Shown: piece after piece, positions 1 to 64,000 of the stretch
Numbering within the stretch: the stretch's first letter is position 1
Layout: every line of letters starts with the position of its first letter
IMG/VR virus record: IMGVR_UViG_3300036853_000446
Coordinates: 124,001-188,000 of that record
Direction: 5' to 3' (one strand)
Length of the DNA: 64,000 nt
The notes under the pieces: generated by a model
What the model saw: only the letters and a program-made list of their open reading frames with translations
What the model was told of the DNA's origin: nothing
The model's database searches: none
Translations under genes and position numbers: made by a program

Positions 1-1892
1 AGGCGCAAACTCATTTCGGCTTCTGCATCCGTGAATGAAACCCTCGCGTCGTCGTCCACGCCGTAGATGCACACGCTCAGACAGTTTTCACGGATCGAGA
101 GAAGCTTCCCGACGTCGCCGTTGTAGATGCCCTTCTTGTAATCGTTCTTGATCACCATGAGGCGGTCCCCCACTCGAAAGTGCTGCTTCTCCCCTCGCCA
201 CTCGGCGGCGCCCGGTGGATTCAGCACCTGGCGCAGCGCAGCGTTGAGGGCGTCGACGCCGACGACGCCGCCGTATTTTGCCGAAAGGACCTGAAAGTTC
301 TCGTCCCGTCCCTTCAATTTCTCCGCCATGCGGACGATGCAGTTCTGAATCTGCTTGGCGTCGTTCATCGCGACGAATTTAAATTCGGAATCGCCCTTGG
401 GATCCCCGAGTTCGGGCATCTCGCCGTTATTGATTCGGTGGGAGTTGCTGACGATGCCCCCCTCGCTCGACTGCCTAAAGATCCGAGTCAGGTTGACTCG
501 CGGAAGGGAGTCGCACGCGGCCAGCTCTTTGAGGACGTTGCCCGGGCCAACGGACGGCAGCTGCGCGGAATCTCCCACGAGAACGAGGATGGTGTCGGGA
601 CGCAGCGACTCGAGGAGGCGGTAAATCAATTCCTGGTCGACCATGGAAACCTCGTCGACGATGACGGCGTCGATCACGAATCGGTTGTGGAAATCGAATT
701 TCCAAACCGATCCATCGTATCCGAGCGCCCTATGGATGGTGGACGCGGGGTAGCCCGTGATGCGTGAGAGGCGTTTCGAAGCGATGCCCGTGGGGGCCAT
801 GAGAACGAACGAGATACGGGACTCTTCGAAAAGTCGAACGAGCGCCCGCACGGAGGTCGACTTGCCGGTGCCGGGCAAGCCGGTGATGACGAGGACCCTC
901 GATTTCGACAGGCCTTGAACGACTCCCTTTTGAGCCTCGGACAATTCGAGCTGCGTCGTTCGCTGAAACTCTACCAGGAACGGACTCAGATCGACCGCCA
1001 ACGTGGCAGGACTGAGGAGTTCGGCGATTCGCTTTGCGGAGACCCGCTCGTATTCAAAATACTCCGGCAAGTAAACTCGAGACGCGCCGTCGACGATGAC
1101 AGCCCCCTGTTCTGCGAGCGCCTCGAGCGCTAACGAATAGTTTCCCAGGACCGGCTCCTCGCACGGAATGTCTGCAGCGACCTTCGGGATATCGCCGGGC
1201 CTGAGGAACAAGTGCCCACTCCGAGTCGCATGATCGAGACTCCACAGGACAGCCCCGCCCACTCGCCGCGGATCCGACGCGCTGACGCCCACGCTCAGAG
1301 CGAATTCGTCCGCCTTTACAAAGCTGAAGCCCGGAAGCTGCATCAGCCGGTAGGGATTGTCCTTCAGGAGGCTCCCCGCGTCCGACCCGAATTTCTGCAC
1401 GGCAGCTTCGATGTCTGACGCCGGTATGCCTCTCAACAGATGCGAGAGCCCACATGTGGCGATCGCCTGCTCCCAGCCCAGCAGCGTCGCCTGGAGATCT
1501 GCCCGATTGCCCGCGCTGACCTCGGCCAGTACCGTTGCCGGCGTTTTCAAGGCTTCGATGACTTTAGTCTCGTAGCGCATGCAGATCGCGTGCACCGAGG
1601 CGCTGTCGGCACCTCGGATACAATTACTAAAGAAGATCTGGAAACCCGGTCGATGATTGAACCATGGCTCCCAGGTGTGGATCTTGAACTGTCGCCCGAA
1701 TTTCTTGTGCTGAGTCCAATCGCCCCAGAGATGAATCGGCGCGCCCGACATCAACCGGGTAATACCAAACAAGTGGCCACGCGCCGTCCACGACATCTTT
1801 CCTTCCACCATCTCGTCGAGGACGAGAACGACCACGAAGAAGGAACCGCTCTGAAAGATGACCTTTGCGACGGCGCCGCAGAGTTCCGTCAC
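1..1892 (-). CDS. recD2: RecD2-like SF1B helicase (C-terminus runs off window start)
   Basis: Hand translation: GTG start overlapping ligase stop; N-terminal WGDWTQHKKFGRQF and NPYRL..GFSFVKAD, Walker A GLPGTGKST, VIVDEVSM, GDSAQLPSVGPG, IFRQ. Confidence 0.92.
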   Translation of the reverse strand, partial: MTELCGAVAKVIFQSGSFFVVVLVLDEMVEGKMSWTARGHLFGITRLMSGAPIHLWGDWTQHKKFGRQFKIHTWEPWFNHRPGFQIFFSNCIRGADSASVHAICMRYETKVIEALKTPATVLAEVSAGNRADLQATLLGWEQAIATCGLSHLLRGIPASDIEAAVQKFGSDAGSLLKDNPYRLMQLPGFSFVKADEFALSVGVSASDPRRVGGAVLWSLDHATRSGHLFLRPGDIPKVAADIPCEEPVLGNYSLALEALAEQGAVIVDGASRVYLPEYFEYERVSAKRIAELLSPATLAVDLSPFLVEFQRTTQLELSEAQKGVVQGLSKSRVLVITGLPGTGKSTSVRALVRLFEESRISFVLMAPTGIASKRLSRITGYPASTIHRALGYDGSVWKFDFHNRFVIDAVIVDEVSMVDQELIYRLLESLRPDTILVLVGDSAQLPSVGPGNVLKELAACDSLPRVNLTRIFRQSSEGGIVSNSHRINNGEMPELGDPKGDSEFKFVAMNDAKQIQNCIVRMAEKLKGRDENFQVLSAKYGGVVGVDALNAALRQVLNPPGAAEWRGEKQHFRVGDRLMVIKNDYKKGIYNGDVGKLLSIRENCLSVCIYGVDDDARVSFTDAEAEMSLR

Positions 1893-3802
1893 GCGAGCAT
1901 GTCCAGGAATTGGTTCTCGGAGATGCAGGCAGTCCCATTCTTACGAGCGGCCAAAGCCTTGCCGGAGGTCGACTCGGGGTCGGACGTGACGAGGAAAGTC
2001 AGACCGGCGCCGACGGATTTCTTCACCTGGCCGCCCGCGTCCTTGACCATCTTCTCGAGAACGGGCCGCTTCTCGCTCATCCGCCCCGTAAAGCAGAACG
2101 ACTTGCCCGTGAGCGCGCCCTTCGACGGAGGCTTGATGGCCAACCCCGCCCGCTGCATCTCCCGCAAGAGAGTCTGGTTGCGCGCGAGCCACCCGACGAA
2201 GGATTGCGCCCTCTTGGGCCCCACGCCGCCGATCTTCTCGAGCTGCTCGACCGTGGCCACCGAGAGCGCCTCGAGCGAGTCGTAGCCAGCCCCGACGATG
2301 ACCTCCAACGTCGAGGTCGCACACAATGGGATGCCGAGCGCCCCGAGGAAGCTCTCGAGGGGCAGCGGCACGACGCTCCACAGCTGCTCTCGGGCCTTCC
2401 GTGCGGAAGCCGGGCCCATCCGCTCCAAAGCGGCCAAAGCCTGCTCCGAGAGGCCATAGAGGCCCGCCACGGTGGTTGCCAGGCCCTCTTGGACGACCTT
2501 CTCGATGAGAACGTCGCCCCACTCGAGGATACCCAGCTCCTTTACCCACCGCTTGAGCCGACCCTCCACCTGGGCGGGGCACTCCGCCGTATTCGGGCAG
2601 ACGAGATACTCGCCCTCCCACTCCGTCGGCGACCCGCATTCCGGGCACTGCGCCGGAGCAGGCGTCGTCTCGGCCTTGGGGTTATCGACGGCGACGATTC
2701 TCGGAATCACGTCGTTCGATCGCGTAATCGTGACCCGAGCCCCGATATAGAACCCGATCTGCCGAATATAGGCCCAGTTGTAGAGGCTCGCGCGACGCAC
2801 CGACGCCCCCAGCAGATTGACGGGGCGGACCTCTGCAACCGGAGTGATGCGACCTTGACCCCCGACTTGAGCGACGAGCCCCGTCGACGTCGTCGAGCGC
2901 GTGATGGGAGAGAACTTGAAGGCCACCGCTCCCCGCGGCCGCCCGTGAAGCTCCCCGAGCGAGGCCTGGTAGGCCAGGTCGTTGAAACGCACGACGAGGC
3001 CGTCGATCTCGTACGGGAGTTCGTCCCGGAGCGTCTGCTGATAGTCGACCCACAAATCCTGCGGCGTCTTGGCGCCAGGGACCATCGCCGTGACATACCA
3101 GTGGGGGTGTTTGAAGCCGTACCGCTCGAGCCACAGGAACTGGTCGGCGTCCTTGCCAAAATCGGGGCCATATACTTGGTAGAAATAGACATTCAGGTGC
3201 TCGCACCCTTTCCCGTCCAGACGCTTTGCCGTCCCCGCGGCGGTATTGCGCGCGTTCGAATTTGTCGGGAAATGCCGCGCCAGATCAGCCTTGTGCAGGA
3301 TAATCTCGCCACGCAGCGTGACCGGGCCGTCGTATTCCAGCCGCTTCAGAATGCCTTGCATGCGCGCGACGTTCGGCGTGATGGCCTCCCCCACGACACC
3401 GTCGCCTCGGGTGACGGCCTGCTGCAGACGACCCTTGTCAAAGGTTACGCTGATCGAGATCCCGTCGAGCTTCTCCGTGACGAGCAATTCCTCGAACGGA
3501 AGTCCGTCCATCGCTAGGCGGCTATGACTCGAGCGGCTGTGACTCGTAACCCAACCCGTGATCGCGTCGACGGACTGAATCTTGTCCAGGCTGCCCATCG
3601 GAATCGAATGCGGCGTCTTGGGCCACGCCGAGTCGGCCGGAACGGCGGCGCCGACGGCCGTTACTGCCGGCGAGTCAGCCTCTCGGGCAACGAGTTCGTC
3701 AACCAGCTCGTCGAACCGGGCGTCGTCCATGAGCGGGTGGCCATTGTAGTAGGCCTCCCTTGCTTCCTGGATTTGAGTCTCGAGGGCGATCGGACTAGCC
3801 AT
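1889..3802 (-). CDS. ligA: NAD-dependent DNA ligase
   Basis: EKLDG adenylation motif, TRGDG, LRGE, YEIDGLV, Zn finger CPECG..CPNTAEC, HhH, BRCT; start set at MASPIAL. Confidence 0.97.
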   Translation of the reverse strand: MASPIALETQIQEAREAYYNGHPLMDDARFDELVDELVAREADSPAVTAVGAAVPADSAWPKTPHSIPMGSLDKIQSVDAITGWVTSHSRSSHSRLAMDGLPFEELLVTEKLDGISISVTFDKGRLQQAVTRGDGVVGEAITPNVARMQGILKRLEYDGPVTLRGEIILHKADLARHFPTNSNARNTAAGTAKRLDGKGCEHLNVYFYQVYGPDFGKDADQFLWLERYGFKHPHWYVTAMVPGAKTPQDLWVDYQQTLRDELPYEIDGLVVRFNDLAYQASLGELHGRPRGAVAFKFSPITRSTTSTGLVAQVGGQGRITPVAEVRPVNLLGASVRRASLYNWAYIRQIGFYIGARVTITRSNDVIPRIVAVDNPKAETTPAPAQCPECGSPTEWEGEYLVCPNTAECPAQVEGRLKRWVKELGILEWGDVLIEKVVQEGLATTVAGLYGLSEQALAALERMGPASARKAREQLWSVVPLPLESFLGALGIPLCATSTLEVIVGAGYDSLEALSVATVEQLEKIGGVGPKRAQSFVGWLARNQTLLREMQRAGLAIKPPSKGALTGKSFCFTGRMSEKRPVLEKMVKDAGGQVKKSVGAGLTFLVTSDPESTSGKALAARKNGTACISENQFLDMLA

Positions 3803-4079
3803 GGCTCGACCCGCCTTTCGACAAATCCTCGAACGTAACCGCGTGGACCTCTTGGGCCTCGTCCGCATTGATGCGCTCGGCGTGAGCCTCGAGCGCGCCA
3901 GCGAACGCGATGGTGAACCGCACGGCATGCCCGACGTACTCGGGCAAGATGTCCTCCAGACGGACCACCTTGCCTTCCTCCGTGTCGTCGTCCGCGCAGT
4001 GAATCTGATAGGTGTCGTCGAGTGGGTCGCGCTCGAGGACACCCTCGAGCAGCTCGCCCAAGCCGAGAATCTTGGTCAT
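3795..4079 (-). CDS. hypothetical protein
   Basis: Co-directional ORF overlapping ligA start; CGGTGTA motif 11 nt upstream. Confidence 0.7.
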   Translation of the reverse strand: MTKILGLGELLEGVLERDPLDDTYQIHCADDDTEEGKVVRLEDILPEYVGHAVRFTIAFAGALEAHAERINADEAQEVHAVTFEDLSKGGSSHG

Positions 4080-4169
4080 CGGTGCGCAGTACACCGGAGA
4101 CGAGGCACCTTCCTGTTCAGCGCCGCGGGTTTAGCTTCGTGGAACGCGCCGCTACGGATTCACCCTCAT

Positions 4170-4724
4170 TTAGGTGCGGATAACACGGAGAGCGTCGAGT
4201 TGCTTCATTGTAGCATTCAGGTCTTCATACATGCGAATCGTCTGAGACGACGCACCCTGTGCGCGCAGAATGGTATCATGGTTGACGCCCTCGCCAAGAG
4301 CGGGCGAGGGGTCCTTCCATTCTGGCAACTCATGCGCCACGTCGATCATCCGCGAAACGTCGTGAAATCGATACTTGTGATGCACCTTCTCGAGAAGCTC
4401 GACGTCGTAATCCGATAGCTCGCTATCGCCAGGCTCCTGACCCGTCAGCATCACGTCGCATTCGTCGGTGCGAAAACACGCATTCCACGACTCAGATTGG
4501 GGTGCCTTGCCATCGATGTAGTCGAGGACCGTACTCGGTACAGGTCCGTTCTTTAGGTTGACCACCGAGCCGCCCGTGATGGGCATCCCCGTTTCCAACA
4601 GTGATTGGCGGTCGGCAAGGTGCAGTAATCCGAGCAGCTTCGTACGGTTCAGACGGCCGCCGGCCTTACACAGAAGGACCCCCGCGGCTTGCGCCGTTCG
4701 AAGCGGTTGAAAACGGAACTGCAT
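4170..4724 (-). CDS. Panacea/SocA-like (DUF4065) antitoxin-domain protein
   Basis: TKLLGLLHLADRQSLLETGMPITG..KNGPV, ELPEW motifs; SD GGGAGG. Confidence 0.8.
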   Translation of the reverse strand: MQFRFQPLRTAQAAGVLLCKAGGRLNRTKLLGLLHLADRQSLLETGMPITGGSVVNLKNGPVPSTVLDYIDGKAPQSESWNACFRTDECDVMLTGQEPGDSELSDYDVELLEKVHHKYRFHDVSRMIDVAHELPEWKDPSPALGEGVNHDTILRAQGASSQTIRMYEDLNATMKQLDALRVIRT

Positions 4725-4825
4725 GAAACCTCCCGTGTAATCTATGCGGTTTCGAAGGGAGCACAATGACCAAGCAGACGACGAAGCCATGCCCGCCGGT
4801 TCGGCCAGCCCTTTCCGCGCCGATG

Positions 4826-5032
4826 TCATTCAGCGAGCCGACGAAACAGCTCGGCATGCACGCAGAAGATCTTCTCTTTGGCGGCTTCAAAACGCGCCCG
4901 TTTCACAGCGTCCGCCCGGCTCGACTCCTCGTCGGATGGCTCGACCGGGCGCAGATTCGCGCCCCGGTCAGAGACCACGTGTGCGACCCCGAGCGAGCCA
5001 GGATCGGTGGGGGGTCGACTCGACGGTTTCAA
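4826..5032 (-). CDS. small hypothetical protein
   Basis: TTG start overlapping upstream stop (TTGA). Confidence 0.4.
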   Translation of the reverse strand: MKPSSRPPTDPGSLGVAHVVSDRGANLRPVEPSDEESSRADAVKRARFEAAKEKIFCVHAELFRRLAE

Positions 5033-5271
5033 GTCTTCCGCCTCAGCGCATTCAAAATGTGCATCACGTCGTTCCCGGTGGCGCCCGAGTAGAGGCGCCG
5101 CCCCGAGCGCGCGAGTTCTTGATCGCCTCCCACGGACTGACTCAGGAACGGATACGACGTCTCGTCTCCGCGCGAGATGTCCCATCCCTTGATTGCCCGC
5201 CACACGGCCTCGAATTGCGGCGACGCCAGGTCGGCTTGCGTTGGATCCGGGTATTCCGTTGAATCACTCAT
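5029..5271 (-). CDS. hypothetical protein
   Basis: MSDSTEYP start with GAAAGGAAAG SD; CGGTGTA motif upstream. Confidence 0.65.
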   Translation of the reverse strand: MSDSTEYPDPTQADLASPQFEAVWRAIKGWDISRGDETSYPFLSQSVGGDQELARSGRRLYSGATGNDVMHILNALRRKT

Positions 5272-5323
5272 ATCTTTCCTTTCAAATAAACAGACTTGTC
5301 GTTCGTTGTACACCGGGTTCGCC

Positions 5324-7279
5324 CTAACGCACCGGGCAGACCCCGTTCTGGCATTCGTCGAGACCTTGCAGCGTCTCCATGTCCCCCGCGTGCACGAGCG
5401 GGTGGTCGTGTCGAATGGTCCGGTACAGCGCCCCGTACGTCCCCTCGTCGATAGCCTCATAGGGCGCCTGGGCGTAGCCGTGGGCCTTGGGCAGGCAAGA
5501 GGTGCTCTTGAGCTGCGGGACAAATTCCTTCAGGCACGCGGCCAGTTCGTCTCGCTCCGTCTCGGCGTCAAAGTTCAGCGTGGCGGACACGGCATTGTCC
5601 GCCCAATACCGCTGGACGTATGCCTGTCGCTCGAACTGACCTCGCAACGTCTCCGACCCCTTCGAGCCACGCGCGTGAGGGGCTCGCATCGGGAATGAGA
5701 AAACCCAAGTATGCCCACTCGTATCGTAGACATCCTCCTCGAACGGCACACGGGCCTCGATCATGGCCGCGGCCATAGGGTCATTCTTCGCAATGCGCGT
5801 CCGTCGAATGTAAAACGGGGCGTGCGGCGCGTGAATGCCCGGAGAGCTGCCATTCAGTAGCGATATCGTTCCACTCGGCTTCGTCGTGGTGATGGCGTTG
5901 GGACGATTGACGCGGAGTTCGTCGGCGTATGAGTTCGCCTCCGCTCGACAAGCCGAAAACCACTCACTCAACATCTCGGGGGACGAGTCGAAATCGCAGA
6001 CTCCCCCAAGCCCCACGCCGAGCCGCATGTTCTTCCGGCGAATGGCGTCCGACTGCTCGTCCAACAAGGGGGCGAGCCGCTGGCGCATCGCGTACCTCGT
6101 CTGGAGTCGGAAGGCGAGCGTCCCATCCGTGTCGGAATTGAACTTAGCCGGGAATATTTCAGCCAGGTTGCAGCTCTCCCTGTCATGGAGGGGTAGCTCA
6201 CCACAGGGGTTTATGCCCGTCGCGCCCGGGTCTGTCTCCCAAATCTTGGCGAGGTTCAGAATGCCGGGTTCGCCGAATTTGATGTTGTCCTCGACCAGGC
6301 TCGCCCAGTCAAAGTTCGCGATCTCATCGTTCGACCTGAACACGATGCTGTTGTTGCTCGTGTGGCGATGACTGATGACGGCCCCGTAGTCCTTCTTCGC
6401 GTCCCTGAACTCCCGATCGGTTGCGTCCCCGAGGACAATCAAAGCAGATCTGCGTACATTGCCGCTCTTGATGCACAGGCCGATGTGGTTGGTGATATCC
6501 AGGCACTCGACGCTACCGAGGCGACGCCCCTCTGCCCCTCGGATGATGTTCCACGTTGCCCTCAGGAGGTTGGACAAAGGCCCCGGGCCGCACGCAATGC
6601 CGCCAAACGTCTTGATGGCAGCTCCCCGCCGCCGAACGCCCGAGACGTCGATGACGAGGTCGCAACCCTCGTACGCGGCGATCAGGGTACGGCGCAGCGA
6701 CTCAATCCAACCTTCTCGGGAGTCCGCGACGCGATACGTAGGCGTCGAGCCATTGAGATAGCCGGGGCCCTCCGGCTTGACCTCGAGCACGTTCTCGTGT
6801 GAGCCGTCGCACCAGACGGCAAAGCGCGCCGCGGCCCGCTCGACAACCGGCAGCGAATCGATGCTCCCCAGACCGACCCCAACGCCACCCCCGAGCATGA
6901 GTTGGTCGGCAACCCAGCACCAATCCAAGTAATTGTTGAGCGTCGTACTCCAGCAGTTATACCTCGCCGCCGCCGGGATGCCCTCCACCCCGCCCGTCCA
7001 AAGACCCCGCCCCGGGGGCAAAGCCTGCCCAGTCCAGAACAGATGAAAAAGCAGCTCGGCTTCCCTCCGATGCACCCCGGGAGCCTCCGAGGCGTTGCCT
7101 TCGATGACTCGCCGGATCGTACCGGTCCACGTCTCGACGTTCCCGCGGCAATACTTCGTGAGATACGTGGAGCGCGCGAGCAACGATTCGAACGGATCCC
7201 CCTTCTTTCTGTACGGCGACAGGAAATCCTCACTCAATCGGAACCGAGTTGCTCGGGGTGCTGTAACGACAATCTCCAT
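5324..7279 (-). CDS. nrdJ: Class II (adenosylcobalamin-dependent) monomeric ribonucleotide reductase
   Basis: PPGRGLW, YNC, GINPCGE, TKPSGTISLL, C-terminal CQNGVCP. Confidence 0.93.
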   Translation of the reverse strand: MEIVVTAPRATRFRLSEDFLSPYRKKGDPFESLLARSTYLTKYCRGNVETWTGTIRRVIEGNASEAPGVHRREAELLFHLFWTGQALPPGRGLWTGGVEGIPAAARYNCWSTTLNNYLDWCWVADQLMLGGGVGVGLGSIDSLPVVERAAARFAVWCDGSHENVLEVKPEGPGYLNGSTPTYRVADSREGWIESLRRTLIAAYEGCDLVIDVSGVRRRGAAIKTFGGIACGPGPLSNLLRATWNIIRGAEGRRLGSVECLDITNHIGLCIKSGNVRRSALIVLGDATDREFRDAKKDYGAVISHRHTSNNSIVFRSNDEIANFDWASLVEDNIKFGEPGILNLAKIWETDPGATGINPCGELPLHDRESCNLAEIFPAKFNSDTDGTLAFRLQTRYAMRQRLAPLLDEQSDAIRRKNMRLGVGLGGVCDFDSSPEMLSEWFSACRAEANSYADELRVNRPNAITTTKPSGTISLLNGSSPGIHAPHAPFYIRRTRIAKNDPMAAAMIEARVPFEEDVYDTSGHTWVFSFPMRAPHARGSKGSETLRGQFERQAYVQRYWADNAVSATLNFDAETERDELAACLKEFVPQLKSTSCLPKAHGYAQAPYEAIDEGTYGALYRTIRHDHPLVHAGDMETLQGLDECQNGVCPVR

Positions 7280-7289
7280 GGGAATCCTC

Positions 7290-8261
7290 TCACGCGGCTA
7301 AAGACAGGACAGCAAGCTCGACCAAGGTGCGTTTGGACGGGGCAGCCCCTTTAATCTGGACTTCTAGATCACATAGATTCTTCATATGGTTCAGGAGCTG
7401 AGCCGCGGTGTGCTTCTGCACCGAGACCAACTCCCGTTGCACTCGATACGGGTGCAAGCCCAAGGCACTGGCGATCGCCTCCGGGCGCTGCTGCCGATCG
7501 AGTAAACTTCGCATCAGCAGCGTCTGCTCGAGCTGCTTCATCATGGACGCGACGATGGGAACGAGCGCCTCATCGCCCCGGTCTTGAAAGAGCATCGAGA
7601 CGGCCTGCATCGCGCGCTTTGGGTCCTTTGCAAAAGCCGCCTCCGAGACGTCCCACGGCGCCACGGCAACGCGCTTGGCGCATAAAGACAGGACGAGATC
7701 CTTCGAGATTTGGCCACCCTTCTCGACCAAGAAGGACGCCTTTCGCATCTCGTTGACCATGCAGTCCGTGCGCTCCCCGTGAACCTTGAAAAGCACGTCG
7801 AACGCGACATCAGCCAGGATCAGTCCGAGCAGAGAGGCCTCCTTTACGATGCGCTCTCTAATCTTCTCCTTCTCCCACGGCTTGAAGCGCAGATGCTCCA
7901 CGACGCGACCCAGCTTCCCGACATCGGCCCAGCCCTTGGCGAGACGCGCCGAACGGCAAATGGCAACGAGAAGGGCCGATTGATCCTGCGGGGCGCGTTC
8001 GGCAAAATATGCCTCGAGCGCCCCGTTCACCTTGACCTTATCGGCGTTGTCGACGACCACGACAATGCCGCCATCGTCAGAGATGGGCAGGTCCCCCAGA
8101 GCCGAGACGATGCCGTCTTCGGTCACGCTCTCGCCGTCGAGACAGGTCACGAATCGATCGCGCCACCGGAGTGCGCGAGTCAGCTCTCGATCGAGGAGGT
8201 AGGTCTCCTCGCCGTAGAAGACGTTGAAGACATGGAAGATACGCGACTGCTTGCTGGCCAC
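7290..8261 (-). CDS. holA: DNA polymerase III delta subunit-like (clamp loader)
   Basis: FYGEETYLLD N-terminus, LGLHPYRVQ, LCDLEVQIKG typical of HolA. Confidence 0.85.
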   Translation of the reverse strand: MASKQSRIFHVFNVFYGEETYLLDRELTRALRWRDRFVTCLDGESVTEDGIVSALGDLPISDDGGIVVVVDNADKVKVNGALEAYFAERAPQDQSALLVAICRSARLAKGWADVGKLGRVVEHLRFKPWEKEKIRERIVKEASLLGLILADVAFDVLFKVHGERTDCMVNEMRKASFLVEKGGQISKDLVLSLCAKRVAVAPWDVSEAAFAKDPKRAMQAVSMLFQDRGDEALVPIVASMMKQLEQTLLMRSLLDRQQRPEAIASALGLHPYRVQRELVSVQKHTAAQLLNHMKNLCDLEVQIKGAAPSKRTLVELAVLSLAA

Positions 8262-8273
8262 GGTTCGATCCCC

Positions 8274-9194
8274 TCAACCGCAGACTGAGGCCAGCGCGGC
8301 CTTCAGATGAAATGAGAGATTGATGGAAGACTGCGCGCGCTCTCGCAAGCTCCTCAACTCGGCGAGCAGTCCGTGCACCGCAAACCTTTTGAGCTGAGTT
8401 TGCAGACGACGAAGTGCATCGATGGCGTCCACGTTCATGACCTTGTTCGGAGCCACATCAATCACCGCGAGGTCCTGGAGCAGTTGCCGCAGGAAGCGGA
8501 TCGCCAGAGGCAGATCGGTCACGTCGTTCACTGCTGAAAACGTGCCGAACAAGTCTTTCGTCGCGGCCAAACTCAGAATGCCGATCATCTCATCTCTCAT
8601 GGTCAACTGACCGGACACGAGGCACCGTATGGCGCGTCCCAGCGAGCCCTCAGCGATACGCGCACACACAAGTGCTTTCGTCTCATCATCCGTGTATTGC
8701 CGCAGTTTGGACAGAATCAGTTCCTCAGGGATTCTTCGGTAGGAAACGACAGCGCATCGAGAACGGATCGTCGGAATCACGGTCTCGAGCTGCTCACTGA
8801 GCAAGAAGAAGCGCACCTTGGCGGGAGGCTCTTCCAGCACTTTCAACAAAGCATTTGCGGCCGCGCTCGTGAGCCTGTTCGCGCCGTCGATGACGAAGAA
8901 TTTCCACGGCGCCCATGACGGCAACGTTTGGGTCTCGTCGATCAAGCCCCTGATGGAATCAACCTTGATGTCCTTGTCATCTTCCACTTCAACAACACGG
9001 AAATCGGGGTGATGCCCGGCTTCCAACGCATAGTGCTGGCTCTCCTCGAAGACCGTTTTTGCAGCCTCGACGATCGACAGCCGCCGGCCCGTCCCCTCTT
9101 CGCCGATCAGAAGAAGCGGGAGCGCAAATGTCCCCTCGGCTACCTGTCGAAGGTAGAAGACTCCTTCAGGTTGTCCGAGCACTGACTCCAGCAC
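8274..9194 (-). CDS. holB: DNA polymerase III delta-prime subunit-like
   Basis: GEEGTGR, HPDF, AANALLKVLEEPP, TIRSRC. Confidence 0.9.
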   Translation of the reverse strand: MLESVLGQPEGVFYLRQVAEGTFALPLLLIGEEGTGRRLSIVEAAKTVFEESQHYALEAGHHPDFRVVEVEDDKDIKVDSIRGLIDETQTLPSWAPWKFFVIDGANRLTSAAANALLKVLEEPPAKVRFFLLSEQLETVIPTIRSRCAVVSYRRIPEELILSKLRQYTDDETKALVCARIAEGSLGRAIRCLVSGQLTMRDEMIGILSLAATKDLFGTFSAVNDVTDLPLAIRFLRQLLQDLAVIDVAPNKVMNVDAIDALRRLQTQLKRFAVHGLLAELRSLRERAQSSINLSFHLKAALASVCG

Positions 9195-9355
9195 AATCAG
9201 CCTCCAATGAATCGTCGACACCGGATGGTTCGACGCGGACGAGCATCACGACGCGGCGATACGCCCCGCGGATCTCACGGACGAAGCGATACGGCTCGCG
9301 GCCGCTCGGGTGCATGGCTTTGCTCGTACACCGAGCGAAGCACCTTCATCGCGAA

Positions 9356-10189
9356 TCAGGTGCTGAATGTTGCGGCGACGCGCCCCTGCTCGACGAGAAA
9401 ATCGTGAATGATCGAGTATGGCTTATCGCACTGCAGCTTGCGCTCGAGCGTCATGCGCAAGGCCAACGCAAACTGAGACTCGACCTTTTCCGCATCGCGG
9501 CACATGAACCAGTAGTTCGACCCCGTAAAATTCTTCACGTAGTCTAAGACGACCGCCTCGGGCACCAAAGCGCTGCGGAGCCACATATAGATGGCCAGGT
9601 TCATCGTGTAACCACGCACCTCCCAATGCGTGCGCCCCTTCGATGCCCACGGCCCGAGGCACACGAGACCAGCGAGCAACACGAACGTCCACCAGCCCGC
9701 GATGAAGATCGAGAGCGCCAACGAGCCCAGAGTAACGAGACCCAAAAAGATCCAGAAGAGAATGCCCGGTCTCGTATCTCTCGCCCCTCGAAGCAATGCC
9801 AGGATGATATACCCGACGAGGAACGCCGCAATGGGCAGGGGGCTCCCGACGACCGCGTGAAGGATGAAGAATGGGATGGCCCAGATTTGAGGTGCCGCAT
9901 AACCGAGTTGAAACCGCGCGCCCGCTTCACGTGAGTCATACATGTGCACGAACTCGTGCGAAAGCGTGACGATGCTCCGGTCAGGCTGTCCGTCGTAACG
10001 TAACCGCGACGGAAAGTAGGCAGTTGACCCGAGAGTTGTCGTGAACACGGTCATGAACGTCGGATTGATTGGACGCATGAGCAGGCCGAGCGCGCGCATG
10101 AGCAACGATTCATCCTTGAACCGGACTTTGAAGGACGGGATCTCCTTCTCTAGCTTTTGCTCGAGCGCCCGGAGGGTTTCCAAGCTCAT
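9356..10189 (-). CDS. Putative HExxH zinc peptidase with inserted membrane segments
   Basis: SHEFVH motif, three to four hydrophobic helices, distal WEVRGY. Confidence 0.6.
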   Translation of the reverse strand: MSLETLRALEQKLEKEIPSFKVRFKDESLLMRALGLLMRPINPTFMTVFTTTLGSTAYFPSRLRYDGQPDRSIVTLSHEFVHMYDSREAGARFQLGYAAPQIWAIPFFILHAVVGSPLPIAAFLVGYIILALLRGARDTRPGILFWIFLGLVTLGSLALSIFIAGWWTFVLLAGLVCLGPWASKGRTHWEVRGYTMNLAIYMWLRSALVPEAVVLDYVKNFTGSNYWFMCRDAEKVESQFALALRMTLERKLQCDKPYSIIHDFLVEQGRVAATFST

Positions 10190-10219
10190 AGAGTCTCCAA
10201 GCTCACAGCGTCTCCAAAC

Positions 10220-10405
10220 TCATAGATGCTGCATGTCCATCTTTCCGCCGACCCGAACTGTGCGCGAGGTGTTGCATTTCACGCAACGATAGAGGCGCGT
10301 CCCCGGCGCGTAGGCGACCTCAACCACCTGAATCGAGTCGCATTTCGGGTTTGTGCACTTCATGAAAACTGGTTTTGGATCGGCGGCGGCTTTGGGAGCT
10401 GTCAT
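10220..10405 (-). CDS. small Zn-ribbon protein
   Basis: CTNPKC and CVKC pairs. Confidence 0.6.
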   Translation of the reverse strand: MTAPKAAADPKPVFMKCTNPKCDSIQVVEVAYAPGTRLYRCVKCNTSRTVRVGGKMDMQHL

Positions 10406-10782
10406 GTGGGCACCTTGTCTGTAAAGAGAAGCCCGAGAATTCCTTGGACTCTGAGATAGAGTGGGTCTCGGGCGTCGACGGTCGAAGACGAAAACCGCAC
10501 CGTGTCGAGAGGCCGCACGGCAGACTCCACGGGCACGAGGCGACTCGTGAGTGTCTCGTCTTTGATGAATGGCAGAATGCGCGCCCAGTCGCTCCGCGGG
10601 ACGGTGACGTTCATGCCGCGCCCGTTGATCTGCACGTAGGCGGAGCCCGCGAGTCGAATGACTCGAGTCGTCGCGTGCCCACGCATCAGAGACGTAAGGG
10701 CTCGCGCCAAGTCTCGCAAGTCGACGTCGAGTATCTGGGACGGCAGCTTGCGCCCCTGAACTCTCGTGAGGCCGTTATCCAC
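10402..10782 (-). CDS. hypothetical protein
   Basis: ATGA overlap with downstream gene. Confidence 0.6.
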   Translation of the reverse strand: MDNGLTRVQGRKLPSQILDVDLRDLARALTSLMRGHATTRVIRLAGSAYVQINGRGMNVTVPRSDWARILPFIKDETLTSRLVPVESAVRPLDTVRFSSSTVDARDPLYLRVQGILGLLFTDKVPT

Positions 10783-10808
10783 CTCCTACGCGGGCGATAG
10801 AAGGAAAG

Positions 10809-12404
<1,596 letters not shown>

Positions 12405-12794
12405 TCAATTTCCCTTCCGAGTACATGGAATGCCATACACCGCCGCGACCTCCACGGGATCGAGGTCCTCGGGATCAGCTATTGTTGACTGCGCGTAACG
12501 GGAAACAGACACCATCGTGGGCCTTGGAGACGAGAAATCCCAACGCGAGCCGGGCGGCGGGGGCGGATGGCCTTTCAACCACAGGTGGCCATAGACGGCG
12601 TAAAGAGCCATCCGTCTATCGACGTGTTCGACCGCGTGCAGAACGTCTTGCGTGGGCTCGACAGATTCGACGCGCGCAAACCACCCGCCATCCAGCCATT
12701 CGCAGACGAATCTCGAACGTTCGGGTATATGAGCGACAATCGCGCGCTCGATTTCGTCGTCGGTCCAAGAGAGGAGTTCGTCAGGCGGTTGCAA
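12405..12794 (-). CDS. hypothetical protein
   Basis: Abuts groEL start; co-directional. Confidence 0.6.
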
Positions 12795-12819
12795 GGCTCA
12801 AAGAGCTGAACCACAAATG

Positions 12820-12856
12820 AAAAAAGCCCCGAGAGGCGTTTCCGTCCCTCGGGGTC
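12820..12856 (-). terminator. Rho-independent terminator after vWA gene
   Basis: CCCCGAG/CTCGGGG stem followed by a T-tract on the minus strand. Confidence 0.75.
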
Positions 12857-12888
12857 TGTGACAGGATCCTGGTTTGTCCGTGGTTTCT

Positions 12889-14400
12889 TTACTTGCCCGA
12901 CGCGGCGGGCTCCACTTCTACGCTCGGGTCTTTGGTCGCGGGCGTCGGGATGACGACGTTGGTCGCAGGGTTCGGCCCGACGAGAGGCTCGGAAGTTGAC
13001 TCGCTCGTGAAGGCCGTCGAATACGCCGCCTGCGCCGAATTCCCGAAGGCCCCATTGCACGTTGCCTTCATGTTCTGGAGTTCGACCTGTGCGACCGAGT
13101 CGTAGCTCGCGACGCCCGCGGAGCGGAGAATACCCTGGCCCATGCTCTTGAGGTATCCTCGGCTCCCGGTGTAGCTCGCTGCATTGCCCATGAAATCGGC
13201 CATGTTGGAGGCCACGTGGGCCTCTGCCACAAGACCTTTGAGCTGCAGGCCTCGCGAGAAATCTGCCAGCTTCGACTGAGCCACCCGATAATCTCCACGA
13301 TTGGCGTCGGCTTCGGCCTCGCGCTGCACGACCGCGAGCTGGTGCAAGGAGACGATTTCGTCGACCGTAGGGGTAGGCGCTTTCTGCGCTTCGTCGGGAC
13401 TCACGAACCGCATCTTGGCGGCCGCCGTCGCCTCCTCCGAAGCCTTTTCCCCCTCCTGCGTGATCCGGCGACAAGTCGCCTTCACGTTGAAGAGCGTGAA
13501 ATCCCGCGGCAGCGCCTTGTCCTGCTTCTTGACGCTGCACTCGAGCACGATGTGCCGCGTCTCTTCGGCCAAAATATCGCCAACCTCGATCGTGACCTCG
13601 GTGATCTCCGCGACACTGGTGACGCCCGTGACACCGGCGGCCGGCGCCTTGTCGGGCCCGAGCAGAGTCACGACCTTCTCGACGGTGTGGCCGTTGCGTG
13701 GCTCGATGACGAGACGGAGGTCCGAGGCGTAGGTCGAGAGCAGGCCACCCAACTCCCGCCCAAACGCCGCCAGAGCGTCGTCCGCATTCTGCACGTAGGC
13801 GTAGTTTCCCTTGCCGAGCTGGCTGAGTTCGGTCAGCAAGTCTTGATCGCACGTGGTTCCCTCTCCGTACCCGAAGAAGCTCATCGAGTGCGAGCCCACG
13901 TGTTTTGCCACGAGACCCTTGATGCTGGTCGCATCGGTGACGCCCGATGTCGGCTGCCCGTCGGTAAAGAAAATCGCTCGCTGCAGAACGTTCGGCGGCA
14001 AGTCGAGGTCGCCGATCTTCGCGAGTGACGACACGATGCTGTCCGAAAAGTTCGTCCCCGCGCTGGCCCACAACTCGTCAATCGCCTTCAGCAGGCGCGT
14101 CTTGAGTTCGGGCGTCACGGGGCCCGGCTTGACCATGGTGCAGACCTGGGAATTGAACGTGATGAGGCCCGAATAGTCCCCCACCTTGAGTTGCTCGACG
14201 AGCTTTCTGCACGCCTGCTTGGCATACTCGAGCTTCCGTCCCTGCATGCTGCCCGAGACGTCGACAACGGGCAGAATGCAGATCCTCGGCCGCCGACTGA
14301 CCCAGTCGATGGCCGGCGCCTCGACGGTCAAGAGCAGATGAACCGTGTTGTCCTTCTCGTGATCAACCGTCTCGTAATCGAACTGCGCTGACAATTTCAT
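12889..14400 (-). CDS. von Willebrand factor A domain protein
   Basis: MIDAS DVSGSM, AGTN, FFTDG, FFGYG. Confidence 0.9.
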   Translation of the reverse strand: MKLSAQFDYETVDHEKDNTVHLLLTVEAPAIDWVSRRPRICILPVVDVSGSMQGRKLEYAKQACRKLVEQLKVGDYSGLITFNSQVCTMVKPGPVTPELKTRLLKAIDELWASAGTNFSDSIVSSLAKIGDLDLPPNVLQRAIFFTDGQPTSGVTDATSIKGLVAKHVGSHSMSFFGYGEGTTCDQDLLTELSQLGKGNYAYVQNADDALAAFGRELGGLLSTYASDLRLVIEPRNGHTVEKVVTLLGPDKAPAAGVTGVTSVAEITEVTIEVGDILAEETRHIVLECSVKKQDKALPRDFTLFNVKATCRRITQEGEKASEEATAAAKMRFVSPDEAQKAPTPTVDEIVSLHQLAVVQREAEADANRGDYRVAQSKLADFSRGLQLKGLVAEAHVASNMADFMGNAASYTGSRGYLKSMGQGILRSAGVASYDSVAQVELQNMKATCNGAFGNSAQAAYSTAFTSESTSEPLVGPNPATNVVIPTPATKDPSVEVEPAASGK

Positions 14401-14641
14401 TGTTTGATTCTCCCAAATCGAGTGGCGTCCTCGACGCGGAACCTAGGACAGAGGTTCCCAAATCTCAGACTCATTCAATTCCGTCCTCAGCGTCCCAAAC
14501 CCCCGAGAGGGCGCGGACTAACCTGTACACCCGCAACACGGAGTCCGTCTTGCGGGCACACGACGAAGAATCCAAACCCATGACGGCGCGATTCCCCATG
14601 ACGTACGGTAACGGTCAGGCGACGAGGCGTCAAGACGCACG

Positions 14642-14920
14642 ATGACCGTCGATGAACGAGCCCTTTACGAAGCTGAGCGATGGTTTCGAGCCAAACTGCG
14701 CGGAGACAGCGCGCTCGTGGAGAGCGAGATCGGTCTCTTCACCGTGATGGCCGAGCGACAGGTCGCGAGCACGGATTTCTACATCCCCCGGGAACCGTCG
14801 ACGCAAGGGTACCTCGACCCTTTCGCAGACAGCCCGCTCATCACGCTGCCGCCGCCTTCGAGCGCCGCTCAGCGGGACTGGATCCAGCTGTCGAAAGCCT
14901 CGCTGCGACCGAGGCGCTGA
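14642..14920 (+). CDS. hypothetical protein
   Basis: ORF converging on bidirectional terminator. Confidence 0.55.
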   Translation: MTVDERALYEAERWFRAKLRGDSALVESEIGLFTVMAERQVASTDFYIPREPSTQGYLDPFADSPLITLPPPSSAAQRDWIQLSKASLRPRR

Positions 14921-14933
14921 AACGACAAAACGC

Positions 14934-14977
14934 AAAAAGGTCGGTCCCCGTTCTTTTTCGAGAGGACCGGCCTTTTT
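14934..14977. terminator. Bidirectional terminator
   Basis: AAAAAGGTCGGTCC...GGACCGGCCTTTTT between convergent ORFs. Confidence 0.75.
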
Positions 14978-14996
14978 GGAAATTGCTGGAAGAACG

Positions 14997-15581
14997 TCAC
15001 GCAGCGAGATACGGCAGCCATTCCGCCGGAGCATTGGACAACTGGATCATCGGCTCACTCATGGGAAGCGTCCGGGGACGCAACGGCGCATTCAGCAGCC
15101 GCAACCCCGCTTGAGCCGGCGTTCGATTTGCCTTTGCAGAATTACAGGGCCAGCACGACGCCACGACATTTTCCCAAACAGTCCTCCCACCTTGAGAACG
15201 TGGCACCACGTGATCATAGTTCAACTTCGACGCAGGAAATCGAAGCCCACAGTACTGGCAGCGATGCTTATCCCGCGCGTAAACGTTGACCTTGCTGAAC
15301 TTGACTCCCGTCTTTACTGGCTTGATATGCCGCATGAGCACGGCCACCGCGGGCACCTTGACCTCGATCGATTCGACGTCGGTCCCGATCACCTGCCGCA
15401 GCGCGAGCGCCAGTTCAGGAAACGACCGTAACGTCCCGCGATCGATGTGGGCGAGAATCTCATCGTACTGAGCCACGACCTGGATCTTGCCGCCAAACAT
15501 GCGGGTCACGGCCTCCTTCCAATCGACAACTTCATGCGGCGTGAACGACTGATTGAGTATAAGCGTTTGCGTAAAAGACAT
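14997..15581 (-). CDS. HNH endonuclease (McrA-like)
   Basis: TLILNQSF, VYARDKHRCQYCG, DHVVPRSQGG..WENVVASCWPCN. Confidence 0.92.
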   Translation of the reverse strand: MSFTQTLILNQSFTPHEVVDWKEAVTRMFGGKIQVVAQYDEILAHIDRGTLRSFPELALALRQVIGTDVESIEVKVPAVAVLMRHIKPVKTGVKFSKVNVYARDKHRCQYCGLRFPASKLNYDHVVPRSQGGRTVWENVVASCWPCNSAKANRTPAQAGLRLLNAPLRPRTLPMSEPMIQLSNAPAEWLPYLAA

Positions 15582-15615
15582 TGAGGCACCTTCCATGACG
15601 AGGGCCACCAATGTC

Positions 15616-16197
15616 TCAACGATGGGTGGGTTGATGCACCTGTCGAGGAATGGAGCCCAAAGTTTCGACCAGAGCCTTGTTGGCCTGGCGCTTGGCAGGG
15701 TCGAGATTCTTCGACACCTTCTGATAGTAGGGATGCTCGAGCCACTCCGCGTACGGCGTGTTGCCCCTAATTTTATTGCACTTTTTGCACGACGAAAGAA
15801 GGTTGTCTTTTGTACTCGGGCCTCCATGCTCCCAAAGGATGAGATGGTCGACGGTGAGGGGCACGTGGTCATTCCCACAATATTCGCAGCTAAATTTGGC
15901 GCGCCGGTACACCTCCCACGCCACGCCCTGCGAGATGTGGCGTTGACTCTTCCGGACGATTGCCTTGGTAATGGTGCCGTCAGAAGCCTTCGACAGGACC
16001 TGCGTCTCGAGCAGATCCGTCTGCCGGAGAAACCGCGTCCAGTCGTCGAGGTTCATGTCGAGATTCACGACGGGAAGCCCATCGGCATTCTCATCAGGGA
16101 ACAGGGCGAGATACACCTTGCCGCCACCGATGTATGCGACGCCGGCCATCAGGATCGTGTGCCCGAACTCGAGCAGCCCGATTTCATCAATTCGCAT
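15616..16197 (-). CDS. HNH endonuclease with N-terminal extension
   Basis: CEYCG..TVDHL..HGG..NLLSSCKKCN. Confidence 0.85.
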   Translation of the reverse strand: MRIDEIGLLEFGHTILMAGVAYIGGGKVYLALFPDENADGLPVVNLDMNLDDWTRFLRQTDLLETQVLSKASDGTITKAIVRKSQRHISQGVAWEVYRRAKFSCEYCGNDHVPLTVDHLILWEHGGPSTKDNLLSSCKKCNKIRGNTPYAEWLEHPYYQKVSKNLDPAKRQANKALVETLGSIPRQVHQPTHR

Positions 16198-16248
16198 CCG
16201 CTCCCACCCTTTCAAGATTTAGCTCCCGCAAAGTCTCCATCATTCTTG

Positions 16249-16331
16249 TACTCGGAAGAGGACTCGAACCTCCACGTCTCTAAGGACACTGGAACCTAAA
16301 TCCAGAGCGTCTACCATTCCGCCACCCGAGT
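16249..16331 (-). tRNA. trnL: tRNA-Leu(TAG)
   Basis: Cloverleaf, CTGGA-TT TAG GT-TCCAG, long variable arm. Confidence 0.9.
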
Positions 16332-16539
16332 ATTTTGGGAAGATCAAACAAGTACCGAGTACATACTCACTCATCCGACGCCGACTTTATCGCTGCGGTA
16401 ACTTCAGCAATTTGACCCGCTAAGCGCTTATCACTGCGTCTCATTACGTACGAAGTAGCTCCAATGCCTCTCGACACTGCCATGCTGCGCTCGATCTTCC
16501 CACGGTGCGAGGGCCCGAAGGCCCGTCACCGCTTCGACG

Positions 16540-17049
16540 CTAATCAAAAAGAGAAGCGTCTAAGTCCTCCATGTCGACCTTGTGGGCGTTGCCCACGGCG
16601 ATGACCTCCCGCAGCAAGGCAAGCTCGCGATCGATCTGCTCCGTCCGGGCGCTCGCGTCATCGATCGAAATCTGCCGCTCTTGCCGCACGACGCCCGGGT
16701 CTTGCGTGCGCTCGTCGTCGAAGAGTCCCCGCTCTTTGATGGTCGCGGCGCTGCGCCACGTTTTCTCGATGCGCCCGAGGCCACCGATTCGCTTGACGCA
16801 TTCGAGCAGAGTCACTCGCCCCTTGCCCGGTACCTCGACACGCACCGCCAGATTGTAGCGCGTTTGCGCAACCTGAAGGATCGAGATATTCTCTTCCGCA
16901 TCTCGAACCCTCTTGATCACCTGGTCCGGCGTCGCCTTGACCTCGTCCGGAAACTTCTTCAACGAATCCTTGAACTGACTCGCCGCCGTCTCGCGCCGCA
17001 GCGTCTGTCGACGCAGGGCTTCACGCAGCTTATACCCTGTTACTTCCAT
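16540..17049 (-). CDS. Coiled-coil protein, DIP1984-like
   Basis: KLREAL N-terminus, Q..QTRYN..V pattern; family assignment from memory; CGGTGTA upstream. Confidence 0.6.
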   Translation of the reverse strand: MEVTGYKLREALRRQTLRRETAASQFKDSLKKFPDEVKATPDQVIKRVRDAEENISILQVAQTRYNLAVRVEVPGKGRVTLLECVKRIGGLGRIEKTWRSAATIKERGLFDDERTQDPGVVRQERQISIDDASARTEQIDRELALLREVIAVGNAHKVDMEDLDASLFD

Positions 17050-17151
17050 AATTTCCTCTCCACGAACCGGGGCTCTCGATCTGCAATACACCGGCGGAGG
17101 GGGAGTCCAGATCCCCCTCCGCCGATTTGTTCCGAAGCCCAGCGCGAGCCC

Positions 17152-17985
17152 CTAAACTCCGAACTCGCCCCGGCGCTCCGTGACGAACCCGACATAGAAG
17201 GCAGCATCCCGATGGGCCTCGACTCGGCCCTCGACGACGGCCTTTTCGATGGCGGCCTTGAGGTCCCCGAGCCGCTTGCTCGGGGCGATACCGAACGCCG
17301 CCATGAGAGCGTCACCGAGTCCCTTCGGCAGGGGTGGCACGATGGCATCCCGGGCCGCGATGTCCTTGGCCCGCTCCGCCAATTGATGAAGCCTCTCATG
17401 ATGCTTCTCGCGCTTGTGGGCGTGTTTGGTCGTGATATCGGCACGTGCCACGAGAAGGACCCGGTCGAAATGCTCGCCCAATTCCTTCTGCAGCCGACGC
17501 ACGGCGCTGTCGGTCCAATCGGACTGGTAGGCCTCGACCAGGCCAAGGCTCCGCACGACGGCGTGGGCCTCATGCAGCACGTCAGCATCGACGAGCCTCG
17601 TCCGAGCTAAAGCCCGCCGGAGCAGGCTCGCGCTCACGAACTCGTGCTGGTGAAAGCTCACCTTCCCCGTCGCGCGGGAAAGCGTCGAAACCTTTCCCAC
17701 GTCGTGAAAGAGCGCCGCCCACCGGAGGCTCGGCTGAGCCTTGGTTTGCCTCACCACCTGCTTCGTGTGGGCCCAGAGGTCCTTGTGCCCCTGGCCCTGG
17801 CCGCCGAAGCCGACCATCGCCTGGACTTCCGGCAGCGTCTCGCCGAGCACGCCCGAGGTCTGAAGCGACTCGAGCCCCTCGTCGACGTGCGTGCCCATCA
17901 AGACGCGAGTCCATAGCTCGCGCGCAGATCCCCGGACGGATCCGTGGCGCGCTTCCGACACCAATACGGCTTCCTCTAAAGTCAT
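17152..17985 (-). CDS. HD-domain protein resembling the C-terminal part of CCA-adding enzyme, without the NTase head
   Basis: HKDLWAHT, LRWAALFHDVGK, SFHQHE, WTDSAVRR, RADITT. Confidence 0.85.
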   Translation of the reverse strand: MTLEEAVLVSEARHGSVRGSARELWTRVLMGTHVDEGLESLQTSGVLGETLPEVQAMVGFGGQGQGHKDLWAHTKQVVRQTKAQPSLRWAALFHDVGKVSTLSRATGKVSFHQHEFVSASLLRRALARTRLVDADVLHEAHAVVRSLGLVEAYQSDWTDSAVRRLQKELGEHFDRVLLVARADITTKHAHKREKHHERLHQLAERAKDIAARDAIVPPLPKGLGDALMAAFGIAPSKRLGDLKAAIEKAVVEGRVEAHRDAAFYVGFVTERRGEFGV

Positions 17986-18010
17986 GGGGATCTCCTGTCG
18001 TGTATTGTGT

Positions 18011-18096
18011 TGGTACCCGAGGAGGGATTCGAACCCTCAATGCCTCGCGGCACCGCATTTTAAGTGCAGGTGGCTATTCCGTTCGCCTACTCGGGC
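18011..18096 (-). tRNA. trnL: tRNA-Leu(TAA), encoded CCA
   Basis: CTGCA-CT TAA AA-TGCGG, TTCGAAT. Confidence 0.88.
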
Positions 18097-18165
18097 AAAG
18101 TTTGCTTCGTCTCTACGCCACGTAACGCTTCCTCTTGTGAGCCATCACGTTGAAAGGAGATGCGG

Positions 18166-18672
18166 ATGACACTGACCCATGATTATGACCGCCGCTGGCT
18201 AAAGACGGCTGCGGCACGCCTTCCTGGCAGCCTATTTTATCACGGAACAGCAAGTGACTTTGATGCGTTTGACCTATCTGCTTCCGGCGCACGTGACTTC
18301 GGAGACTTTGGGTTCGGAGTATATTTGACCCCCAGTACTACGATGGCTCGAGGATATGCCTATGCCAGCGCAAAGCGGACACACGGTGAACCTAAAGTCC
18401 TCACCGTCAGTGTGCGTCTCCACAACACAGCTGATTTTGACGACCCGAAACTACAGAGCCAGATCGCTGAAACGCTGGCTATTCCATTTCCTCACAAGGC
18501 GTTGACAACCGGTACACGACAGACACGCCCTCGCTCTGAGGCAATAGCTATCACGGACTACGTGCGCGCTTTGGGTTATGACAGTGGCCTCGCACGCAAT
18601 GGAAAGGAACTCGTTGTCTATGATCCCCGCGCGATAACGATTGAGTCCGTGCAACCGGCGTCCGAAGCCTAG
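18166..18672 (+). CDS. ADP-ribosyltransferase-like protein with HDYDRR leader
   Basis: YHGT, GFGVYLT, A..YA, GYDSG, ELVVYDP. Confidence 0.75.
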   Translation: MTLTHDYDRRWLKTAAARLPGSLFYHGTASDFDAFDLSASGARDFGDFGFGVYLTPSTTMARGYAYASAKRTHGEPKVLTVSVRLHNTADFDDPKLQSQIAETLAIPFPHKALTTGTRQTRPRSEAIAITDYVRALGYDSGLARNGKELVVYDPRAITIESVQPASEA

Positions 18673-18679
18673 GGAGCAA

Positions 18680-18710
18680 CGGCTATGCCATTCGCCTACC
18701 CGGGCAAAGT
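18680..18710 (-). pseudogene. 5-prime fragment of a tRNA-Leu (duplicate of the 18011-18096 start)
   Basis: ggctatgccattcgcctacccgggcaaagtt vs ggctattccgttcgcctactcgggcaaagtt. Confidence 0.7.
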
Positions 18711-18767
18711 TCTATCGAAACACAGCCGTGCACTGATTACCGCCGCGCGGTGTAAGGGCCTTGTCAG

Positions 18768-19538
18768 ATGCCTCGTGATCGACTCCGCCCATTCTTCTGC
18801 TATTTCGGTGGCAAGTGGCGTGAGGCTTTGAAAAGCTATCCTGAACCTCGATACGGGACCATCATCGAGCCCTTCGCGGGTGCGGCGGGATTTGCGGCGC
18901 GCTACGCAACTCGCAAAGTAATCCTGTGCGAGATTGACCCCATCATCGCAGCAGTATGGCGGTACCTAATCAAGGTGACGGCCAAAGAGATCTTATCTCT
19001 GCCCGATCTCGTATCGGAAGAGACAGTGGACAATTTGATAGTCAGTCAGGAGGCCAAATGGTTGATTGGCTTTTGGCTCAATAAGGGCACTTCAGGTCCT
19101 CGCAAGAGTCCCTCGACATGGATGCGATCGAATGTTCGGCCGAAGTCATACTGGGGCGCTCATATTCGACAGATCCTGGCATCGCAGGTTGATTCCATCC
19201 GGCACTGGGAAATCCACAACTGCAGCTACGTTGATTGCCCGACCCCACTCGAAGCAACTTGGTTCGTCGACCCTCCCTACGAGGTCGCGGGGCAAGCCTA
19301 CAGATTTGGCTCCAAACAGATCGACTATCAGCATCTCGGTGATTGGTGCCAAACAAGACCCGGACAAGTCATCGTTTGCGAGAACGAAGGAGCAACCTGG
19401 CTTCCTTTTCAGGACCTCGCAAGTGTGAAGGCGAGCCCCAGATCCATTGCGCCAAACCGCCGCTCCAAGGAGGTTTGTTGGTTGAGCACGTTTGAAGAGG
19501 ATGCATACCTGCAAGCCTTCATGCGAGGCGTCGTATGA
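18768..19538 (+). CDS. Dam-like N6-adenine DNA methyltransferase
   Basis: YFGGK, EPFAG, FVDPPY. Confidence 0.85.
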   Translation: MPRDRLRPFFCYFGGKWREALKSYPEPRYGTIIEPFAGAAGFAARYATRKVILCEIDPIIAAVWRYLIKVTAKEILSLPDLVSEETVDNLIVSQEAKWLIGFWLNKGTSGPRKSPSTWMRSNVRPKSYWGAHIRQILASQVDSIRHWEIHNCSYVDCPTPLEATWFVDPPYEVAGQAYRFGSKQIDYQHLGDWCQTRPGQVIVCENEGATWLPFQDLASVKASPRSIAPNRRSKEVCWLSTFEEDAYLQAFMRGVV

Positions 19539-19550
19539 ATACGGTGGCCT

Positions 19551-21851
19551 TCAAATCGCCACCTCGATTTCCTTCATCGTAACCGTCCCTTGAATGTCTT
19601 TGCCGTCGAGCCCTTGGATCGTAAGGCTGTTTTCATCGAGGCTGGTGAACTCCGTGAACCAGATTTGACCGACGATGACTGCCATTCGAATCTGGCTCAC
19701 CTGATGAAGCAGGTCTCGCACTCTGCTCTTCGCATCCGCTGCCTGCCCCTCGAGCCACGCCTTGAAGGCCTTTTCCGGATCGGCGGCCTTCGCGTACACG
19801 CTGGAGGCGAGGAAGTCGTCGACCTCGTTCACGAAAGGCGCCATGAGTGACGAGCTGGCCGTATGCTTGCCCGACGCGATCCGCGTCTGGACGTCCTTCA
19901 GGGTCGGCAACGTGCTGAGGCCTTTGAGCGCGACGTGCAGCTCTTTACCGATGTAGACGTCCTGAGCCTTGGCTTGCTTGCCCTTGGGTCCAAACCCGCT
20001 GTAGTCGGTGATGCCCTGTTCCTTGAGCCACTCGGCGCCGTCCGCGCCGTACAGGACCTTGAAGCCGTCGCTCGCCCGCCTCTCGAACCGGTCCTTCAGA
20101 TAGGTGTTGTAAACCTTCTGTCCAGCCCTCGCGATCGTCAGCTCGTATTCGAGTTCGAAGAACCGCTTGGCGCTAGTCGCTTGCACCATGGCGCGGTTGA
20201 TGATCGGCAGCTCGCGGAGATTTATCGAGAGGACACCGGGCGACACGACCTGAACCGCAGTGGCGGGGATCTTTGCCTTCTTCAGCTTTTGCACCGTGTC
20301 GTCGGTGAGCTTCAACGGCAGCGTCTCGACATTGACCAAGCCGTCACGGATGATCGCGTAGTTTCGATAGGTAAACGTCGGGAAGACGTCGGGGACCTTG
20401 GGAAGCTCACCCCCTTTGCGGTCCTTCAGATTGACGGTGCCCTCGCGTCGCACCTGCACCGAGACATTCGGCCGTTCCTCGTTATAGATGAGCGCGCCGA
20501 CGGGCACCCCGTCGGGCATGGGCGTGGCTTCGAACTTCAGAGGCGCAATTCCCGTCTCGATGTCCGCAAGTCGTGTCTTCAGGTTATCGAGAAGGATGCC
20601 CTTGGCGACTTTCATCTCGCGCCTGATCTCGTCGACCTCCTTCTGTTCCTCCGCGGTCAGACCCGCGTCCTGGACCCGCTGACGGCCGATCCGATTGTAT
20701 TTGAACAGGTCCGAGTCGAGCAGCAGCCGGTTTCCTTCGTCCTCGCTGATGATCCTGAGCAGATCGAGCACCGTGAAAGCATTCTCGTCGGGAACCGCCT
20801 CGGCGTCATAACCCTGCTGGTACCGGAGCCACGGGTCGAAGCAGGCGAGCGTTGCCTCCTCGACAAACGCGGCGTACTTCTGCTTTCCGAAACAACCCGA
20901 CCAAAGTCTGATGAGCCGCACATCGCCGATGGTCTTCAGCAGCTTGAGCACGACGTCTGTCGCCATGCGCTGGCCGTAGAGGGCCACTGCCGCGTAAGCT
21001 GCGGCGATACTGCTCTCGTAGGTGGCGTGGGCGAAGTCAATCCTCACTGGCTCCCCCTTCCCCTCCACCGCAGGTGACAGGTACCAAACCTCGTCGACCT
21101 GCTGAGGTACCGTGACCTTGCCGCCCTCGACCTTGAAGGTCAGCAACGTCGCCCCGTCGATCGCAAACGCAAACCCCTTGATTGCGTCGGCGTCCAAGTC
21201 GACCTCGATTCGCTTTGCCCCGAGCGGACGCTTCTGCATCGCGGCCTCAAAGGCGGGCTCGTACTTCTTGAAATCCTCGTTGAGGATGAGCGCGCCGCCC
21301 GCCGTCTCCGCCATGGAGACCATGAGCGGGTGGTTGCAATAGTAGCCGTACTCGACGAACGTGGCCGACGCGACCACGGGCACGACGTCCTCGACCGCCT
21401 TCAGGATCTGCGCCTGCGACCACTGGTTGTCATGTCCATCGGACATAAAGAAAAGCGAGCAGACGCCCTTTAGGCCGGCAGCGACCCGCTTCACCTCCTC
21501 CAGGGGCTCCTTGAACCCCGTGAGCCCCACCGGCTTGAGCCAGCGGTCAATCGCCTTGTTGATGTCGCTCAGGTCCTTCAGGCTGGCAACGGGCTCGCCC
21601 TTGACCAAAGTGCCGAATTCGCCCTTACCCGAGAACCAAATCAGGCTGAGGGTGTCCCCCTCGGCAATGAGCCGAGGGAGCTTGTCCTTGAGCTGCGTGC
21701 GGATGAGTGGCAGATCCCCGTACATGCTGCCGGAAACATCGATCGCGACCAAATGGTTGGTCGGTTGCGGTGCGAGCTTCGCGCTGGCGGATCGAGGGAC
21801 CGCAACCGACACCAATTCGAATGGGCTGACCGAGTAGGCTGTCTTGGACAT
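19551..21851 (-). CDS. Large vWA-domain protein
   Basis: AIDVSGSM, FMSDG; long C-terminal region unassigned. Confidence 0.8.
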   Translation of the reverse strand: MSKTAYSVSPFELVSVAVPRSASAKLAPQPTNHLVAIDVSGSMYGDLPLIRTQLKDKLPRLIAEGDTLSLIWFSGKGEFGTLVKGEPVASLKDLSDINKAIDRWLKPVGLTGFKEPLEEVKRVAAGLKGVCSLFFMSDGHDNQWSQAQILKAVEDVVPVVASATFVEYGYYCNHPLMVSMAETAGGALILNEDFKKYEPAFEAAMQKRPLGAKRIEVDLDADAIKGFAFAIDGATLLTFKVEGGKVTVPQQVDEVWYLSPAVEGKGEPVRIDFAHATYESSIAAAYAAVALYGQRMATDVVLKLLKTIGDVRLIRLWSGCFGKQKYAAFVEEATLACFDPWLRYQQGYDAEAVPDENAFTVLDLLRIISEDEGNRLLLDSDLFKYNRIGRQRVQDAGLTAEEQKEVDEIRREMKVAKGILLDNLKTRLADIETGIAPLKFEATPMPDGVPVGALIYNEERPNVSVQVRREGTVNLKDRKGGELPKVPDVFPTFTYRNYAIIRDGLVNVETLPLKLTDDTVQKLKKAKIPATAVQVVSPGVLSINLRELPIINRAMVQATSAKRFFELEYELTIARAGQKVYNTYLKDRFERRASDGFKVLYGADGAEWLKEQGITDYSGFGPKGKQAKAQDVYIGKELHVALKGLSTLPTLKDVQTRIASGKHTASSSLMAPFVNEVDDFLASSVYAKAADPEKAFKAWLEGQAADAKSRVRDLLHQVSQIRMAVIVGQIWFTEFTSLDENSLTIQGLDGKDIQGTVTMKEIEVAI

Positions 21852-21904
21852 GAGCCCCCGGTACACCGGAGGCCCATGCCCTCTGTTCGATCCCCCCTAC
21901 GCCT

Positions 21905-22120
21905 TCAGTGGCGTCGAGATCGACGCAGCGTTGCCAGCGAGATGACGTGCCATCTGCTCTCGCAATCCTCGACGCCTTCCTTAAACTTCAAGTAACTCGC
22001 CTGCTCTTGAGGCGTCAGCAAACGCCCGTTACGGGTCCCGTCGGTAGTGCGGAGCGAGCACATGTGGCAATGCCCCTTGATTCCGCCCCGGCGACGGCGT
22101 CTGCGCTTGTAATGAGCCAT
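21905..22120 (-). CDS. small basic hypothetical protein
   Basis: SD AAGGAAAGGGA; CHMC. Confidence 0.45.
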   Translation of the reverse strand: MAHYKRRRRRRGGIKGHCHMCSLRTTDGTRNGRLLTPQEQASYLKFKEGVEDCESRWHVISLATLRRSRRH

Positions 22121-22263
22121 TCGAGATCCCTTTCCTTACCGGCGTCACCGGCGTGGTTGGGATCTCGTCTCGGCAAACCGAGCATATGGCGAATGGGCGA
22201 GACATTTAGCGGAAGCATACGAGTGCGTCCGGAGGAATCAAGTTCTGAGGTCCCGGTTCCGGT

Positions 22264-22893
22264 TCAGTGGATGAGCTTCGCGATGTCCTGCCAGGTTTCG
22301 AGTTCTGCTCTCCAACGCCCGATATCTTCTTCGGTCGTACGATTCTCGCCGTTGATGGTGATGCTGATCCCACCCGCTGCCGCCCGAGCCAAGTACTTGA
22401 GCTTCAACTTGGCGACGTCGCGGAGGATCCCGAAATCGGCCTGAGGAAAATCCTTAATAAACTCCAGGACTTCAGACTCCTTCGAATACATGCCAAGCCC
22501 TGCCCACTGAACGTGCTTCTGGGAATCGAGGTACATGACGCCCGCTAGGTCCATGTACGTGCTGGCCTTCGGCTTGTTCCATCGCCCCGTCTTCGGATTT
22601 TCCGTCTGGCTCATGAAGCGGAAGCCCTTTTTCGGCTTCATTTCGAGCCAGTACCGGATCTTGCACCGCAGCTTGAAGCTGTACGGGTAGTCGTCGACGT
22701 TGTACGCCGTCTGCTCGCTGTCGTGGCCGTAGAGCGGCGTGCCACGACTCGCCACCCTTGCTCCCGCGACGCGCTCGGCCAGACCGAGAAGCTCGCTCGC
22801 GAGTCGCTGCCGCTCGGGATGGCGAGTCTGAGCGTACGCGAGGATTTCGTGAAGCTCACGGGTCAGGTGCTCGGGGCTGGCAATTTTCTGCAT
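22264..22893 (-). CDS. KIASP-leader protein
   Basis: MQKIASPEHLTRELHEILAYAQ..PER..LA..L..LAERVA. Confidence 0.8.
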   Translation of the reverse strand: MQKIASPEHLTRELHEILAYAQTRHPERQRLASELLGLAERVAGARVASRGTPLYGHDSEQTAYNVDDYPYSFKLRCKIRYWLEMKPKKGFRFMSQTENPKTGRWNKPKASTYMDLAGVMYLDSQKHVQWAGLGMYSKESEVLEFIKDFPQADFGILRDVAKLKLKYLARAAAGGISITINGENRTTEEDIGRWRAELETWQDIAKLIH

Positions 22894-22994
22894 CGGTGAT
22901 CTCGCTCTCCTCGTAACGGAGACCATCAAACGAAAACTGCCCGGTGCTGCCTGCCCGTCCGACGAGCACGCAGGTCGACGGCACCGCTCCCAAC

Positions 22995-23324
22995 CTAAAG
23001 CAGATTTGCGCCGCTGGATGCAGCTGCCTCGACGGGATGACCTTCGAAATAGAAGGAGACCGTACCCGGCGCGTTGGATTGAATCCGAGTCAGCCCCAGG
23101 CGGAGCAGGCTCTTCATGTCGTCGCCCATCACGGAAAGGTTGTTGTTCACCTTCGCCGTGAGCATGTGAATCTGATCCTGGACGAAATATTTGTGCTCGA
23201 GAATCTTCGTTGGCGCCAGGTTGCTCACGAAACGCCCGAGGTGGCTGAGCTTTGGTGGAAGCGGATAGTCTCCGCTCCCGTAGGAATTGTCTGCTGCCGC
23301 GATGCGCTCGTAGGAGTAGGTCAT
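22995..23324 (-). CDS. hypothetical protein with YSYER leader variant
   Basis: MTYSYERIAAA; TCGTTTTATCG 13 nt upstream. Confidence 0.7.
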   Translation of the reverse strand: MTYSYERIAAADNSYGSGDYPLPPKLSHLGRFVSNLAPTKILEHKYFVQDQIHMLTAKVNNNLSVMGDDMKSLLRLGLTRIQSNAPGTVSFYFEGHPVEAAASSGANLL

Positions 23325-23347
23325 GTCCTGCAGCTCCGATAAAACGA

Positions 23348-24010
23348 TCAGTGGTAGTCGACCTTCACACCGAGGGTCGCCCATGTCTTGCGAAACATGT
23401 CCAGGCTAATGAAGCGCCGCGCCCGCTCGTGGTTATCCCGCATCCAAGCGTAGAAGGTCTGCGCGTCCCGCTTCTTCTGCGGGTGGTAAGACGTGTCTTG
23501 GAAGAAGCCCGGCTTTCCGGGCGGCCCCTCCATGGCATGGTGATCGGTGATCCGGAAATCCAAGGGAGACGACACGACTTCGATGTAGCCCTTGTCACGT
23601 TGCGGGATCCGGAACTCGAAACTCTCCCCGTTCGGCTCGACGTCGATCGCCCTCAGGTCGGTCATCTCGATGGATATCTCCGTCGGAAAGTCCACTTGAA
23701 CGTCTGTGATAAACCGACAAATCGCGTCGAACCCGCCGCGGGACCCCTCGTCTACGAAAAACCCGCCCATACGCGCAAACCACTCATCGTGTTTGCCCTG
23801 ATACGAGTACGTCAACATAACCGTCATCTCGCGGCATTTCTTCCCGCGCTTCCCGGCATCCGTCAGGTCTGTGACGCGGAGCGAGTCGCTGTACCGGTGA
23901 ACCCGCACCTGGTCGTTCTGAAAGGTCTTGCCGAGCGGCAAACTGCCGGCCGTCAGGTAACGGCGGGCAACACGGTACCGCTGGACGACGCGGGCGACGA
24001 GAGAGGCCAT
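23348..24010 (-). CDS. hypothetical protein with RVV.RY / VARRYL leader
   Basis: MASLVARVVQRYRVARRYLTAG. Confidence 0.75.
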   Translation of the reverse strand: MASLVARVVQRYRVARRYLTAGSLPLGKTFQNDQVRVHRYSDSLRVTDLTDAGKRGKKCREMTVMLTYSYQGKHDEWFARMGGFFVDEGSRGGFDAICRFITDVQVDFPTEISIEMTDLRAIDVEPNGESFEFRIPQRDKGYIEVVSSPLDFRITDHHAMEGPPGKPGFFQDTSYHPQKKRDAQTFYAWMRDNHERARRFISLDMFRKTWATLGVKVDYH

Positions 24011-24042
24011 AACGGTCATGGGACGACAATAGAAAAAATCGG

Positions 24043-24111
24043 GGCTGCGGCGGGGAATCGAACCCCTCAAACCCCCTTCACAGAGGGGCCCACTTCCAAA
24101 GTAACCGCAGC
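24043..24111 (-). tRNA. trnH: tRNA-His(GTG), shortened D-arm
   Basis: GCTGCGG/CCGCAGC acceptor, CCCCT-CT GTG AA-GGGGG, TTCGATT. Confidence 0.6.
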
Positions 24112-24121
24112 ATACACCGAG

Positions 24122-24194
24122 TCAGAGTGGGAAGACTCGAACTTCCAACCCCTTGGCCCCCAGCCAAGTGCTCTGCCAATTGAGCTACACCCTG
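24122..24194 (-). tRNA. trnP: tRNA-Pro(GGG)
   Basis: CTTGG-CT GGG GG-CCAAG. Confidence 0.9.
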
Positions 24195-24306
24195 AGAATC
24201 CCATGCAGCCGCCGTTGAAGGCCGTCTGCATGGGTGGGATCGTCGTTCTTGGGCGCGACGATCCAGCGAGCCGTACGGGGATGGACCCAAGTCCATACGG
24301 CTCTCG

Positions 24307-24391
24307 AGGAAGGCGGAGGTATCGATCCCCAGACCCTTGCGAGTCCCCTTCGTTCAGCAAACGAGGCCAGCACCTTGCTGGTTCACCTTCC
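24307..24391 (-). tRNA. trnS: tRNA-Ser(GCT), A54 T-loop
   Basis: CTCGT-TT GCT GA-ACGAA, long variable arm, ATCGATA loop. Confidence 0.75.
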
Positions 24392-24409
24392 GAATGTCCT
24401 TCACCTTCG

Positions 24410-24482
24410 CGCCCCCGGCAGGACTCGAACCTGCGTCACCGAGCTTCGGAAACTCGTGCCTCATCCACTAGGCTACGGAGGC
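24410..24482 (-). tRNA. trnR: tRNA-Arg(CCG)
   Basis: CGAGT-TT CCG AA-GCTCG. Confidence 0.9.
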
Positions 24483-24571
24483 ATTGTGAAACGAAGGATC
24501 GAACTCCGACCTCTGCATTCCAACTGAAATACGGCCCCTCCTTGCGGATCTTCTTTTGAAGAACCGCGTGC

Positions 24572-24901
24572 ATGATCCACGACTACCAGCGACGCACGTC
24601 CGGTCAGCAACGATACGATGCACTCATCAGACAAATCGTCTCCGAGGTAGACGACGTCACCGAACCGGTCAAGCGGGTTGTCACGAAACTTCCAAGGCTC
24701 ATCGACACATTGGAAGAACTGGTCGAAAACGACGACGAGCTGAGGTCAACAGATCCCCGGGGTGGCAAACGGTACGGAATCGATCAGGTTCTCACGGAAA
24801 TGCGTAAGAGGCTCGAAGCGGTCAAGGATGCAACGACCGACCTCGAATGGGCGTACGACGAGCTAAACAATCGCTTCCAAAAGAACGTCCCGCGCACCTA
24901 A
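24572..24901 (+). CDS. helical protein with HDYQRR leader
   Basis: MIHDYQRR; TCTTTTGAAG 11 nt upstream. Confidence 0.75.
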   Translation: MIHDYQRRTSGQQRYDALIRQIVSEVDDVTEPVKRVVTKLPRLIDTLEELVENDDELRSTDPRGGKRYGIDQVLTEMRKRLEAVKDATTDLEWAYDELNNRFQKNVPRT

Positions 24902-24910
24902 CCAAGTCAG

Positions 24911-24982
24911 CGTCCCCGGAAGGAGTCGAACCTTCGTCGTGCCTTTAGGAAAGGCCCACTCTATCCATTGAGCTACGGGAAC
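24911..24982 (-). tRNA. trnR: tRNA-Arg(CCT)
   Basis: GGCCT-TT CCT AA-AGGCA. Confidence 0.85.
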
Positions 24983-24988
24983 AAAGCG

Positions 24989-25075
24989 CAGAGAGCTGAG
25001 GTAACGATCCCCACACCCTTACGAGTGCCAATCCGCGTCCGACGGATGCCCGAACCTCTCGGGGGTTAACTCTCC
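24989..25075 (-). tRNA. trnS: tRNA-Ser(GGA), atypical (C33, ATCGTTA T-loop)
   Basis: ATCCG-TC GGA CG-CGGAT, long variable arm. Confidence 0.6.
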
Positions 25076-25081
25076 AAACAG

Positions 25082-25154
25082 TCTGGGCGGCCCGACTTGA
25101 ACGGGCAACCTCCGCGCCCCAAACGCGGCACTCTACCAATTGAGCTACGCCCAG
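25082..25154 (-). tRNA. trnP: tRNA-Pro(TGG)
   Basis: CCGCG-TT TGG GG-CGCGG. Confidence 0.92.
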
Positions 25155-25168
25155 ATTAAACTTCGGCC

Positions 25169-25534
25169 ATGGCTGGCGACCGATTCATCTACTTCGAAGA
25201 TCGTGTGCCGACACACGAGGAGATCCGCACAATCCTCGAGAACTACCTCGGCGGCTGTGGCACCGTCACCGAGCCCCAACCGAACTGGTGGATGATCGAC
25301 CTGCCCGGTCGCAACACCTCGACCTTCAAGGGGATCCAAGGAAGCGGGCCCGACGTCTTCACGGACCCCGACTTTGACGTGCGGTGGATCGAGGTCATCT
25401 TCCAGCGAACCGCCGGGCTCCCGCCTTCGCTCGACGTCCTGACCCGCCACGCCGACAGCTTCACGGGTGACGTCGCCAGCTCGTTGGCGCGCACGTTTGC
25501 GGCCTTCTTCCGCGGACGGCTCGAAGACACCTGA
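25169..25534 (+). CDS. hypothetical protein
   Basis: Clean ORF between tRNA and convergent gene. Confidence 0.65.
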   Translation: MAGDRFIYFEDRVPTHEEIRTILENYLGGCGTVTEPQPNWWMIDLPGRNTSTFKGIQGSGPDVFTDPDFDVRWIEVIFQRTAGLPPSLDVLTRHADSFTGDVASSLARTFAAFFRGRLEDT

Positions 25535-25606
25535 GTCAATGACTCGCCTTCCTCTCGAAAAGGAGGACCCGCTCGAGAAAGACCCGCCTGAGGAATATGT
25601 GCAGTC

Positions 25607-26140
25607 TCACTGGTTATCGTACCGGCAGCTCGCGCAATCGGAGTCGCGCGGCTCATCTTCGATGCTGCCACAGCTGCACCCCGTCCAGCGGCCATGTGAG
25701 TGTGACCGTGAACCAGATGAACCCGATGAGCCAGACGAGCCCCCCGTGCCGACAGTGAATAGCCAGACGCTACGGTCGGTCCAGATCAAACGACCCAGTG
25801 TCACCTTCGAAGTCTGACCGCTCTTCTTGCGTACCGTGACTTGGTCCCCGGGACTACCAACGCTCGTCAGCCGAACGCCCCACGATCCGTCACGCAGCTT
25901 GGCCCACGTGGCATCTTCGCCGCCTCGACCAAGCTTGGTCATCCGCCGAATCTCGGCCTCGCTCGGCTCCGGGCCCTCGACGTAAGGGCCCTTCGATGCC
26001 ACCTCGTCCTGTGCCATCAGATCGTCAGCAAGGCGCCCGAGCTTCCTTGCCAGCTTGACCCTCGACGGGCTCGACGATTGGCAATAGGCGAGAATGCTCT
26101 TCAAACCGTCCTGCAGGTGCCGTGGCGAGCGGATCTTCAT
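25607..26140 (-). CDS. KIASP-leader protein, GS-linker and Cys-rich tail
   Basis: MKIRSPRHLQDGLKSILAY..PSR..LA..L..LA; C-terminal CSCG..CASC. Confidence 0.8.
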   Translation of the reverse strand: MKIRSPRHLQDGLKSILAYCQSSSPSRVKLARKLGRLADDLMAQDEVASKGPYVEGPEPSEAEIRRMTKLGRGGEDATWAKLRDGSWGVRLTSVGSPGDQVTVRKKSGQTSKVTLGRLIWTDRSVWLFTVGTGGSSGSSGSSGSRSHSHGRWTGCSCGSIEDEPRDSDCASCRYDNQ

Positions 26141-26215
26141 AATCCATGGCGTGCATCAAAAGAAATCTCGCGGAGAGAGACCGATTTGGAAGCGGAGCAT
26201 CCGGAGATTTCGAAG

Positions 26216-26428
26216 CTAGAACAGCCACATCGAATGGGAGATGGCCAGCATCCCGCATCTCGAGCACGAGGCGGACGACATTGCGCCTCCGTCTTCGTAG
26301 ATCTCCTCCACGCCCTCCCCGTCCCAAACGTGCCCGCAGGGACCACCTTTCGAGCATTCGCAAGCGCACTTCGCGTTGCCGGCGCCGCACGAGTGGATCA
26401 GCACGGGATCTTCAGTCGAATCTGCCAT
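26216..26428 (-). CDS. small Cys-rich protein
   Basis: Seven Cys plus His; CGGTGTA 10 nt upstream. Confidence 0.6.
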   Translation of the reverse strand: MADSTEDPVLIHSCGAGNAKCACECSKGGPCGHVWDGEGVEEIYEDGGAMSSASCSRCGMLAISHSMWLF

Positions 26429-26482
26429 GTGAGGATGTACACCGCGTCCCGCCGGTAATCCATTTGTCGTTCCATACGGATC

Positions 26483-26644
26483 ATGCTCATTGCAGTCATC
26501 CCGCTGGTTTTCACAATCGTTGGCCTGCTCATGTGGGTGCTCGCCTCGAACCCCCTCATCAAAGAAGCCGGCAGAATCATCTTCTTCGCCGCCTTTCTCG
26601 CGCTGATGTTTGCGTTCTCGAGCAAGACGCTGAGCGTCGGCTAA
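26483..26644 (+). CDS. 53-aa two-TM membrane protein (below ORF-track cutoff)
   Basis: MLIAVIPLVFTIVGLLMWVLASNPLIKEAGRIIFFAAFLALMFAFSSKTLSVG; TCCATTTGTCG upstream. Confidence 0.6.
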   Translation: MLIAVIPLVFTIVGLLMWVLASNPLIKEAGRIIFFAAFLALMFAFSSKTLSVG

Positions 26645-26711
26645 CCGGGCTCTGCTGACACCGCACGCGCGCCACATCACGGGTATCGCGCAGCGGGTCG
26701 CGGAACACGAG

Positions 26712-26784
26712 TCAAGATGGGGAGACTTGAACTCCCAACCCCTCCGCCCCGAACGGAGCGCTCTGCCAATTGAGCTACATCTTG
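26712..26784 (-). tRNA. trnP: tRNA-Pro(CGG)
   Basis: CTCCG-TT CGG GG-CGGAG. Confidence 0.92.
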
Positions 26785-26785
26785 G

Positions 26786-26858
26786 CGTCCCCGGAAGGAC
26801 TCGAACCTTCAATCGCCGGTTCCGCAAACCGGTGCTCTATCCATTGAGCTACGGGGAC
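26786..26858 (-). tRNA. trnR: tRNA-Arg(GCG)
   Basis: CCGGT-TT GCG GA-ACCGG; A20 in D-loop. Confidence 0.9.
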
Positions 26859-26864
26859 AAATCG

Positions 26865-26947
26865 TGCTGTCGAGAGGACTTGAACCTCCAAGGAGTTGCC
26901 CCCACCCGTACCTCAAACGAGCGCGTCTGCCTTTCCGCCACGACAGC
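26865..26947 (-). tRNA. trnL: tRNA-Leu(GAG)
   Basis: CTCGT-TT GAG GT-ACGGG, long variable arm. Confidence 0.88.
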
Positions 26948-26978
26948 ATAAACTTTTGATTGCCCACCACCGGGCAAG

Positions 26979-27527
26979 ATGAAGATGCATGACGCCCTCC
27001 TCGAGGACCTCCTGGACCACCGGCTCAACCCTTGTTACGACAAGATCCCCGGTTCTCCCTCGTATGTCCTGATTGACGACAACGCCGTAGAGATCAAGGC
27101 CCCCGTCCGCGTGTTTGTTCCGATGACAGAGGTCACCGACGACGTCGAGGAAAGAACGCTGCTTCTGATCAAGATGGCTGCCGAGAACGGAAGCATCGGC
27201 ATCGAGTGGGATGGATCGTTTCTATCGATCCACAATCATTTCGACACCGTGCATCTACCCTTCGACGTGGTCGTAAAGAATCCTGAGACCAAGATTGATC
27301 TCCCTCCAGACATCAAATACATCAAGCACCGAGATGTGACAGCCGACCGCTTTTACTGTCTCACGCGCAGCGATTTACTCGGGCGACTTCCGCGGTGCCC
27401 CGGCACTATCGCGCACGGTCTCAAGAGCCCAGACAAGCTCGGCTTTCTGATATTTAACCCGAAAGGGATCTTGACCGTCTTCTTCGAGCCGCAAGCGAAA
27501 GCCGTCGATATTCAGGCTCAGGCGTGA
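26979..27527 (+). CDS. hypothetical protein
   Basis: Clean 182-aa ORF between tRNAs. Confidence 0.6.
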   Translation: MKMHDALLEDLLDHRLNPCYDKIPGSPSYVLIDDNAVEIKAPVRVFVPMTEVTDDVEERTLLLIKMAAENGSIGIEWDGSFLSIHNHFDTVHLPFDVVVKNPETKIDLPPDIKYIKHRDVTADRFYCLTRSDLLGRLPRCPGTIAHGLKSPDKLGFLIFNPKGILTVFFEPQAKAVDIQAQA

Positions 27528-27537
27528 GCAAGAGAGG

Positions 27538-27619
27538 CGGAAGGCGGAGGAATCGAACCACGTAGCTTTCACTACCCCCAGTTTTCAGGACTGGTTTACC
27601 ACCGCTGGCGGCGCCTTCC
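27538..27619 (-). tRNA. trnS: tRNA-Ser(TGA), C33
   Basis: CCAGT-CC TGA AA-ACTGG, long variable arm. Confidence 0.7.
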
Positions 27620-27674
27620 ATAGACTCTGTGCGCTGCATTCGTCTGCCGGAACTATTTGTCGCCCGGCATCTGT

Positions 27675-28376
27675 ATGACAGCCATACTGCGCGACAAGAC
27701 GACCGTTACGGATGTCAGGCTTGCGCGGCTTCGACAATTCGACGAGCGTTCCAAAGGCTACCCCATCCGCGACATGGTGAAAGGCAGGCTACCCCGCAGC
27801 TTTACCTGGGCCTGTTCACAGCACCTCGACCAAGGCCAAGAAGGCGCATGTGTTGGCTTCGCGCTCGCTCACGATCTCATCGCCAAGCCCGCCCCTGTCA
27901 GAGGCATCACCGCGGAGTTCGCGCGCGAGAAGATTTACTGGCAAGCGCAGCGGGACGATCAGTGGGAAGGCGGCGCTTATCCCGGTGCCACGCCCCAATA
28001 CGAGGGGACCAGCGTCCTCGACGGCGTCAAGGCCATTCAGAAACTGGGCTACATCACGGGGTACCGGTGGGCGTTTAGCCTCGACGACGTCGTCAAGACC
28101 GTCAGCCATTTCGGCCCGATGGTCCTCGGCGTCAACTGGTACGACGGGATGTTCGACACCCACTCTTGTGGGTACCTGCATCTCGCCGGTGCTCTCGCAG
28201 GCGGCCACGCGATTCTCTGCAAAGGCGTCAACATCGCCGCGCGATTCTTCATCCTTCACAACTCGTGGGGATCGAAGTGGGGCGTCAAAGGCGATGCCAA
28301 GATCTCCTGGGAGGACGTCGAGCGTCTTCTCCACGAGGGCGGCGAAGCCTGCGTCCCGGTGCGACGAGCCACTTAG
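27675..28376 (+). CDS. Papain-like (C1) cysteine peptidase
   Basis: DQGQEGACVGF, GGHAIL, HNSWG. Confidence 0.9.
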   Translation: MTAILRDKTTVTDVRLARLRQFDERSKGYPIRDMVKGRLPRSFTWACSQHLDQGQEGACVGFALAHDLIAKPAPVRGITAEFAREKIYWQAQRDDQWEGGAYPGATPQYEGTSVLDGVKAIQKLGYITGYRWAFSLDDVVKTVSHFGPMVLGVNWYDGMFDTHSCGYLHLAGALAGGHAILCKGVNIAARFFILHNSWGSKWGVKGDAKISWEDVERLLHEGGEACVPVRRAT

Positions 28377-28450
28377 TACAGGGCGCCGGATTCGAACCGC
28401 GCCACCACGGCGCTGTCATCGCCAGCCAGTCTCTAGACTGGATGCCCTGC
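28377..28450 (-). tRNA. Atypical tRNA-Val(GAC)-like
   Basis: GCAGGGC/GCCCTGT acceptor, TGGCG-AT GAC AG-CGCCG, palindromic D-arm CCAGTCT-AG-AGACTGG. Confidence 0.5.
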
Positions 28451-28456
28451 AAGAAG

Positions 28457-28531
28457 CGCCCCCGGGAGGATTCGAACCCCCAACCTTGGCGATAGAAGCG
28501 CCTTGCTCGATCCAAATTGAGCTACGAGGGC
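28457..28531 (-). tRNA. trnR: tRNA-Arg(TCT)
   Basis: AGGCG-CT TCT AT-CGCCA. Confidence 0.87.
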
Positions 28532-28540
28532 AGATCGATT

Positions 28541-28990
28541 CTACGGCACGGTCACGCAGCGCACCTCGAGGCGCGCCTCATCAAACATCGCCTTTGCGGT
28601 TCGAAAGCCCTCCCCCCAGACCGGGTCGTCAAAATCAGGAGGGCTCGTGACGAGCGCCTTGATCCCGACCTGAACGATACCTCGCGCGCAGTCCACGCAC
28701 GGGAACAGCGTCGAGACGTACAGGGTGCAACCGTCGAGGCTCACGCCAACCCGCGCCGCGTTAAAAATGGCGTTACGCTCGGCGTGCTCAGTCCAGGCGT
28801 ACTTGGCAGGTCGCTCGTGCCGAGCCTCGACGGTGTCGTCGATGCCTCGCGGGAAGCCGTTATAGCCCGTCGCGCGCACCTCCTGATGGGGCCCGACGAC
28901 AACGCAGCCGACCTGCCTCGAGCGATCCTTGCTCCACCCAGCCAGCTGCTGGGCAAGCGCCATGAACTTGCGGTCCCAATTCGGGGTCAC
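28541..28990 (-). CDS. dCMP deaminase
   Basis: SKD..VGC, GYNGFP, HAERNAI, PCVDC. Confidence 0.93.
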   Translation of the reverse strand: MTPNWDRKFMALAQQLAGWSKDRSRQVGCVVVGPHQEVRATGYNGFPRGIDDTVEARHERPAKYAWTEHAERNAIFNAARVGVSLDGCTLYVSTLFPCVDCARGIVQVGIKALVTSPPDFDDPVWGEGFRTAKAMFDEARLEVRCVTVP

Positions 28991-29014
28991 GGGACCTGTT
29001 ACACCGGCGCATCG

Positions 29015-29422
29015 TCAGATTTCGAGTTTCAGCTCCACGACCCCGAGCGCCCGCTGGGCCTCCTCAAAGACCGCCTTCACATCGGAGGTGGGGCCCTTCA
29101 ACTCGAAGTCGATATTGCATCGGCAGACGAAACGCCCTTCGATTGTACTGAACATCGGCTCCGATTTCGAGACCACGCGATGCCGATGTGACATCAACCC
29201 CAGGGTGAGAAACATTCCCGACAGCTCGTGAACGTCGTTCGAGACAAACCGCAACGTGTCCGAACAGGATTGAATGTTGCCCTGAACGGTGCCGGCCGCG
29301 GAGACCTCGAGCAAGTACCGGTCAGGACCCAACTTTTTGATGGTGAGTTCGTACGGGTCGAAACTGTTCCCGACCATCGCCAGCTTCCGGCTTGCTACCC
29401 TTCTGGCGATGTGACTCGTCAC
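29015..29422 (-). CDS. hypothetical protein with RRVASR leader
   Basis: MTSHIARRVASRKLA; TCTCTTGTGC 14 nt upstream. Confidence 0.7.
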   Translation of the reverse strand: MTSHIARRVASRKLAMVGNSFDPYELTIKKLGPDRYLLEVSAAGTVQGNIQSCSDTLRFVSNDVHELSGMFLTLGLMSHRHRVVSKSEPMFSTIEGRFVCRCNIDFELKGPTSDVKAVFEEAQRALGVVELKLEI

Positions 29423-29472
29423 GTGGGTAGACGCGGCACAAGAGAATCCTCAACGCGAATGTTTAAGAGGAG

Positions 29473-29543
29473 TGCCCCGGGCCCGAGTCGAACGGGCGCC
29501 TCTCGATTTTCGGACGAGTGCTCTACCACTGAGCTACCGAGGC
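29473..29543 (-). tRNA. trnF: tRNA-Phe(GAA), C33
   Basis: CTCGT-CC GAA AA-TCGAG. Confidence 0.88.
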
Positions 29544-29600
29544 CTTCTGCTTCGGATGCGACCGCCGAAGCTCGGCGAGATCTGACGCGAGCAAGAACGG

Positions 29601-29685
29601 TGGCTTCAGGAGGGACTCGAACCCTCAACGTCACGATGGACTCCGGATTTTGAATCCGGCGCGTCTGCCATTCCGCCACTGAGCC
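29601..29685 (-). tRNA. trnL: tRNA-Leu(CAA)
   Basis: CCGGA-TT CAA AA-TCCGG. Confidence 0.9.
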
Positions 29686-29718
29686 AAAACTATCGATTAA
29701 CGGTGTAACCAACACCCG

Positions 29719-30177
29719 ATGCCCATCAGCGACGACCTCCGCCAAGCCATGTCTGAAGGCAGGCTGGGTCGCGAGCACATCGTCTTCATAAATCCAGAAG
29801 ACTTCCGCCAACTGAGGACGGAGCTGATCGCTTTCGACGAAACGCCGGACAGAGCCACGATCTACGGATTCGAGGTCTTCGCTACCACCCTTCAAGATCG
29901 GGGGAGCATCCGCATCATTGAGCGGGCCGTCTTTGCTCCGATGACGCCCCTGAGAATGCCTCTGACGTCACCTCCCAGCATTGTCGTCCATCCCTCAAAC
30001 GTCGATGCATTACACACATCGGTCGACGGCTTCCGTCTGCCGATCGGCATCCTCACATCGGGCGCCTTTTCGAGCCCGATCTTCATCCCGGGCAGCGACC
30101 TCGGCGAGGTGCTCGTCGCCAAGGCAACGCCGGACCCGAAAACCCTCTGGGAGCTGCTCGATGAAGACGACGAGTGA
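29719..30177 (+). CDS. hypothetical protein
   Basis: CGGTGTA 12 nt upstream. Confidence 0.65.
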   Translation: MPISDDLRQAMSEGRLGREHIVFINPEDFRQLRTELIAFDETPDRATIYGFEVFATTLQDRGSIRIIERAVFAPMTPLRMPLTSPPSIVVHPSNVDALHTSVDGFRLPIGILTSGAFSSPIFIPGSDLGEVLVAKATPDPKTLWELLDEDDE

Positions 30178-30183
30178 ACAGAG

Positions 30184-30257
30184 TACGGGACCAGGGGCTC
30201 GAACCCTGAACCTTCGGTTTGTAGGACCGACGCTCGAACCAATTGAGCTAGCCCCGC
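30184..30257 (-). tRNA. trnV: tRNA-Val(TAC), C33
   Basis: TCGGT-CC TAC AA-ACCGA. Confidence 0.88.
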
Positions 30258-30265
30258 GTATAAAG

Positions 30266-30350
30266 TGCTCAGGAGAGGACTCGAACCTCCACGTCTCTAG
30301 GACACCGTCTTCTGAGAACGGCGCGTCTCGCCAAATTCCGCCACCTGAGC
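30266..30350 (-). tRNA. trnL: tRNA-Leu(CAG)
   Basis: CCGTT-CT CAG AA-GACGG. Confidence 0.9.
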
Positions 30351-30372
30351 ATTTCAAAAACAAAGAACGGCG

Positions 30373-30443
30373 TCGCGACGGGGGGATCTCGAACCCCAAC
30401 GCAGCAAAGGTTTATGGAGCCCACTGTTCCCTGAATCGTCGCG
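30373..30443 (-). pseudogene. Degenerate tRNA (CAT-like)
   Basis: Perfect CGCGACG/CGTCGCG acceptor and T-arm, but poor D and anticodon stems. Confidence 0.5.
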
Positions 30444-30453
30444 TTTTTGGGCA

Positions 30454-30528
30454 GAGCCCCCGGTCGGAATCGAACCGACGACTTCTCGCTTACAGGGCGA
30501 GCGCTCTTACCAGCTGAGCTAAAGGAGC
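30454..30528 (-). tRNA. trnT: tRNA-Thr(TGT), C33
   Basis: CTCGC-CC TGT AA-GCGAG. Confidence 0.87.
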
Positions 30529-30534
30529 ATGAAG

Positions 30535-30610
30535 AAGCGGGCCCAGGGAGTCGAACCGCTGGTGTCTTCGGGTTATGGGCCCGATGTAGAAGCCGTTTTA
30601 CGCGCCCGCT
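30535..30610 (-). tRNA. trnM: tRNA-Met(CAT), initiator-like, C33
   Basis: TCGGG-CC CAT AA-CCCGA (three G-C pairs); atypical D-arm. Confidence 0.65.
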
Positions 30611-30612
30611 AG

Positions 30613-30685
30613 AGCCGACAGCCAGAGTTGAACTGGCCTGGTCCTACTTACGAAGTAGGTGCATTCCCACGATTGCTATGTCGGC
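30613..30685 (-). tRNA. trnT: tRNA-Thr(CGT)
   Basis: CCTAC-TT CGT AA-GTAGG. Confidence 0.85.
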
Positions 30686-30691
30686 ATGTTT

Positions 30692-30767
30692 TGGAGCGAA
30701 CGAGGGGACTCGAACCCCCAACATCCACCTCGGCAAGGTGGCACTCTACCAGTTGAGTTACGTTCGC
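30692..30767 (-). tRNA. trnG: tRNA-Gly(GCC), encoded CCA
   Basis: CCACC-TT GCC GA-GGTGG. Confidence 0.93.
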
Positions 30768-30774
30768 AGAATCT

Positions 30775-31053
30775 TTAGTGGGCAGCCTCGATGCCCCCGA
30801 GCGCCCGCTCAAAGAGACTCTGGTAGCGGCGAAACAGCCCAGCGATGTCTTGGCAGTCGCTGTCAAACGACTTCGCCTCCTCAGGCAGCTCGACCTGCAT
30901 CCGAGTCTTCATCTCCTCGGCTTCGCCCGGCGCGAGGCCAGCATCCTCGATCAGGTGAAAGTCGTTGCAGCCAGGGTTGGCGAACTCGTCGCCGGCCCAG
31001 TCGAGCAGAACGACGAGCACTTTGAGGTCTGAAAGCTCGAGGTTGATTTGCAT
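30775..31053 (-). CDS. acidic hypothetical protein
   Basis: CGGTGTA 10 nt upstream. Confidence 0.65.
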   Translation of the reverse strand: MQINLELSDLKVLVVLLDWAGDEFANPGCNDFHLIEDAGLAPGEAEEMKTRMQVELPEEAKSFDSDCQDIAGLFRRYQSLFERALGGIEAAH

Positions 31054-31075
31054 CCCGAGCCATACACCGACGAGC

Positions 31076-31273
31076 TTAGCCCCCGAGCGCTCTCCTCACG
31101 TCGGCGGCAAGCCGTGATTCGGGAGAGTCTGCATGCAGCGGCTCCGAGAGGATCTGCTGCGCTCGGGCAATGCGCCCGGCCTGGTCGTCTATGATGCGGA
31201 GGGCTTTCGGGCCGTGCGACATCATCGCCCATGCTTCGCGCTCCTCGTCCGTCAATGTTTCGGTGTCGGCCAT
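31076..31273 (-). CDS. small hypothetical protein
   Basis: MADTET start with AGTAGGA SD. Confidence 0.5.
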   Translation of the reverse strand: MADTETLTDEEREAWAMMSHGPKALRIIDDQAGRIARAQQILSEPLHADSPESRLAADVRRALGG

Positions 31274-31294
31274 GTCAGTCCTACTCAACGGACA

Positions 31295-31882
31295 TCAAAT
31301 CCTCAGGACGAAAACCATGAGGGTGTTGTAAGCATCCGGCGCGAGCTTGAGAATGGCCATCATGGTTATTGCCGCCCCTTGCTCGTACGCATCAGCAGCC
31401 AGATTGGTGATGAGCCCATTCTTCGAGGCGTAAAGTTCGTCACCGGCGAAGTAGGTGAGCACCTCGCCGGAGTTTAGGTCGAACGTCTCCCACAACGAAT
31501 TCGCAAACGTGCCACCGTCCGCGTAATAGGATGCTTCGCCCGAAGCGATGCCCGGCGTGTTTTCGAACGGCACCCCGCGCGCGTCCGCAATGAAGAGCCC
31601 AAGGGGCCTGACTCTCGGATTGTACGCTGCTGGGGGACCGCCCACGGAGCCGTTGGCGACGTCAGGGCGTGTGCACGCAACCGTGCCACCGAGAACGCCG
31701 CGCGTCTTGACCCCCGATAATGTCGTCGAGACGTGGGTCAGGATATTAGGTGGGTTGGTCTGCGTCAGCGCGTCCGGCGTGTACGGCTCACCGGTGACGC
31801 GAATCCCAGAAATATAGAGCGGCTGGATGCGCCTCTGGGTTTCGGCGTAGTCTCCGGAGCTTTGACCGATTTGCAACGGCAT
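31295..31882 (-). CDS. Putative capsid decoration/cement-like structural protein
   Basis: PLGLF..FENTPGIASG..YET-like..TY..GDELYASKNGLIT beta-rich pattern; assignment by resemblance only. Confidence 0.55.
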   Translation of the reverse strand: MPLQIGQSSGDYAETQRRIQPLYISGIRVTGEPYTPDALTQTNPPNILTHVSTTLSGVKTRGVLGGTVACTRPDVANGSVGGPPAAYNPRVRPLGLFIADARGVPFENTPGIASGEASYYADGGTFANSLWETFDLNSGEVLTYFAGDELYASKNGLITNLAADAYEQGAAITMMAILKLAPDAYNTLMVFVLRI

Positions 31883-31915
31883 ACCCGTTGAACCGTCACA
31901 AATGAAAAAGCCAGG

Positions 31916-31992
31916 TGGTAGGCCCGCCCGGATTCGAACCGAGAACAACCCGGGTATGAGCCGGGGACTCTAACCGATTGAGCTACAGGCCC
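31916..31992 (-). tRNA. tRNA-Met/Ile2(CAT), encoded CCA
   Basis: CCCGG-CT CAT AC-CCGGG. Confidence 0.85.
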
Positions 31993-31998
31993 GAAATG

Positions 31999-32283
31999 TC
32001 AGATTGACTCTGTGCCGTCACGGTCATCTTTCTCGACTTGAGGATCTAGGGGCTCTTCGGCTTCTTCGTCGGCCTCATCCTCCTCCTCGTCCTCATCCTC
32101 CTCGTCTTCTTCATCATCATCCTCCTCGTCTTCATCTTCCTCGTCGCCGTCGTCCTCGTGATCCTTTTCCGCGGGCTCCGCGTCATCGTCGTCCTCATCG
32201 ATGGCATCGGGGTCGTCGAGTTCAAACTCCGGATCTGCGGCGGACTCGGTCTTTGGTGTGGCAAGCACTGAGGATTGCTTCAT
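31999..32283 (-). CDS. Extremely acidic low-complexity protein
   Basis: Long D/E runs (DDGDEEDEDEEDDDEEDEEDEDEEEDE). Confidence 0.65.
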   Translation of the reverse strand: MKQSSVLATPKTESAADPEFELDDPDAIDEDDDDAEPAEKDHEDDGDEEDEDEEDDDEEDEEDEDEEEDEADEEAEEPLDPQVEKDDRDGTESI

Positions 32284-32329
32284 TCCCCGCCCTTACGACC
32301 CGGAGACGGAAGACCTTAGACCGAAATTG

Positions 32330-32403
32330 TGGAACACCGGGGAGTCGAACCCACGCACAACCCGTTTATCAGACGAGTCAGGTCAACCGGACCGTCGTGT
32401 TCC
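32330..32403 (-). tRNA. trnI: tRNA-Ile(GAT), atypical D-arm
   Basis: CTCGT-CT GAT AA-ACGGG; GGAACAC/GTGTTCC. Confidence 0.7.
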
Positions 32404-32436
32404 TCTCGGCAGAAGGTGCTGGTGTATCTGCGACCG

Positions 32437-33378
32437 ATGATGACACCAGATGAAGCGCAGCGAGCGCTGTACGAGGCGGGATTCTACTCGCGGTGGGAGG
32501 ACAGGCGCCTCGTCGGCGGCACCCATTACAAGCCCGGCAATCCGGGCGTCTTCGAGGGCAAGACCTTCAGCGTCACGCTCCTACGGCTCGGGGTGTGCGA
32601 GGCACAGATGACGGATTTCGACCAACAGACGACCGTCCTCAGAGAGGGCGACCAGGGGCAACAAGATCTAGGCGGCATCGTCCAGCGAATCATTACGCTG
32701 CTCGGGCGTGACACGGGCGAGCCACCCAAGGTGCCCCTCTGGGCCGCCGTGCAGCTCGGCCAGGTTGCGCCCCACGTGACCTCGGAGGTCGAAGCCCTGA
32801 GCACGCTCCTGTGGCCCCTGGGGCTTCCGGAGGTCACGCAAGAGCCGCCACTCGCGGGACTCTCCGAAGAACAGCGACTCGCGCTTCCCGCTCCGAATGC
32901 GGCGACACGGACCTCGAGCCACGACACCTGGCGGCCTCCCGTCGTTGGCGACACTGCCAAAGCGGAGGCTCGTGAAGCGTCGCCCAGTACCCGGCGGCGC
33001 TCGTACGGAAGCGGGCCCATTCTAAACAGCCCGCACCTCATGCGGACCTTTCATTGGGCTCCGCTCGTTGCAAAAGCCAACTGGTCGACGAGGCTTCGCC
33101 CCGTCAAGTGTTTCAAGCCTCTGGCAATGCCTTACGAAACGGACCTGATCCGGTTCATGAGCACGACGCGCCAGATTCTCGACGTCCTCCCCGAATGGCT
33201 CGAACTCATCGTCTTCTCGACGGAGCCCGTCGACGGAAAGCTCACCGCCTGCTTTCTCGCGAGCAAGGCCGACCCTCCCGAGATCGCGAAGCCCGAATGG
33301 CTCGTCGCTCTTGCCTCCGAAGGCGAACGCTTGTTCCAAAGCACCGAAGCCAAACTGTCCGGCATCAGCCGCCGATAA
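32437..33378 (+). CDS. hypothetical protein
   Basis: TGGTGTA 11 nt upstream of ATG. Confidence 0.65.
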   Translation: MMTPDEAQRALYEAGFYSRWEDRRLVGGTHYKPGNPGVFEGKTFSVTLLRLGVCEAQMTDFDQQTTVLREGDQGQQDLGGIVQRIITLLGRDTGEPPKVPLWAAVQLGQVAPHVTSEVEALSTLLWPLGLPEVTQEPPLAGLSEEQRLALPAPNAATRTSSHDTWRPPVVGDTAKAEAREASPSTRRRSYGSGPILNSPHLMRTFHWAPLVAKANWSTRLRPVKCFKPLAMPYETDLIRFMSTTRQILDVLPEWLELIVFSTEPVDGKLTACFLASKADPPEIAKPEWLVALASEGERLFQSTEAKLSGISRR

Positions 33379-33401
33379 ATCTCTTATCCCCATTCGATTT
33401 C

Positions 33402-34325
33402 ATGCGCATCGCCAACACCCGAGATTTTCAGGTTGCCCTCCTGCAGGTGATCCGTCACGCGAACCAACCGCATCCTTCCCGCGGCGCGATTGCCGAACGA
33501 CTCGAAAGTCTAGGTGAGCGGCTCGGCGCACGGAAGGCGCCCGCAAAAGAGCCCAAGGCTCCAGGCTCACGGTTACGGAAGAAGAAAGACGCGCCGCCGA
33601 TAGGGCGCCAAGTCCTGGTGAACATCGCTCAGAAAGAAGCGCAGCAGCTCGACTATCTGAAGATGACGCTCGCGGGGGCCGTCTCCGAAGTAAAGAAAGA
33701 GGTCAAGGAGATTCGGGAGGGGATCGAACGGCTCCAAGAGGATGCCAAGCTCGACGACAAGGAACTCTCCAAGGCTGACGTCGATGAGAAGTGGGCGGCC
33801 AATGACTACTTTTCGGGGATGCTCCTCGATTCGATCATCAACGCCGTGGATTTTCTGGCGGGCACGCTAGAGGACCACGAGAACATCACCCAAGAGACCG
33901 AGTTGGCCAAGGCCGTGCGGGACTTCCAGAAGAAGATTCCCGACGAGGGTACCTGGCCCAAGGGCAAGGGCGAGAAGCAATTCAACGAGGTCATCAAGGC
34001 GCTCAGTAGCGCCGCCGCCATGGTACCCACGGGGCTGAGCAAGCCGAGCGAGTTGACCAAGCTCCGCGAAGTCTTCGAAGGGATCGCCGACATAGCCAAG
34101 CTCATGACCGGCAAGTCCGTCAGCGTACCGAAGATCCCCAAAGCCCTTGACCCAGAAGACCCCCGACAGCTCGGCTTTGGCTTCTCAGCTTCCAGCCGCC
34201 GGATCGCCAGCACGGCTGAACTCAAGGGTCAGCTCGATGCGATCTGGCAGGCGTCCAGTGAGCCTCATCCGTCACGACAGGCGCTCGGCGCAGCGCTCTT
34301 CAACATCGCCAGTAGCCTCCGCTGA
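33402..34325 (+). CDS. Protein with KIASP-type module at both termini
   Basis: N: MRIANTRDFQVAL..HPSR; C: RRIASTAELKGQL..HPSRQALGAALFNIAS. Confidence 0.8.
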   Translation: MRIANTRDFQVALLQVIRHANQPHPSRGAIAERLESLGERLGARKAPAKEPKAPGSRLRKKKDAPPIGRQVLVNIAQKEAQQLDYLKMTLAGAVSEVKKEVKEIREGIERLQEDAKLDDKELSKADVDEKWAANDYFSGMLLDSIINAVDFLAGTLEDHENITQETELAKAVRDFQKKIPDEGTWPKGKGEKQFNEVIKALSSAAAMVPTGLSKPSELTKLREVFEGIADIAKLMTGKSVSVPKIPKALDPEDPRQLGFGFSASSRRIASTAELKGQLDAIWQASSEPHPSRQALGAALFNIASSLR

Positions 34326-34343
34326 ACGGAGGCTTCCACCCAA

Positions 34344-34416
34344 TGGCACGGCAGGGGGGAATCGAACCCGACCTTCTGGAGTTTTGGAGGCTCCATTACA
34401 ACCTTTGCTCTGCCGT
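34344..34416 (-). tRNA. trnW: tRNA-Trp(CCA), encoded CCA, atypical D-arm
   Basis: GGAGC-CT CCA AA-ACTCC; ACGGCAG/CTGCCGT G CCA. Confidence 0.7.
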
Positions 34417-34443
34417 ATGAAAACGAGAGTTTGACCTCGTTTG

Positions 34444-34515
34444 AGTCCCCGGTGGGAATCGAACCCACGCTCGCGGTTTTGCAGACCACAGCCTTGACCA
34501 CTTGGCTACGAGGAC
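34444..34515 (-). tRNA. trnC: tRNA-Cys(GCA)
   Basis: GTGGT-CT GCA AA-ACCGC; U73. Confidence 0.9.
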
Positions 34516-34519
34516 AGAA

Positions 34520-34801
34520 TCATTTCAACTTCGCGTCACACGGACCCGGAAGCACGGAGAACTCGCCGGAAACACCCGGGCTCGGGATCGTCGGTCGGCT
34601 CTCCTCATTCTTGAAATCCTCGTGATCCTTTTCGAGTGCCAGGAGGAGGTCTTCGACGTGGGGCCACATTGATTTGGCGTGCTCAATTGCACGATGCGGC
34701 GGCATGGTCTCCCCGAGATTTCTAAAGCAGTGCAGCGCGTAGAGCACACTCTTTCGCTCGTCCGCAGAGAGGGACGAGAACCACCGACCAACGTGCGTCA
34801 T
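34520..34801 (-). CDS. hypothetical protein
   Basis: MTHVGRWF start. Confidence 0.5.
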   Translation of the reverse strand: MTHVGRWFSSLSADERKSVLYALHCFRNLGETMPPHRAIEHAKSMWPHVEDLLLALEKDHEDFKNEESRPTIPSPGVSGEFSVLPGPCDAKLK

Positions 34802-34820
34802 GACCTGATCATCAGACACG

Positions 34821-35147
34821 TCATCGAATCTCCAGATCGACGTCCGGAGACTGTTCTGGACCCGGGCCCGGCATCGTCGGCGTGCTCGCGAGACATTCGC
34901 GTGCCGGCCGGAGCTGCTGACGCCGAACCCACGTGTTCCGGGCATCCGCAGACAACAGCTCGTCGAGCAGCCCACGAACGACGTGAAGGGACAGACTCTT
35001 CTCTGCGCCCGCCTTCTCGGCCGCGTCGAGGATGGTCCGCAGATGCATCCCGAAATGGAAGGCGTCGTCGCCGCGCAGGAAGAGGCCTGGCCAGTCCGAG
35101 CCGAACACGACGGACCCGGACTCGATGCGGGGCTCGGAATCACCCAC
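34821..35147 (-). CDS. hypothetical protein
   Basis: DWPGLFLRGDDAFHF segment; start uncertain. Confidence 0.55.
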   Translation of the reverse strand: MGDSEPRIESGSVVFGSDWPGLFLRGDDAFHFGMHLRTILDAAEKAGAEKSLSLHVVRGLLDELLSADARNTWVRRQQLRPARECLASTPTMPGPGPEQSPDVDLEIR

Positions 35148-35328
35148 GGTCGACCCCAGCGGCTTCCATCGCCTCATCGAAGGCCCTGCAGGCATCTAGG
35201 AAGGCCCGCGAGACTTGCACGAGCGGAAGGTCTTCCGGAAGGCTCTTCAGGATAAATTCGGCGCACTCCTCGTCAGACCAGGTGCGATTGTCCAGCGCCC
35301 GAAACTCTTCCAACGTCAATTTCTCCAT
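35140..35328 (-). CDS. small hypothetical protein
   Basis: CGGTGTA 14 nt upstream, GAAAGG SD. Confidence 0.6.
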   Translation of the reverse strand: MEKLTLEEFRALDNRTWSDEECAEFILKSLPEDLPLVQVSRAFLDACRAFDEAMEAAGVDRG

Positions 35329-35350
35329 GGTGCCTTTCACGTACACCGAG

Positions 35351-35423
35351 TGGAGCCGGGGAGCATCGAACTCCCAGCCTCTCGCTTGCAGGGCGAGCGC
35401 TCTCCCACTTGAGCTACGGCCCC
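35351..35423 (-). tRNA. trnA: tRNA-Ala(TGC), C33
   Basis: G3:U70; CTCGC-CC TGC AA-GCGAG. Confidence 0.9.
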
Positions 35424-35504
35424 GAAATGCTTTGCCAATTACCCGATGCGATAGCACCAGATCTCAAAAACTTCTTTTGATGTGATATCCTTTTCAGAGG
35501 AAGC

Positions 35505-36140
35505 ATGCACGACTACGATAGACGCAGACTCGCCGCGGCGGAGACCACCGAAACCGTTACAAACATCCACTGGATGTACGTGGAGCACGAGAAGATCGCG
35601 CAGCGCGCCCTGATCGACCATCAAGCAAGACTCGGCAAGATCGAAACGAAGACACTGATCCGGGAAAACGTAATACGCCTCACAGGCACCACGACGGACG
35701 GCAGGACCTTCCGGATTGAAACGACCTTCTTTGTCAAGGAGATGATCGTTCAGTCCGAGACGCGAACGATCGTCGAAGGGACCGTGTCCATGGGACCGGT
35801 CCCCGATGTACTTCCAAGAGTGGAAGCTTCCGTCTCGAAGCTCTTGCAGGGTTTGACGAGTCTTGGGCTCGAAAAGCGCGACTACTTCAACTTTGCGAAA
35901 GGATGGGCCCACATCGCCCACGACATTGAGGCTTGGCGTCGTGGTGATGTCGTGAACACAAAGGGTTTGCGGTCGAGCTTGAGCTATCTCGTAAAGGAAA
36001 CCAAAAACCTCACCGACAAGCTACGAAGCACGTTCCCGGCAGGCGAGTTGCCTAAAGAGCAGCGGCAGCTCATCGATCTACTCGAGGAGGCCAGCAAAGC
36101 CCTCGGGGCCGCCGCGCGTGGTATTCCAGATATTGGTTGA
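35505..36140 (+). CDS. hypothetical protein with HDYDRR leader
   Basis: MHDYDRRRLAAA; TCTTTTGATG upstream and AGAGGAAG SD. Confidence 0.8.
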   Translation: MHDYDRRRLAAAETTETVTNIHWMYVEHEKIAQRALIDHQARLGKIETKTLIRENVIRLTGTTTDGRTFRIETTFFVKEMIVQSETRTIVEGTVSMGPVPDVLPRVEASVSKLLQGLTSLGLEKRDYFNFAKGWAHIAHDIEAWRRGDVVNTKGLRSSLSYLVKETKNLTDKLRSTFPAGELPKEQRQLIDLLEEASKALGAAARGIPDIG

Positions 36141-36141
36141 T

Positions 36142-36170
36142 TGGTGGAGCCGAAGGGGATTTGAACCCCC
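36142..36170 (-). pseudogene. 3-prime fragment of tRNA-Ala (T-arm + CGGCTCCACCA)
   Basis: GGGGGTTCAAATCCCCTTCGGCTCCACCA directly after tRNA-Glu CCA. Confidence 0.7.
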
Positions 36171-36175
36171 AAACA

Positions 36176-36252
36176 TGGTGTCCCGTGCCGGATTCGAACC
36201 GACGTTACCGCCTTGAGAAGACAGCGTACTGGGCCATCTATACGAACGGGAC
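36176..36252 (-). tRNA. trnE: tRNA-Glu(CTC), encoded CCA
   Basis: CTGTC-TT CTC AA-GGCGG. Confidence 0.85.
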
Positions 36253-36312
36253 AAATAGAACGTGACCGATGCCAGCCGAGCGTGCAAGCTTCCGAGGAGC
36301 ACCAAGGTCATG

Positions 36313-36383
36313 CAGCCCCGCGGAGAATCGGACTCCGACTGCTCGCTTGAAAGGCGAGTCTCATACCCTTAGAGGACGGGGCC
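36313..36383 (-). tRNA. trnE: tRNA-Glu(TTC), TCCG T-loop
   Basis: CTCGC-CT TTC AA-GCGAG. Confidence 0.8.
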
Positions 36384-37556
36384 TTACAGAGAATCCATGA
36401 ACTGCTGCAGCGCCCGGGGGAGAGGCTTCCCGAGCACCACGGCCAGGAAGGACTCGGCAAAGTTTTCCTCCCACGATGTCGCCCCGTAGTCGGAAGCATA
36501 AACGCCGCTCTGATGCTCAGACACCGGAAACTCGACGTCGCCCGACACGTTCTTCATGGCGATCGCGTCGTGCAGGGCCTGCCAGACGCCGCTTTCCTTC
36601 TCGTCTCGGAATCGCTTGAGCAAGGGGATCTGCTTTCGCATCACCTCGCGCGGTGTTCTCTCCGCGTATTCACGGCTGCGCGGCGAGATGATGGTGTCCG
36701 GGTCATCCGGGTACTCCTCGCGCTGATGCAGCTCGAAGAGTTTCATGTATTCGTCGGCCGCCTTTTGACGCTCGGCCGGGGTAAACACGATCGTCTCGCC
36801 CTTCTCGTGAATCTTGTGGAAGCGTTCGAACTTCTCACCGCGGATGAATTTCGTGTGGTAGCGATGCCCGAATTCGTGGATGAGGGTCAGCACGCTGTTG
36901 CGTTCTGGCGTCGCGTACATGCTGAGCGTGATGGTGTCGGTCGCGTGGGCGTACGAGCCAGCCACGAGCCCACCCGAGCCAGGCCGCGGGTCATATGTGC
37001 CTGAAGGACGAAGGTCCTTGCGAATGAAGACCTTGCCGTAGAGAACCTCTGGGAACCTTCGGTGGACCAGTTCACTCGCTTTGTCGAGCGTCGCGACGGC
37101 TTCCGCCGTATCCGTTACGCCCTCTAGCGGGATGATCCGGAAAGGGCCGTGTTTGAACTCGTCGGCCTCGTCCCGCATCAGCTCCTGCACTTTAGGCAAG
37201 CCCTCGTCCAGCTGACGAAACCAATGATCAAACCACTGTTGGCCAATCGAGTAGAGGTCACGATGATGCTGAATGCCATAGATGGCATTGAACACTTCCT
37301 GAAGCTTTCCGACGAATTCCATGAAGAATTCCCTATCAGCGTGGTCGAGGTCAGGTAGCCATTCGGTGCGGACACTCAGGCGGTCACCGCCTAGGAAGAA
37401 CACCCCGAGGATCTTGCCAAAGGCACGAAACTCGTCCTCTGCCTGCTTCCACTTCTCGCCACGAATGAGGCGCTCGATTCCCTCGAGCATCGGGGCCAGT
37501 TGCGTCCGAGCGAGAAAACGTCGAACGACATTGGCGACCAGCGGTTCCAGCATCAT
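36384..37556 (-). CDS. Zincin metallopeptidase (anthrax-LF/MPTase-like) with V.RRFL leader
   Basis: LIHEFGHRYH, SDYGATSWEENFAESF; MLEPLVANVVRRFLAR. Confidence 0.8.
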   Translation of the reverse strand: MMLEPLVANVVRRFLARTQLAPMLEGIERLIRGEKWKQAEDEFRAFGKILGVFFLGGDRLSVRTEWLPDLDHADREFFMEFVGKLQEVFNAIYGIQHHRDLYSIGQQWFDHWFRQLDEGLPKVQELMRDEADEFKHGPFRIIPLEGVTDTAEAVATLDKASELVHRRFPEVLYGKVFIRKDLRPSGTYDPRPGSGGLVAGSYAHATDTITLSMYATPERNSVLTLIHEFGHRYHTKFIRGEKFERFHKIHEKGETIVFTPAERQKAADEYMKLFELHQREEYPDDPDTIISPRSREYAERTPREVMRKQIPLLKRFRDEKESGVWQALHDAIAMKNVSGDVEFPVSEHQSGVYASDYGATSWEENFAESFLAVVLGKPLPRALQQFMDSL

Positions 37557-37582
37557 TCAGGCTAATCCATTAAAAGAGGATG

Positions 37583-37653
37583 AGCCCCCACCGGGAATCG
37601 GACCCGGACCTGCCGAATACCAATCGACTGCTCGACCTTCGAGCTATGAGGGC
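37583..37653 (-). tRNA. trnT: tRNA-Thr(GGT), TCCG T-loop
   Basis: GTCGA-TT GGT AT-TCGGC. Confidence 0.85.
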
Positions 37654-37658
37654 AAGTG

Positions 37659-38099
37659 TCATCTGCCGAACGGGCGGTGCTTCTGCTTCCAGAGTGCCTC
37701 CGCCGCGTCGGTATGTGAGGTTGCCGGGCGGAACTTCTGCCCTGAAATGCGCTCCGCCCAGGCGTACATCGCGGTCGCGAGCCCCTGCCGGCGAAACTCG
37801 GGATCGACCTCGATGGCCCCCTCGAAATCTTTCTCCGATGGGTCGCCGTTCCAAGGCCCATAGAACAGGTCGCCCACGACGCGCTCCCCATCGTCTGATG
37901 GTACCGTCGCAAGGATACTAAAGTCGTCGAAATCCGAAGACGGTTTACGTCGCCAGTAGAGGGTAAAGTCTTTGAACGTTGTCTCGCGTATGAACTTCGA
38001 TTTCTCCCGAGGGAAGTCCTTCGTCTTGGCCCGCCACTTCTCGGGGTTGTCGCTGAGACTGGCGAGATATCGCTGGGCAACGCGCGACAGTGTCGACAT
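37659..38099 (-). CDS. GNAT acetyltransferase with RVAQRYL leader
   Basis: IEVDPEFRRQGLATAMY motif A; MSTLSRVAQRYLAS. Confidence 0.8.
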   Translation of the reverse strand: MSTLSRVAQRYLASLSDNPEKWRAKTKDFPREKSKFIRETTFKDFTLYWRRKPSSDFDDFSILATVPSDDGERVVGDLFYGPWNGDPSEKDFEGAIEVDPEFRRQGLATAMYAWAERISGQKFRPATSHTDAAEALWKQKHRPFGR

Positions 38100-38106
38100 G
38101 GGATCT

Positions 38107-38949
38107 TTAGGCGGGGACGGTCTCATCCGACCTGTTCTCGACGCCGAGTCGGTCCCATCTTACCGTGAAGCCGTGCCCCGGCTTGTACTCGAGATACTGT
38201 TTCGCCACAAGCCAGGCGAGCCTCAGGACGAGCGTGATGGGTAGCGCGGCGAACGTTCCGAAGCCGAGCTGCGCAAAAAGCCCGCCGATCGCCGACTCGG
38301 GCATCGACGCGAGCAACTCCACGAGCGAGATACCCCCGGTGAAGCCCGCGACGATGCCGGGAATGTCCCAGGTGATCTCCAGGACCGAGATCCAGACGTA
38401 GATGTAAATGGCCGCGTAAACGGGCCGCCTCAGGGTCGGGATGTGCTTCCGAAACAGGTTGTCGATCGTCTCCGCGCCTTCACGAATCTTCGACAGTGCG
38501 CGCTGCAGCCACGGCACATCTTTAACCAGACGGCGGATGAGGTCGGTCAGTCCGGGCATCTTGTGCTGGTCGATGAAGAAGAGACTCAAAGGCAAATGCG
38601 ACGTCGCCTTGTGCAGCACGCTCATCAGGGCGCGCTTACCCTCGGCCATGGCGTCCTTGATGCCCCTGACCAGATTGGGCAGGCTCGCGTCCTCCAGGCC
38701 GAGGCCGCGCTTGATGGCAGCCCACGCCTCGGGCGCGCGTTTGAAGAGCCCGACAAGGCGCGAGACAGCGCTCGTGATCCCGGCGACGACTTCTTTTGAC
38801 GACGCGGTACGGGTCTCCCAGGCGGCCTCGACGAGGGCAACGAGCGCCCCTCTCGGCGGCAGACGGGAGGCAACACGCCCCGTTGGATAGGCCCGTTCGA
38901 CGGCGAGCCGGATGAAATACCGGTCCCTGACTCTCAGGCTGATGTCCAC
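38107..38949 (-). CDS. hypothetical protein, hydrophobic C-terminus, RVRDRY leader
   Basis: MDISLRVRDRYFIRLA..GRVAS. Confidence 0.7.
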   Translation of the reverse strand: MDISLRVRDRYFIRLAVERAYPTGRVASRLPPRGALVALVEAAWETRTASSKEVVAGITSAVSRLVGLFKRAPEAWAAIKRGLGLEDASLPNLVRGIKDAMAEGKRALMSVLHKATSHLPLSLFFIDQHKMPGLTDLIRRLVKDVPWLQRALSKIREGAETIDNLFRKHIPTLRRPVYAAIYIYVWISVLEITWDIPGIVAGFTGGISLVELLASMPESAIGGLFAQLGFGTFAALPITLVLRLAWLVAKQYLEYKPGHGFTVRWDRLGVENRSDETVPA

Positions 38950-38998
38950 GTCAGTGGCCGGCGGATAAGTGAAAGCGGCGCCTCCGAATCGTGCGGAG

Positions 38999-39069
38999 CG
39001 CCCCGTATGGAAATCGAATCCATCTCATCCGCGAGACAGGCGGACTGCGACCCCAGTCGCATCACGGGC
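38999..39069 (-). tRNA. trnD: tRNA-Asp(GTC)
   Basis: TCCGC-CT GTC TC-GCGGA; ATGGA-TTCGATT-TCCAT; G73. Confidence 0.7.
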
Positions 39070-39205
39070 GAAACGTAGGCGAGAAGGAGGAAGTCAAAGG
39101 AGGCCGTCAACCGCGTCGCCGCCGCATACCTCAGTCAGTTCACGCTTTCGAGCGGTGGGCATGATTTTCGACGCCGAGCTTATCCATTTGTAACGGCCTC
39201 TTCTC

Positions 39206-39697
39206 GTGAACAAGATCGCGAGCGCCGGGGAGCTGCAGTCAGAGTTGAGACGGCTCCTGAACGAGGCGGTTGCACCGGGAGTCTCCCGCCGCGCAATGGC
39301 CGCCGAGCTGGTTGCGCTCGCCGGTCGGGTGGCGCGCGACAGGCCCTATCCCGAGCAGGACGTGCGCGGATCGGGCGAGTGGGCCGTCTATTTCGAGACC
39401 GAGGCACCGAAGACGATCCATCGGTGGAAATTTCACACCCAGGCGCAGGCGACGGACGAAGCCAAGAAAGCTCAGAAGGAGCAAGGCGGCTTCGTCACGG
39501 TCATGCGCAAGGGCCTCGACGTCGTCGAGGTGGGCCCCGGCGGCAAGGTCACGAAGAACGCCACGGTTCTGAACGTGGTGGCGCGCTACGTGGCTCGACA
39601 AATACCAACAATCAGAACAATTGCGGACAGCTCCGAATCCTGGGCTCGAACCAGGGACCTACGTGTTAACAGCACGTCGCTCTACCAACTGAGCTAA
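39206..39697 (+). CDS. KIASP-leader protein
   Basis: MNKIASAGELQSELRRLL..SRRAMAAELVALAGRVA; C-terminal NVVARYVAR. Confidence 0.8.
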   Translation: MNKIASAGELQSELRRLLNEAVAPGVSRRAMAAELVALAGRVARDRPYPEQDVRGSGEWAVYFETEAPKTIHRWKFHTQAQATDEAKKAQKEQGGFVTVMRKGLDVVEVGPGGKVTKNATVLNVVARYVARQIPTIRTIADSSESWARTRDLRVNSTSLYQLS

Positions 39698-39703
39698 TCC
39701 GGA
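39631..39703 (-). tRNA. trnN: tRNA-Asn(GTT)
   Basis: ACGTG-CT GTT AA-CACGT. Confidence 0.93.
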
Positions 39704-39717
39704 AAAAGGCCACCTCA

Positions 39718-39969
39718 TTGATGAATGGCGTCGAGTTGCAGAACCTCGGAACCGCTCGTGTCGAAGTAGGCGACGGACTCAAAATCGCCTCGATCGCAGA
39801 TATTGCAGCAACTGATGGTCATCTCAACTGCCAAGGGCGGGTCGTACTTGGCGCGCTCCACCCGAAGCGCGTTTCCGCACCCTTCACACCTGATGTGGAT
39901 GTGCGTTCTCGACGCTGACTCTCTCGCCGAGGCGGTCTCCGCTTTCGTCATGTCGGCGAGGCGCTTCAT
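39718..39969 (-). CDS. small Zn-finger protein
   Basis: CEGC, CNIC; TGGTGTA 12 nt upstream. Confidence 0.6.
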
Positions 39970-39989
39970 TTGGTGAAGATTACACCAGG

Positions 39990-40260
39990 TGCTGCGGCTC
40001 GTCATCACGACGATTAGGTGTGATGCGGGGCCCCCACGGCCAAGATCTTCCGACCCTGGACGTGAGGACCCCGCCTCACGGACAAACCAGGAGAGGTGTC
40101 CACTGTTCTTCCACCGACTGCCAATCGGTGCCCGGACGACCGGGGGCCGAGACGGCCAGAGCCCGCGCCATTGCGGGGGTGTGCATCTCGCGTTTCTCCG
40201 GGGCCTAAACCCCGGCGAACGTGGCACCAAGTCCTGTTCAAATTTTCAAAGATCAAAACC
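39990..40260 (-). ncRNA. Candidate multi-hairpin ncRNA within tRNA array
   Basis: Five consecutive hairpins between 40062 and 40157; no credible ORF. Confidence 0.35.
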
Positions 40261-40276
40261 CATGAAGGGTTCGAAG

Positions 40277-40347
40277 TTCAGGCACTAGGATTCGGACCTA
40301 GATATCGGCTTTCAGAGAGCCGCGTCTTACCGTTGGACGATGCCTGA
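40277..40347 (-). tRNA. trnQ: tRNA-Gln(CTG), TCCG T-loop
   Basis: CGGCT-CT CTG AA-AGCCG. Confidence 0.87.
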
Positions 40348-40352
40348 ATAGG

Positions 40353-40424
40353 TTCGGGAACTCGGAATCGAACTGAGATTCACGGCTTCAAAGGCCGGTG
40401 TCCTACCAATTGGACGATTCCCGA
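40353..40424 (-). tRNA. trnQ: tRNA-Gln(TTG)
   Basis: CCGGC-CT TTG AA-GCCGT. Confidence 0.87.
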
Positions 40425-40495
40425 ATGACATTAGTTGCACCACTGCAACACTGACTTTAGATACACGTTTCTCTGACGCCGACGATCGTCGGCAG

Positions 40496-40566
40496 TGGTT
40501 CCCCAGAGGATCGAACTCTGATCGATCGGTTAAGGGCCGATTGCTCTACCGTTGAGCTAGGAAACC
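40496..40566 (-). tRNA. trnK: tRNA-Lys(CTT), C33
   Basis: ATCGG-CC CTT AA-CCGAT. Confidence 0.88.
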
Positions 40567-40577
40567 GCTTGATGCGG

Positions 40578-40650
40578 TGGGTGCGGCGAGCCACGATCTC
40601 GCATCGTTCGGTTTAAAGGACCGACGCTCTGCCAATTGAGCTACACACCC
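40578..40650 (-). tRNA. trnK: tRNA-Lys(TTT), C33, ATCGTGG T-loop
   Basis: TCGGT-CC TTT AA-ACCGA. Confidence 0.82.
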
Positions 40651-40731
40651 ATGAGGGTTGCGATAGCTAGGCTTGCGTTTGAGACGCCATCGTTGAGTCA
40701 TGATCGAAGACCCCTTTCCTTGTTTGGGGTG

Positions 40732-40816
40732 TGAGTCCGTGAAGAATTGAACTTCTTAGGCCTAAAGCCGCGACGTTTACAGCGTCGCCCGTGTCCCAGC
40801 ACGCTCATCCGGACCC
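40732..40816 (-). tRNA. trnY: tRNA-Tyr(GTA)
   Basis: GCGACG-CT GTA AA-CGTCGC, long variable arm. Confidence 0.75.
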
Positions 40817-40892
40817 AATGATTTCAGCTTGTTTGATGCTGCTTCGTTCAAACTCAGATGTGAGGGCGCCTTCGAATTGCGCCCCAGAAACG

Positions 40893-40925
40893 AAAAACCC
40901 GCCACTTCTTCAGAAGGGCGGGTTC
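40893..40925 (-). terminator. Terminator upstream of tRNA array
   Basis: AACCCGCC/GGCGGGTT stem followed by TTTTT on the minus strand. Confidence 0.6.
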
Positions 40926-41420
40926 GGGTTGGTCTCTTCGACCAGATCCTACTACCGCCCTACGTACCCATCTCCTGGCTCGGACCCGCGAAATTGCGAA
41001 TGGAGACGGGGCTTTCATGCTTCGGCGTACGGCCGTCCGCGCACAAATCGCGACCAGCGAGGTCTGCGCCGACGCCATACACGCTATACCCTTGTGCACA
41101 CCACGACTCGCCAGCCGCGAGGGCTGTTCCGAGTATTGGTGATTTGGGGGCGAGGGCGAACATGGGAGGTCTCGTTGACGGTATGTATCGGATCGAGAGG
41201 GGTCGAGAGAATGAGTCTCGGTCCCCGCGCATATGTCTTACGGCCACGAAAGGGAGCTTGCAAGGGGGAAAATGGATTTTGTTTTGCTCTCGTCCTGAGC
41301 CACCGAACACCTTAGCCACCGAACAACGGCTGACCGATCACATCGCCCACCGTGGTCAGGCGGAGGGCACTCATGCTCAGATCGAAATCATGCGTCAGCA
41401 CCGGACGGAGGCCATCCGGG

Positions 41421-42065
41421 TCAGATGCTCGCCTGTGTGATGAGCATCTCGCCGTCGAAGCCCGTCTCGGTCACGTTGCCCGTCGTGAGGTAGAGTGGCT
41501 GGAAGGGAACCCACGGCGCGAGCGGGACCGTGACGAGGCTCGACTCCGGCATGGCGACGTCGTTCATGGTCACCGACACGTGGTGCACGCCGCTGATCGG
41601 ACGGGCGGCTCCCCACGCGACCGTCATGTGGATGAGCGCGCCCTGAGCGAAGCCCGCCATGGTCGTAGCGGCCCACGCGGCGACGGTTATCCCGCCCACG
41701 TCGTGGACGCTACCGACGGCCTGACCCGCGGCGTTGACCCCGAGCGTAATCAAAGGTGCGACGGTCGTTGCATAGGCCGACTGCGCGATCACGATACTGT
41801 GAGCGCCACTGCCCATCGTGAACCAGACGTCGAGCGTACCGCGCGCCGCGCCCACTCTCGGACCCACCTGAGGGTCGACCAGGTTGAAGCGCCCGTTGCC
41901 CCTTGCCACGAACGACTGCCCCGCGAGAATCGGGTACGACCGCAAAGGTGCCATCGAGTTGCCGCGCCACGAGGCCGCGCTCGCGGTGATACTCGCGACG
42001 GGGGTGCCCTGCCGGAAGTCCACTAAGCGGCCGGGGATCGAGGGGGAAACGGTCGAGGTGATCAT
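41421..42065 (-). CDS. Beta-rich LamG/ConA-like putative structural protein
   Basis: GTLDVWF, IHMTVAW, VSVTMND, FDGEM pattern. Confidence 0.5.
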   Translation of the reverse strand: MITSTVSPSIPGRLVDFRQGTPVASITASAASWRGNSMAPLRSYPILAGQSFVARGNGRFNLVDPQVGPRVGAARGTLDVWFTMGSGAHSIVIAQSAYATTVAPLITLGVNAAGQAVGSVHDVGGITVAAWAATTMAGFAQGALIHMTVAWGAARPISGVHHVSVTMNDVAMPESSLVTVPLAPWVPFQPLYLTTGNVTETGFDGEMLITQASI

Positions 42066-42100
42066 GCGCTGAGCGAGCGGACAAAAGGAAAGCGCACCGC

Positions 42101-42808
42101 TTACGACGCTACTTCCCATCTGTCCGTACTCAGATAGTCGTTTAGGCGGAACCGGAACATGGGGTAATCCCCATCTTTGGCGCCGATGAACGACGACGAC
42201 GTGACCTTTGTGACAAGCCAGATGCTGCCATTCCCGACGCCCTCACTATACCAAGAGGCATCGACGCATTTAACCTTCATCCCTGGAGTCAGCTTCGGCT
42301 TGTCCACCAGGCCACTCCACTCAAAATACTCCGGTAACTGCTGGCGAATTTCCTTCTCCAACTGGTCCTTCGTGTAACTTCGGCCGCCGGTTGCCCTCGC
42401 GAGAGCGCCACTCCACTCGGGCACTTCAAACAGAGGGACGATAAACGCGACGTCTTCTTCATACCAGTAATAACCCCCCTTTAGTTCGCCGATGCGGCGC
42501 GCAGCCGGACTCAACAACTTACGGGCGACGCCGCTAGCGACACCAAGGCCGCCGTGGCCTGGGGTGCTCACCCACCGGACGCCGCGCGCGATCTCGTCAA
42601 CGGTCTGAGCGGCGCCCCACGGTGTTGATGGCCCGGAGCCGTCAGGGAACTGCTTGCTCGCGGCTTCGACATCATGCCCGGCGACACGGTAACTCAGATG
42701 CCTCAAAGCAGCAGCCAAACGCGCTCGTGACGGATTGGGGGTGCGAGCGAGCCTAATGACCGCGGCTAGCTCAGCTTGAAGCTCAATTGCGTTACTGATC
42801 TTCTGCAT
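42101..42808 (-). CDS. KIASP-leader protein
   Basis: MQKISNAIELQAEL..NPSRARLAAALRHLSYRVA; cargo TPWGAAQ..WYEED. Confidence 0.8.
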   Translation of the reverse strand: MQKISNAIELQAELAAVIRLARTPNPSRARLAAALRHLSYRVAGHDVEAASKQFPDGSGPSTPWGAAQTVDEIARGVRWVSTPGHGGLGVASGVARKLLSPAARRIGELKGGYYWYEEDVAFIVPLFEVPEWSGALARATGGRSYTKDQLEKEIRQQLPEYFEWSGLVDKPKLTPGMKVKCVDASWYSEGVGNGSIWLVTKVTSSSFIGAKDGDYPMFRFRLNDYLSTDRWEVAS

Positions 42809-42871
42809 TTTGAGGAGAGCCCTTTCCCATCCAACGGAACATCAATGGATTCACAGACCGAAAGTGAATCC

Positions 42872-43165
42872 ATGATTACGCCGTCCCTCTTCACGGTGGG
42901 AGAACTGGTGAAATGGTTCGTCTATATCCTCGAGAGCGAGACGACCGCGCTCACATACACGGGGGCAACCACGAACTTCCCCCGACGGCTCCGGCAACAC
43001 AACGGCGAACTGATCGGCGGGGCCCGCTCGACCTTTCGGGGCCGCCCGTGGAAGCTCTTCCATCTCGAAGGGCCGATGGGAAAGTTCGAAGCGCTTCAGC
43101 GCGAGTACGCGATCAAACGGATGTCGAGGGCAAAAAAGCTCGCGCTCGGACCGCCCGAAGGCTGA
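42872..43165 (+). CDS. GIY-YIG (SLX1-like) nuclease
   Basis: FVYILES..TYTGAT..RRLRQHNGE..GGAR..RPWKL. Confidence 0.88.
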   Translation: MITPSLFTVGELVKWFVYILESETTALTYTGATTNFPRRLRQHNGELIGGARSTFRGRPWKLFHLEGPMGKFEALQREYAIKRMSRAKKLALGPPEG

Positions 43166-43182
43166 CGGTACGGCTACAAAAC

Positions 43183-43548
43183 CTACGCCCTCGGCTTGAT
43201 CTTCATCAGAGCCTGGTGAAAGTCATCGGCTGCGTGCTGGATGATTATGGCCGCCGGGACGTGATCACGGCTGATCTTCTGCACGCCGAGCGCCAGCCAA
43301 CCCAGGCACTCATAGATGTTGTTGGCCGTCTGATCCCCCTTGGCCGCCTTCTTGAGGTCGGCGACGGCCTTCTCGATATCCGCCAGTGCATCCTTCGGCG
43401 GCGCCGGTTCGTCGACCGCAGCCACGACGCGGTTGGCCAAGCCCTCGAGGAGGACGGCAATCTTCCTTCGGGAGCAACCGTCGGTGACCTGCGCGAGGAC
43501 CCGTCGAATTTCGGTCTGCAATTGTTGAGGTGTTGCGATCTCGGGCAT
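43183..43548 (-). CDS. KIASP-leader protein
   Basis: MPEIATPQQLQTEIRRVLA..SRRKIAVLLEGLANRVVAA. Confidence 0.78.
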   Translation of the reverse strand: MPEIATPQQLQTEIRRVLAQVTDGCSRRKIAVLLEGLANRVVAAVDEPAPPKDALADIEKAVADLKKAAKGDQTANNIYECLGWLALGVQKISRDHVPAAIIIQHAADDFHQALMKIKPRA

Positions 43549-43651
43549 TGGCGAATTCCTCAACGATCCAACGTCAATCAAAGGTTCCTCGACGACTTGC
43601 GATCCTCGCAGATCGACCTTGTCGGGACCCTCGAGAAAAGCCAGCCGCGTG

Positions 43652-43996
43652 TCACGCCACGTGCCGCGGTCGATCGGGACGACGGATCTTCGTGGGCCCG
43701 ATCAATTTGTTTCGAGCGTCGAGCCGAGCCAGCACGTCAGCAACGGGGTCCCTGACGGCCAACTCCGCCCGAGAAGCGAGCCGGGCCCGAATCCGCGCCT
43801 CCCTGCGCCCGCATTCCTCCGTCTTCGCGTAAGCATCGTCCTGCCTCAACCGGCGCATCCCCTCTCGGCTGCTTTTTCGGGAGCACAGCCGGCAACGGCT
43901 CTGGAGCCCCGAGGGACGGTCCCGACGGGCATTGAAGTCCTCTGCTGGGAGGTCCTCGAGACAGCGAGAGCAGCGCGGCACCGGTAGACGATACAC
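43652..43996 (-). CDS. Zn-finger protein (endonuclease VII N-terminal-like)
   Basis: CSRC..F..R..R.SGLQSRCRLC; no catalytic domain seen. Confidence 0.55.
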   Translation of the reverse strand: MYRLPVPRCSRCLEDLPAEDFNARRDRPSGLQSRCRLCSRKSSREGMRRLRQDDAYAKTEECGRREARIRARLASRAELAVRDPVADVLARLDARNKLIGPTKIRRPDRPRHVA

Positions 43997-44452
43997 CTCT
44001 CGAGTTCACCACGATATCGAGAGGGGATGTTCAGGAGGTCGGTCACGACCTCACACGACCCCGCACCGCTGGAGGTAGGGGCGGACACCTATCCTTGAAG
44101 AAAGGGTGCTCTTCAACGTTTCACGATTCACAACAAGTTACTCACAGTGACACCACACCCACACTGGGGTCTCACGGTCAAATCGCGCTCACCGAGAATC
44201 CTCAACCTTTGGGTTAACACCAGGTGCGAAAAACGCCCTCACCGTGGAGAGAACCTCCAAATAGGTCAGGCCGCGTCGCGTGACGCTGTCATCGGCTCAT
44301 CCAGTAGCCATCGATGCCGGTCGTTCTCTCATGACCGTGTTCGTCGAGATAGGAGAAGTACCGAGCCTTTACCTCGAGAACGGTCTGTCGCTCGACGTGG
44401 ACTTTGCCCGGGTCGCCGTGGCCATGCCGGTAGTCGCTCTACAGGTTCACGA

Positions 44453-44794
44453 TCAGCCTTTGCTTTTCTTGACCTTAACGATGTTCTTCTCGCTGGCGAT
44501 GTCGGGGGTGCCATGACGACCGCCCATGTTGAGGACCCATCCAGCGGGACCCTTCATCACGGCCTTGCCCGTATGTTCCTTGCCAAAGCGGTCGACGATC
44601 GTCACCCGATCGCCCCGGCCGATGCTGTCAACCAGGGCCTCGGGATCGTCGGAGGCTTCCTTGCCGATGACCTCATTCGCCAGGCGTTGTAGCTCGGAAG
44701 CGATCCGGGATCGGGATGGCCTCGCCGAGCGGGCATACGCGAGCAAGTCGTGAAGATCAGACTGGAGTTCCTGAGGTGAAGCGATCTTGTTCAT
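44453..44794 (-). CDS. KIASP-leader protein with small SH3-like cargo
   Basis: MNKIASPQELQSDLHDLLAYARSARPSRSRIASELQRLA; GDRVTIVDRFG. Confidence 0.82.
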   Translation of the reverse strand: MNKIASPQELQSDLHDLLAYARSARPSRSRIASELQRLANEVIGKEASDDPEALVDSIGRGDRVTIVDRFGKEHTGKAVMKGPAGWVLNMGGRHGTPDIASEKNIVKVKKSKG

Positions 44795-44993
44795 GTGATG
44801 ATGACCCTCAGACCTTCTGAGACCACAAATGAAATCTGCGCCTCATAGGGCGCCCGAGCCAAGTCGGATGAAGTCTCTTGGCGCTGAACTACTTGGACCG
44901 AAGCCAGTCCAACTTCTCTTCGTCGCCAGGGGTCGGCGTTCGCGCTCGTCCTTTCACAGTCAGGCCTGAAGACCGTAAGATGAAACCGGTCCG

Positions 44994-45749
44994 TCAACCA
45001 CGGTCCATCTCGGTTTCCAATCGCTTGATGAAGTCCGCAGTAGGCATCCCGCGGATGTCCAGAAACAGCGAATCTTCGTTCAGGTAGACCGCTTGTGCCT
45101 TAAACCAGACGGTGTTGTCGCGGTCGTTCCGTCGCTTTGCCCACGGCACCTTCAAGTTCGGCTTCACCTGCCAACCGTGTTGAGGCAGCTCTTGCAGGAT
45201 ACGGGCGCGGGCATCCGGATACTTCTCGTGGCGGAGGTCGCCGGGCAGGCTCTGCTTGCGATCCTTCTCTACGCGGCGACGCTCGGGTCCCAGTTCTTTC
45301 GCACGGTCCCGAATCTTCTGCCCGTCAGCCCGCTCCTGCTCCCTCTGGCGCTTCATCGACTCGATCTGCTGCTCGAGCACTCGCTCGGCGCGTTGCCGTT
45401 CACGCTCGTCGTCCCGATCCTTCTCCTCGAGCACCTCGGGAATCTCGAACTTGGCGACGAAGGCGGCATCCAGGATCTGTGCAGCGTCGCCGTTTCCGTG
45501 ATTTTGCGCCTTCTGGACGGCTCTCCACCGAGCGGCGTCTACTTCGTCGGGACTAGGCCGAGCCCCGGATGGGAAGCCGAGAAGCTTGAGGGCCACCTCG
45601 TATTTTTGATGGTGAGTGCTCGCAAGCCTACTGGCCAAGCTCCGCAGATGTGTGGCGATCCTTTTCCGCGAAGGGGTGCCTGTCCGCGTATACGCAAGAA
45701 CGGCTCGAAGTTCGTCCTGCAGCTCGGTAGGGGATGCAATTTTCTTCAT
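44994..45749 (-). CDS. KIASP-leader protein with degenerate J-like segment
   Basis: MKKIASPTELQDELRAVLAY..PSRKRIA; LKLLGFPSGARPSPDEV without HPD. Confidence 0.8.
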   Translation of the reverse strand: MKKIASPTELQDELRAVLAYTRTGTPSRKRIATHLRSLASRLASTHHQKYEVALKLLGFPSGARPSPDEVDAARWRAVQKAQNHGNGDAAQILDAAFVAKFEIPEVLEEKDRDDERERQRAERVLEQQIESMKRQREQERADGQKIRDRAKELGPERRRVEKDRKQSLPGDLRHEKYPDARARILQELPQHGWQVKPNLKVPWAKRRNDRDNTVWFKAQAVYLNEDSLFLDIRGMPTADFIKRLETEMDRG

Positions 45750-45788
45750 GAGACTCCTCTCTCCCGAGGTCCACAAATCGAATAATCG

Positions 45789-46445
45789 TTGATTCCGCTG
45801 GCTTGGTGGATGATCCCGGCCCAGGTCCAAACCCAGCTCGAGGCCGCGAGCGTCGCCGTTCGGCGCCAAGCCCATGGTCGACGGCGCGCCTCGAAGGCCT
45901 TCTCGTCGGCCATCTGCGGCGACGAATGGGACGGCTTCATCGAGCAGTGGGCGCCCGTCTGCTACGCCTTCGTGGCGGAGGCCCTGGGCCCTTACGCGAC
46001 CGAGCCCGCTTCCCAGGTTCTAGCCCTGAGTGACGCCTCGCACTCAGCCGGTGCCAATGCCTCGTTCGAACTGGGGTCCGGCCAGGTCCGACTCTCACCG
46101 AGCATCGTGCGGGGCAAGCCGGGGATCACGCTCGAGAAGCTCACACACGAGTTTACCCACGGGGCGCTCGCCGCCTTCCCCGAGGGTGACATGTTCTATG
46201 AGGAGGGATTTTGTGACTACTCCGTCTGGGTCATGGCCCACGCACCCATCTGGGGGATGCACCGCCAGGACATGATCGACGCCGCGGCGTTCAACATCGC
46301 GTGCCGCCGGGATCGAGCCATGCGAGATCTGTCGGACTACGACCGGAAGCGGTGGGCGGGCGGCGTCTTCTGCTCGGCGATGCATGGGCCCTGGATTATC
46401 GCCAAGCTCAAGATGCGCAAACTCGAGGGAACCCTCTACTGGTGA
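45789..46445 (+). CDS. Putative HExxH metallopeptidase
   Basis: THEFTHG..EEGFCDY. Confidence 0.65.
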   Translation: MIPLAWWMIPAQVQTQLEAASVAVRRQAHGRRRASKAFSSAICGDEWDGFIEQWAPVCYAFVAEALGPYATEPASQVLALSDASHSAGANASFELGSGQVRLSPSIVRGKPGITLEKLTHEFTHGALAAFPEGDMFYEEGFCDYSVWVMAHAPIWGMHRQDMIDAAAFNIACRRDRAMRDLSDYDRKRWAGGVFCSAMHGPWIIAKLKMRKLEGTLYW

Positions 46446-46456
46446 GAACCTCAGTT

Positions 46457-46711
46457 ATGCACAGCTACGACTACGACCGTCGCGTTTGGCCCAGGCTCGC
46501 TTCTACCGAATGGTCATGGAAGCCCGTATCTGGACCGCCCGGCACGGGGTACGTTACGAGCAATGGCCGCGCAGTTCTCCACAAGCAGGGTCGAGATTGG
46601 TTCCTCACCCTCGACGGTAAAGACCACCCGATCCACTCCCGCAAACCGGGCTTTGATCACGCCGAGACGATCCTACAGCGCGAGCTTGGACGTGGCTACG
46701 ACCGCCACTGA
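46457..46711 (+). CDS. small protein with YDYDRR leader
   Basis: MHSYDYDRRVWPRLAS. Confidence 0.72.
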   Translation: MHSYDYDRRVWPRLASTEWSWKPVSGPPGTGYVTSNGRAVLHKQGRDWFLTLDGKDHPIHSRKPGFDHAETILQRELGRGYDRH

Positions 46712-47078
46712 TCGCGAGCACATATCCCGGATTTTACTCATCGATGACGAGGATCTCATCGTGCGAGCCGTGCGTCGGATGCTCGAGGCCGAGACTCAAT
46801 TCGAGATCTGCTCCGCCTGTGACGGTGAGACCGGCCTCGTGGCATTTGAAACGGAGCCCCCGTTCGACGTCCTGATCACGGACATCCATCTACCGGATAT
46901 GTCTGGCACCACGCTAGCTCGAAAGCTTCGCATTCTGAAGCCGGACCTGAAGATCATTTTCATGTCGGGCGCCATCCCAACCGATATCGATCCGTCGGCG
47001 GGAACCCTAACGAAGCCCTTCCGCCACGATGACCTGATGCACGCTTTGGAAAACGCTTTGGAGTCAAGACGTCTCTAG
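46692..47078 (+). CDS. Single-domain CheY-like response regulator receiver
   Basis: ILLIDDE, LITDIHLPDMSG, IIFMSG, TKPF; start uncertain. Confidence 0.88.
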   Translation: MATTATDREHISRILLIDDEDLIVRAVRRMLEAETQFEICSACDGETGLVAFETEPPFDVLITDIHLPDMSGTTLARKLRILKPDLKIIFMSGAIPTDIDPSAGTLTKPFRHDDLMHALENALESRRL

Positions 47079-48077
47079 GTATCGGGCCGCCACGCGCCGA
47101 CTCGCGTTCGTGCGACGGTCGATCAAGGTGGCCGCGTGCTCGAACGTGCTCGCGTCCCATTCGTCCCAGTGGGGTAAACTCGCCAAGGCCACCTTACGGC
47201 TTCTCAAGACCTCGAGGACCTGTTCCACGGCATCCTCGACCGTGGCACTGATGCCCTTCACGTCGCAGTCCGTGGAGAACTGCGCGTAGAAATCTCGGAA
47301 AGAGTCAATTATATCGCGGCATTTGAAGACGGCATCTTCTAGGCGCGACGGGACCACCGCGGCGTCGTCATCGCTACTGACCGAAAGGGCGAGCAGCTCG
47401 TTGAGGCGTCCCGACTCTTTATCGAGTTCCTTGTACACGTCCATATACTTGCCGAACTCCACGCAAAGGCTTGTCAGACCCACGACGCTGATCAGCTTTT
47501 TTGCCGCGGTCGTGCGTTTGCTCAAACCTTTCAGTTTGGAACTCGCCCGTGACGCCTGCTCCAAGACGGCTTTTGAGCCTCGGACGATGTCCTGCATGCG
47601 CCGCTGTCTCTTGCCGGTCGTCGTCTTGACGGCCAACTCCGCAAAGTCGTGCAGCTCGTCCACGGTGTCAGCAAAGTCGTCCTTGAGATATTCACGCAGA
47701 TCGACCCGCCAGGAAAGATAGAGATGGCTGATTTCTCTGACCGTCCTCTCGAAAGCGGTCGTGGCACGTTGCTTGGCCTCTTTGATGGTGGCCAAGTCGA
47801 TGCGCCGCTGACTCGTGTCCGTCCCCACCTCCGTACGGTCGTTGACCCGCTTGCCCTCGAGGACCTCTTTGGCCACGTTGATCTCGACCATCATCGTTGG
47901 GCTCCCACCGCGGTCGGGATGGTGCTCTTTAGCTTTCGATTTCCACGCCTTGTTGATCTCGGCATCCGAGGGGCTCGAGCCAGGCGGGAAGCCGAGCACG
48001 TCCTTGGCCTCCTCGAGCGTCATTGCCGTCCGGAGCCATCGGGCGGCGGTCTGGTAAGCGTCATGGCGGTGTGGCAT
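47064..48077 (-). CDS. DnaJ J-domain protein with AARWL leader and RVAARYL tail
   Basis: AKDVLGF..INKAWKSKAKEHHPDRGG. Confidence 0.85.
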   Translation of the reverse strand: MPHRHDAYQTAARWLRTAMTLEEAKDVLGFPPGSSPSDAEINKAWKSKAKEHHPDRGGSPTMMVEINVAKEVLEGKRVNDRTEVGTDTSQRRIDLATIKEAKQRATTAFERTVREISHLYLSWRVDLREYLKDDFADTVDELHDFAELAVKTTTGKRQRRMQDIVRGSKAVLEQASRASSKLKGLSKRTTAAKKLISVVGLTSLCVEFGKYMDVYKELDKESGRLNELLALSVSSDDDAAVVPSRLEDAVFKCRDIIDSFRDFYAQFSTDCDVKGISATVEDAVEQVLEVLRSRKVALASLPHWDEWDASTFEHAATLIDRRTNASRRVAARYLETS

Positions 48078-48185
48078 GGATCCTCGTAAGGACACGGCCT
48101 ATAAGAGGTTCCGACGCTCAGAACCCTGGGGACGGCGCCTCCACGGCTCTAGCTTTTCGCGTCCACGGCCGGCGTGCAGGTCGCC

Positions 48186-48530
48186 TCAACGCTTCAAGCT
48201 CAACACGAGCCTCAACCCCGAATCCAGATCTTGAATCTGACGCTTTGGCAGTGTCCCGATCCGCTTGTCAAAGAGCGACTTGTCGATGGTCATGACCTGG
48301 CACACCAGGATGACGGAGTCCTTCTTCAGACCACTCGTTTTCGTGTCGAGTCGGACATTGCCCACAGCAAGAGCGCGCTGCAGATTGGACGTGATGGGAG
48401 CAACCATCACGGTCGAAAGGCGACTGTCGGTCAATAAATCATCCTGCACTATGACAACCGGACGTTCGAACGCGGGAGCCGACCCTTTGGGCTCGCCGAG
48501 ATCGACATACCAGATCTCACCACGCTTCAT
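48186..48530 (-). CDS. mazF: MazF/PemK-family endoribonuclease toxin
   Basis: KRGEIWYVDL..RPVVIVQ..VAPITS..CQVMTIDK. Confidence 0.92.
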   Translation of the reverse strand: MKRGEIWYVDLGEPKGSAPAFERPVVIVQDDLLTDSRLSTVMVAPITSNLQRALAVGNVRLDTKTSGLKKDSVILVCQVMTIDKSLFDKRIGTLPKRQIQDLDSGLRLVLSLKR

Positions 48531-48766
48531 TCCTCGGTCCAATCGACCGCCAGCAAGGCCTTGCGGGCAGCTTGGCGCCGCAGCTCGTCCTCGTCGCCGT
48601 CCGCAAATGCCGCGTCATAGGACGCCTTGACGCTCGCTTCGAGGCTGGTCGCCAGGTACGCTTTGACCGCCCGCGTGAAGAACTCGCTCCGAGACATGCC
48701 GAGCTGCGCAGCGGTCGCTTCCGCTTCCTCGAATACCTCGTCCGGAATCGAGATTGCAGTCTTCAT
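48527..48766 (-). CDS. Ribbon-helix-helix antitoxin
   Basis: MKTAISIPDEVF..LGMSRSEFF; ATGA overlap with toxin. Confidence 0.88.
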   Translation of the reverse strand: MKTAISIPDEVFEEAEATAAQLGMSRSEFFTRAVKAYLATSLEASVKASYDAAFADGDEDELRRQAARKALLAVDWTEE

Positions 48767-48773
48767 CGACCGA

Positions 48774-48791
48774 GTATAACTCCAGTTATAC
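48774..48791. promoter_or_regulatory. TA operator palindrome
   Basis: GTATAAC-TCCA-GTTATAC just upstream of antitoxin start. Confidence 0.75.
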
Positions 48792-48864
48792 CTCCCGTCA
48801 AGGCGGGCGACGCTGCCAAAAGCGGCCCACCGAGGCTTGAGCCCAACGTGAGGCTCTCCTTGCC

Positions 48865-51843
48865 TCACTCTCCGCGGCCCATGGCGAAATCATGCAGGTC
48901 TTCCGCGTCCTTCTTCTCCTGGTCCTGCCGCATGACGATCTCGAGGCGCCGCACGGCCTCCGCGTGGTTCGTCGGGTCGCGCTCCATGCCGATGAAATGC
49001 ATCCCCTCGAGCACGGCCGCGTGGAGCGTAGTACCCGAGCCGGCGTACATGTCCAGCACCGTGCCGCCTTTTTGTGTGACGAGCTTGACCAACCATCTGA
49101 TGAGCGCCAAGGGCTTCAACGTGGGGTGTTGAATTTCGAACTCGCCGCAGCCGGCTTCTTTACGGTTGGCCTTCGGAATATAGCGGAATGGCACGCCGCC
49201 CTGCGCGTCGAACTGAGTAAAGAACCGATCCACGCCGCCCTCGTCCGTGAGCCGGGTTCCGGCTTTGAACTGAAAATCAGCCATGTCCGTTCCCCTTTCC
49301 GCTAAGCCCTTGTTTTCAGTCGAGCCACCATTCGGGTGATGTCCTGACTCGACCCCCTGCTCCCGTAGCGCCCTGACGGGGCATCCTTCCACGCAAATCC
49401 AGTCTTCTACCGTTTCCAGGCCGTCGGGACCCGCGTAGCGCTGACTAGGCGTTTCCTTGGGCTGCCACCCGTCGTCGTTCATTATTCCGAGGGCCTCTAA
49501 CCGCCGCTTGCCACCGGGTGGGGTTTTGACGTCCTTCAGCCCGACGCGCTCACAGCCCGGGGCGTGAATGAACACAGCGTTCGGAGGCCATCTGCCTTTG
49601 CTAGCATCCTCGTCGGATTTGTCGGCCTCGAACTGGGTGAAGAAGCGAGAAGCACCGCCGGCATCCTGGTACGTGACATGATCATGCGCAGCCTGTGCAC
49701 CATCTGAGAAGGCGCCATTCTTCCCCTCGTAATTGAAATCGACGTGAACTTCCGAGGGGTCGTTGTTTGGGGAAGTGTATGAGCTGCGACGCTCGCCGCT
49801 CTGATCGTCGAGGGCCTTCACCGGACATCCTTCCACGCAGATCCAGTCGGCCACTTCCTCCTTCCCATCGAATCCAGCGTAACCGAGTTCGTCGCCTTCG
49901 ATGATGTTGTCCCCGTGCCACCCCCCTGTGTAGCCTGCCTTTGTACGGCCTTTACCCGTACAAAGAGACTTAGTGGTCACACGCTTAATGCCGACGCGCT
50001 GGCACCCCGCTCGACCTTCAACGTCTGGGACGTGTTCGAATACGGCGTTCGAAGGCCACCTGCCTTTGCTCTGGTCCTCGTCGGGTTTGTCGGCTTCGAT
50101 TTGGGTAAAAAACCGCGAGGCGCCCCCCTCATCGTCGTAGAGGGGGCCCTGGGTGTTGTGACCGAGATCCCCTCGTGTGTAACCACCACCACGGCTGTAC
50201 GTGGTTGGATAGTTGCCCGAGGATCGCCGATTACCGCTCTGATCGTCGAGGGCCTTCACCGGACATCCTTCCACGCATTCCCAGGCCTCCGTCTCTTCAA
50301 GGCCGTCCGAACCAACGTGGCTCGTTGTCTGCTGGTACTCAAAGCTCCCGTAGACGACCCTCGAGGGGGCCACATACTTCTTGTCCGGTACAGGTTCGCC
50401 TTTGGCTGCCGCCGCATGTGAACCTTTGATCCTCTTCGACCCGATGCGCTGGCAACCCGGGCGTCCGTCAGCATCGGGGACGTGCTCGAGCAGGACGTTG
50501 CTCGGCCACCTACCTTTGCTCGCATCCTGAGAATCTGCCTCGATCTGCGTGAAGAACCGCGAGGCCCCGCCGGCATCCGCGTAGACTTTGCTCAGGTGCG
50601 TTCGCTCCCCGAGGAACGTGGACGTAGGGTTCATCTCCGTGCCCGGGTGCTCGTGGCTCACGTCCGGGTCCGCGCGCCCCGTCAGCGTGCTCGGCCGATC
50701 GCCGCTCATGGCGTCTAGGGCACGTACAGGGCATCCTTCGGCGCATTCCCAGGCCTCGACCGTTTCGTTGCCGTCGTCATCGCCATAGCCACCACCACGT
50801 TCCTGAACCTGTGGCTGCCAGCCATCGTCGTTCATTTTGCCCAACGCACTATGCCGACGAGTTCCCTGCATGATGGCCGCAACCTTTTTTGACCCGACAC
50901 GCTGGCAACTCTCGGAATGTTCGAGCACGACGTTGCTCGGCCACCTTCCGCCGGCCTTGACCTCGTTGGCGCCGCTGAGGTCGCTGTCGTTCTTCCACGA
51001 TTTATCCCGGCTGCCGCCCTTCTCACGGATGGCATCGACGCCCTTCTTGTGGGTCTCGAAATCTTCCTGCGAGGCGTGCCGCACGCGGGTGGCGTCGATG
51101 TTGAGCCCGCCCGTCCCGTGCTTCAGGACGTTCGACGCGAGCGTGCCCTCGAGCGGCTTGCGGAAGACCAAAATTGGCTCAAATGCAGGCTTGAGTCCAC
51201 TCCCCCACCCAGACCAATGTTTGGCCTCGTCGGATGCTGGCGCGTACTGGTGGTGATATTTCTCGACCTGCTCTGGGTCCTTCATCCAAGGCCGAGAGAA
51301 CCCCACAGCGTGAGGGCCCGATTCGGAGAGATTTACGACGCTAGAGTTGTTACCCCGATCAGCAAATTCCTCGTGACCCGGCTTGATCCCAACCAGCTGC
51401 GTGCGCGTCTTCCCGAACCGATTGTCGATGCCTTTGCTTATATCATGGCTCTTTGGCATGCCCTGACCCTGAATCCATTGCAATATCGGATAGTTACGAC
51501 CGATCGTGTCGCGGCATTCGAACCCCGCCATTCGAAGCCCGATGCTAATCAGGTCGAACGTTCTTGTTCCTCCGAACGAGAGCACGTGACCGCCGGGCTT
51601 GAGCACGCGGTAGACCTCGCGCCAAACGGCAACGCTCGGAATGCTCCATTTTTGGCCCATGAAGTCATTTCCAGTGTCGAGCGTGCATCCGAGCACGTAC
51701 GCAAAGATGTCCTCCGGCGACGGGTCCTTGTTCCCGAGCCCATATGGCGGATCTACAACGGTGGCATCTATTGAATCCGAAGGAAGGTCACGGAGAAGGT
51801 CGAGACAATCACCGAGAAGAATCTGATCGAGAGGGAGGTCCAC
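48865..51843 (-). CDS. Beta-class N4/N6 DNA methyltransferase, 992 aa, with internal repeats
   Basis: DPPYG N-terminal; HPTLKP..LDMYAGSGTT C-terminal. Confidence 0.9.
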   Translation of the reverse strand: MDLPLDQILLGDCLDLLRDLPSDSIDATVVDPPYGLGNKDPSPEDIFAYVLGCTLDTGNDFMGQKWSIPSVAVWREVYRVLKPGGHVLSFGGTRTFDLISIGLRMAGFECRDTIGRNYPILQWIQGQGMPKSHDISKGIDNRFGKTRTQLVGIKPGHEEFADRGNNSSVVNLSESGPHAVGFSRPWMKDPEQVEKYHHQYAPASDEAKHWSGWGSGLKPAFEPILVFRKPLEGTLASNVLKHGTGGLNIDATRVRHASQEDFETHKKGVDAIREKGGSRDKSWKNDSDLSGANEVKAGGRWPSNVVLEHSESCQRVGSKKVAAIMQGTRRHSALGKMNDDGWQPQVQERGGGYGDDDGNETVEAWECAEGCPVRALDAMSGDRPSTLTGRADPDVSHEHPGTEMNPTSTFLGERTHLSKVYADAGGASRFFTQIEADSQDASKGRWPSNVLLEHVPDADGRPGCQRIGSKRIKGSHAAAAKGEPVPDKKYVAPSRVVYGSFEYQQTTSHVGSDGLEETEAWECVEGCPVKALDDQSGNRRSSGNYPTTYSRGGGYTRGDLGHNTQGPLYDDEGGASRFFTQIEADKPDEDQSKGRWPSNAVFEHVPDVEGRAGCQRVGIKRVTTKSLCTGKGRTKAGYTGGWHGDNIIEGDELGYAGFDGKEEVADWICVEGCPVKALDDQSGERRSSYTSPNNDPSEVHVDFNYEGKNGAFSDGAQAAHDHVTYQDAGGASRFFTQFEADKSDEDASKGRWPPNAVFIHAPGCERVGLKDVKTPPGGKRRLEALGIMNDDGWQPKETPSQRYAGPDGLETVEDWICVEGCPVRALREQGVESGHHPNGGSTENKGLAERGTDMADFQFKAGTRLTDEGGVDRFFTQFDAQGGVPFRYIPKANRKEAGCGEFEIQHPTLKPLALIRWLVKLVTQKGGTVLDMYAGSGTTLHAAVLEGMHFIGMERDPTNHAEAVRRLEIVMRQDQEKKDAEDLHDFAMGRGE
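49200..50950 (-). repeat. Four tandem ~140-150 aa modules in the methyltransferase
   Basis: GRWP(S/P)N x4, WxCxEGCPV x4, GGASRFF x3 plus GGVDRFF. Confidence 0.9.
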
Positions 51844-51880
51844 CCCGGCTCATACACCGGCGGGCGCGCGCCACCGTTCG

Positions 51881-52072
51881 TCAGACTTCCGATTCGACTT
51901 TTCGTTTGCCCCTGCGCGACCCAAGGCGATCGATGATGCGAACCGCCATGACGCCGAAGGCGAAGCCGTAGAGGCTCGTGACCCCGATGGCCGCCACCGT
52001 CTGGTAGTCACCGGTGCCGATGAAGTACCCGACGTTGGCCGTGAAGCTCGCGATGTAGCCGACCTTGAGCAT
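51881..52072 (-). CDS. small membrane protein
   Basis: Two hydrophobic segments, basic tail; start uncertain. Confidence 0.45.
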   Translation of the reverse strand: MLKVGYIASFTANVGYFIGTGDYQTVAAIGVTSLYGFAFGVMAVRIIDRLGSRRGKRKVESEV

Positions 52073-52215
52073 CGAGACCGGCGGCGGCGCTCGAAGCCAC
52101 GACCACCGGCGGACCTTCAGCTCCCCGGGCTTCTTCGTCTCCTTGGCGCGCCGTCTCACCCGGAGGCTGAGGGGCACGCGCAAGGGGCTTCCACGGCGGC
52201 TCCAGCGATGCACCC

Positions 52216-52557
52216 CTACTCCGAAAGGCTCAGGTGCGCGCGCAGAAACCGACCCAGCTCGCTCTCAGCGCCAGGCTCGTCCAACGCAATGACCCGCTCG
52301 ACGAACTCATCGGAGCCGAGTCTCGCAAAGAGCAGCCTCACCTCGCGGGCTCCGAGGTCAAACCTGGCTGAGCCCTCCCACTGCGGGGCGGACCACTCGG
52401 CTCGGACGTACCCTTCCGGCGTCGGGTACACGTACGGCGTCGGCAGCTTCTCCCGGTCGACCACAGCGCCGAGCTGCTCGCCAACCCAGGCGAGCTGACC
52501 GCGGTCGTAGACGCTGCCGTCGCCGTCGAGCCACCCGGGCTCGAGCACAGCCAGCAT
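52216..52557 (-). CDS. hypothetical protein
   Basis: GWLDGDG..VYPTPEGYVRAEW; start uncertain. Confidence 0.5.
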   Translation of the reverse strand: MLAVLEPGWLDGDGSVYDRGQLAWVGEQLGAVVDREKLPTPYVYPTPEGYVRAEWSAPQWEGSARFDLGAREVRLLFARLGSDEFVERVIALDEPGAESELGRFLRAHLSLSE

Positions 52558-52624
52558 TTCGAGCTGCTGAGGAATGGGAATTCTACAGCCTTGCCGGTGA
52601 GCCGGGGCATGGTATTCCTTCATC

Positions 52625-52897
52625 ATGGCCAGGAATACCCCGTTTCCCACAACGGCGGAGCAAAGATTGAGACTCCCCGGGTTCGTCGCCGACATGCTGT
52701 CGGCGGGGCTCGATGAGGACCTCATCACCAAGGCCTCCGAGCTGGCGAACGTCGACCAGGGGATTTTTGAACTCTTCGAGTTGTGGACGGAATCCGAAGC
52801 CGACCCGGCCGAGCGGGCTCTCATCGTTGCCGACATGCAGGACCTGCTCGACGCACAGTCCCGCCCGATCGCGATCTGGAGCCTAGCGGCGGAATGA
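52625..52897 (+). CDS. hypothetical protein
   Basis: ATGA overlap with next gene. Confidence 0.55.
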   Translation: MARNTPFPTTAEQRLRLPGFVADMLSAGLDEDLITKASELANVDQGIFELFELWTESEADPAERALIVADMQDLLDAQSRPIAIWSLAAE

Positions 52898-53481
52898 GTA
52901 TAGTCGCCGCCACGATGGCGCGCGATCGGCAGAATCCTGGGCCCGTGATGAACCGTAAAGAGCGGCGGCGACTCAAGGTCACCCACGGGCAGCAGCTCGA
53001 CCGGATGCTGGCCGAACGAAAGTGTGCGGCGTGCACGGGATGCTGCACGGTGCTGGCCATTGAGGAACTCGATAAACCTGCGGGTGTTCCCTGTCAGCAC
53101 CTCAGTAGCGACGGCGGGGGCTGCGGCATCTACGAGACCAGGCCCAAAGCCTGTCGCGAGTACGACTGTGGTTGGCGGCTAGGTGTCGGCACGCTCGAGC
53201 AGAGGCCCGACCGCATGGGCGTCGTGATGAGCCCGATCGCCCCGGGCTTACCGGGCCACCCGGGTGCAGTCGTGCACGAGCTGTGGCCGGACGCTTTCGA
53301 CGATGCCCAGGCGTTTTTGGCAGACGTGGCGCGGGGCTTGGTTCTGCTTCTCATCCGCGATGATCTCATCAAACGAGTGATGGGACCCGAGGACAGGATT
53401 CACGGCATGAAGTCCGAGATGGAAGTGCTTCGTCGATTGAACGCAGAGACGCGGGCGGCTAAAGGGCTCGGCACCAAGTAG
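52894..53481 (+). CDS. YkgJ-family CxxCxxCC Zn/Fe-chelating protein
   Basis: CAACTGCC..CQHL..CGIYETRPKAC..YDC. Confidence 0.85.
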   Translation: MSIVAATMARDRQNPGPVMNRKERRRLKVTHGQQLDRMLAERKCAACTGCCTVLAIEELDKPAGVPCQHLSSDGGGCGIYETRPKACREYDCGWRLGVGTLEQRPDRMGVVMSPIAPGLPGHPGAVVHELWPDAFDDAQAFLADVARGLVLLLIRDDLIKRVMGPEDRIHGMKSEMEVLRRLNAETRAAKGLGTK

Positions 53482-53530
53482 GGCGCGCCAGGATAATGTC
53501 TCTATCAGGCGTCACCTTGTCGAGAAGGTG

Positions 53531-54826
53531 ATGAACAGAAAGGCAATGGCATTGAAGGTCGCGCGGGCGTGGTTGCGACGTGCTGCGGTCGTGCCCGATG
53601 ACCTCTTTGATCGATATTCACATCAATTGAAGGGGATCCTTTCCGGTCCCACCTCAGGGCCACGCAGCGTCGCACAGATGATTCGCAAGGGCATCGAGCC
53701 GTTGTTCCATCAGTTCGTGCATGATCTCCGCGAGACTGGGCTTACACGAAACCTCCTCGCGCATGTCGTTCGCAATCTCAATGCCGACCTGAAGATCCTG
53801 AAAGAGATTGAGACGAACCTCGAAAACCTGCACATCGCAATGACCTGCCCGCAGGGTGACGACAAATATTTGCCCGAGCACGAGATCAAGTGCCGCCTTG
53901 CCAGTGTGTTGAAAGATTGGTTCGACAACAGCGTCAAAACAATCGACCAAGCCCTTTTAGAGAACTGGTCGGTACGCTCCATAGGTGCAACCGGCCTCGT
54001 TGACCAGATCCTGAAGCAGGCCAGCCCGAAAGAATTGTCGATGCTCGGGGCTGTTGCGAACGGAGATGAGTCGACGGAGGTCCTTCAGCAACTGCGCGCC
54101 TTCAACGTGCGCGCTGTCGACCCCCTCGCCAAGAAACTCGTCATCAAAAACTGGCTCGGCGACGACAATTGGTGGCTCGGCCTGTTTGACCAAGTGAAGC
54201 GTAATCTCACCCACGAATCCGCCACCGATAGACCCGATGAGCAATTCGACCTTCACGGGATGAAGGTCGTCGTCGACGACGATACGGTGAACGCGGCTGA
54301 TATCCGTGCCTATGTTAAATACTTCGATATCGCCTATCAGAGCCTGAAGTCGAGGCGACTCCACTCGGCGTGGTACGGCGACATACTGATCGATTGCAAA
54401 GGCTGCGGGGGAGTCATCGATACGGGCGCAAATATTGGTGGCCACTTCAACGTCGGAAAGGATCAGGTCACGATCTTTGCTCGACCCGGCCCGACGATCA
54501 GCTACATTGTGGTACATGAGCTTGGACACCGGTACTGGTTCAAGAGCTTGTCGCGAGGCCAGCGCGGCAAGTTCGAATCCCTCGTAAAGGTGAAGGGCGA
54601 CGGCGCCAAGCCGGTCCTTCCCGTCTCTGACTACGGTGCTTCAAACATCGACGAAGCGTTTGCCGAGGCATTCGCCTGGTATGTCCTCCGCCGGAAGATG
54701 AACGCCGATCAAGAGGCTTCATTCAAGGCGGTCCTGCTCGACAAGGATCGCCGCTCCGTCACGTCCAAAACGGCGTCGAGATCGACGAGCGCCGCAAGAC
54801 GAGTCAGACGACCTCGATCTTCCTGA
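53531..54826 (+). CDS. Zincin metallopeptidase (LF/MPTase-like) with KVARAWL leader
   Basis: VVHELGHRYW, SDYGASNIDEAFAEAF. Confidence 0.8.
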   Translation: MNRKAMALKVARAWLRRAAVVPDDLFDRYSHQLKGILSGPTSGPRSVAQMIRKGIEPLFHQFVHDLRETGLTRNLLAHVVRNLNADLKILKEIETNLENLHIAMTCPQGDDKYLPEHEIKCRLASVLKDWFDNSVKTIDQALLENWSVRSIGATGLVDQILKQASPKELSMLGAVANGDESTEVLQQLRAFNVRAVDPLAKKLVIKNWLGDDNWWLGLFDQVKRNLTHESATDRPDEQFDLHGMKVVVDDDTVNAADIRAYVKYFDIAYQSLKSRRLHSAWYGDILIDCKGCGGVIDTGANIGGHFNVGKDQVTIFARPGPTISYIVVHELGHRYWFKSLSRGQRGKFESLVKVKGDGAKPVLPVSDYGASNIDEAFAEAFAWYVLRRKMNADQEASFKAVLLDKDRRSVTSKTASRSTSAARRVRRPRSS

Positions 54827-55604
54827 CCTTCACATTCCGTGGGTTGAACACGGCGATCTCCGGCACGCCTTGGACGAGGTTGGTGCCGTAGAAAAAGACC
54901 GAGTCATACCCTTTTGATCGCGCTTTACGAGCCTGGCTCGTGCTCTTCGTGACCAGCGGATTGCTGACAGTCACCGCCACCGTATAGACCTTCGGGCGGT
55001 ACGTTTTAGAATCCAGGCCGAGCGCGTCGAGGTTGTCATAAACATAGTCGGGAGCGCCCGTAGAGGAATTCATCAACTCGTCGAGCACCGAGTCCGTCTC
55101 GGACCCGAGGGGCTTCACTTTGCTGCCGATGATGTATGCGGCCAGGTCGCTCACGGCGTTGGGGTCGACGCCGAGGTAGTCCTCGAAGCCGACGAGGTCG
55201 ACATGTCCCTCTCCCGGGCCCGGATTCTCTCGCCAGAAACCGGCATCCTGGAGGGCGCGCGTCCACCCGCCGTCTCCGTGCTCGACGAGCATCTCGAGGA
55301 ATCTGCCGGCGGCCGGTTTCCTCCGCTTCAGGTCCGCGACGATCGTGGGCGAGAAGCCTATGTTACGGTTCGCGTAGGCGTACTCGCCGGCAACCCGCTT
55401 GCTCGGGGTCAGGAAGATCCCTCTGCCGTAATAGCTGTCGACCAGTTCGTCGCGGCTCTGACCCATGTCGAAGCTGCGAAAGAGCCGCGTCGTGCCGTGG
55501 TAAAGGGTCACCGGATGGCCCGTGCGAAGGCCCTCCAGATGGTACTCGACGAGAGGATCTACGGTCTCGCGCGCGACCCGGCGATCGTAATCGTAGGCCA
55601 GCAC
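54804..55604 (-). CDS. ADP-ribosyltransferase-like protein with YDYDRR leader
   Basis: LYHGT, GRGIFLT, A.EYA, GYDSV, EIAVFNP. Confidence 0.75.
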   Translation of the reverse strand: MLAYDYDRRVARETVDPLVEYHLEGLRTGHPVTLYHGTTRLFRSFDMGQSRDELVDSYYGRGIFLTPSKRVAGEYAYANRNIGFSPTIVADLKRRKPAAGRFLEMLVEHGDGGWTRALQDAGFWRENPGPGEGHVDLVGFEDYLGVDPNAVSDLAAYIIGSKVKPLGSETDSVLDELMNSSTGAPDYVYDNLDALGLDSKTYRPKVYTVAVTVSNPLVTKSTSQARKARSKGYDSVFFYGTNLVQGVPEIAVFNPRNVKVRKIEVV

Positions 55605-55608
55605 GGCT

Positions 55609-56577
55609 TCAAACCAAGAGCTGGAGAAGGTCCCGCTCCGATGGCAAGAGCAGCACCTTGCCGAGCGCCCCGCGGTCGACGGCGAGCTTCAGACGCTCGA
55701 TGACCTCGTCGTCCAGATACTGCTTCGCCAGGTTCCGCATGAGGCTACGGCGCTCGCCGTTCTTGTTGAGCCAAGCGAGATACCGCGATCGATTCATCCC
55801 GCCTTCGCCCCCGCTCCGATGACTCGCGTCGTTCCAGGCCGCGATAATCTGCTCCTCCGTCATGCCGCCGGCTTTGCCCTCGATATAGATCCAGGCCCAG
55901 GGCTCGCCTGCCGGGCCGAGCAACAGGGGGTTGCTCTTGAACTTCCGCTCGATCTCGTTCCACAGGGCCCTGTCGTCCGGTCTCGGTTCGTGCTCGTGGT
56001 GCACGCTGTCGCCGAATTCCGGGTCGTCACGGATCTCCTGCCGTCGTGACCGGCTGATGAGGACGTCCTTGATGCGCATCGTAAATCCGTTGGCCATGTA
56101 GTGAATGGCCTGGCCCACGTTGTTATCCCCGGAGAGCGCGTGTCTCTGAAGCATCGCCGTATAATTGTTCCAGGCCTCCTCCACGACGGGCAGCGGGATC
56201 TTCCGCTTGCCGGCCATCGAGAGACTAAAGATGCGCGAGCCAATGGCATTAGCGATCGGCCTGAGCTTCGACAGCGTGTTGTGTTTGATGAAGGGTCGCA
56301 GCTCTTCGATGGTCTTGCCTTCGATATCGCCCGGCGTGCCCGCCTCCTCCATGCTGATGAGCGCCTGCAGCCCGATCGACAGGTTCATGTCGTCCCGGGT
56401 GAAGGCCCGTCGGATGAACGCTCGTCGGGTGAGAGCCTTGTGGGTGGATACCTCCCGGGTCGAGGCCTCTCGCAGGAACGCCTGAACGATGCTGGCGATC
56501 CGGACTCGCACCGGCACGGCGGCCAGAATCGTTCGAGATAGCTGCAGGGCGTCGGAGGCGAGCGCTTGGCGGGTCAT
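55609..56577 (-). CDS. Possible divergent sigma-factor-like protein with RIAS..FLREAS N-terminus
   Basis: Region-2-like VEEAW..AIHYM...RIKDVL..RSRR; region-4-like GMTEEQII; weak resemblance. Confidence 0.45.
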   Translation of the reverse strand: MTRQALASDALQLSRTILAAVPVRVRIASIVQAFLREASTREVSTHKALTRRAFIRRAFTRDDMNLSIGLQALISMEEAGTPGDIEGKTIEELRPFIKHNTLSKLRPIANAIGSRIFSLSMAGKRKIPLPVVEEAWNNYTAMLQRHALSGDNNVGQAIHYMANGFTMRIKDVLISRSRRQEIRDDPEFGDSVHHEHEPRPDDRALWNEIERKFKSNPLLLGPAGEPWAWIYIEGKAGGMTEEQIIAAWNDASHRSGGEGGMNRSRYLAWLNKNGERRSLMRNLAKQYLDDEVIERLKLAVDRGALGKVLLLPSERDLLQLLV

Positions 56578-56601
56578 GCCATCAGCGCTCCAACAAAGAC
56601 T

Positions 56602-57720
56602 TTACGCGAGCTGAGACTGCTGCTGCTCCTGCTCTTTGGCCCGGCGTTTGATGTCGACCAAACTCTCTGCGGAGATTGCCTCACTCGCCAGCGTGTCTTC
56701 CCACGCGAGGTCAGCGTCATCCCGGCGAAGCGTCCGCACTCGTTGGTTGTCTTGAATGCAGGCGCCGTCGTTCAAGACGATCTCTTTATTGGATTTACGA
56801 TCGAGGGTCCGGAACAGGTTCCGCAGGTTATTCTCTACGATGCGCTGAAAATAGCGGGCAAAATTGACCTCCGTGACGCAGGCCGACGGCAGCACCCGAA
56901 CGCCGCGCTCTTTGAAATACCCGGACTCGTCGAGGACTCGAATATCGTCGCTGCGGTAGACGGCGTCGAGGGTCGTCGAGGCCCCCTTCACGGGGTTGGG
57001 CGCCTTGTCATAAGTCGCCATCATGGCTTGCCACTCGGGCCAATCGATACCGAGAAAGTCGAGCACCTCCTCCGTATCGAGCTGTGCGGGCAGGCGCTTG
57101 GCCGCCGATCGCATGAACTTCATGACAATATTGCCGCCAAAGATCTTGGTCCAATTGTCGCTGATCGCATCCTCGAGGGTCGTCCCGTATTTGAGGCGAT
57201 AACCGATGATCTTGGCGAGCTTTCCCGCGTATCTGGCCTCGAGTTGCGTCGGGGTTTGCGGCAGGTGCAGTGGCACATCGAACACGAAACCCTGCTCGAG
57301 TTCTTCGACAAGTTTCTTCGTCTCGGCAACGATAAAAACATCCAACCCGGGTATCACCGATTTCAGGAAGCCCTTCTTGGCCGCCCGAATAAACACCAGC
57401 TCCCGGGACTCGAGAAGGAGATCGACATCAGAGAAACGATACCTGCTCGAGCTGAGCGAGTGCGAGCCCTCGACGGGTACCGAGAGGGCCTCCCAGCGCC
57501 AGCGAATTGTGTTTGACCAGGTCGAGAGGGTGATCCCGAGATAGGCGATGGCCTGATCGCGCGTAATGATCTCCGGGCGCCGAAACGTGCGAAGCACCCC
57601 TCGGTACCAGAGATGGTGGGCGATCTGCCACGTGCGCCAAACGTCGCAGGCGGCCGCCTTCTCGATGGTCGCCCCGTAGAGCCTCAACAACTCATCAACG
57701 TCCCTCGGCAGACCGCGCAT
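56602..57720 (-). CDS. Hypothetical regulator: two HTH-like repeats and sigma2-like segments
   Basis: DQAIAYLGITLSTW and EEVLDFLGIDWPEW; FARYFQRIVENNLRNLFR. Confidence 0.5.
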   Translation of the reverse strand: MRGLPRDVDELLRLYGATIEKAAACDVWRTWQIAHHLWYRGVLRTFRRPEIITRDQAIAYLGITLSTWSNTIRWRWEALSVPVEGSHSLSSSRYRFSDVDLLLESRELVFIRAAKKGFLKSVIPGLDVFIVAETKKLVEELEQGFVFDVPLHLPQTPTQLEARYAGKLAKIIGYRLKYGTTLEDAISDNWTKIFGGNIVMKFMRSAAKRLPAQLDTEEVLDFLGIDWPEWQAMMATYDKAPNPVKGASTTLDAVYRSDDIRVLDESGYFKERGVRVLPSACVTEVNFARYFQRIVENNLRNLFRTLDRKSNKEIVLNDGACIQDNQRVRTLRRDDADLAWEDTLASEAISAESLVDIKRRAKEQEQQQSQLA

Positions 57721-57883
57721 CGGTGAATGACCTCCCGTGGGTGGTGTACCAACCCACATGTTCTTCACCCCTCCGAGCCCCACGACGATGTCCTTCGACC
57801 GTCGCGTTCCCACTTGTCACCGGGATGATGGTGAGCACCACACGTATCCGAACTCGTCGGAGCCCGTCAACACAAACTCGAGC

Positions 57884-58447
57884 ATGAGTGAAATCGACAA
57901 GGTCATGGCAGAGGGACGCGCACTCACGCGATCACTCGCGGTGATCGAAACAGGGGCCTCGATCGCGGACGCACGACTCTCCTGTTTGGTTTGCCTCGAG
58001 CAGCATGTTGCCAACAGTGTGGAAACCATTGCGATCGACTGTGCGCTTCGGAAGATCTGTGGATTGGCTTCGACAACATACAAAGACGCACACCTCTCCG
58101 AGGCGCCCACCTCTTTGGAAGAGTTTCTCCTCCACGAGGGAGTGGTTCGTTGGCTCGAGTGGGCGACCAATGAACCGTCGACCCTCATGTTGGTCGAGCC
58201 CCAGGGAACCCGGAGCGTCAGTGTGTTGGACCGAATGGCCCTGACGCAGTGGATCGAGGGCGTGGAGCATCTGCGGCGCGGCAACGAAACGGAGGCGCAG
58301 CGGTATTTCCGCCGCGCCGTCACGCTCGGACGATCCTACGGGACGCCGAGCAACCCGGTCATCCAGTGGACGTACGCCGCGAGTTTCTTCCCCGAGCTTG
58401 ATTCCAACCCTCAGGACAGTTCTCCACAGACTGTGGGGGACTTGTGA
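57884..58447 (+). CDS. hypothetical protein
   Basis: MSEIDK start; alternative ATG at 57758 lies 10 nt after TGGTGTA. Confidence 0.6.
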   Translation: MSEIDKVMAEGRALTRSLAVIETGASIADARLSCLVCLEQHVANSVETIAIDCALRKICGLASTTYKDAHLSEAPTSLEEFLLHEGVVRWLEWATNEPSTLMLVEPQGTRSVSVLDRMALTQWIEGVEHLRRGNETEAQRYFRRAVTLGRSYGTPSNPVIQWTYAASFFPELDSNPQDSSPQTVGDL

Positions 58448-58502
58448 TCTCACGTCTGGTCGATCTTTAGGTCCCAAGTCTTTAGGGACTTAGATCTCTA
58501 GA

Positions 58503-59036
58503 TCACTCGGCAGCCTCGGCGTAGCTCACTGTCGACTCGGCGTTTGAGACGTTGAGATCACGCCGTGCAACGCGCCGCCGTCTCTGAGCTTCGGCGTTTT
58601 GTCGACGGCGCTTTTCGAGACGCTCCGGGTCGGCTTTGATCTTCGCCCAACGGCTGGCGTCATATCCCGTTTCGCGAGCCCACTTGCGCTTGTTGATCTT
58701 GTCGAAAGGCTCAAAGCCGAAAAGGCATCTGCCCAGCGAACCGAGATCTTTTGCGAGAAGCCGCCCCTGTCGATAAGCCTTCACTTTCTGCCAGGCGATA
58801 TCCTTTTCCTCTTCGGTCGCGATCCGTGTCAAACCCAAATAGTATCCGCTGATTTCGTACCAGATCTCGACGGGAAGCTCGATGAGCGGGGTGTCCCTGA
58901 ACAAACTCTCGAGGCGCGCGATTTGCTTCGTCTGCCGTTCCGCTCTCGGGGTCTGGCTGTCCTGGACGACAAATCGTGGGGTGCCCATGAATCTTCGAGG
59001 TTGTCGCTCGGTTTTTGGAGTAGGCTTCGATCGCAT
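58503..59036 (-). CDS. basic hypothetical protein next to repeat region
   Basis: Arg/Lys-rich C-terminus. Confidence 0.6.
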   Translation of the reverse strand: MRSKPTPKTERQPRRFMGTPRFVVQDSQTPRAERQTKQIARLESLFRDTPLIELPVEIWYEISGYYLGLTRIATEEEKDIAWQKVKAYRQGRLLAKDLGSLGRCLFGFEPFDKINKRKWARETGYDASRWAKIKADPERLEKRRRQNAEAQRRRRVARRDLNVSNAESTVSYAEAAE

Positions 59037-59077
59037 TGTTCGTTCCTCGAACCGGCGGTCCCGCAAAGGCCGCCGGT

Positions 59078-59296
59078 TCACTTTTGTGATTGGTGTTTCT
59101 GTCCACGGAGATCCGTCGTCATGTGCGCCCGCACGCCGTCAGGCCCAACTGCAGCGAGCTGACGGAGGCCCATCCGAAACGCGAGACGAGCGAGACGGTG
59201 CCGGTGAAGGTAGGGGTGTTCGTCGGCGAGCTGGTCCATCAGTCGCGTCAGCTCAGCGTCGAGCTTCAGCGATTGGCGTTCGGTGGAAGTGCGCAT
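59078..59296 (-). CDS. RHH-like DNA-binding protein
   Basis: QSLKLDAEL..LMDQL..RHRLARLAF; CGGTGTA 11 nt upstream. Confidence 0.6.
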   Translation of the reverse strand: MRTSTERQSLKLDAELTRLMDQLADEHPYLHRHRLARLAFRMGLRQLAAVGPDGVRAHMTTDLRGQKHQSQK

Positions 59297-59559
59297 GTCC
59301 ACCGGTTACACCGAGTCCGCGGACCATTCTTTCGAGCACACGCACTTCGATAAACCCGAACGCCCATCTCCTCAGAGGTGTGTGGACGTCATGGGACGCC
59401 GCGCTCGACTGAACATCACCGGAGGCCACCCGGTCCCCTGGGTACGTCATCGAGCCGATCCGTTATCGACGAGGCCGGTCAATCACCATGTCGACGAGCT
59501 GGCACGGCCAAAACGGATTTTCTCCAGCCTCTTCAGCCGGCATTTCCCGGCCACTCGGC

Positions 59560-60263
59560 TGTCATCCCACCCATTAGATCCGTTTGTGTCGACAAAATGG
59601 AAAACGACAAAGAGGGAGAGTACCTGTGGGATGACACAGTAGGGATGACAGGGGAATGACAGGGGCGGATTGGAGGCCACCAAGATCATCTATGACGGGG
59701 GGATGACAACCAGTTGACCGGTATAAATGGGGGACAAATTGGATTGGATCGCGATCTGCTGAGGTGTGTCAAAACCAGTTGACCGGTGTGAATGGAGGTT
59801 TGGATTGGATCAGATCTGTAGAGGTGTGTCCAACCAATTAACCGGTAGGAAATGGGGTTTGGGTTGGACCACGATCCGCTGAGTCATACACAGTCAGCCT
59901 CATTGTCATCCCTACTCCATCATCCCGCATGTATCCCTCTTTGGTTATCGGGATGACACGGAGGACGGGAAGAACAGACGGAAGGAGCCCAAGGTATTGT
60001 CAACCAGTTGACCGGTGTGAGTGGTGTTTGGAAGGGATCGGATCGCGATCTGCATGCCCTACCAACCTCTCTGTCATCCCTACTCCATCATCCCGCATGT
60101 ATCTCTCTTTGGTTATCGGGATGACACGGAGGACGGCTGCGCCGCAGAAGGGAACGGAGGACAAAAGGCGGGTGGACGGACGACGCGAGCCCGAAGGAGC
60201 GAGCGGAGGGTGCTCTCAGACAAAAATCGGGCCCGTAGCGAGCCCGAAGGAGCGAGCGGAGGG
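59560..60263. repeat. Non-coding multi-family repeat region, origin-like
   Basis: AACCAGTTGACCGGT-type units x4; 65-bp direct repeat x2; GGGATGACA in both orientations; 26-bp direct repeat x2. Confidence 0.85.
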
Positions 60264-60527
60264 CGGTGGGTAGGGACCCGGCGCGCGCCCACATCACCAT
60301 ACACGGCCACGTCATGCGCGTCCGAGCCACACGGTGTCGCTCCGCCCCGGGATGCCATGTTGCCGGGCCGTAGCGACCCTCAGGCGCGTCTTTGACGGTG
60401 CCGCTCGCCGGAGACCCGGCGAAGGCCTCAGAGGCGCTCAGCTCTCCGCTTCCGGGCGAAGCCGCCCAACCGATCTTGGACGGAGATGTTCAGGGTTGAC
60501 CTGCGAGCCTGACAGGCTCAGGGTCTG

Positions 60528-60722
60528 ATGATGTCATCGCGTCAATCCGAGACCCCATTCGATCCGAAAGCTCGAGCCGCTGAGAAGCAGGCGTCAAGAG
60601 ACCGGGATGCGGCTGACTTGGCGTCCGGGGCAAAGACTCGTGAACAGCTATGGCGGGAGAACACATTGCTGCCAGCCCGGATGACGTCGTTCGACATTCG
60701 CTCGATTCCAGTTCCGGACTGA
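60528..60722 (+). CDS. small hypothetical protein
   Basis: ORF after repeat region. Confidence 0.5.
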   Translation: MMSSRQSETPFDPKARAAEKQASRDRDAADLASGAKTREQLWRENTLLPARMTSFDIRSIPVPD

Positions 60723-60773
60723 GCGCCGAGCGGCAGTGAGCAAGACCAAAGGTTTGTGGTAGGCTCGCGCCCA

Positions 60774-61097
60774 ATGATCTCGACGACGCGCCTCAAGCTC
60801 GACGACGTGAATGGACGACCGATGGTGCTCTTGAGCGACGTGCCGAGCCCTCTCCGAATCGGGGACCCATTGGGGCTGCGCTTCCGGATCGCGCGCCAGA
60901 ACGGCACCCGTCACGAGGTCCTCGACGTCAACGGGCAGTTCCGGGTGAGCGCCGTCGGCTTCGACCTCTCGGTGACGCCCCGCCGGCAGCTCCTGACGGT
61001 CGAGGCAATCGGCAAGCCGCCGACGTGGGTCAGCGTGAAGAAGCCGCCCTCTAGGGCCCCTCTAGGGCCCGCAATCAGCCCCCGCACCCCGGTATGA
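60774..61097 (+). CDS. beta-rich hypothetical protein
   Basis: Clean ORF. Confidence 0.6.
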   Translation: MISTTRLKLDDVNGRPMVLLSDVPSPLRIGDPLGLRFRIARQNGTRHEVLDVNGQFRVSAVGFDLSVTPRRQLLTVEAIGKPPTWVSVKKPPSRAPLGPAISPRTPV

Positions 61098-61103
61098 GGC
61101 GGC

Positions 61104-61493
61104 TCAGGCCCCCGAGCTACCGAGATCGGCGGTCAGCTTCCGGCTCGAGCGCAAGGACCCGTAGGCCAGAGCGATCTCCGACCGGATGAAGGCGACCGCC
61201 AGCATCAGGTCCTGAGGAGCAAAGCGCCGAACCGTGGCCTCGACCGGTTCGTCACCGGTCGTTGGGGATTCGCCCACGGCAAACCGGGCAATGGGCGCCC
61301 AACTGTGGACCACGATCATGTCCTGATGGGTGTCGCGCCCGAACATCACGACGTGCCGCAGACCCTCTGCCTCCAGGTGCGGGTACGTGACCAGGGCGGC
61401 CCAGCGCTTGTCCCCGGCGAAGTATGGGTACGTCTGTATTCGGATGTCATACATCTGAGACTTCTCGTCGAACTGCGCGAAGTCAGGCTCCAT
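61104..61493 (-). CDS. hypothetical protein
   Basis: MEPDFAQ start. Confidence 0.55.
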   Translation of the reverse strand: MEPDFAQFDEKSQMYDIRIQTYPYFAGDKRWAALVTYPHLEAEGLRHVVMFGRDTHQDMIVVHSWAPIARFAVGESPTTGDEPVEATVRRFAPQDLMLAVAFIRSEIALAYGSLRSSRKLTADLGSSGA

Positions 61494-61644
61494 GGTCCCG
61501 AGCACGCTGAGGAGCGGCAAGGCGTACCGATCGAGTCCAAAGGTAGGGTCAGCTAATCCAGAAGTCCGGGTCATACTTCTCAATACGGACGAGGGGATCA
61601 TTTTGACTCTACATTCGAAACGGGTCGCCGCTAAAGTCGCGACC

Positions 61645-62478
61645 ATGCCTGTCCCTCTCCCCGAGCTGCCCGCATCCCCTACGGTCGAAACGAGTCGAGA
61701 TTTTCTCGAAACCATCGACGGCGTCGCGGAGCGGGAAGCGCTCGCCGAACGGCTCATCAACGCCCACTCGAGGAGTGAGGTTGGCCTCGAGCGGGTGGCA
61801 GAGGCCGTCCTGTACGCCGAGCGACTCACGATTCCGCACGCGCCCGATCTCGGCGTGCTGGAGCGCATCCGAGCCCGTCATCGAGACGCCGCCATCGCAT
61901 GGGAAGCCGACATCCTCGAGCATTTCGAGCACCCCACCTTCCGCATGTTCGACAGCCTGTGGCAACTCCAATTCGGATTCACCTGCGAGTGCACCGAAGG
62001 TCCTGTTTTGCAGCGACCCGTCTCGATGGCTGCCCTCGAATTTCTCTCGCGGGCGGTTCAGGCTCTCATTGGAAGCCTGCCGCGGGTTGCTCTCGAGCCG
62101 CCTGGGTGGTTCCTCGCGCTGGACGAGCGAAATTACCCGTCCGTGGCAACCAAGTCGTTCCGCAGGAAGGAGAAGGGGGCGTGGCTTCGCGCCCGAGCCC
62201 TCCTGCATCAGATGCTCACGCGCGAGCAGCGCTGGAGTCTTCGGGCCTCGGGCGGCTTCCAAGTCCAGGGGCAAGACGGGCGCACCTACGAGGTCAGCAA
62301 GACCGCGGTGCGGCTCATCGTGGATGGGAAACCGCGCGTTTCCTACTGCATCCACCCTAAAGAGCGTTTGCCAGCCTATGACGTCATGCTGGCGCAGAAG
62401 CTTTTACTCGAGAGCAACGTCCAGCATTTTCTCGCTACCGCCAACGCGCGCGACCTCGACGCCGCTCGAGCTGGATGA
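61645..62478 (+). CDS. hypothetical protein
   Basis: C-terminal A..LL..L..Q..F.V..GRTY..CIHP..LP..DVMLAQKL.LE..FL..AN pattern. Confidence 0.65.
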   Translation: MPVPLPELPASPTVETSRDFLETIDGVAEREALAERLINAHSRSEVGLERVAEAVLYAERLTIPHAPDLGVLERIRARHRDAAIAWEADILEHFEHPTFRMFDSLWQLQFGFTCECTEGPVLQRPVSMAALEFLSRAVQALIGSLPRVALEPPGWFLALDERNYPSVATKSFRRKEKGAWLRARALLHQMLTREQRWSLRASGGFQVQGQDGRTYEVSKTAVRLIVDGKPRVSYCIHPKERLPAYDVMLAQKLLLESNVQHFLATANARDLDAARAG

Positions 62479-62637
62479 TGGCCCAGCATTTGCTTTAATG
62501 ACTCCACGTTTGAATCACCGGCGCCCCTCGTCTTGATCAAGAAGGGTGAACCGCCCTATCTGATCGGCGGCAATACGCGGCTGATGGCGTCGCGCGCGTT
62601 CGGAGCCAAGCCGAAGGTCTTAATGATTCGAGTCTAA
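62479..62637 (+). pseudogene. ParB/sulfiredoxin-like C-terminal fragment
   Basis: PAPLVL..YLIGGNTRLMA.R..G.KPKV; in frame after previous TGA, no start before the PAPLVL..GGNTRL motif. Confidence 0.5.
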
Positions 62638-62650
62638 ACCTCATGAGCCC

Positions 62651-63763
62651 CTACTTCCTTTTGGTCGGCTCGGGCTTTTTGGCGTCGGCTTCCACAGCGA
62701 GGGTTTCGGCAGCGGTCGAAATCGAAGCGGCGGCCTGTGCAATCGAATCGGCGGCCTGTGCAATAGACTCTGCCGCCTCGGTGCGGCCCGCTATATTGTC
62801 CGCTCGAGGTGGCTTGTTCGCCTTGAGCTTGGCTGTAGCAGGGCCCACTTTCACTTTAGCGGGGCCCACTAAGGTTGGCTCCGCCCTTATGACGGACGTC
62901 ACCGCGACAGGTTCCACTGTGATCGGCTTTACCACCTTGGCGGGCTCAGTCCTTATGGTCGGCGCCACTGCGGCGGGCGCCACTGCGACGGGCTCCACTG
63001 CGACGGGCTTGACCACCTTGGTGGGCTCTGCCCTTATGGTCGGCTCCACCACGGCGGGCTCCACTGCGACGGGCTCAACCACGGCGGGCTCCCGGGTCCA
63101 GCCTCCGGAAATCTGTAGCGAGGCATCTTCCTCGTTGTCCTGATTCCAACGACGGAGCACGGCGTTCGACAGCTTGACGGTTTCCGCGTGGATACTGTCC
63201 TCGACGTTCTGGGACCACGTGCCCAGGATGGCCAATCCAATGATGGACACGATTGCCGTGAACAAGCCGAACGCGGTGCAGTTCATGGCTTCGGAGATAC
63301 CCTCAGCGAGGATCCTCGATTTTTGCGTGTAGTCTACGCTCTCGGCACCCACGGAACCAAACGATTTTATGAGCCCCAGGATGGTCCCAAAGAGTCCGGA
63401 AAGCATTGCGAGATTCGCATAGAGGGCGAGGTACCGCACGCCCCGATGGATGAGCGGCAGCTCGTACAGCGCCACCTCGTCCATCCCCGCTTCGAAGGCT
63501 TTGATTCCGCGGGAGGCTCTCGCGAGTCCGCCGCGGGTGATGCGCCCAAGGGGCGTCTTGGCGGCTGCAGCAAGTCGAATGGCTCGGCTCCAGTCGCCGG
63601 CCTCGACGAGCTTCGTAATCGTTGCCGTAAAAACGTTGACCTCCTGATATGCCGAGAACAAGTAGAGGGTCTTCCAACAGAAGCCGTAAGCCACGGCGCC
63701 GAGCCAGAAAAGAATGGGCCACATCGCCCAGCCTCCCGCCCTGAAATGCTCGAGGAGGGTCAT
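62651..63763 (-). CDS. MotA/TolQ/ExbB proton-channel protein with repetitive Pro/Val/Ala tail
   Basis: GGWAMWPI, GLFGTILGLIKSF, GISEAMNCTAFGL; ~25-aa EP-rich repeats. Confidence 0.9.
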   Translation of the reverse strand: MTLLEHFRAGGWAMWPILFWLGAVAYGFCWKTLYLFSAYQEVNVFTATITKLVEAGDWSRAIRLAAAAKTPLGRITRGGLARASRGIKAFEAGMDEVALYELPLIHRGVRYLALYANLAMLSGLFGTILGLIKSFGSVGAESVDYTQKSRILAEGISEAMNCTAFGLFTAIVSIIGLAILGTWSQNVEDSIHAETVKLSNAVLRRWNQDNEEDASLQISGGWTREPAVVEPVAVEPAVVEPTIRAEPTKVVKPVAVEPVAVAPAAVAPTIRTEPAKVVKPITVEPVAVTSVIRAEPTLVGPAKVKVGPATAKLKANKPPRADNIAGRTEAAESIAQAADSIAQAAASISTAAETLAVEADAKKPEPTKRK

Positions 63764-63984
63764 ATCTCGAGAGCGTCCAGAAGCTCGCGGGCAAGATCCG
63801 CGTCGTCGACCGGCGAGGGCCGGGTATCGTAACCGCTTTCATGAAGCCGCGAGCCCACGGCGCCCCGGGCGTTGTCCCCCGTGTAGTGGCCCTCGTAGAG
63901 CAAGGGCTCTCCGACGATCGTGTGAAACCTGACCTGGCAGAAACGCATTTTCGGGAAGACCCGCACTGGGATCTGCGCCGTCAC
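63760..63984 (-). CDS. small hypothetical protein
   Basis: ATGA overlap with TolQ-like gene. Confidence 0.5.
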   Translation of the reverse strand: MTAQIPVRVFPKMRFCQVRFHTIVGEPLLYEGHYTGDNARGAVGSRLHESGYDTRPSPVDDADLARELLDALEI

Positions 63985-64000
63985 CTCCAGCGTGAACTGA

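What the first reader, a model, noticed from the sequence alone, without database searches (positions are those of the whole stretch)
48865..51843. 992-aa methyltransferase with four tandem His/Cys modules
Between DPPY and the C-terminal SAM-binding motif are four ~140-150 aa units: GRWP[SP]N..H..C.R.G.K-[variable]-W.C.EGCPV.AL-[variable]-GG[AV][SD]RFF. The H/C/C/C set suggests one Zn site per unit. The variable loops differ between units, like swappable target-recognition modules. Related phage MTases, from memory, carry one GRWP..GGASRFF unit. Inference: a multispecific MTase built by module amplification, or a recombination-driven specificity reservoir.
Basis: partly seen in the sequence, partly recalled or inferred. 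Interest (0 to 1): 0.72.

Follow-up and report, generated by a model that had tools for sequence, protein, structure and literature searches.

The report
Phage methyltransferase with four reader modules
A giant soil phage encodes an intact DNA methyltransferase whose DNA-reading slot holds four different copies of an undescribed metal-binding module, where most relatives have one, so a single enzyme may mark several DNA sequences to evade host restriction; this has not been tested.

Summary
Window 48865-51843 (minus strand) is one open 992-aa frame encoding a beta-class DNA amino-methyltransferase. It scores 93 bits against PF01555 and its split core matches CcrM at Z 24.6. Between the two core halves lie four complete modules of 143-156 aa.

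Each module has the same frame: GRWP..H-x3-C, a variable loop, W.C.(E)GCPV, a second variable loop, then GG(A/V)xRFF. The His and three Cys are invariant in 150 modules from relatives. The modules share 42-44% protein identity and are old, not a recent duplication.

The module matches no Pfam or NCBIfam family and no solved structure. In an unbiased set of viral loci, 79 frames carry one complete module, two carry two, and none carries three or more. The nearest relative has 3.5.

Modules fall into position-specific lineages, and loop types occur in different combinations among relatives. The best reading is a multispecific, probably N6-adenine, anti-restriction methyltransferase, the amino-methyltransferase counterpart of the Bacillus-phage multi-TRD C5 enzymes (confidence about 0.5).

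A "specificity reservoir" is not supported: the 407-kb genome holds no other copies. An assembly artefact is unlikely. The metal and the target sequences are untested.

The parts
48865..51843 (-). Complete 992-aa ORF (GTG start) encoding a beta-class DNA amino-methyltransferase with a four-module insertion
   Evidence: open frame. PF01555 at 93.3 bits against a cut-off of 26.7; phrog_67 DNA methyltransferase at 5e-55.
50959..51843 (-). N-terminal half of the catalytic core (residues 1-295). It holds motif IV DPPY (residues 31-34, nt 51742-51753), the strand EPILVFRK (221-228) and the family motif GTGGLNID.
   Evidence: sequence; pLDDT mostly 84-98; aligns to CcrM, MboIIA, BceJIV and RsrI.
50521..50958 (-). 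Unit 1 (residues 296-441), with proposed ligands H309, C313, C367 and C371. Its C-half loop is the type conserved at 77-95% identity in the first unit of relatives.
   Evidence: beta-beta-alpha core at E314-322, E359-366 and H372-379.
50071..50520 (-). Unit 2 (residues 442-591), with proposed ligands H454, C464, C523 and C527. Its N-half loop is the same type as the third unit of P0002 and the single units of P0020 and P0022.
49603..50070 (-). Unit 3 (residues 592-747), with proposed ligands H604, C614, C669 and C673, plus one extra Cys (C628) in the loop. Its C-half loop is the same type as loops in P0002, P0004 and P0010.
49174..49602 (-). Unit 4 (residues 748-890), with proposed ligands H760, C764, C817 and C821. 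It groups with the last units of relatives. Its N-half loop is related to that of unit 1 (57% identity).
48865..49173 (-). C-terminal half of the catalytic core (residues 891-992). It holds HPTLKP (906-911) and SAM-binding motif I AGSGTT (about 934-939, nt 49027-49044).
   Evidence: PF01555 stretch at 898-961. RsrI and CcrM match residues 902-966; pLDDT 86-97.
49796..49839 (.). Copy in unit 3 of the only exact repeat of 20 nt or more in the gene (44 nt), lying over the CPV anchor.
   Evidence: a Logan contig ends at 49825, inside this repeat.
50234..50277 (.). Copy in unit 2 of the 44-nt exact repeat, 438 nt (146 codons, in frame) from the other copy. This is a likely recombination footprint and a possible site of unit gain or loss.
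   Evidence: a Logan contig starts at 50248, inside this repeat.
48527..48868 (-). Downstream ribbon-helix-helix protein (antitoxin-like). Its longest frame overlaps the methyltransferase stop by 4 nt.
   Evidence: RHH_1. VapB-family antitoxin, below cut-off; coordinates.
48186..48542 (-). PemK/MazF-like toxin, next gene downstream on the same strand.
   Evidence: PF02452 at 93.8 bits; phrog_1936.

Best explanation
The gene encodes an intact beta-class DNA amino-methyltransferase, probably N6-adenine-specific because motif IV is DPPY. It belongs to a phage of about 0.4-0.47 Mb from soil.

The catalytic fold is split. Residues 1-295 carry motif IV and residues 891-992 carry motif X and motif I. 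The slot between them, where this class carries its target recognition domain, holds four complete and diverged copies of an uncharacterised module of about 145 aa.

Each module is a small beta-beta-alpha knuckle held by an invariant His-x3-Cys ... Cys-x3-Cys-Pro set. This most likely binds one zinc ion, or possibly an Fe-S cluster. The knuckle carries two long variable loops.

I infer that the loops read DNA. On that reading, each module gives the single catalytic core a different target sequence. The phage would then methylate several motifs with one protein and escape several host restriction systems. This is the amino-methyltransferase counterpart of the multispecific C5 enzymes of Bacillus phages.

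The array was built stepwise, long ago, by unit-length in-frame recombination between the conserved anchor segments.

Shown here: the ORF, the motifs, the four modules, the invariant ligands, the split fold, the rarity of four copies, and the mosaic loop types.

Inferred: DNA reading by the loops, multispecificity, the identity of the metal, N6-adenine chemistry and the anti-restriction role.
For: Core identity:
- PF01555 scores above its cut-off.
- The split core aligns to CcrM, MboIIA, M.BceJIV and RsrI at Z 21-24.6, over model residues 3..979.
- In class beta the order is motif IV, then TRD, then motif I (PMC7544214), so the array sits in the TRD slot.

The modules:
- There are four complete modules, each with E from 1e-34 to 1e-45.
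- His, Cys, Cys and Cys are invariant in 150 modules.
- Each module has a confidently predicted beta-beta-alpha core, and its loops are predicted with low confidence.

Copy number in relatives:
- It ranges over 1, 1.5, 2, 3 and 3.5; only this protein has 4.
- Among frames from 77 IMG/VR loci, 79 have one complete module, two have two, and none has three or more.

Loop types:
- Loop types are discrete and recombined among relatives. P0002's third module pairs the N-loop type of unit 2 here with the C-loop type of unit 3 here.
- First modules share a C-loop at 77-95% identity, but their N-loops are only 25-47% identical.

Lineages:
- Units 2 and 3, and unit 4, fall into well-supported position-specific lineages shared with other phages (SH-aLRT 100 and 98). 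Unit 1 sits with relatives' first units without good support.
- This suggests each position has been maintained separately.

Context:
- The genome also carries another PF01555 enzyme, a C5 enzyme and Dam-like enzymes, so it invests heavily in methylation.
- The precedent for arrayed TRDs in phage methyltransferases is given in PMC12707154 and PMC7544214, citing Trautner 1996 and Walter 1992.
Against: - There are no functional data of any kind.
- The modules are acidic (pI 4.9-5.6), and the loops are poorly predicted.
- The first module's C-loop is so conserved across relatives that it may be structural rather than a specificity element.
- The whole-protein model gives low confidence to the first GRWP segment and to the segment around the last RFF. 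How four modules share one core is therefore unresolved.
- Beta-class enzymes work as dimers with divided labour (PMC7544214), which may constrain the geometry.
- Some relatives carry half modules that lack the His and the first Cys, so a module's parts are not always autonomous.
- The AU test does not reject a tree in which the four modules form one clade (p = 0.19).
Confidence: 0.5

Rival explanations
1. Single specificity with cooperating modules. The four modules act together, either reading one long or composite site or adding general DNA affinity, sliding or processivity. CcrM's extra C-terminal domain does the latter. On this reading, copy number tunes affinity rather than the number of targets.
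For: - All four modules are intact and sit in one polypeptide.
- Beta-class enzymes are known to use additional DNA-binding parts and to divide labour in a dimer (PMC7544214).
- The loops are flexible in the models.
Against: - The modules are acidic (pI 4.9-5.6), which is unlike non-specific DNA clamps.
- Relatives work with 1, 1.5, 2 or 3 modules, and loop types are reshuffled. This fits independent cassettes better than one composite reader.
Confidence: 0.25
2. Only one module is the working target reader, namely the first or the last, which are the two conserved positions. The middle modules would be spacers or relics, or would bind something other than DNA, such as a phage or host protein.
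For: - Unit 4 belongs to a well-supported lineage of relatives' last units, and unit 1 sits with their first units, though without good support.
- The first module's C-loop is 77-95% conserved, whereas the other loops are 36-59% identical to their best matches.
- Truncated half modules exist in relatives.
Against: - Units 2 and 3 keep every invariant framework residue and all four ligands.
- Units 2 and 3 have recognisable counterparts in other phages (SH-aLRT 100 clade). This argues for selection rather than decay.
Confidence: 0.15
3. Recombination-driven specificity reservoir or phase variation. On this reading the array is rearranged frequently in the phage population to switch targets.
For: - One 44-nt exact repeat joins units 2 and 3 in frame, 438 nt apart.
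- An exchange between the two copies would remove exactly one unit. The resulting hybrid would be of the kind seen in P0002.
Against: - There are no other unit copies or silent cassettes in the 407-kb genome.
- There are no inverted arrangements.
- DNA identity between units is otherwise only about 64%.
- The contig-level data show no alternative joints.
Confidence: 0.05
4. Assembly artefact. On this reading the true gene has three units, and the 438-nt piece between the two 44-nt repeats was placed there wrongly.
For: Logan contigs of the source run break exactly at the two 44-nt repeats, and no listed contig spans them.
Against: - Breaks at a 44-nt exact repeat are expected if Logan's contigs were assembled from short words; I assumed a word length of 31, which no tool output states. 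On that assumption they are not evidence of error.
- The middle piece is unique sequence, in frame, and encodes a complete set of framework residues.
- All of the middle piece's sampled words are present in the same run.
- The middle piece can only sit between two copies of the repeat, so it implies a tandem arrangement wherever it lies.
- The units are otherwise too diverged to be confused with each other.
Confidence: 0.05

Closest known systems
Single-module phage and plasmid beta-class 'DNA methylase' proteins of the same family (for example in Mycobacterium, Gordonia and Arthrobacter phages, and the 533-aa ORF of huge phage LR745208)
   Same: - The same split PF01555 core.
- The same GTGxLNID, GRWP, H..C, W.C..GCPV, GGASRFF and HPTxKP framework.
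   Different: These proteins carry one module (79 of the viral frames), whereas this protein carries four complete ones. I found no paper that characterises the module or the targets of this family. None of the four literature searches looked for the module by its motifs, so the gap may lie in the searches.
Multispecific C5-cytosine methyltransferases of Bacillus phages (SPR, phi3T, rho11s; Trautner 1996 and Walter 1992, as cited in PMC7544214 and PMC12707154)
   Same: - A phage enzyme with one catalytic core.
- Several tandem modules in the variable region between catalytic motifs.
- A conserved frame with variable content.
- Plasticity in the number of modules.
   Different: - Different chemistry and fold class: PF00145 with a PC motif, against PF01555 with DPPY.
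- Their TRDs are much shorter and are not known to bind metal (my recollection; not checked in a paper here), whereas these modules are about 145 aa with a His/Cys3 site.
- Separate specificities are demonstrated for those enzymes and only inferred here.
CcrM, M.BceJIV, M.MboIIA and M.RsrI (solved beta-class N6-adenine methyltransferases)
   Same: The catalytic fold (Z 21-24.6), the motif order and, probably, the N6-adenine chemistry.
   Different: Those enzymes have short recognition loops or a separate C-terminal DNA-binding domain. None has a His/Cys module or tandem modules. The module alone has no match among solved chains.
Ferredoxin-type 4Fe-4S motifs (Pfam Fer4 families)
   Same: The C-x3-C-P-V-x-A-L segment resembles the end of the CxxCxxCxxxCP motif (sub-threshold hits).
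   Different: - Only two of the four ferredoxin cysteines are present in that segment.
- All Fer4 hits fall below the gathering scores.
- The other two ligands (His-x3-Cys) lie about 50 residues upstream.

Membership tests
Beta-class DNA amino-methyltransferase (Pfam N6_N4_Mtase, PF01555) | Pfam model matched above its gathering score | tested here: met
   93.3 bits against a cut-off of 26.7, in two stretches (N-terminal and residues 898-961). One search finds the same two pieces in the genome.
Beta-class DNA amino-methyltransferase (Pfam N6_N4_Mtase, PF01555) | Motif order: catalytic motif IV (D/S-P-P-Y/F) lies N-terminal to SAM motif I (FxGxG), with the TRD between them | tested here: met
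   DPPY at 31-34 and AGSGTT at about 934-939. The class definition is in PMC7544214.
Beta-class DNA amino-methyltransferase (Pfam N6_N4_Mtase, PF01555) | Seven-stranded methyltransferase fold superposable on solved class members | tested here: met
   CcrM 6pbd at Z 24.6 with 230 residues aligned; MboIIA at 23.5; BceJIV at 23.0; RsrI at 21.3.
Beta-class DNA amino-methyltransferase (Pfam N6_N4_Mtase, PF01555) | SAM-dependent methylation of adenine N6 or cytosine N4 in DNA | not testable with these tools
   DPPY and the best structural matches favour N6-adenine, but this is an inference.
Multispecific phage methyltransferases (Bacillus phage SPR/phi3T type) | C5-cytosine chemistry (PF00145, PC motif) | tested here: not met
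   One search shows no PF00145 match. The enzyme is an amino-methyltransferase, so it is not a member of that family, although it may work like one.
Multispecific phage methyltransferases (Bacillus phage SPR/phi3T type) | Several tandem modules with a conserved frame and variable content in the region between catalytic motifs | tested here: met
   (four modules). (variable loops of discrete types).
Multispecific phage methyltransferases (Bacillus phage SPR/phi3T type) | Each module confers its own DNA target | not testable with these tools
   This needs methylome mapping of the wild type and of module deletions.
Zinc-knuckle or treble-clef-like metal site | Four conserved ligands, placed on a beta hairpin and at the start of a helix | tested here: met
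   His and three Cys invariant in 150 modules; strand, strand, then a helix starting just after the last Cys.
Zinc-knuckle or treble-clef-like metal site | Bound zinc | not testable with these tools
   The complex-prediction job with Zn was not folded. No coordinates were available to measure the ligand geometry.
Ferredoxin-type 4Fe-4S domain (Pfam Fer4 clan) | CxxCxxCxxxCP motif, or a Pfam hit above the gathering score | tested here: not met
   Fer4_16 at 25.2 bits against 30, Fer4_7 at 17.1 against 27, and Fer4 at 16.1 against 21.1. Only C-x3-CP is present.
Recombination-switched specificity systems (shufflon or hsdS-type reservoirs) | Additional silent or inverted cassettes that can be exchanged into the expressed gene | tested here: not met
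   the module profile finds only the four in-gene copies in the 407-kb record; the gene holds a single 44-nt direct repeat.

The most novel reading that the evidence does not exclude
This would be the first multispecific amino- (N6-adenine) DNA methyltransferase. One beta-class catalytic core would be served by four independent target-reading cassettes of a previously undescribed His/Cys3 metal-binding fold. The two loops of each cassette would encode the target, and phages would exchange cassettes naturally by recombination at conserved anchor segments. If so, the family would form a modular, engineerable code for methylation specificity.
Probability: 0.35. Interest if true: 0.78.

Novelty: new variant of a known kind. 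Interest (0 to 1): 0.6.

Why it matters
Phage orphan methyltransferases are a main route of escape from restriction. The only cited case of one enzyme carrying arrayed target readers is the C5 family of Bacillus phages (PMC12707154).

An amino-methyltransferase built on the same principle would show that multispecificity evolved twice, on different folds. It would also help explain how huge phages with broad or uncertain host ranges protect very large genomes.

The module is widespread in phage and plasmid methyltransferases. The representative search gave about 30,000 hits to the whole protein at E up to 0.001, mostly to the core. Most of the 253 retrieved relatives carry at least one module.

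The module has no Pfam or NCBIfam model and no solved structure. Defining it would improve annotation and prediction of targets. Natural cassette swapping would also offer a scaffold for engineering methylation specificity.

Tried and rejected
- **Tandem Repeats Finder.** It found no unit-length DNA repeat in the gene. The units are too diverged, which argues against a recent duplication.
- **Genome-contig scan with the whole protein.** It found no relatives. The viral scan with the whole protein found one distant locus. The 150-unit alignment was too diverse to seed a scan; a 19-unit alignment worked.
- **PDB search by sequence.** Only the catalytic core matched.
- **Fold searches with the unit-only model.** Foldseek on the PDB gave nothing with E of 0.001 or better. 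VIA-align against 48,161 chains gave nothing with Z of 2 or more. This does not prove a new fold, because the ordered core is only about 40-50 residues.
- **Complex prediction of unit 1 with Zn.** The job was not folded and gave no verdict. It is no evidence either way.
- **Read evidence.** Only Logan contigs were available. They match the window exactly on both sides but leave a hole at 49826-50247. A second look-up shows that the hole's words are in the same run. Copy-number variation at read level could not be assessed.
- **AU test of 'all four units form one clade'.** Monophyly was not rejected (p = 0.19), so the position-specific lineages rest on the SH-aLRT clades only.
- **Loop clustering.** Single-linkage clustering of loop types lumped too many loops together, because the conserved flanks were included. 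I relied on the trimmed pairwise identities instead.
- **Literature searches.** They found no description of this module or of a multispecific beta-class enzyme. Absence from the searchable library is not proof of absence.
- **Intein domains.** Pfam did not confirm inteins in the large insertions of P0254, P0011, P0002 and P0031.
- **ESM Atlas.** It gave only viral hypothetical proteins and methylases as neighbours of the unit. These are leads, not tests.
Full report
**1. What is there**

Window 48865-51843 holds one uninterrupted 992-aa frame on the minus strand, starting with GTG. The closest homologue, P0002, aligns from residue 2, which supports that start.

The protein matches Pfam N6_N4_Mtase (PF01555) at 93.3 bits against a cut-off of 26.7. 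The match is in two separate pieces, one N-terminal and one at residues 898-961. It also matches PHROG 67, 'DNA methyltransferase'.

Catalytic motif IV, DPPY, lies at residues 31-34. HPTLKP is at 906-911, and the SAM motif AGSGTT is at about 934-939. That order, with motif IV before motif I and the target recognition domain between them, defines class beta amino-methyltransferases (PMC7544214).

**2. The four units**

GRWP occurs at residues 299, 444, 594 and 750. EGCPV occurs at 369, 525, 671 and 819. RFF occurs at 429, 577, 733 and 873.

Cut at those marks, the units are 296-441, 442-591, 592-747 and 748-890. They align at 42-44% identity to unit 1. One His and three Cys are among the invariant framework columns in each unit.

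At the DNA level the units are about 64% identical, and Tandem Repeats Finder reports no unit-length repeat. A profile made from 150 units of relatives finds exactly these four places in the whole 407-kb genome, with E from 1e-34 to 1e-45, and nothing else.

**3. The unit as a structural element**

Across 150 units from many proteins, the only invariant columns are the G and R of GRWP, the His, the three Cys and the R of RFF.

The AlphaFold model of the whole protein has a mean pLDDT of 62.5. Its catalytic core is confident. In each unit there is a confident strand-strand-helix element, for example E314-322, E359-366 and H372-379 in unit 1. The two long loops fall below pLDDT 50.

A unit-only model built on the 150-unit alignment reaches pLDDT 74 and shows the same elements. 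The first Cys starts strand 1. The second Cys ends strand 2. The third Cys, followed by Pro, starts the helix. This is the layout of a small metal knuckle.

Zinc is the simplest reading of the metal. However, the C-x3-C-P-V-x-A-L segment gives sub-threshold hits to ferredoxin-type models, so a cluster with three Cys and one His cannot be excluded. The attempt to co-fold with Zn was not run by the tool.

The unit has no Pfam or NCBIfam family and no relative among solved structures by sequence. It also has no structural match by Foldseek or by an exhaustive VIA-align search.

**4. Where the array sits in the fold**

Against the PDB, the whole model superposes on several solved beta-class enzymes:
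- CcrM (6pbd), Z 24.6, 230 residues aligned.
- M.MboIIA, Z 23.5.
- M.BceJIV, Z 23.0.
- M1.HpyAVI, Z 22.8.
- M.RsrI, Z 21.3.

The aligned range in the model runs from residue 3 to about 979. The core is thus built from residues 1-295 and 891-992, and the roughly 595 residues of the array are an insertion between them, in the TRD slot.

The first GRWP segment and the segment around the last RFF have low confidence in the four-unit model. How the units dock on the core is therefore unresolved.

**5. Copy number in relatives**

A search of 1.84 billion representatives gave 29,899 hits at E up to 0.001. A word-indexed search restricted to long proteins gave 124.

Scanning the 253 retrieved proteins with a unit profile gave these counts:
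- 137 with one complete unit.
- 30 with one complete unit plus a C-terminal half unit.
- 25 with two units.
- A handful with three.
- One with three and a half (P0002; 64% identical, 1164 aa).
- Only this protein with four.

That sample is biased towards long proteins, so I took an independent one. It comprised 77 IMG/VR viral loci found through two short framework patterns. Among their frames:
- 79 have one complete unit.
- Two have two.
- Five have one complete unit plus partial units.
- None has three or more.

A single-unit 533-aa version sits in the 485-kb phage LR745208. A two-unit version sits in a 372-kb viral contig (L017).

**6. How the array was built**

Trimmed loop comparisons show discrete loop types combined differently in different proteins:
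- The C-half loop of unit 1 recurs at 77-95% identity in the first unit of eight close relatives. Their N-half loops are only 25-47% identical to unit 1's.
- P0002's third unit pairs the N-loop type of unit 2 here (46%) with the C-loop type of unit 3 here (49%).
- The N-loops of units 1 and 4 are related to each other (57%) and to the second unit of P0006 (53-59%).

A maximum-likelihood tree of 150 units gave the following placements:
- Unit 1 sits with the first units of ten relatives, but no branch above it is well supported.
- Units 2 and 3 fall in a clade with middle or second units of P0002, P0004, P0007 and P0008 (SH-aLRT 100).
- Unit 4 groups with the last units of five relatives (SH-aLRT 98).

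The AU test does not reject a single clade of all four units (p = 0.19). The stepwise, position-specific history is therefore the better-supported reading but is not proven.

The only exact repeat of 20 nt or more inside the gene is 44 nt long, at 49796-49839 and 50234-50277. It lies over the CPV anchors of units 3 and 2, and the copies are 438 nt (146 codons) apart. Given about 64% identity elsewhere, this looks like a footprint of recombination or gene conversion. An exchange between the two copies would remove exactly one unit in frame.

**7. Is it an assembly artefact?**

Run X1 is a soil metagenome and probably the source sample. Its Logan contigs match the window without a single difference over 48500-49825 and 50248-52200. 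They stop exactly inside the two 44-nt repeats.

That is what assembly from short words does at an exact 44-nt repeat; I assumed a word length of 31 for Logan's contigs, which no tool output states. The piece in between was not listed, but all of its sampled words are present in the same run.

The piece is unique, in frame, and can only lie between two copies of the repeat. I put the artefact reading at about 5%. The read data came only as contigs, so variation in copy number within the population could not be examined.

**8. Context**

The window is part of a 407,634-bp IMG/VR virus record that CheckV estimates to be 86% complete. The window also encodes the following:
- a RecD-like helicase,
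- an NAD-dependent ligase,
- a class II ribonucleotide reductase,
- a GroEL-type chaperonin,
- a VWA protein,
- a MotA/ExbB-like protein.

This is the gene set of a huge phage.

The genome carries at least one more PF01555 enzyme, which lacks the unit. It also carries a C5 methyltransferase and two or three Dam-like genes.

The methyltransferase gene is followed on the same strand by a ribbon-helix-helix gene that overlaps its stop. A PemK/MazF-like toxin gene comes next.

**9. Mechanism: best reading and rivals**

The best reading (confidence about 0.5) is that each unit is a target-reading cassette. On this reading the single catalytic core methylates several sequences, which protects the phage DNA from several restriction systems. 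The following support it:
- the position in the TRD slot;
- complete conservation of the framework in all four units;
- discrete, reshuffled loop types;
- position-specific lineages kept in different phages;
- the precedent of Bacillus-phage C5 enzymes that array several recognition domains (PMC12707154, PMC7544214).

Against it:
- there are no functional data;
- the units are acidic (pI 4.9-5.6);
- the loops are poorly modelled;
- the very high conservation of the first C-loop may be structural;
- half units occur in relatives.

The rivals are:
- cooperative reading of one site, or added DNA affinity (0.25);
- only one working unit, with the others serving as spacers or binding something else (0.15);
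- a rapidly recombining reservoir (0.05; no spare cassettes);
- an assembly artefact (0.05).

**10. Comparison with known families, and novelty**

The protein is a member of the beta-class amino-methyltransferases; all testable features are met. It is not a member of the multispecific C5 family, because the chemistry and fold differ, although it may work like one. The unit is not a ferredoxin-type domain by Pfam criteria.

Single-unit family members are common and are annotated only as 'DNA methylase'. I found no description of the unit itself, or of a beta-class enzyme with arrayed readers, in the searchable literature.

I rate the finding as a new variant of a known kind, with interest 0.6. 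The enzyme class and the anti-restriction logic are familiar. The four-cassette architecture on an amino-methyltransferase, and the undescribed metal-binding module, are not.

Noticed in passing
window 48186-48868 (minus strand): A ribbon-helix-helix (antitoxin-like) gene overlaps the methyltransferase stop codon by 4 nt. A PemK/MazF-like toxin gene follows and overlaps it by 16 nt. This looks like a toxin-antitoxin pair co-transcribed with the methyltransferase in a huge phage.
   Followed up: partly
window 54804-55604 (minus strand): A 266-aa ORF matches ART-PolyVal (ADP-ribosyltransferase of polyvalent proteins) at 44.6 bits, above the cut-off of 31.2. It is a possible host-takeover or counter-defence enzyme near the methyltransferase.
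   Followed up: no
window 47064-48095 (minus strand): A 343-aa ORF has an N-terminal DnaJ (J-domain) match just below the Pfam cut-off, plus matches to phage families of unknown function.
   Followed up: no
genome G000:C1 96317-97210, 330798-331280, 351570-352298 and 220612-221136 (outside the window), and 142837-143001 (window 18837-19001): The same phage genome encodes a second PF01555 methyltransferase without the module, a C5 methyltransferase and two strong Dam-like (MethyltransfD12) matches. A third, weak Dam-like match at 142837-143001 lies inside the window and falls below the Pfam cut-off.
   Followed up: partly
proteins P0026 and P0248 (relatives): Two relatives repeat a larger block three times; the block runs ARKPL, GTGSLNID, GRWP, module, RFF. 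After the repeats comes a core-like part in which the DPPY position reads DTEHWP or DTEHFP. They may be catalytically inactive, permuted methyltransferase-like proteins with three reader modules, perhaps recognition partners.
   Followed up: partly
proteins P0002, P0031, P0011 and P0254 (L017:1932-4640): Several relatives carry large insertions inside conserved motifs.
- In P0031 the insertion lies inside the CPV anchor.
- In P0002 it lies between motif X and motif I.
- In P0011 and P0254 it lies inside the N-terminal core.

Pfam did not recognise intein domains in these four. Other family members do carry precomputed Hint, LAGLIDADG or Intein_splicing annotations (P0057, P0081, P0107, P0109).
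   Followed up: partly
window 3-14400: This stretch encodes a RecD2-like helicase, an NAD-dependent DNA ligase with BRCT, a B12-type ribonucleotide reductase, a GroEL-type chaperonin and a VWA-domain protein. A MotA/ExbB-like gene lies at 62651-63763.
   Followed up: no
ESM Atlas neighbours of P0001 residues 442-591: The nearest clusters are all-viral 'hypothetical proteins' of 88-140 aa. The module, or fragments of it, may therefore also exist as separate small ORFs in phages. This was not verified by alignment.
   Followed up: no

What the first reader, a model, noticed from the sequence alone, without database searches (positions are those of the whole stretch)
59560..60263. Origin-like non-coding region with four interlocking repeat families
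(1) ~62-bp units starting AACCA[GA]TT[GA]ACCGGT at 59708, 59773, 59832 and 60002, with GGATTGGATC and GAGGTGTGTC elements. (2) A 65-bp direct repeat at 59904-59968 and 60072-60136, each bounded by inverted TGTCATCCC/GGGATGACA. (3) Extra GGGATGACA copies at 59560 (inverted), 59628, 59642 and 59700. (4) A 26-bp repeat at 60185 and 60238. Flanking genes diverge, and an RHH-like and a basic protein are adjacent. It resembles an iteron-type origin or partition site.
Basis: partly seen in the sequence, partly recalled or inferred. Interest (0 to 1): 0.6.

Follow-up and report, generated by a model that had tools for sequence, protein, structure and literature searches.

The report
Binding-site array beside its binder gene
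A 1.45-kb non-coding gap in a 407-kb soil phage holds eleven copies of a 9-bp box that changes together with the small protein encoded next to it in related phages; it most likely controls transcription beside two sigma-like genes, and nothing tested here shows it to be a replication origin.

Summary
All four repeat families are real and non-random. The window is part of a 407,634-bp soil virus record whose ends overlap by 139 bp. Syntenic relatives simplify the picture. The ancestral element is an array of 9-bp boxes (GGGATGACA; 11 copies here, 5-12 in relatives), arranged as opposed double sites. In relatives it lies between two divergent CGGTGTA-type promoters. This phage added a ~170-bp tandem duplication and private ~60-bp units.

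Box sequence co-varies with the adjacent 177-aa helical, basic protein. L062 and L066 are 91% and 74% identical in flanking proteins but 24% in this protein, and the box switches to GGTGTGAC. So binder and boxes form an exchangeable specificity cassette. Downstream lie a sigma-like protein with inserted winged helices and a second, weakly sigma-like protein. An RHH-like 72-aa gene is optional.

The origin or partition reading is not supported:
- GC skew is uniform and cannot place an origin.
- Helicase and polymerase genes lie ~190 kb away.
- The genome has no ParA-type ATPase.
- The binder has no initiator-like fold.

The tests are weak, so an origin is not excluded. The best reading is an autoregulated transcription-control array (about 0.45). 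The clade is known only from metagenomes.

The parts
59560..59568 (-). Box nearest the binder gene (GGGATGACA read on the - strand), with the conserved flank GGGATGACAGCC
   Evidence: the alignment shows the box and flank invariant in 5 loci
59572..59611 (.). Most AT-rich 40 bp of the locus (62.5% AT, top 0.27% of the genome), lying between the last box and the double site
59628..59661 (+). Double site (boxes at 59628 and 59642, 14 bp start to start) plus the variant box GGAATGACA at 59653
   Evidence: 14-15 bp double sites recur in L062-L065 and L067
59700..59708 (+). Single box abutting the first ~60-bp unit
59708..59894 (+). Three tandem ~60-bp units (59708, 59773, 59832). The 15-bp head AACCAGTTGACCGGT is conserved; the rest has drifted. 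Each unit holds GATC pairs. The units are private to this phage
   Evidence: no viral contig holds more than one copy of the head
59895..59968 (.). 74-bp repeat, copy 1. It corresponds to the ancestral module of one box facing a double site (boxes at 59904 -, 59918 - variant, 59950 +)
60002..60171 (+). Second copy of the ~170-bp tandem duplication: unit 4 (60002-60062) plus 74-bp repeat copy 2 (60063-60136; boxes at 60072 -, 60086 - variant, 60118 +)
   Evidence: a bridging unitig supports it
60185..60263 (+). Two identical 26-bp repeats (60185-60210 and 60238-60263), each holding two GCGAGC words, around an A-rich spacer. Equivalent paired repeats lie at -80 to -145 of the 113-aa gene in relatives, whatever the box type
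   Evidence: D6; L064 D2; L066 D2/D4
59307..59313 (-). CGGTGTA promoter-like motif, 11 nt before the ATG at 59296
59078..59296 (-). 72-aa RHH-like gene, optional: present in 4 of 10 loci and not tied to the box type
59049..59079 (-). Conserved GC hairpin just upstream of the binder's ribosome-binding site, preceded by an A-run. Read on the + strand it looks like an intrinsic terminator
   Evidence: 13 pairs, 6 with compensatory changes in 9 loci
58503..59036 (-). 177-aa binder candidate: helical bundle plus a long basic C-terminal helix; it co-varies with the box
57737..58447 (+). Conserved 236-aa gene, convergent with the binder gene; function unknown
56602..57720 (-). 372-aa sigma-like protein: sigma domain 2-like core with two excisionase/MerR-type winged helices
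55609..56577 (-). 322-aa conserved protein, weakly sigma-like
60774..61097 (+). 107-aa, most conserved neighbour (64-91% identical between loci), probably a beta-sandwich domain; transcribed away from the array

Best explanation
The region is a composite transcription-control region. Its conserved core is an array of 9-bp boxes (GGGATGACA) bound by the 177-aa helical, basic protein encoded immediately beside it.

Ancestral layout. Opposed groups of boxes, including 14-15-bp double sites, sit between two divergent CGGTGTA-type promoters about 550 bp apart. One promoter drives the binder gene through a 5' leader that carries a conserved hairpin. In some phages, this one included, the transcript first passes a small RHH-like gene. 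The other promoter drives a highly conserved 107-aa gene.

Proposed mechanism. Multimers of the binder occupy the boxes, probably bridging the opposed groups. This sets the output of its own promoter and possibly of the divergent one. The whole module sits next to a sigma-like gene pair on the same strand. Binder and boxes are exchanged together between otherwise closely related phages, so they act as a specificity (immunity-like) determinant.

In this phage the array was enlarged by a ~170-bp tandem duplication and by three extra ~60-bp units. The conserved 15-bp head of those units is probably a second, lineage-specific binding site.

Shown: the repeats, their conservation, the synteny, the binder/box covariation, the promoter-like motif and the hairpin covariation.

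Inferred: that the binder binds the boxes, that the outcome is transcriptional control, and its direction (repression or activation).
For: - Box enrichment and confinement: 8 exact copies against 0.58 expected; 8 of 10 genome copies lie here; in relatives 5-12 boxes lie in the gap against 0-0.25 per kb outside it.
- The same architecture is found in the five box-A loci, the window and L062-L065.
- The box type changes in L066, L067, L068 and L072.
- Covariation: L062 against L066 is 91% (113-aa protein), 74% (403-aa protein) and 24% (binder), and the box switches from GGGATGAC to GGTGTGAC. L068 has an intermediate binder (32-41%) and an intermediate box, AGGATGAC.
- CGGTGTA lies upstream of 27 of 201 genes against 3.6 expected. 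It usually ends 10-14 nt before the start codon. It is present before the binder or RHH gene and, in 5 relatives, 11 nt before the 113-aa gene's ATG.
- The hairpin has 6 compensatory pairs.
- Neighbours are regulators. For the 403-aa protein, sigma domain 2 fills most of the top 30 VIA rows (Z 6-7.2), and 18 of 21 family members hit Pfam Sigma70_r2 below threshold. For the 322-aa protein, the nearest Atlas clusters that carry a Pfam family are sigma70 r2/r4. The 72-aa protein is RHH-like.
- The binder model is confident enough to read: pLDDT 79, with a basic helix at residues 137-169.
Against: - No binding or expression data exist. There are no RNA runs.
- The nearest box lies about 50 nt upstream of the CGGTGTA core and does not overlap it, so simple occlusion is not the mechanism.
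- Eight to twelve sites in two opposed groups, two- to three-fold GATC enrichment and an AT-rich spacer would equally suit an origin-type nucleoprotein complex.
- The binder has no recognisable DNA-binding fold or relative.
- The sigma-like assignments are below curated thresholds.
- In the window itself the second promoter is displaced by ~460 bp of extra sequence and lacks CGGTGTA.
- That CGGTGTA is a promoter is itself an inference.
Confidence: 0.45

Rival explanations
1. Replication origin. The boxes are initiator-binding sites, the 177-aa protein is a new kind of origin-binding protein, the AT-rich spacer or the GATC-rich centre is the unwinding or regulated region, and the flanking promoters activate the origin by transcription.
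For: - Many sites in both orientations with double sites.
- GATC count of 10 in 600 bp against a mean of 3.9 (top 1% of the genome), and two- to three-fold enrichment in the gap of 7 of 8 relatives.
- A 40-bp stretch of 62.5% AT, top 0.27% of the genome.
- A cognate binder/site cassette is exchanged as initiator-origin modules are in lambdoid phages (the lambdoid comparison is from my own knowledge).
- The uniform strand skew is compatible with unidirectional replication, which would leave no turning point.
Against: - There is no skew inflection here or anywhere else.
- The DnaB-type helicase (377.7 kb) and PolA (374 kb) lie ~190 kb away on a 407.5-kb circle.
- The binder shows no Rep, winged-helix or AAA+ similarity.
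- Box orientation and spacing are unlike classical iterons.
- The neighbours are regulators, not replisome genes.
Confidence: 0.2
2. Partition (centromere-like) site bound by the RHH-like 72-aa protein and/or the basic protein, for maintenance as a plasmid-like prophage.
For: - Repeat arrays lie upstream of small DNA-binding protein genes.
- The genome encodes a tyrosine recombinase.
- The contig ends overlap, which is consistent with a circular map.
Against: - There is no ParA-type (AAA_31) ATPase anywhere in the genome.
- The only ParB_N match lies at 282 kb.
- The adjacent 403-aa and 322-aa proteins look sigma-like, not tubulin- or actin-like.
- The RHH-like gene is missing from 6 of 10 loci that still keep an array.
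- No relative was found in plasmid records or in bacterial genome assemblies.
Confidence: 0.05
3. Replication fork trap (RTP/Tus-like terminus). Two opposed groups of polar binding sites lie next to the autoregulated gene of a small terminator protein.
For: - Opposed orientation of the box groups, with double sites on each side of a short centre. This recalls the inverted repeats IRI and IRII next to the rtp gene in Bacillus subtilis (my own knowledge, not tested here).
- The locus lies about 190 kb from the helicase and polymerase genes, with a half-circle of 204 kb.
Against: - There is no bidirectional skew pattern. With the terminus fixed at 183 kb the model explains 0.000 of the residual skew.
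- The position of the origin is unknown.
- The binder model gave no convincing match to any solved fold: best Z 5.8, all generic helical bundles.
Confidence: 0.04
4. Packaging (pac) site recognised by a small-terminase-like protein, with repeated boxes flanking a cleavage region.
For: - The size of the binder (177 aa) and the boxes flanking a central segment resemble SPP1-type pac sites (my own knowledge).
- Binder/site cassettes vary between relatives, as terS genes do.
Against: - The only terminase-like signal is a weak TerL_ATPase match in a 670-aa ORF ~83 kb away. Nothing else was found.
- The neighbourhood holds regulators and nucleotide-metabolism genes, not a packaging module.
- The contig ends do not coincide with this locus.
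Confidence: 0.03
5. Structured RNA genes or a degenerate CRISPR-like array.
For: - 28-nt heads at 59-65-bp spacing superficially resemble a CRISPR array.
- The genome does carry true CRISPR arrays elsewhere.
- The 74-bp repeat folds with z scores of -1.8 to -3.2.
Against: - The stretches between heads are themselves homologous (units 65-78% identical), so they are not spacers.
- The heads are unrelated to the genome's CRISPR repeats.
- Rfam gives no match at gathering threshold, and only a chance snoRNA hit at E 0.56.
- The units show no excess folding (z +0.4 and 0.0).
- The 74-bp fold is only the 9-bp inverted boxes around a 37-nt loop.
Confidence: 0.03

Closest known systems
Multi-operator genetic switches of phages (Mu O1-O3 with the c repressor; lambda OR/OL)
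   Same: Many copies of a short site, in both orientations, lie between divergent transcription units. The cognate small regulator is encoded at the edge of the array. The regulator and its sites are exchanged as one specificity module between relatives. The comparison with Mu and lambda is from my own knowledge.
   Different: The binder has no detectable HTH repressor fold or family. The boxes lie upstream of the presumed promoter cores and do not overlap them. No lysogeny is shown. The array adjoins sigma-like genes.
Iteron-type origins (plasmid Rep_3 replicons, lambda ori, P1 oriR)
   Same: Clustered repeated binding sites, a cognate binder gene next door, GATC enrichment and an AT-richer stretch.
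   Different: Sites are in mixed orientation with irregular spacing. There is no Rep-like protein, the replisome genes are ~190 kb away, and there is no skew signal.
Plasmid centromeres with RHH centromere-binding proteins (type Ib/II par loci)
   Same: A repeat array upstream of a small RHH-like gene.
   Different: There is no partition NTPase. The RHH-like gene is optional, while an array remains in 8 of 10 loci.
Bacillus subtilis RTP terminus (IRI/IRII next to rtp)
   Same: Opposed double sites flank a short centre, next to the gene of a small DNA-binding protein (the comparison is from my own knowledge).
   Different: There is no evidence of bidirectional replication or of a terminus at this place.

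Membership tests
Iteron-type replication origin | Several initiator-binding repeats in the same orientation at regular spacing | tested here: not met
   The boxes occur in both orientations at spacings of 11, 14 and 47 bp and more. Only the private ~60-bp units are direct repeats (59-65 bp spacing), and they are absent from all relatives.
Iteron-type replication origin | Adjacent gene for a recognisable initiator (Rep winged-helix, lambda O-like, AAA+) | tested here: not met
   The 177-aa protein has no Pfam or PHROG match, no solved-structure sequence match and no fold match (Foldseek E of 1 or worse, VIA Z of 5.8 or less).
Iteron-type replication origin | AT-rich unwinding element beside the repeats | tested here: inconclusive
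   The best 40 bp is 62.5% AT, top 0.27% of the genome. That is modest in absolute terms, and it lies where a promoter is also expected.
Iteron-type replication origin | Strand-composition or coverage inflection at the site | tested here: not met
   Cumulative GC skew falls monotonically. No origin/terminus pair explains more than shuffled data do: 4.2% against a shuffled mean of 3.8% and a maximum of 12%. Coverage could not be tested because the runs are held only as contigs.
Iteron-type replication origin | Supports autonomous replication | not testable with these tools
   Needs a minireplicon experiment.
Partition site (centromere) of a par locus | Cognate NTPase (ParA, ParM or TubZ) in the same operon | tested here: not met
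   AAA_31 gives no match in the genome. The neighbouring 403-aa and 322-aa proteins resemble sigma factors.
Partition site (centromere) of a par locus | Repeated sites next to the gene of a centromere-binding protein | tested here: inconclusive
   A repeat array and an RHH-like gene are present, but the RHH-like gene is absent from 6 of 10 loci.
Phage operator array / genetic switch | Repeated sites between divergent promoters | tested here: met
   In relatives the boxes lie between CGGTGTA motifs that face the binder gene and the 113-aa gene. In the window only the binder-side motif is present. That CGGTGTA is a promoter is inferred from its enrichment and position.
Phage operator array / genetic switch | Cognate regulator encoded beside the sites and co-varying with them | tested here: met
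   Binder identity tracks box type, while the flanking proteins do not.
Phage operator array / genetic switch | Sites overlap the promoter core, and regulation is demonstrated | tested here: inconclusive
   The nearest box ends about 50 nt upstream of CGGTGTA. Regulation cannot be tested with these tools.
CRISPR array | Identical repeats separated by unrelated spacers | tested here: not met
   The inter-head segments are homologous to each other, and the heads differ from the genome's true CRISPR repeats.
pac site with small terminase | Binder gene adjacent to the large terminase gene | tested here: not met
   The only weak TerL-like match lies ~83 kb away. Searches found nothing.

The most novel reading that the evidence does not exclude
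The binder-box cassette is the replication origin of this clade of huge soil phages, together with a new family of origin-binding protein. It would drive unidirectional replication, consistent with the uniform strand skew that ignores gene orientation. Its exchange between close relatives would define incompatibility groups among co-infecting huge phages.
Probability: 0.2. Interest if true: 0.7.

Novelty: new member of a known kind. Interest (0 to 1): 0.45.

Why it matters
Huge phages are known almost only from metagenomes, and very little is known about their cis-acting control elements. This locus offers a concrete pair to test: a 9-bp box and a 177-aa protein that has no known fold or family. 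Natural specificity variants (GGGATGACA, GGTGTGAC, AGGATGACAG, GGAATGACAG) occur in otherwise near-identical backgrounds, and the pair sits beside sigma-like genes. Suppose it is a switch. Then it gives a way into the regulatory logic of a huge-phage clade, shows that immunity-like specificity modules are exchanged there, and yields orthogonal DNA-binding parts. Suppose instead it is the origin. Then it would be among the first origins of a huge phage to be defined. The genome-wide CGGTGTA motif and the uniform skew are leads of their own.

Tried and rejected
- Single-protein scans of viral contigs with the 192-aa, 403-aa and 328-aa proteins found nothing.
- A scan for the 15-mer head gave only single chance hits.
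- Profile scans with the 403-aa family in viral contigs and in bacterial genomes found nothing.
- tblastn of the binder against deposited phages and plasmids, and of the 403-aa protein against phages, found nothing.
- The sigma-70-type promoter scan found no sites.
- Rfam found nothing apart from the tRNAs elsewhere in the window.
- The resemblance of the unit heads (CCGGTGTG, CCGGTATA) to the CGGTGTA motif was examined and dropped. One-mismatch variants of a 7-mer are expected about four times in this much sequence, and the motif carries no flanking information.
- I looked for a DNA word shared by the loci that carry the RHH-like gene and found no convincing candidate.
- A by-eye match of CTGT-N8-ACAG at 59624-59639 to a LexA box was dropped because relatives do not keep it.
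- A by-eye resemblance of the binder's basic helix to a bZIP basic region, together with the TGAC core of the boxes, remains an untested lead.
- Sequencing runs: only the source soil sample holds the locus, there is no RNA, and the runs are held as contigs. So neither coverage nor transcription could be read.
- My first gene caller, based on GC3, was too noisy. It was replaced by a codon-usage caller, which is still approximate.
- No complex prediction was sent, because no protein-protein contact is claimed.
- No alternative genetic code was used.

Full report
**Where the window lies.** The window is bases 124001-188000 of a 407,634-bp IMG/VR virus record, from a soil metagenome. The record is labelled linear and 86% complete. 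Its two ends overlap by 139 bp with 138 identities, so the assembly closes on itself: either a circular map or terminal redundancy. The window carries 30 tRNA genes. It also encodes a RecD/Dda-like helicase, an NAD-dependent ligase, ribonucleotide reductase, GroEL and a large DNA methyltransferase. This is a huge phage. Neither the binder nor the 403-aa protein next to the repeat region has a relative in deposited phage records, and the binder has none in deposited plasmids.

**The observation.**
- GGGATGACA occurs 8 times in the window against 0.58 expected, and no shuffle reached 8. The whole genome has only 10 copies.
- With three variants (GGAATGACA at 59653; CATCATCCC at 59918 and 60086) there are 11 boxes.
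- The four AACCA[GA]TT[GA]ACCGGT heads are the only ones in the genome.
- The 65-bp repeat extends to 74 nt at 95% identity.
- The 26-bp repeat is exact.
- An independent unitig of the source run bridges 59939-60101 with no differences, so the duplication is real in the reads.

**Gene boundaries.** A codon-usage gene call and protein conservation in relatives give this local map:
- 322-aa gene (-), 403-aa gene (-) and 236-aa gene (+);
- 192-aa ORF (-), whose true start is the ATG at 59036, giving 177 aa;
- 74-aa ORF (-), with a probable start at 59296, giving 72 aa;
- a non-coding gap up to 60773;
- a 107-aa gene (+), the best conserved of all at 64-91% identity;
- a convergent ~158-aa gene (-), then MotA/ExbB and dCTP deaminase genes.

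**Relatives simplify the 'four interlocking families'.** The 192-aa and 403-aa proteins have homologues on syntenic metagenomic contigs. That gives ten independent loci, because L071 equals L064. Each locus has a gap at the same position.

In L062-L065 the gap holds 5-12 boxes of the same sequence, against 0-0.25 per kb outside it. The layout is shared. Read in the direction of the binder gene it is:
- one box facing a double site (14-15 bp start to start);
- a GATC-rich centre of 50-130 bp;
- two single boxes and a second double site in the opposite orientation;
- a 65-70-bp AT-richer spacer;
- one last box with the invariant flank GGGATGACAGCC.

The window has this same layout plus two additions. 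One is a ~170-bp tandem duplication (59832-60001 against 60002-60171, 131 of 170 identical). The other addition is the ~60-bp units themselves. They have no counterpart in any relative or in any other viral contig. Within the units only the 15-bp head is strictly kept (15 of 15 in three copies), while the rest has drifted to 65-78% identity. That pattern is expected if the head is a second binding site.

The 26-bp repeats belong to a third element class: paired GCGAGC-containing repeats around an A-rich spacer. In relatives these lie at -80 to -145 of the 107-aa gene, whatever the box type.

**Who binds the boxes.** In more distant loci the dominant repeated word in the gap changes:
- GGTGTGAC in L066 and L067, with the 14-bp double site kept in L067;
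- AGGATGACAG in L068;
- GGAATGACAG in L072;
- no TGAC-type box in L069.

Only the protein at the binder position tracks this. L062 and L066 are 91% identical in the 107-aa protein and 74% in the 403-aa protein, but 24% in the binder. L068 has an intermediate binder (32-41%) and an intermediate box. L069 has an unrelated protein at that position. The RHH-like gene is 67-72% identical between the window and L066 despite their different boxes, and it is absent from six loci.

The inference is that the 177-aa protein is the box binder, and that binder and boxes form a cassette exchanged between otherwise close relatives. The AlphaFold model (pLDDT 79.4, pTM 0.61) is a helical bundle followed by a long basic helix at residues 137-169. 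The most conserved sequence lies there and just before it. No family, solved structure or fold matches.

**Promoters and the leader.** CGGTGTA lies upstream of 27 of 201 genes against 3.6 expected (z 12.5). It usually ends 10-14 nt before the start codon, with no Shine-Dalgarno sequence between. In relatives that lack the RHH-like gene, it sits about 70 nt before the binder's ATG, ahead of a hairpin. So it behaves as a promoter element and not as a translation signal.

In the window it lies at 59307-59313 (-), 11 nt before the ATG of the RHH-like gene. In five relatives it also lies exactly 11 nt before the ATG of the 107-aa gene. The box array therefore lies between two divergent promoters, with the nearest box about 50 nt upstream of the core. 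The window has ~460 bp of extra sequence on the 107-aa side and lacks that second CGGTGTA.

A GC hairpin preceded by an A-run stands between the promoter and the binder's ribosome-binding site in nine loci. It has 13 pairs, 6 of them kept through changes on both sides.

**Neighbours.**
- The 403-aa protein (model pLDDT 81) matches sigma-factor domain 2 in most of the top 30 VIA rows (Z 6-7.2).
- Eighteen of its 21 family members hit Pfam Sigma70_r2 below threshold, and 4 hit HTH_17.
- Foldseek gives local matches to excisionase/MerR-type winged helices.
- For the 322-aa protein, the nearest Atlas clusters that carry a Pfam family are sigma70 r2/r4, at weak scores.
- The profile of the 72-aa family best matches the RHH domain of NikR (E 0.042).
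- The 107-aa family also occurs as repeats in giant proteins that carry Ig-like domains, so it is probably not a DNA binder.

**Tests of the origin or partition reading.**
- Cumulative GC skew falls monotonically over the whole genome.
- After regression on coding strand (r = 0.045) the skew is a constant of about -0.028. No origin/terminus pair explains more than block-shuffled data do. Skew thus gives no support, but it also cannot locate an origin anywhere on this genome.
- The DnaB-type helicase and PolA lie at 374-378 kb, ~190 kb away.
- The only ParB_N match is at 282 kb, and there is no ParA-type ATPase.
- A tyrosine recombinase lies at 323.6 kb.
- A weak TerL-like match lies ~83 kb away.
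- Some features would suit an origin. GATC is enriched (10 in 600 bp against a mean of 3.9; two- to three-fold in 7 of 8 relatives). The most AT-rich 40 bp reaches 62.5% AT.
- No RNA or raw-read data exist for the locus.

**Conclusion.** Its regulatory neighbourhood points to transcription control, meaning autoregulation of the binder's own promoter with possible effects on the divergent gene and the sigma-like genes alongside. I put that at about 0.45.

An origin with a new kind of origin-binding protein remains possible (about 0.2). Partition, fork-trap, packaging-site and RNA readings are each unlikely. The remainder (about 0.2) is for functions I have not thought of.

Noticed in passing
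window 16248-40650: Thirty tRNA genes, all on the - strand, interspersed with ORFs over about 24 kb. They include several isoacceptors for Leu, Arg, Pro and Thr.
   Followed up: no
genome ends (G000:C1:1-139 and 407496-407634), outside the window: The two contig ends overlap by 139 bp with 138 identities. The record is labelled linear and 86% complete, but it closes on itself: a circular map or terminal redundancy of about 407.5 kb.
   Followed up: partly
whole genome G000: GC skew is uniformly about -0.028 on the + strand and is independent of gene orientation (r = 0.045). There is no origin/terminus pattern. This is unusual, and it is compatible with unidirectional or strand-asymmetric replication.
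   Followed up: partly
G000:C1 about 250.7, 259.8-260.5, 265.6-266.3 and 291.6-292.8 kb, outside the window: CRISPR-like arrays with a period of 72-76 bp. One 37-nt repeat, GTCGTGGTCGGGTGGGCTCCACGCAGCCTCTCAAATC, occurs in 4 + 10 + 10 copies. A second repeat type, containing CTCAGAACGGCAGCGTGGTGCCTACC, occurs 13 times. Degenerate copies lie at 294 and 311.6 kb. Cas genes and spacer targets were not examined.
   Followed up: partly
genome-wide; in the window for example 59307-59313 (-): The motif (C)CGGTGTA lies upstream of 27 of 201 genes against 3.6 expected, usually 10-14 nt before the start codon with no Shine-Dalgarno sequence. Of 101 genome copies, 56 lie in the 17% of the genome that is non-coding. 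It is probably the phage's promoter element for leaderless or short-leader mRNAs.
   Followed up: partly
window 56602-57720 (-) and 55609-56577 (-): Two tandem conserved genes look like divergent sigma factors. The first has a sigma domain 2-like core with two excisionase/MerR-type winged helices, one of them inserted in the core. The second has only weak support.
   Followed up: partly
window 59049-59089: The conserved hairpin upstream of the binder gene reads on the opposite (+) strand as an intrinsic terminator: stem, then (A/G)CTTTTGTG(A/G), kept in the five loci compared. A transcript of the convergent 236-aa gene (57737-58447 +) would then run antisense across the whole binder gene and stop here. 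This hints at control by convergent transcription. It was not tested.
   Followed up: partly
window 60264-60773: About 460 bp of GC-rich sequence has no counterpart in relatives. It separates the GCGAGC repeats from the 107-aa gene, and the CGGTGTA that precedes that gene in five relatives is missing here. The stretch holds a 64-aa ORF (60528-60722 +) with no homologue in the relatives, and a near-match to the motif on the opposite strand at 60306.
   Followed up: partly
window 62651-63763 (-): The MotA/ExbB-like protein is 370 aa here against 195-210 aa in relatives. The extra C-terminal half is a proline/valine/glutamate-rich repeat of the PAVVEPVAVEP type.
   Followed up: no
L069:2708-4447 and L072:551-2284: In two relatives the dCTP deaminase gene is about 578 aa long, with a LAGLIDADG domain between two DCD halves. 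This is probably an intein or homing-endonuclease insertion.
   Followed up: no
window 54804-55604 (-) and 48865-51843 (-): An ART-PolyVal ADP-ribosyltransferase domain protein and a 992-aa DNA methyltransferase lie just downstream of the sigma-like genes. Such proteins are typical of early or injected 'polyvalent' functions. The local GATC enrichment in the array could relate to a phage methylase.
   Followed up: no
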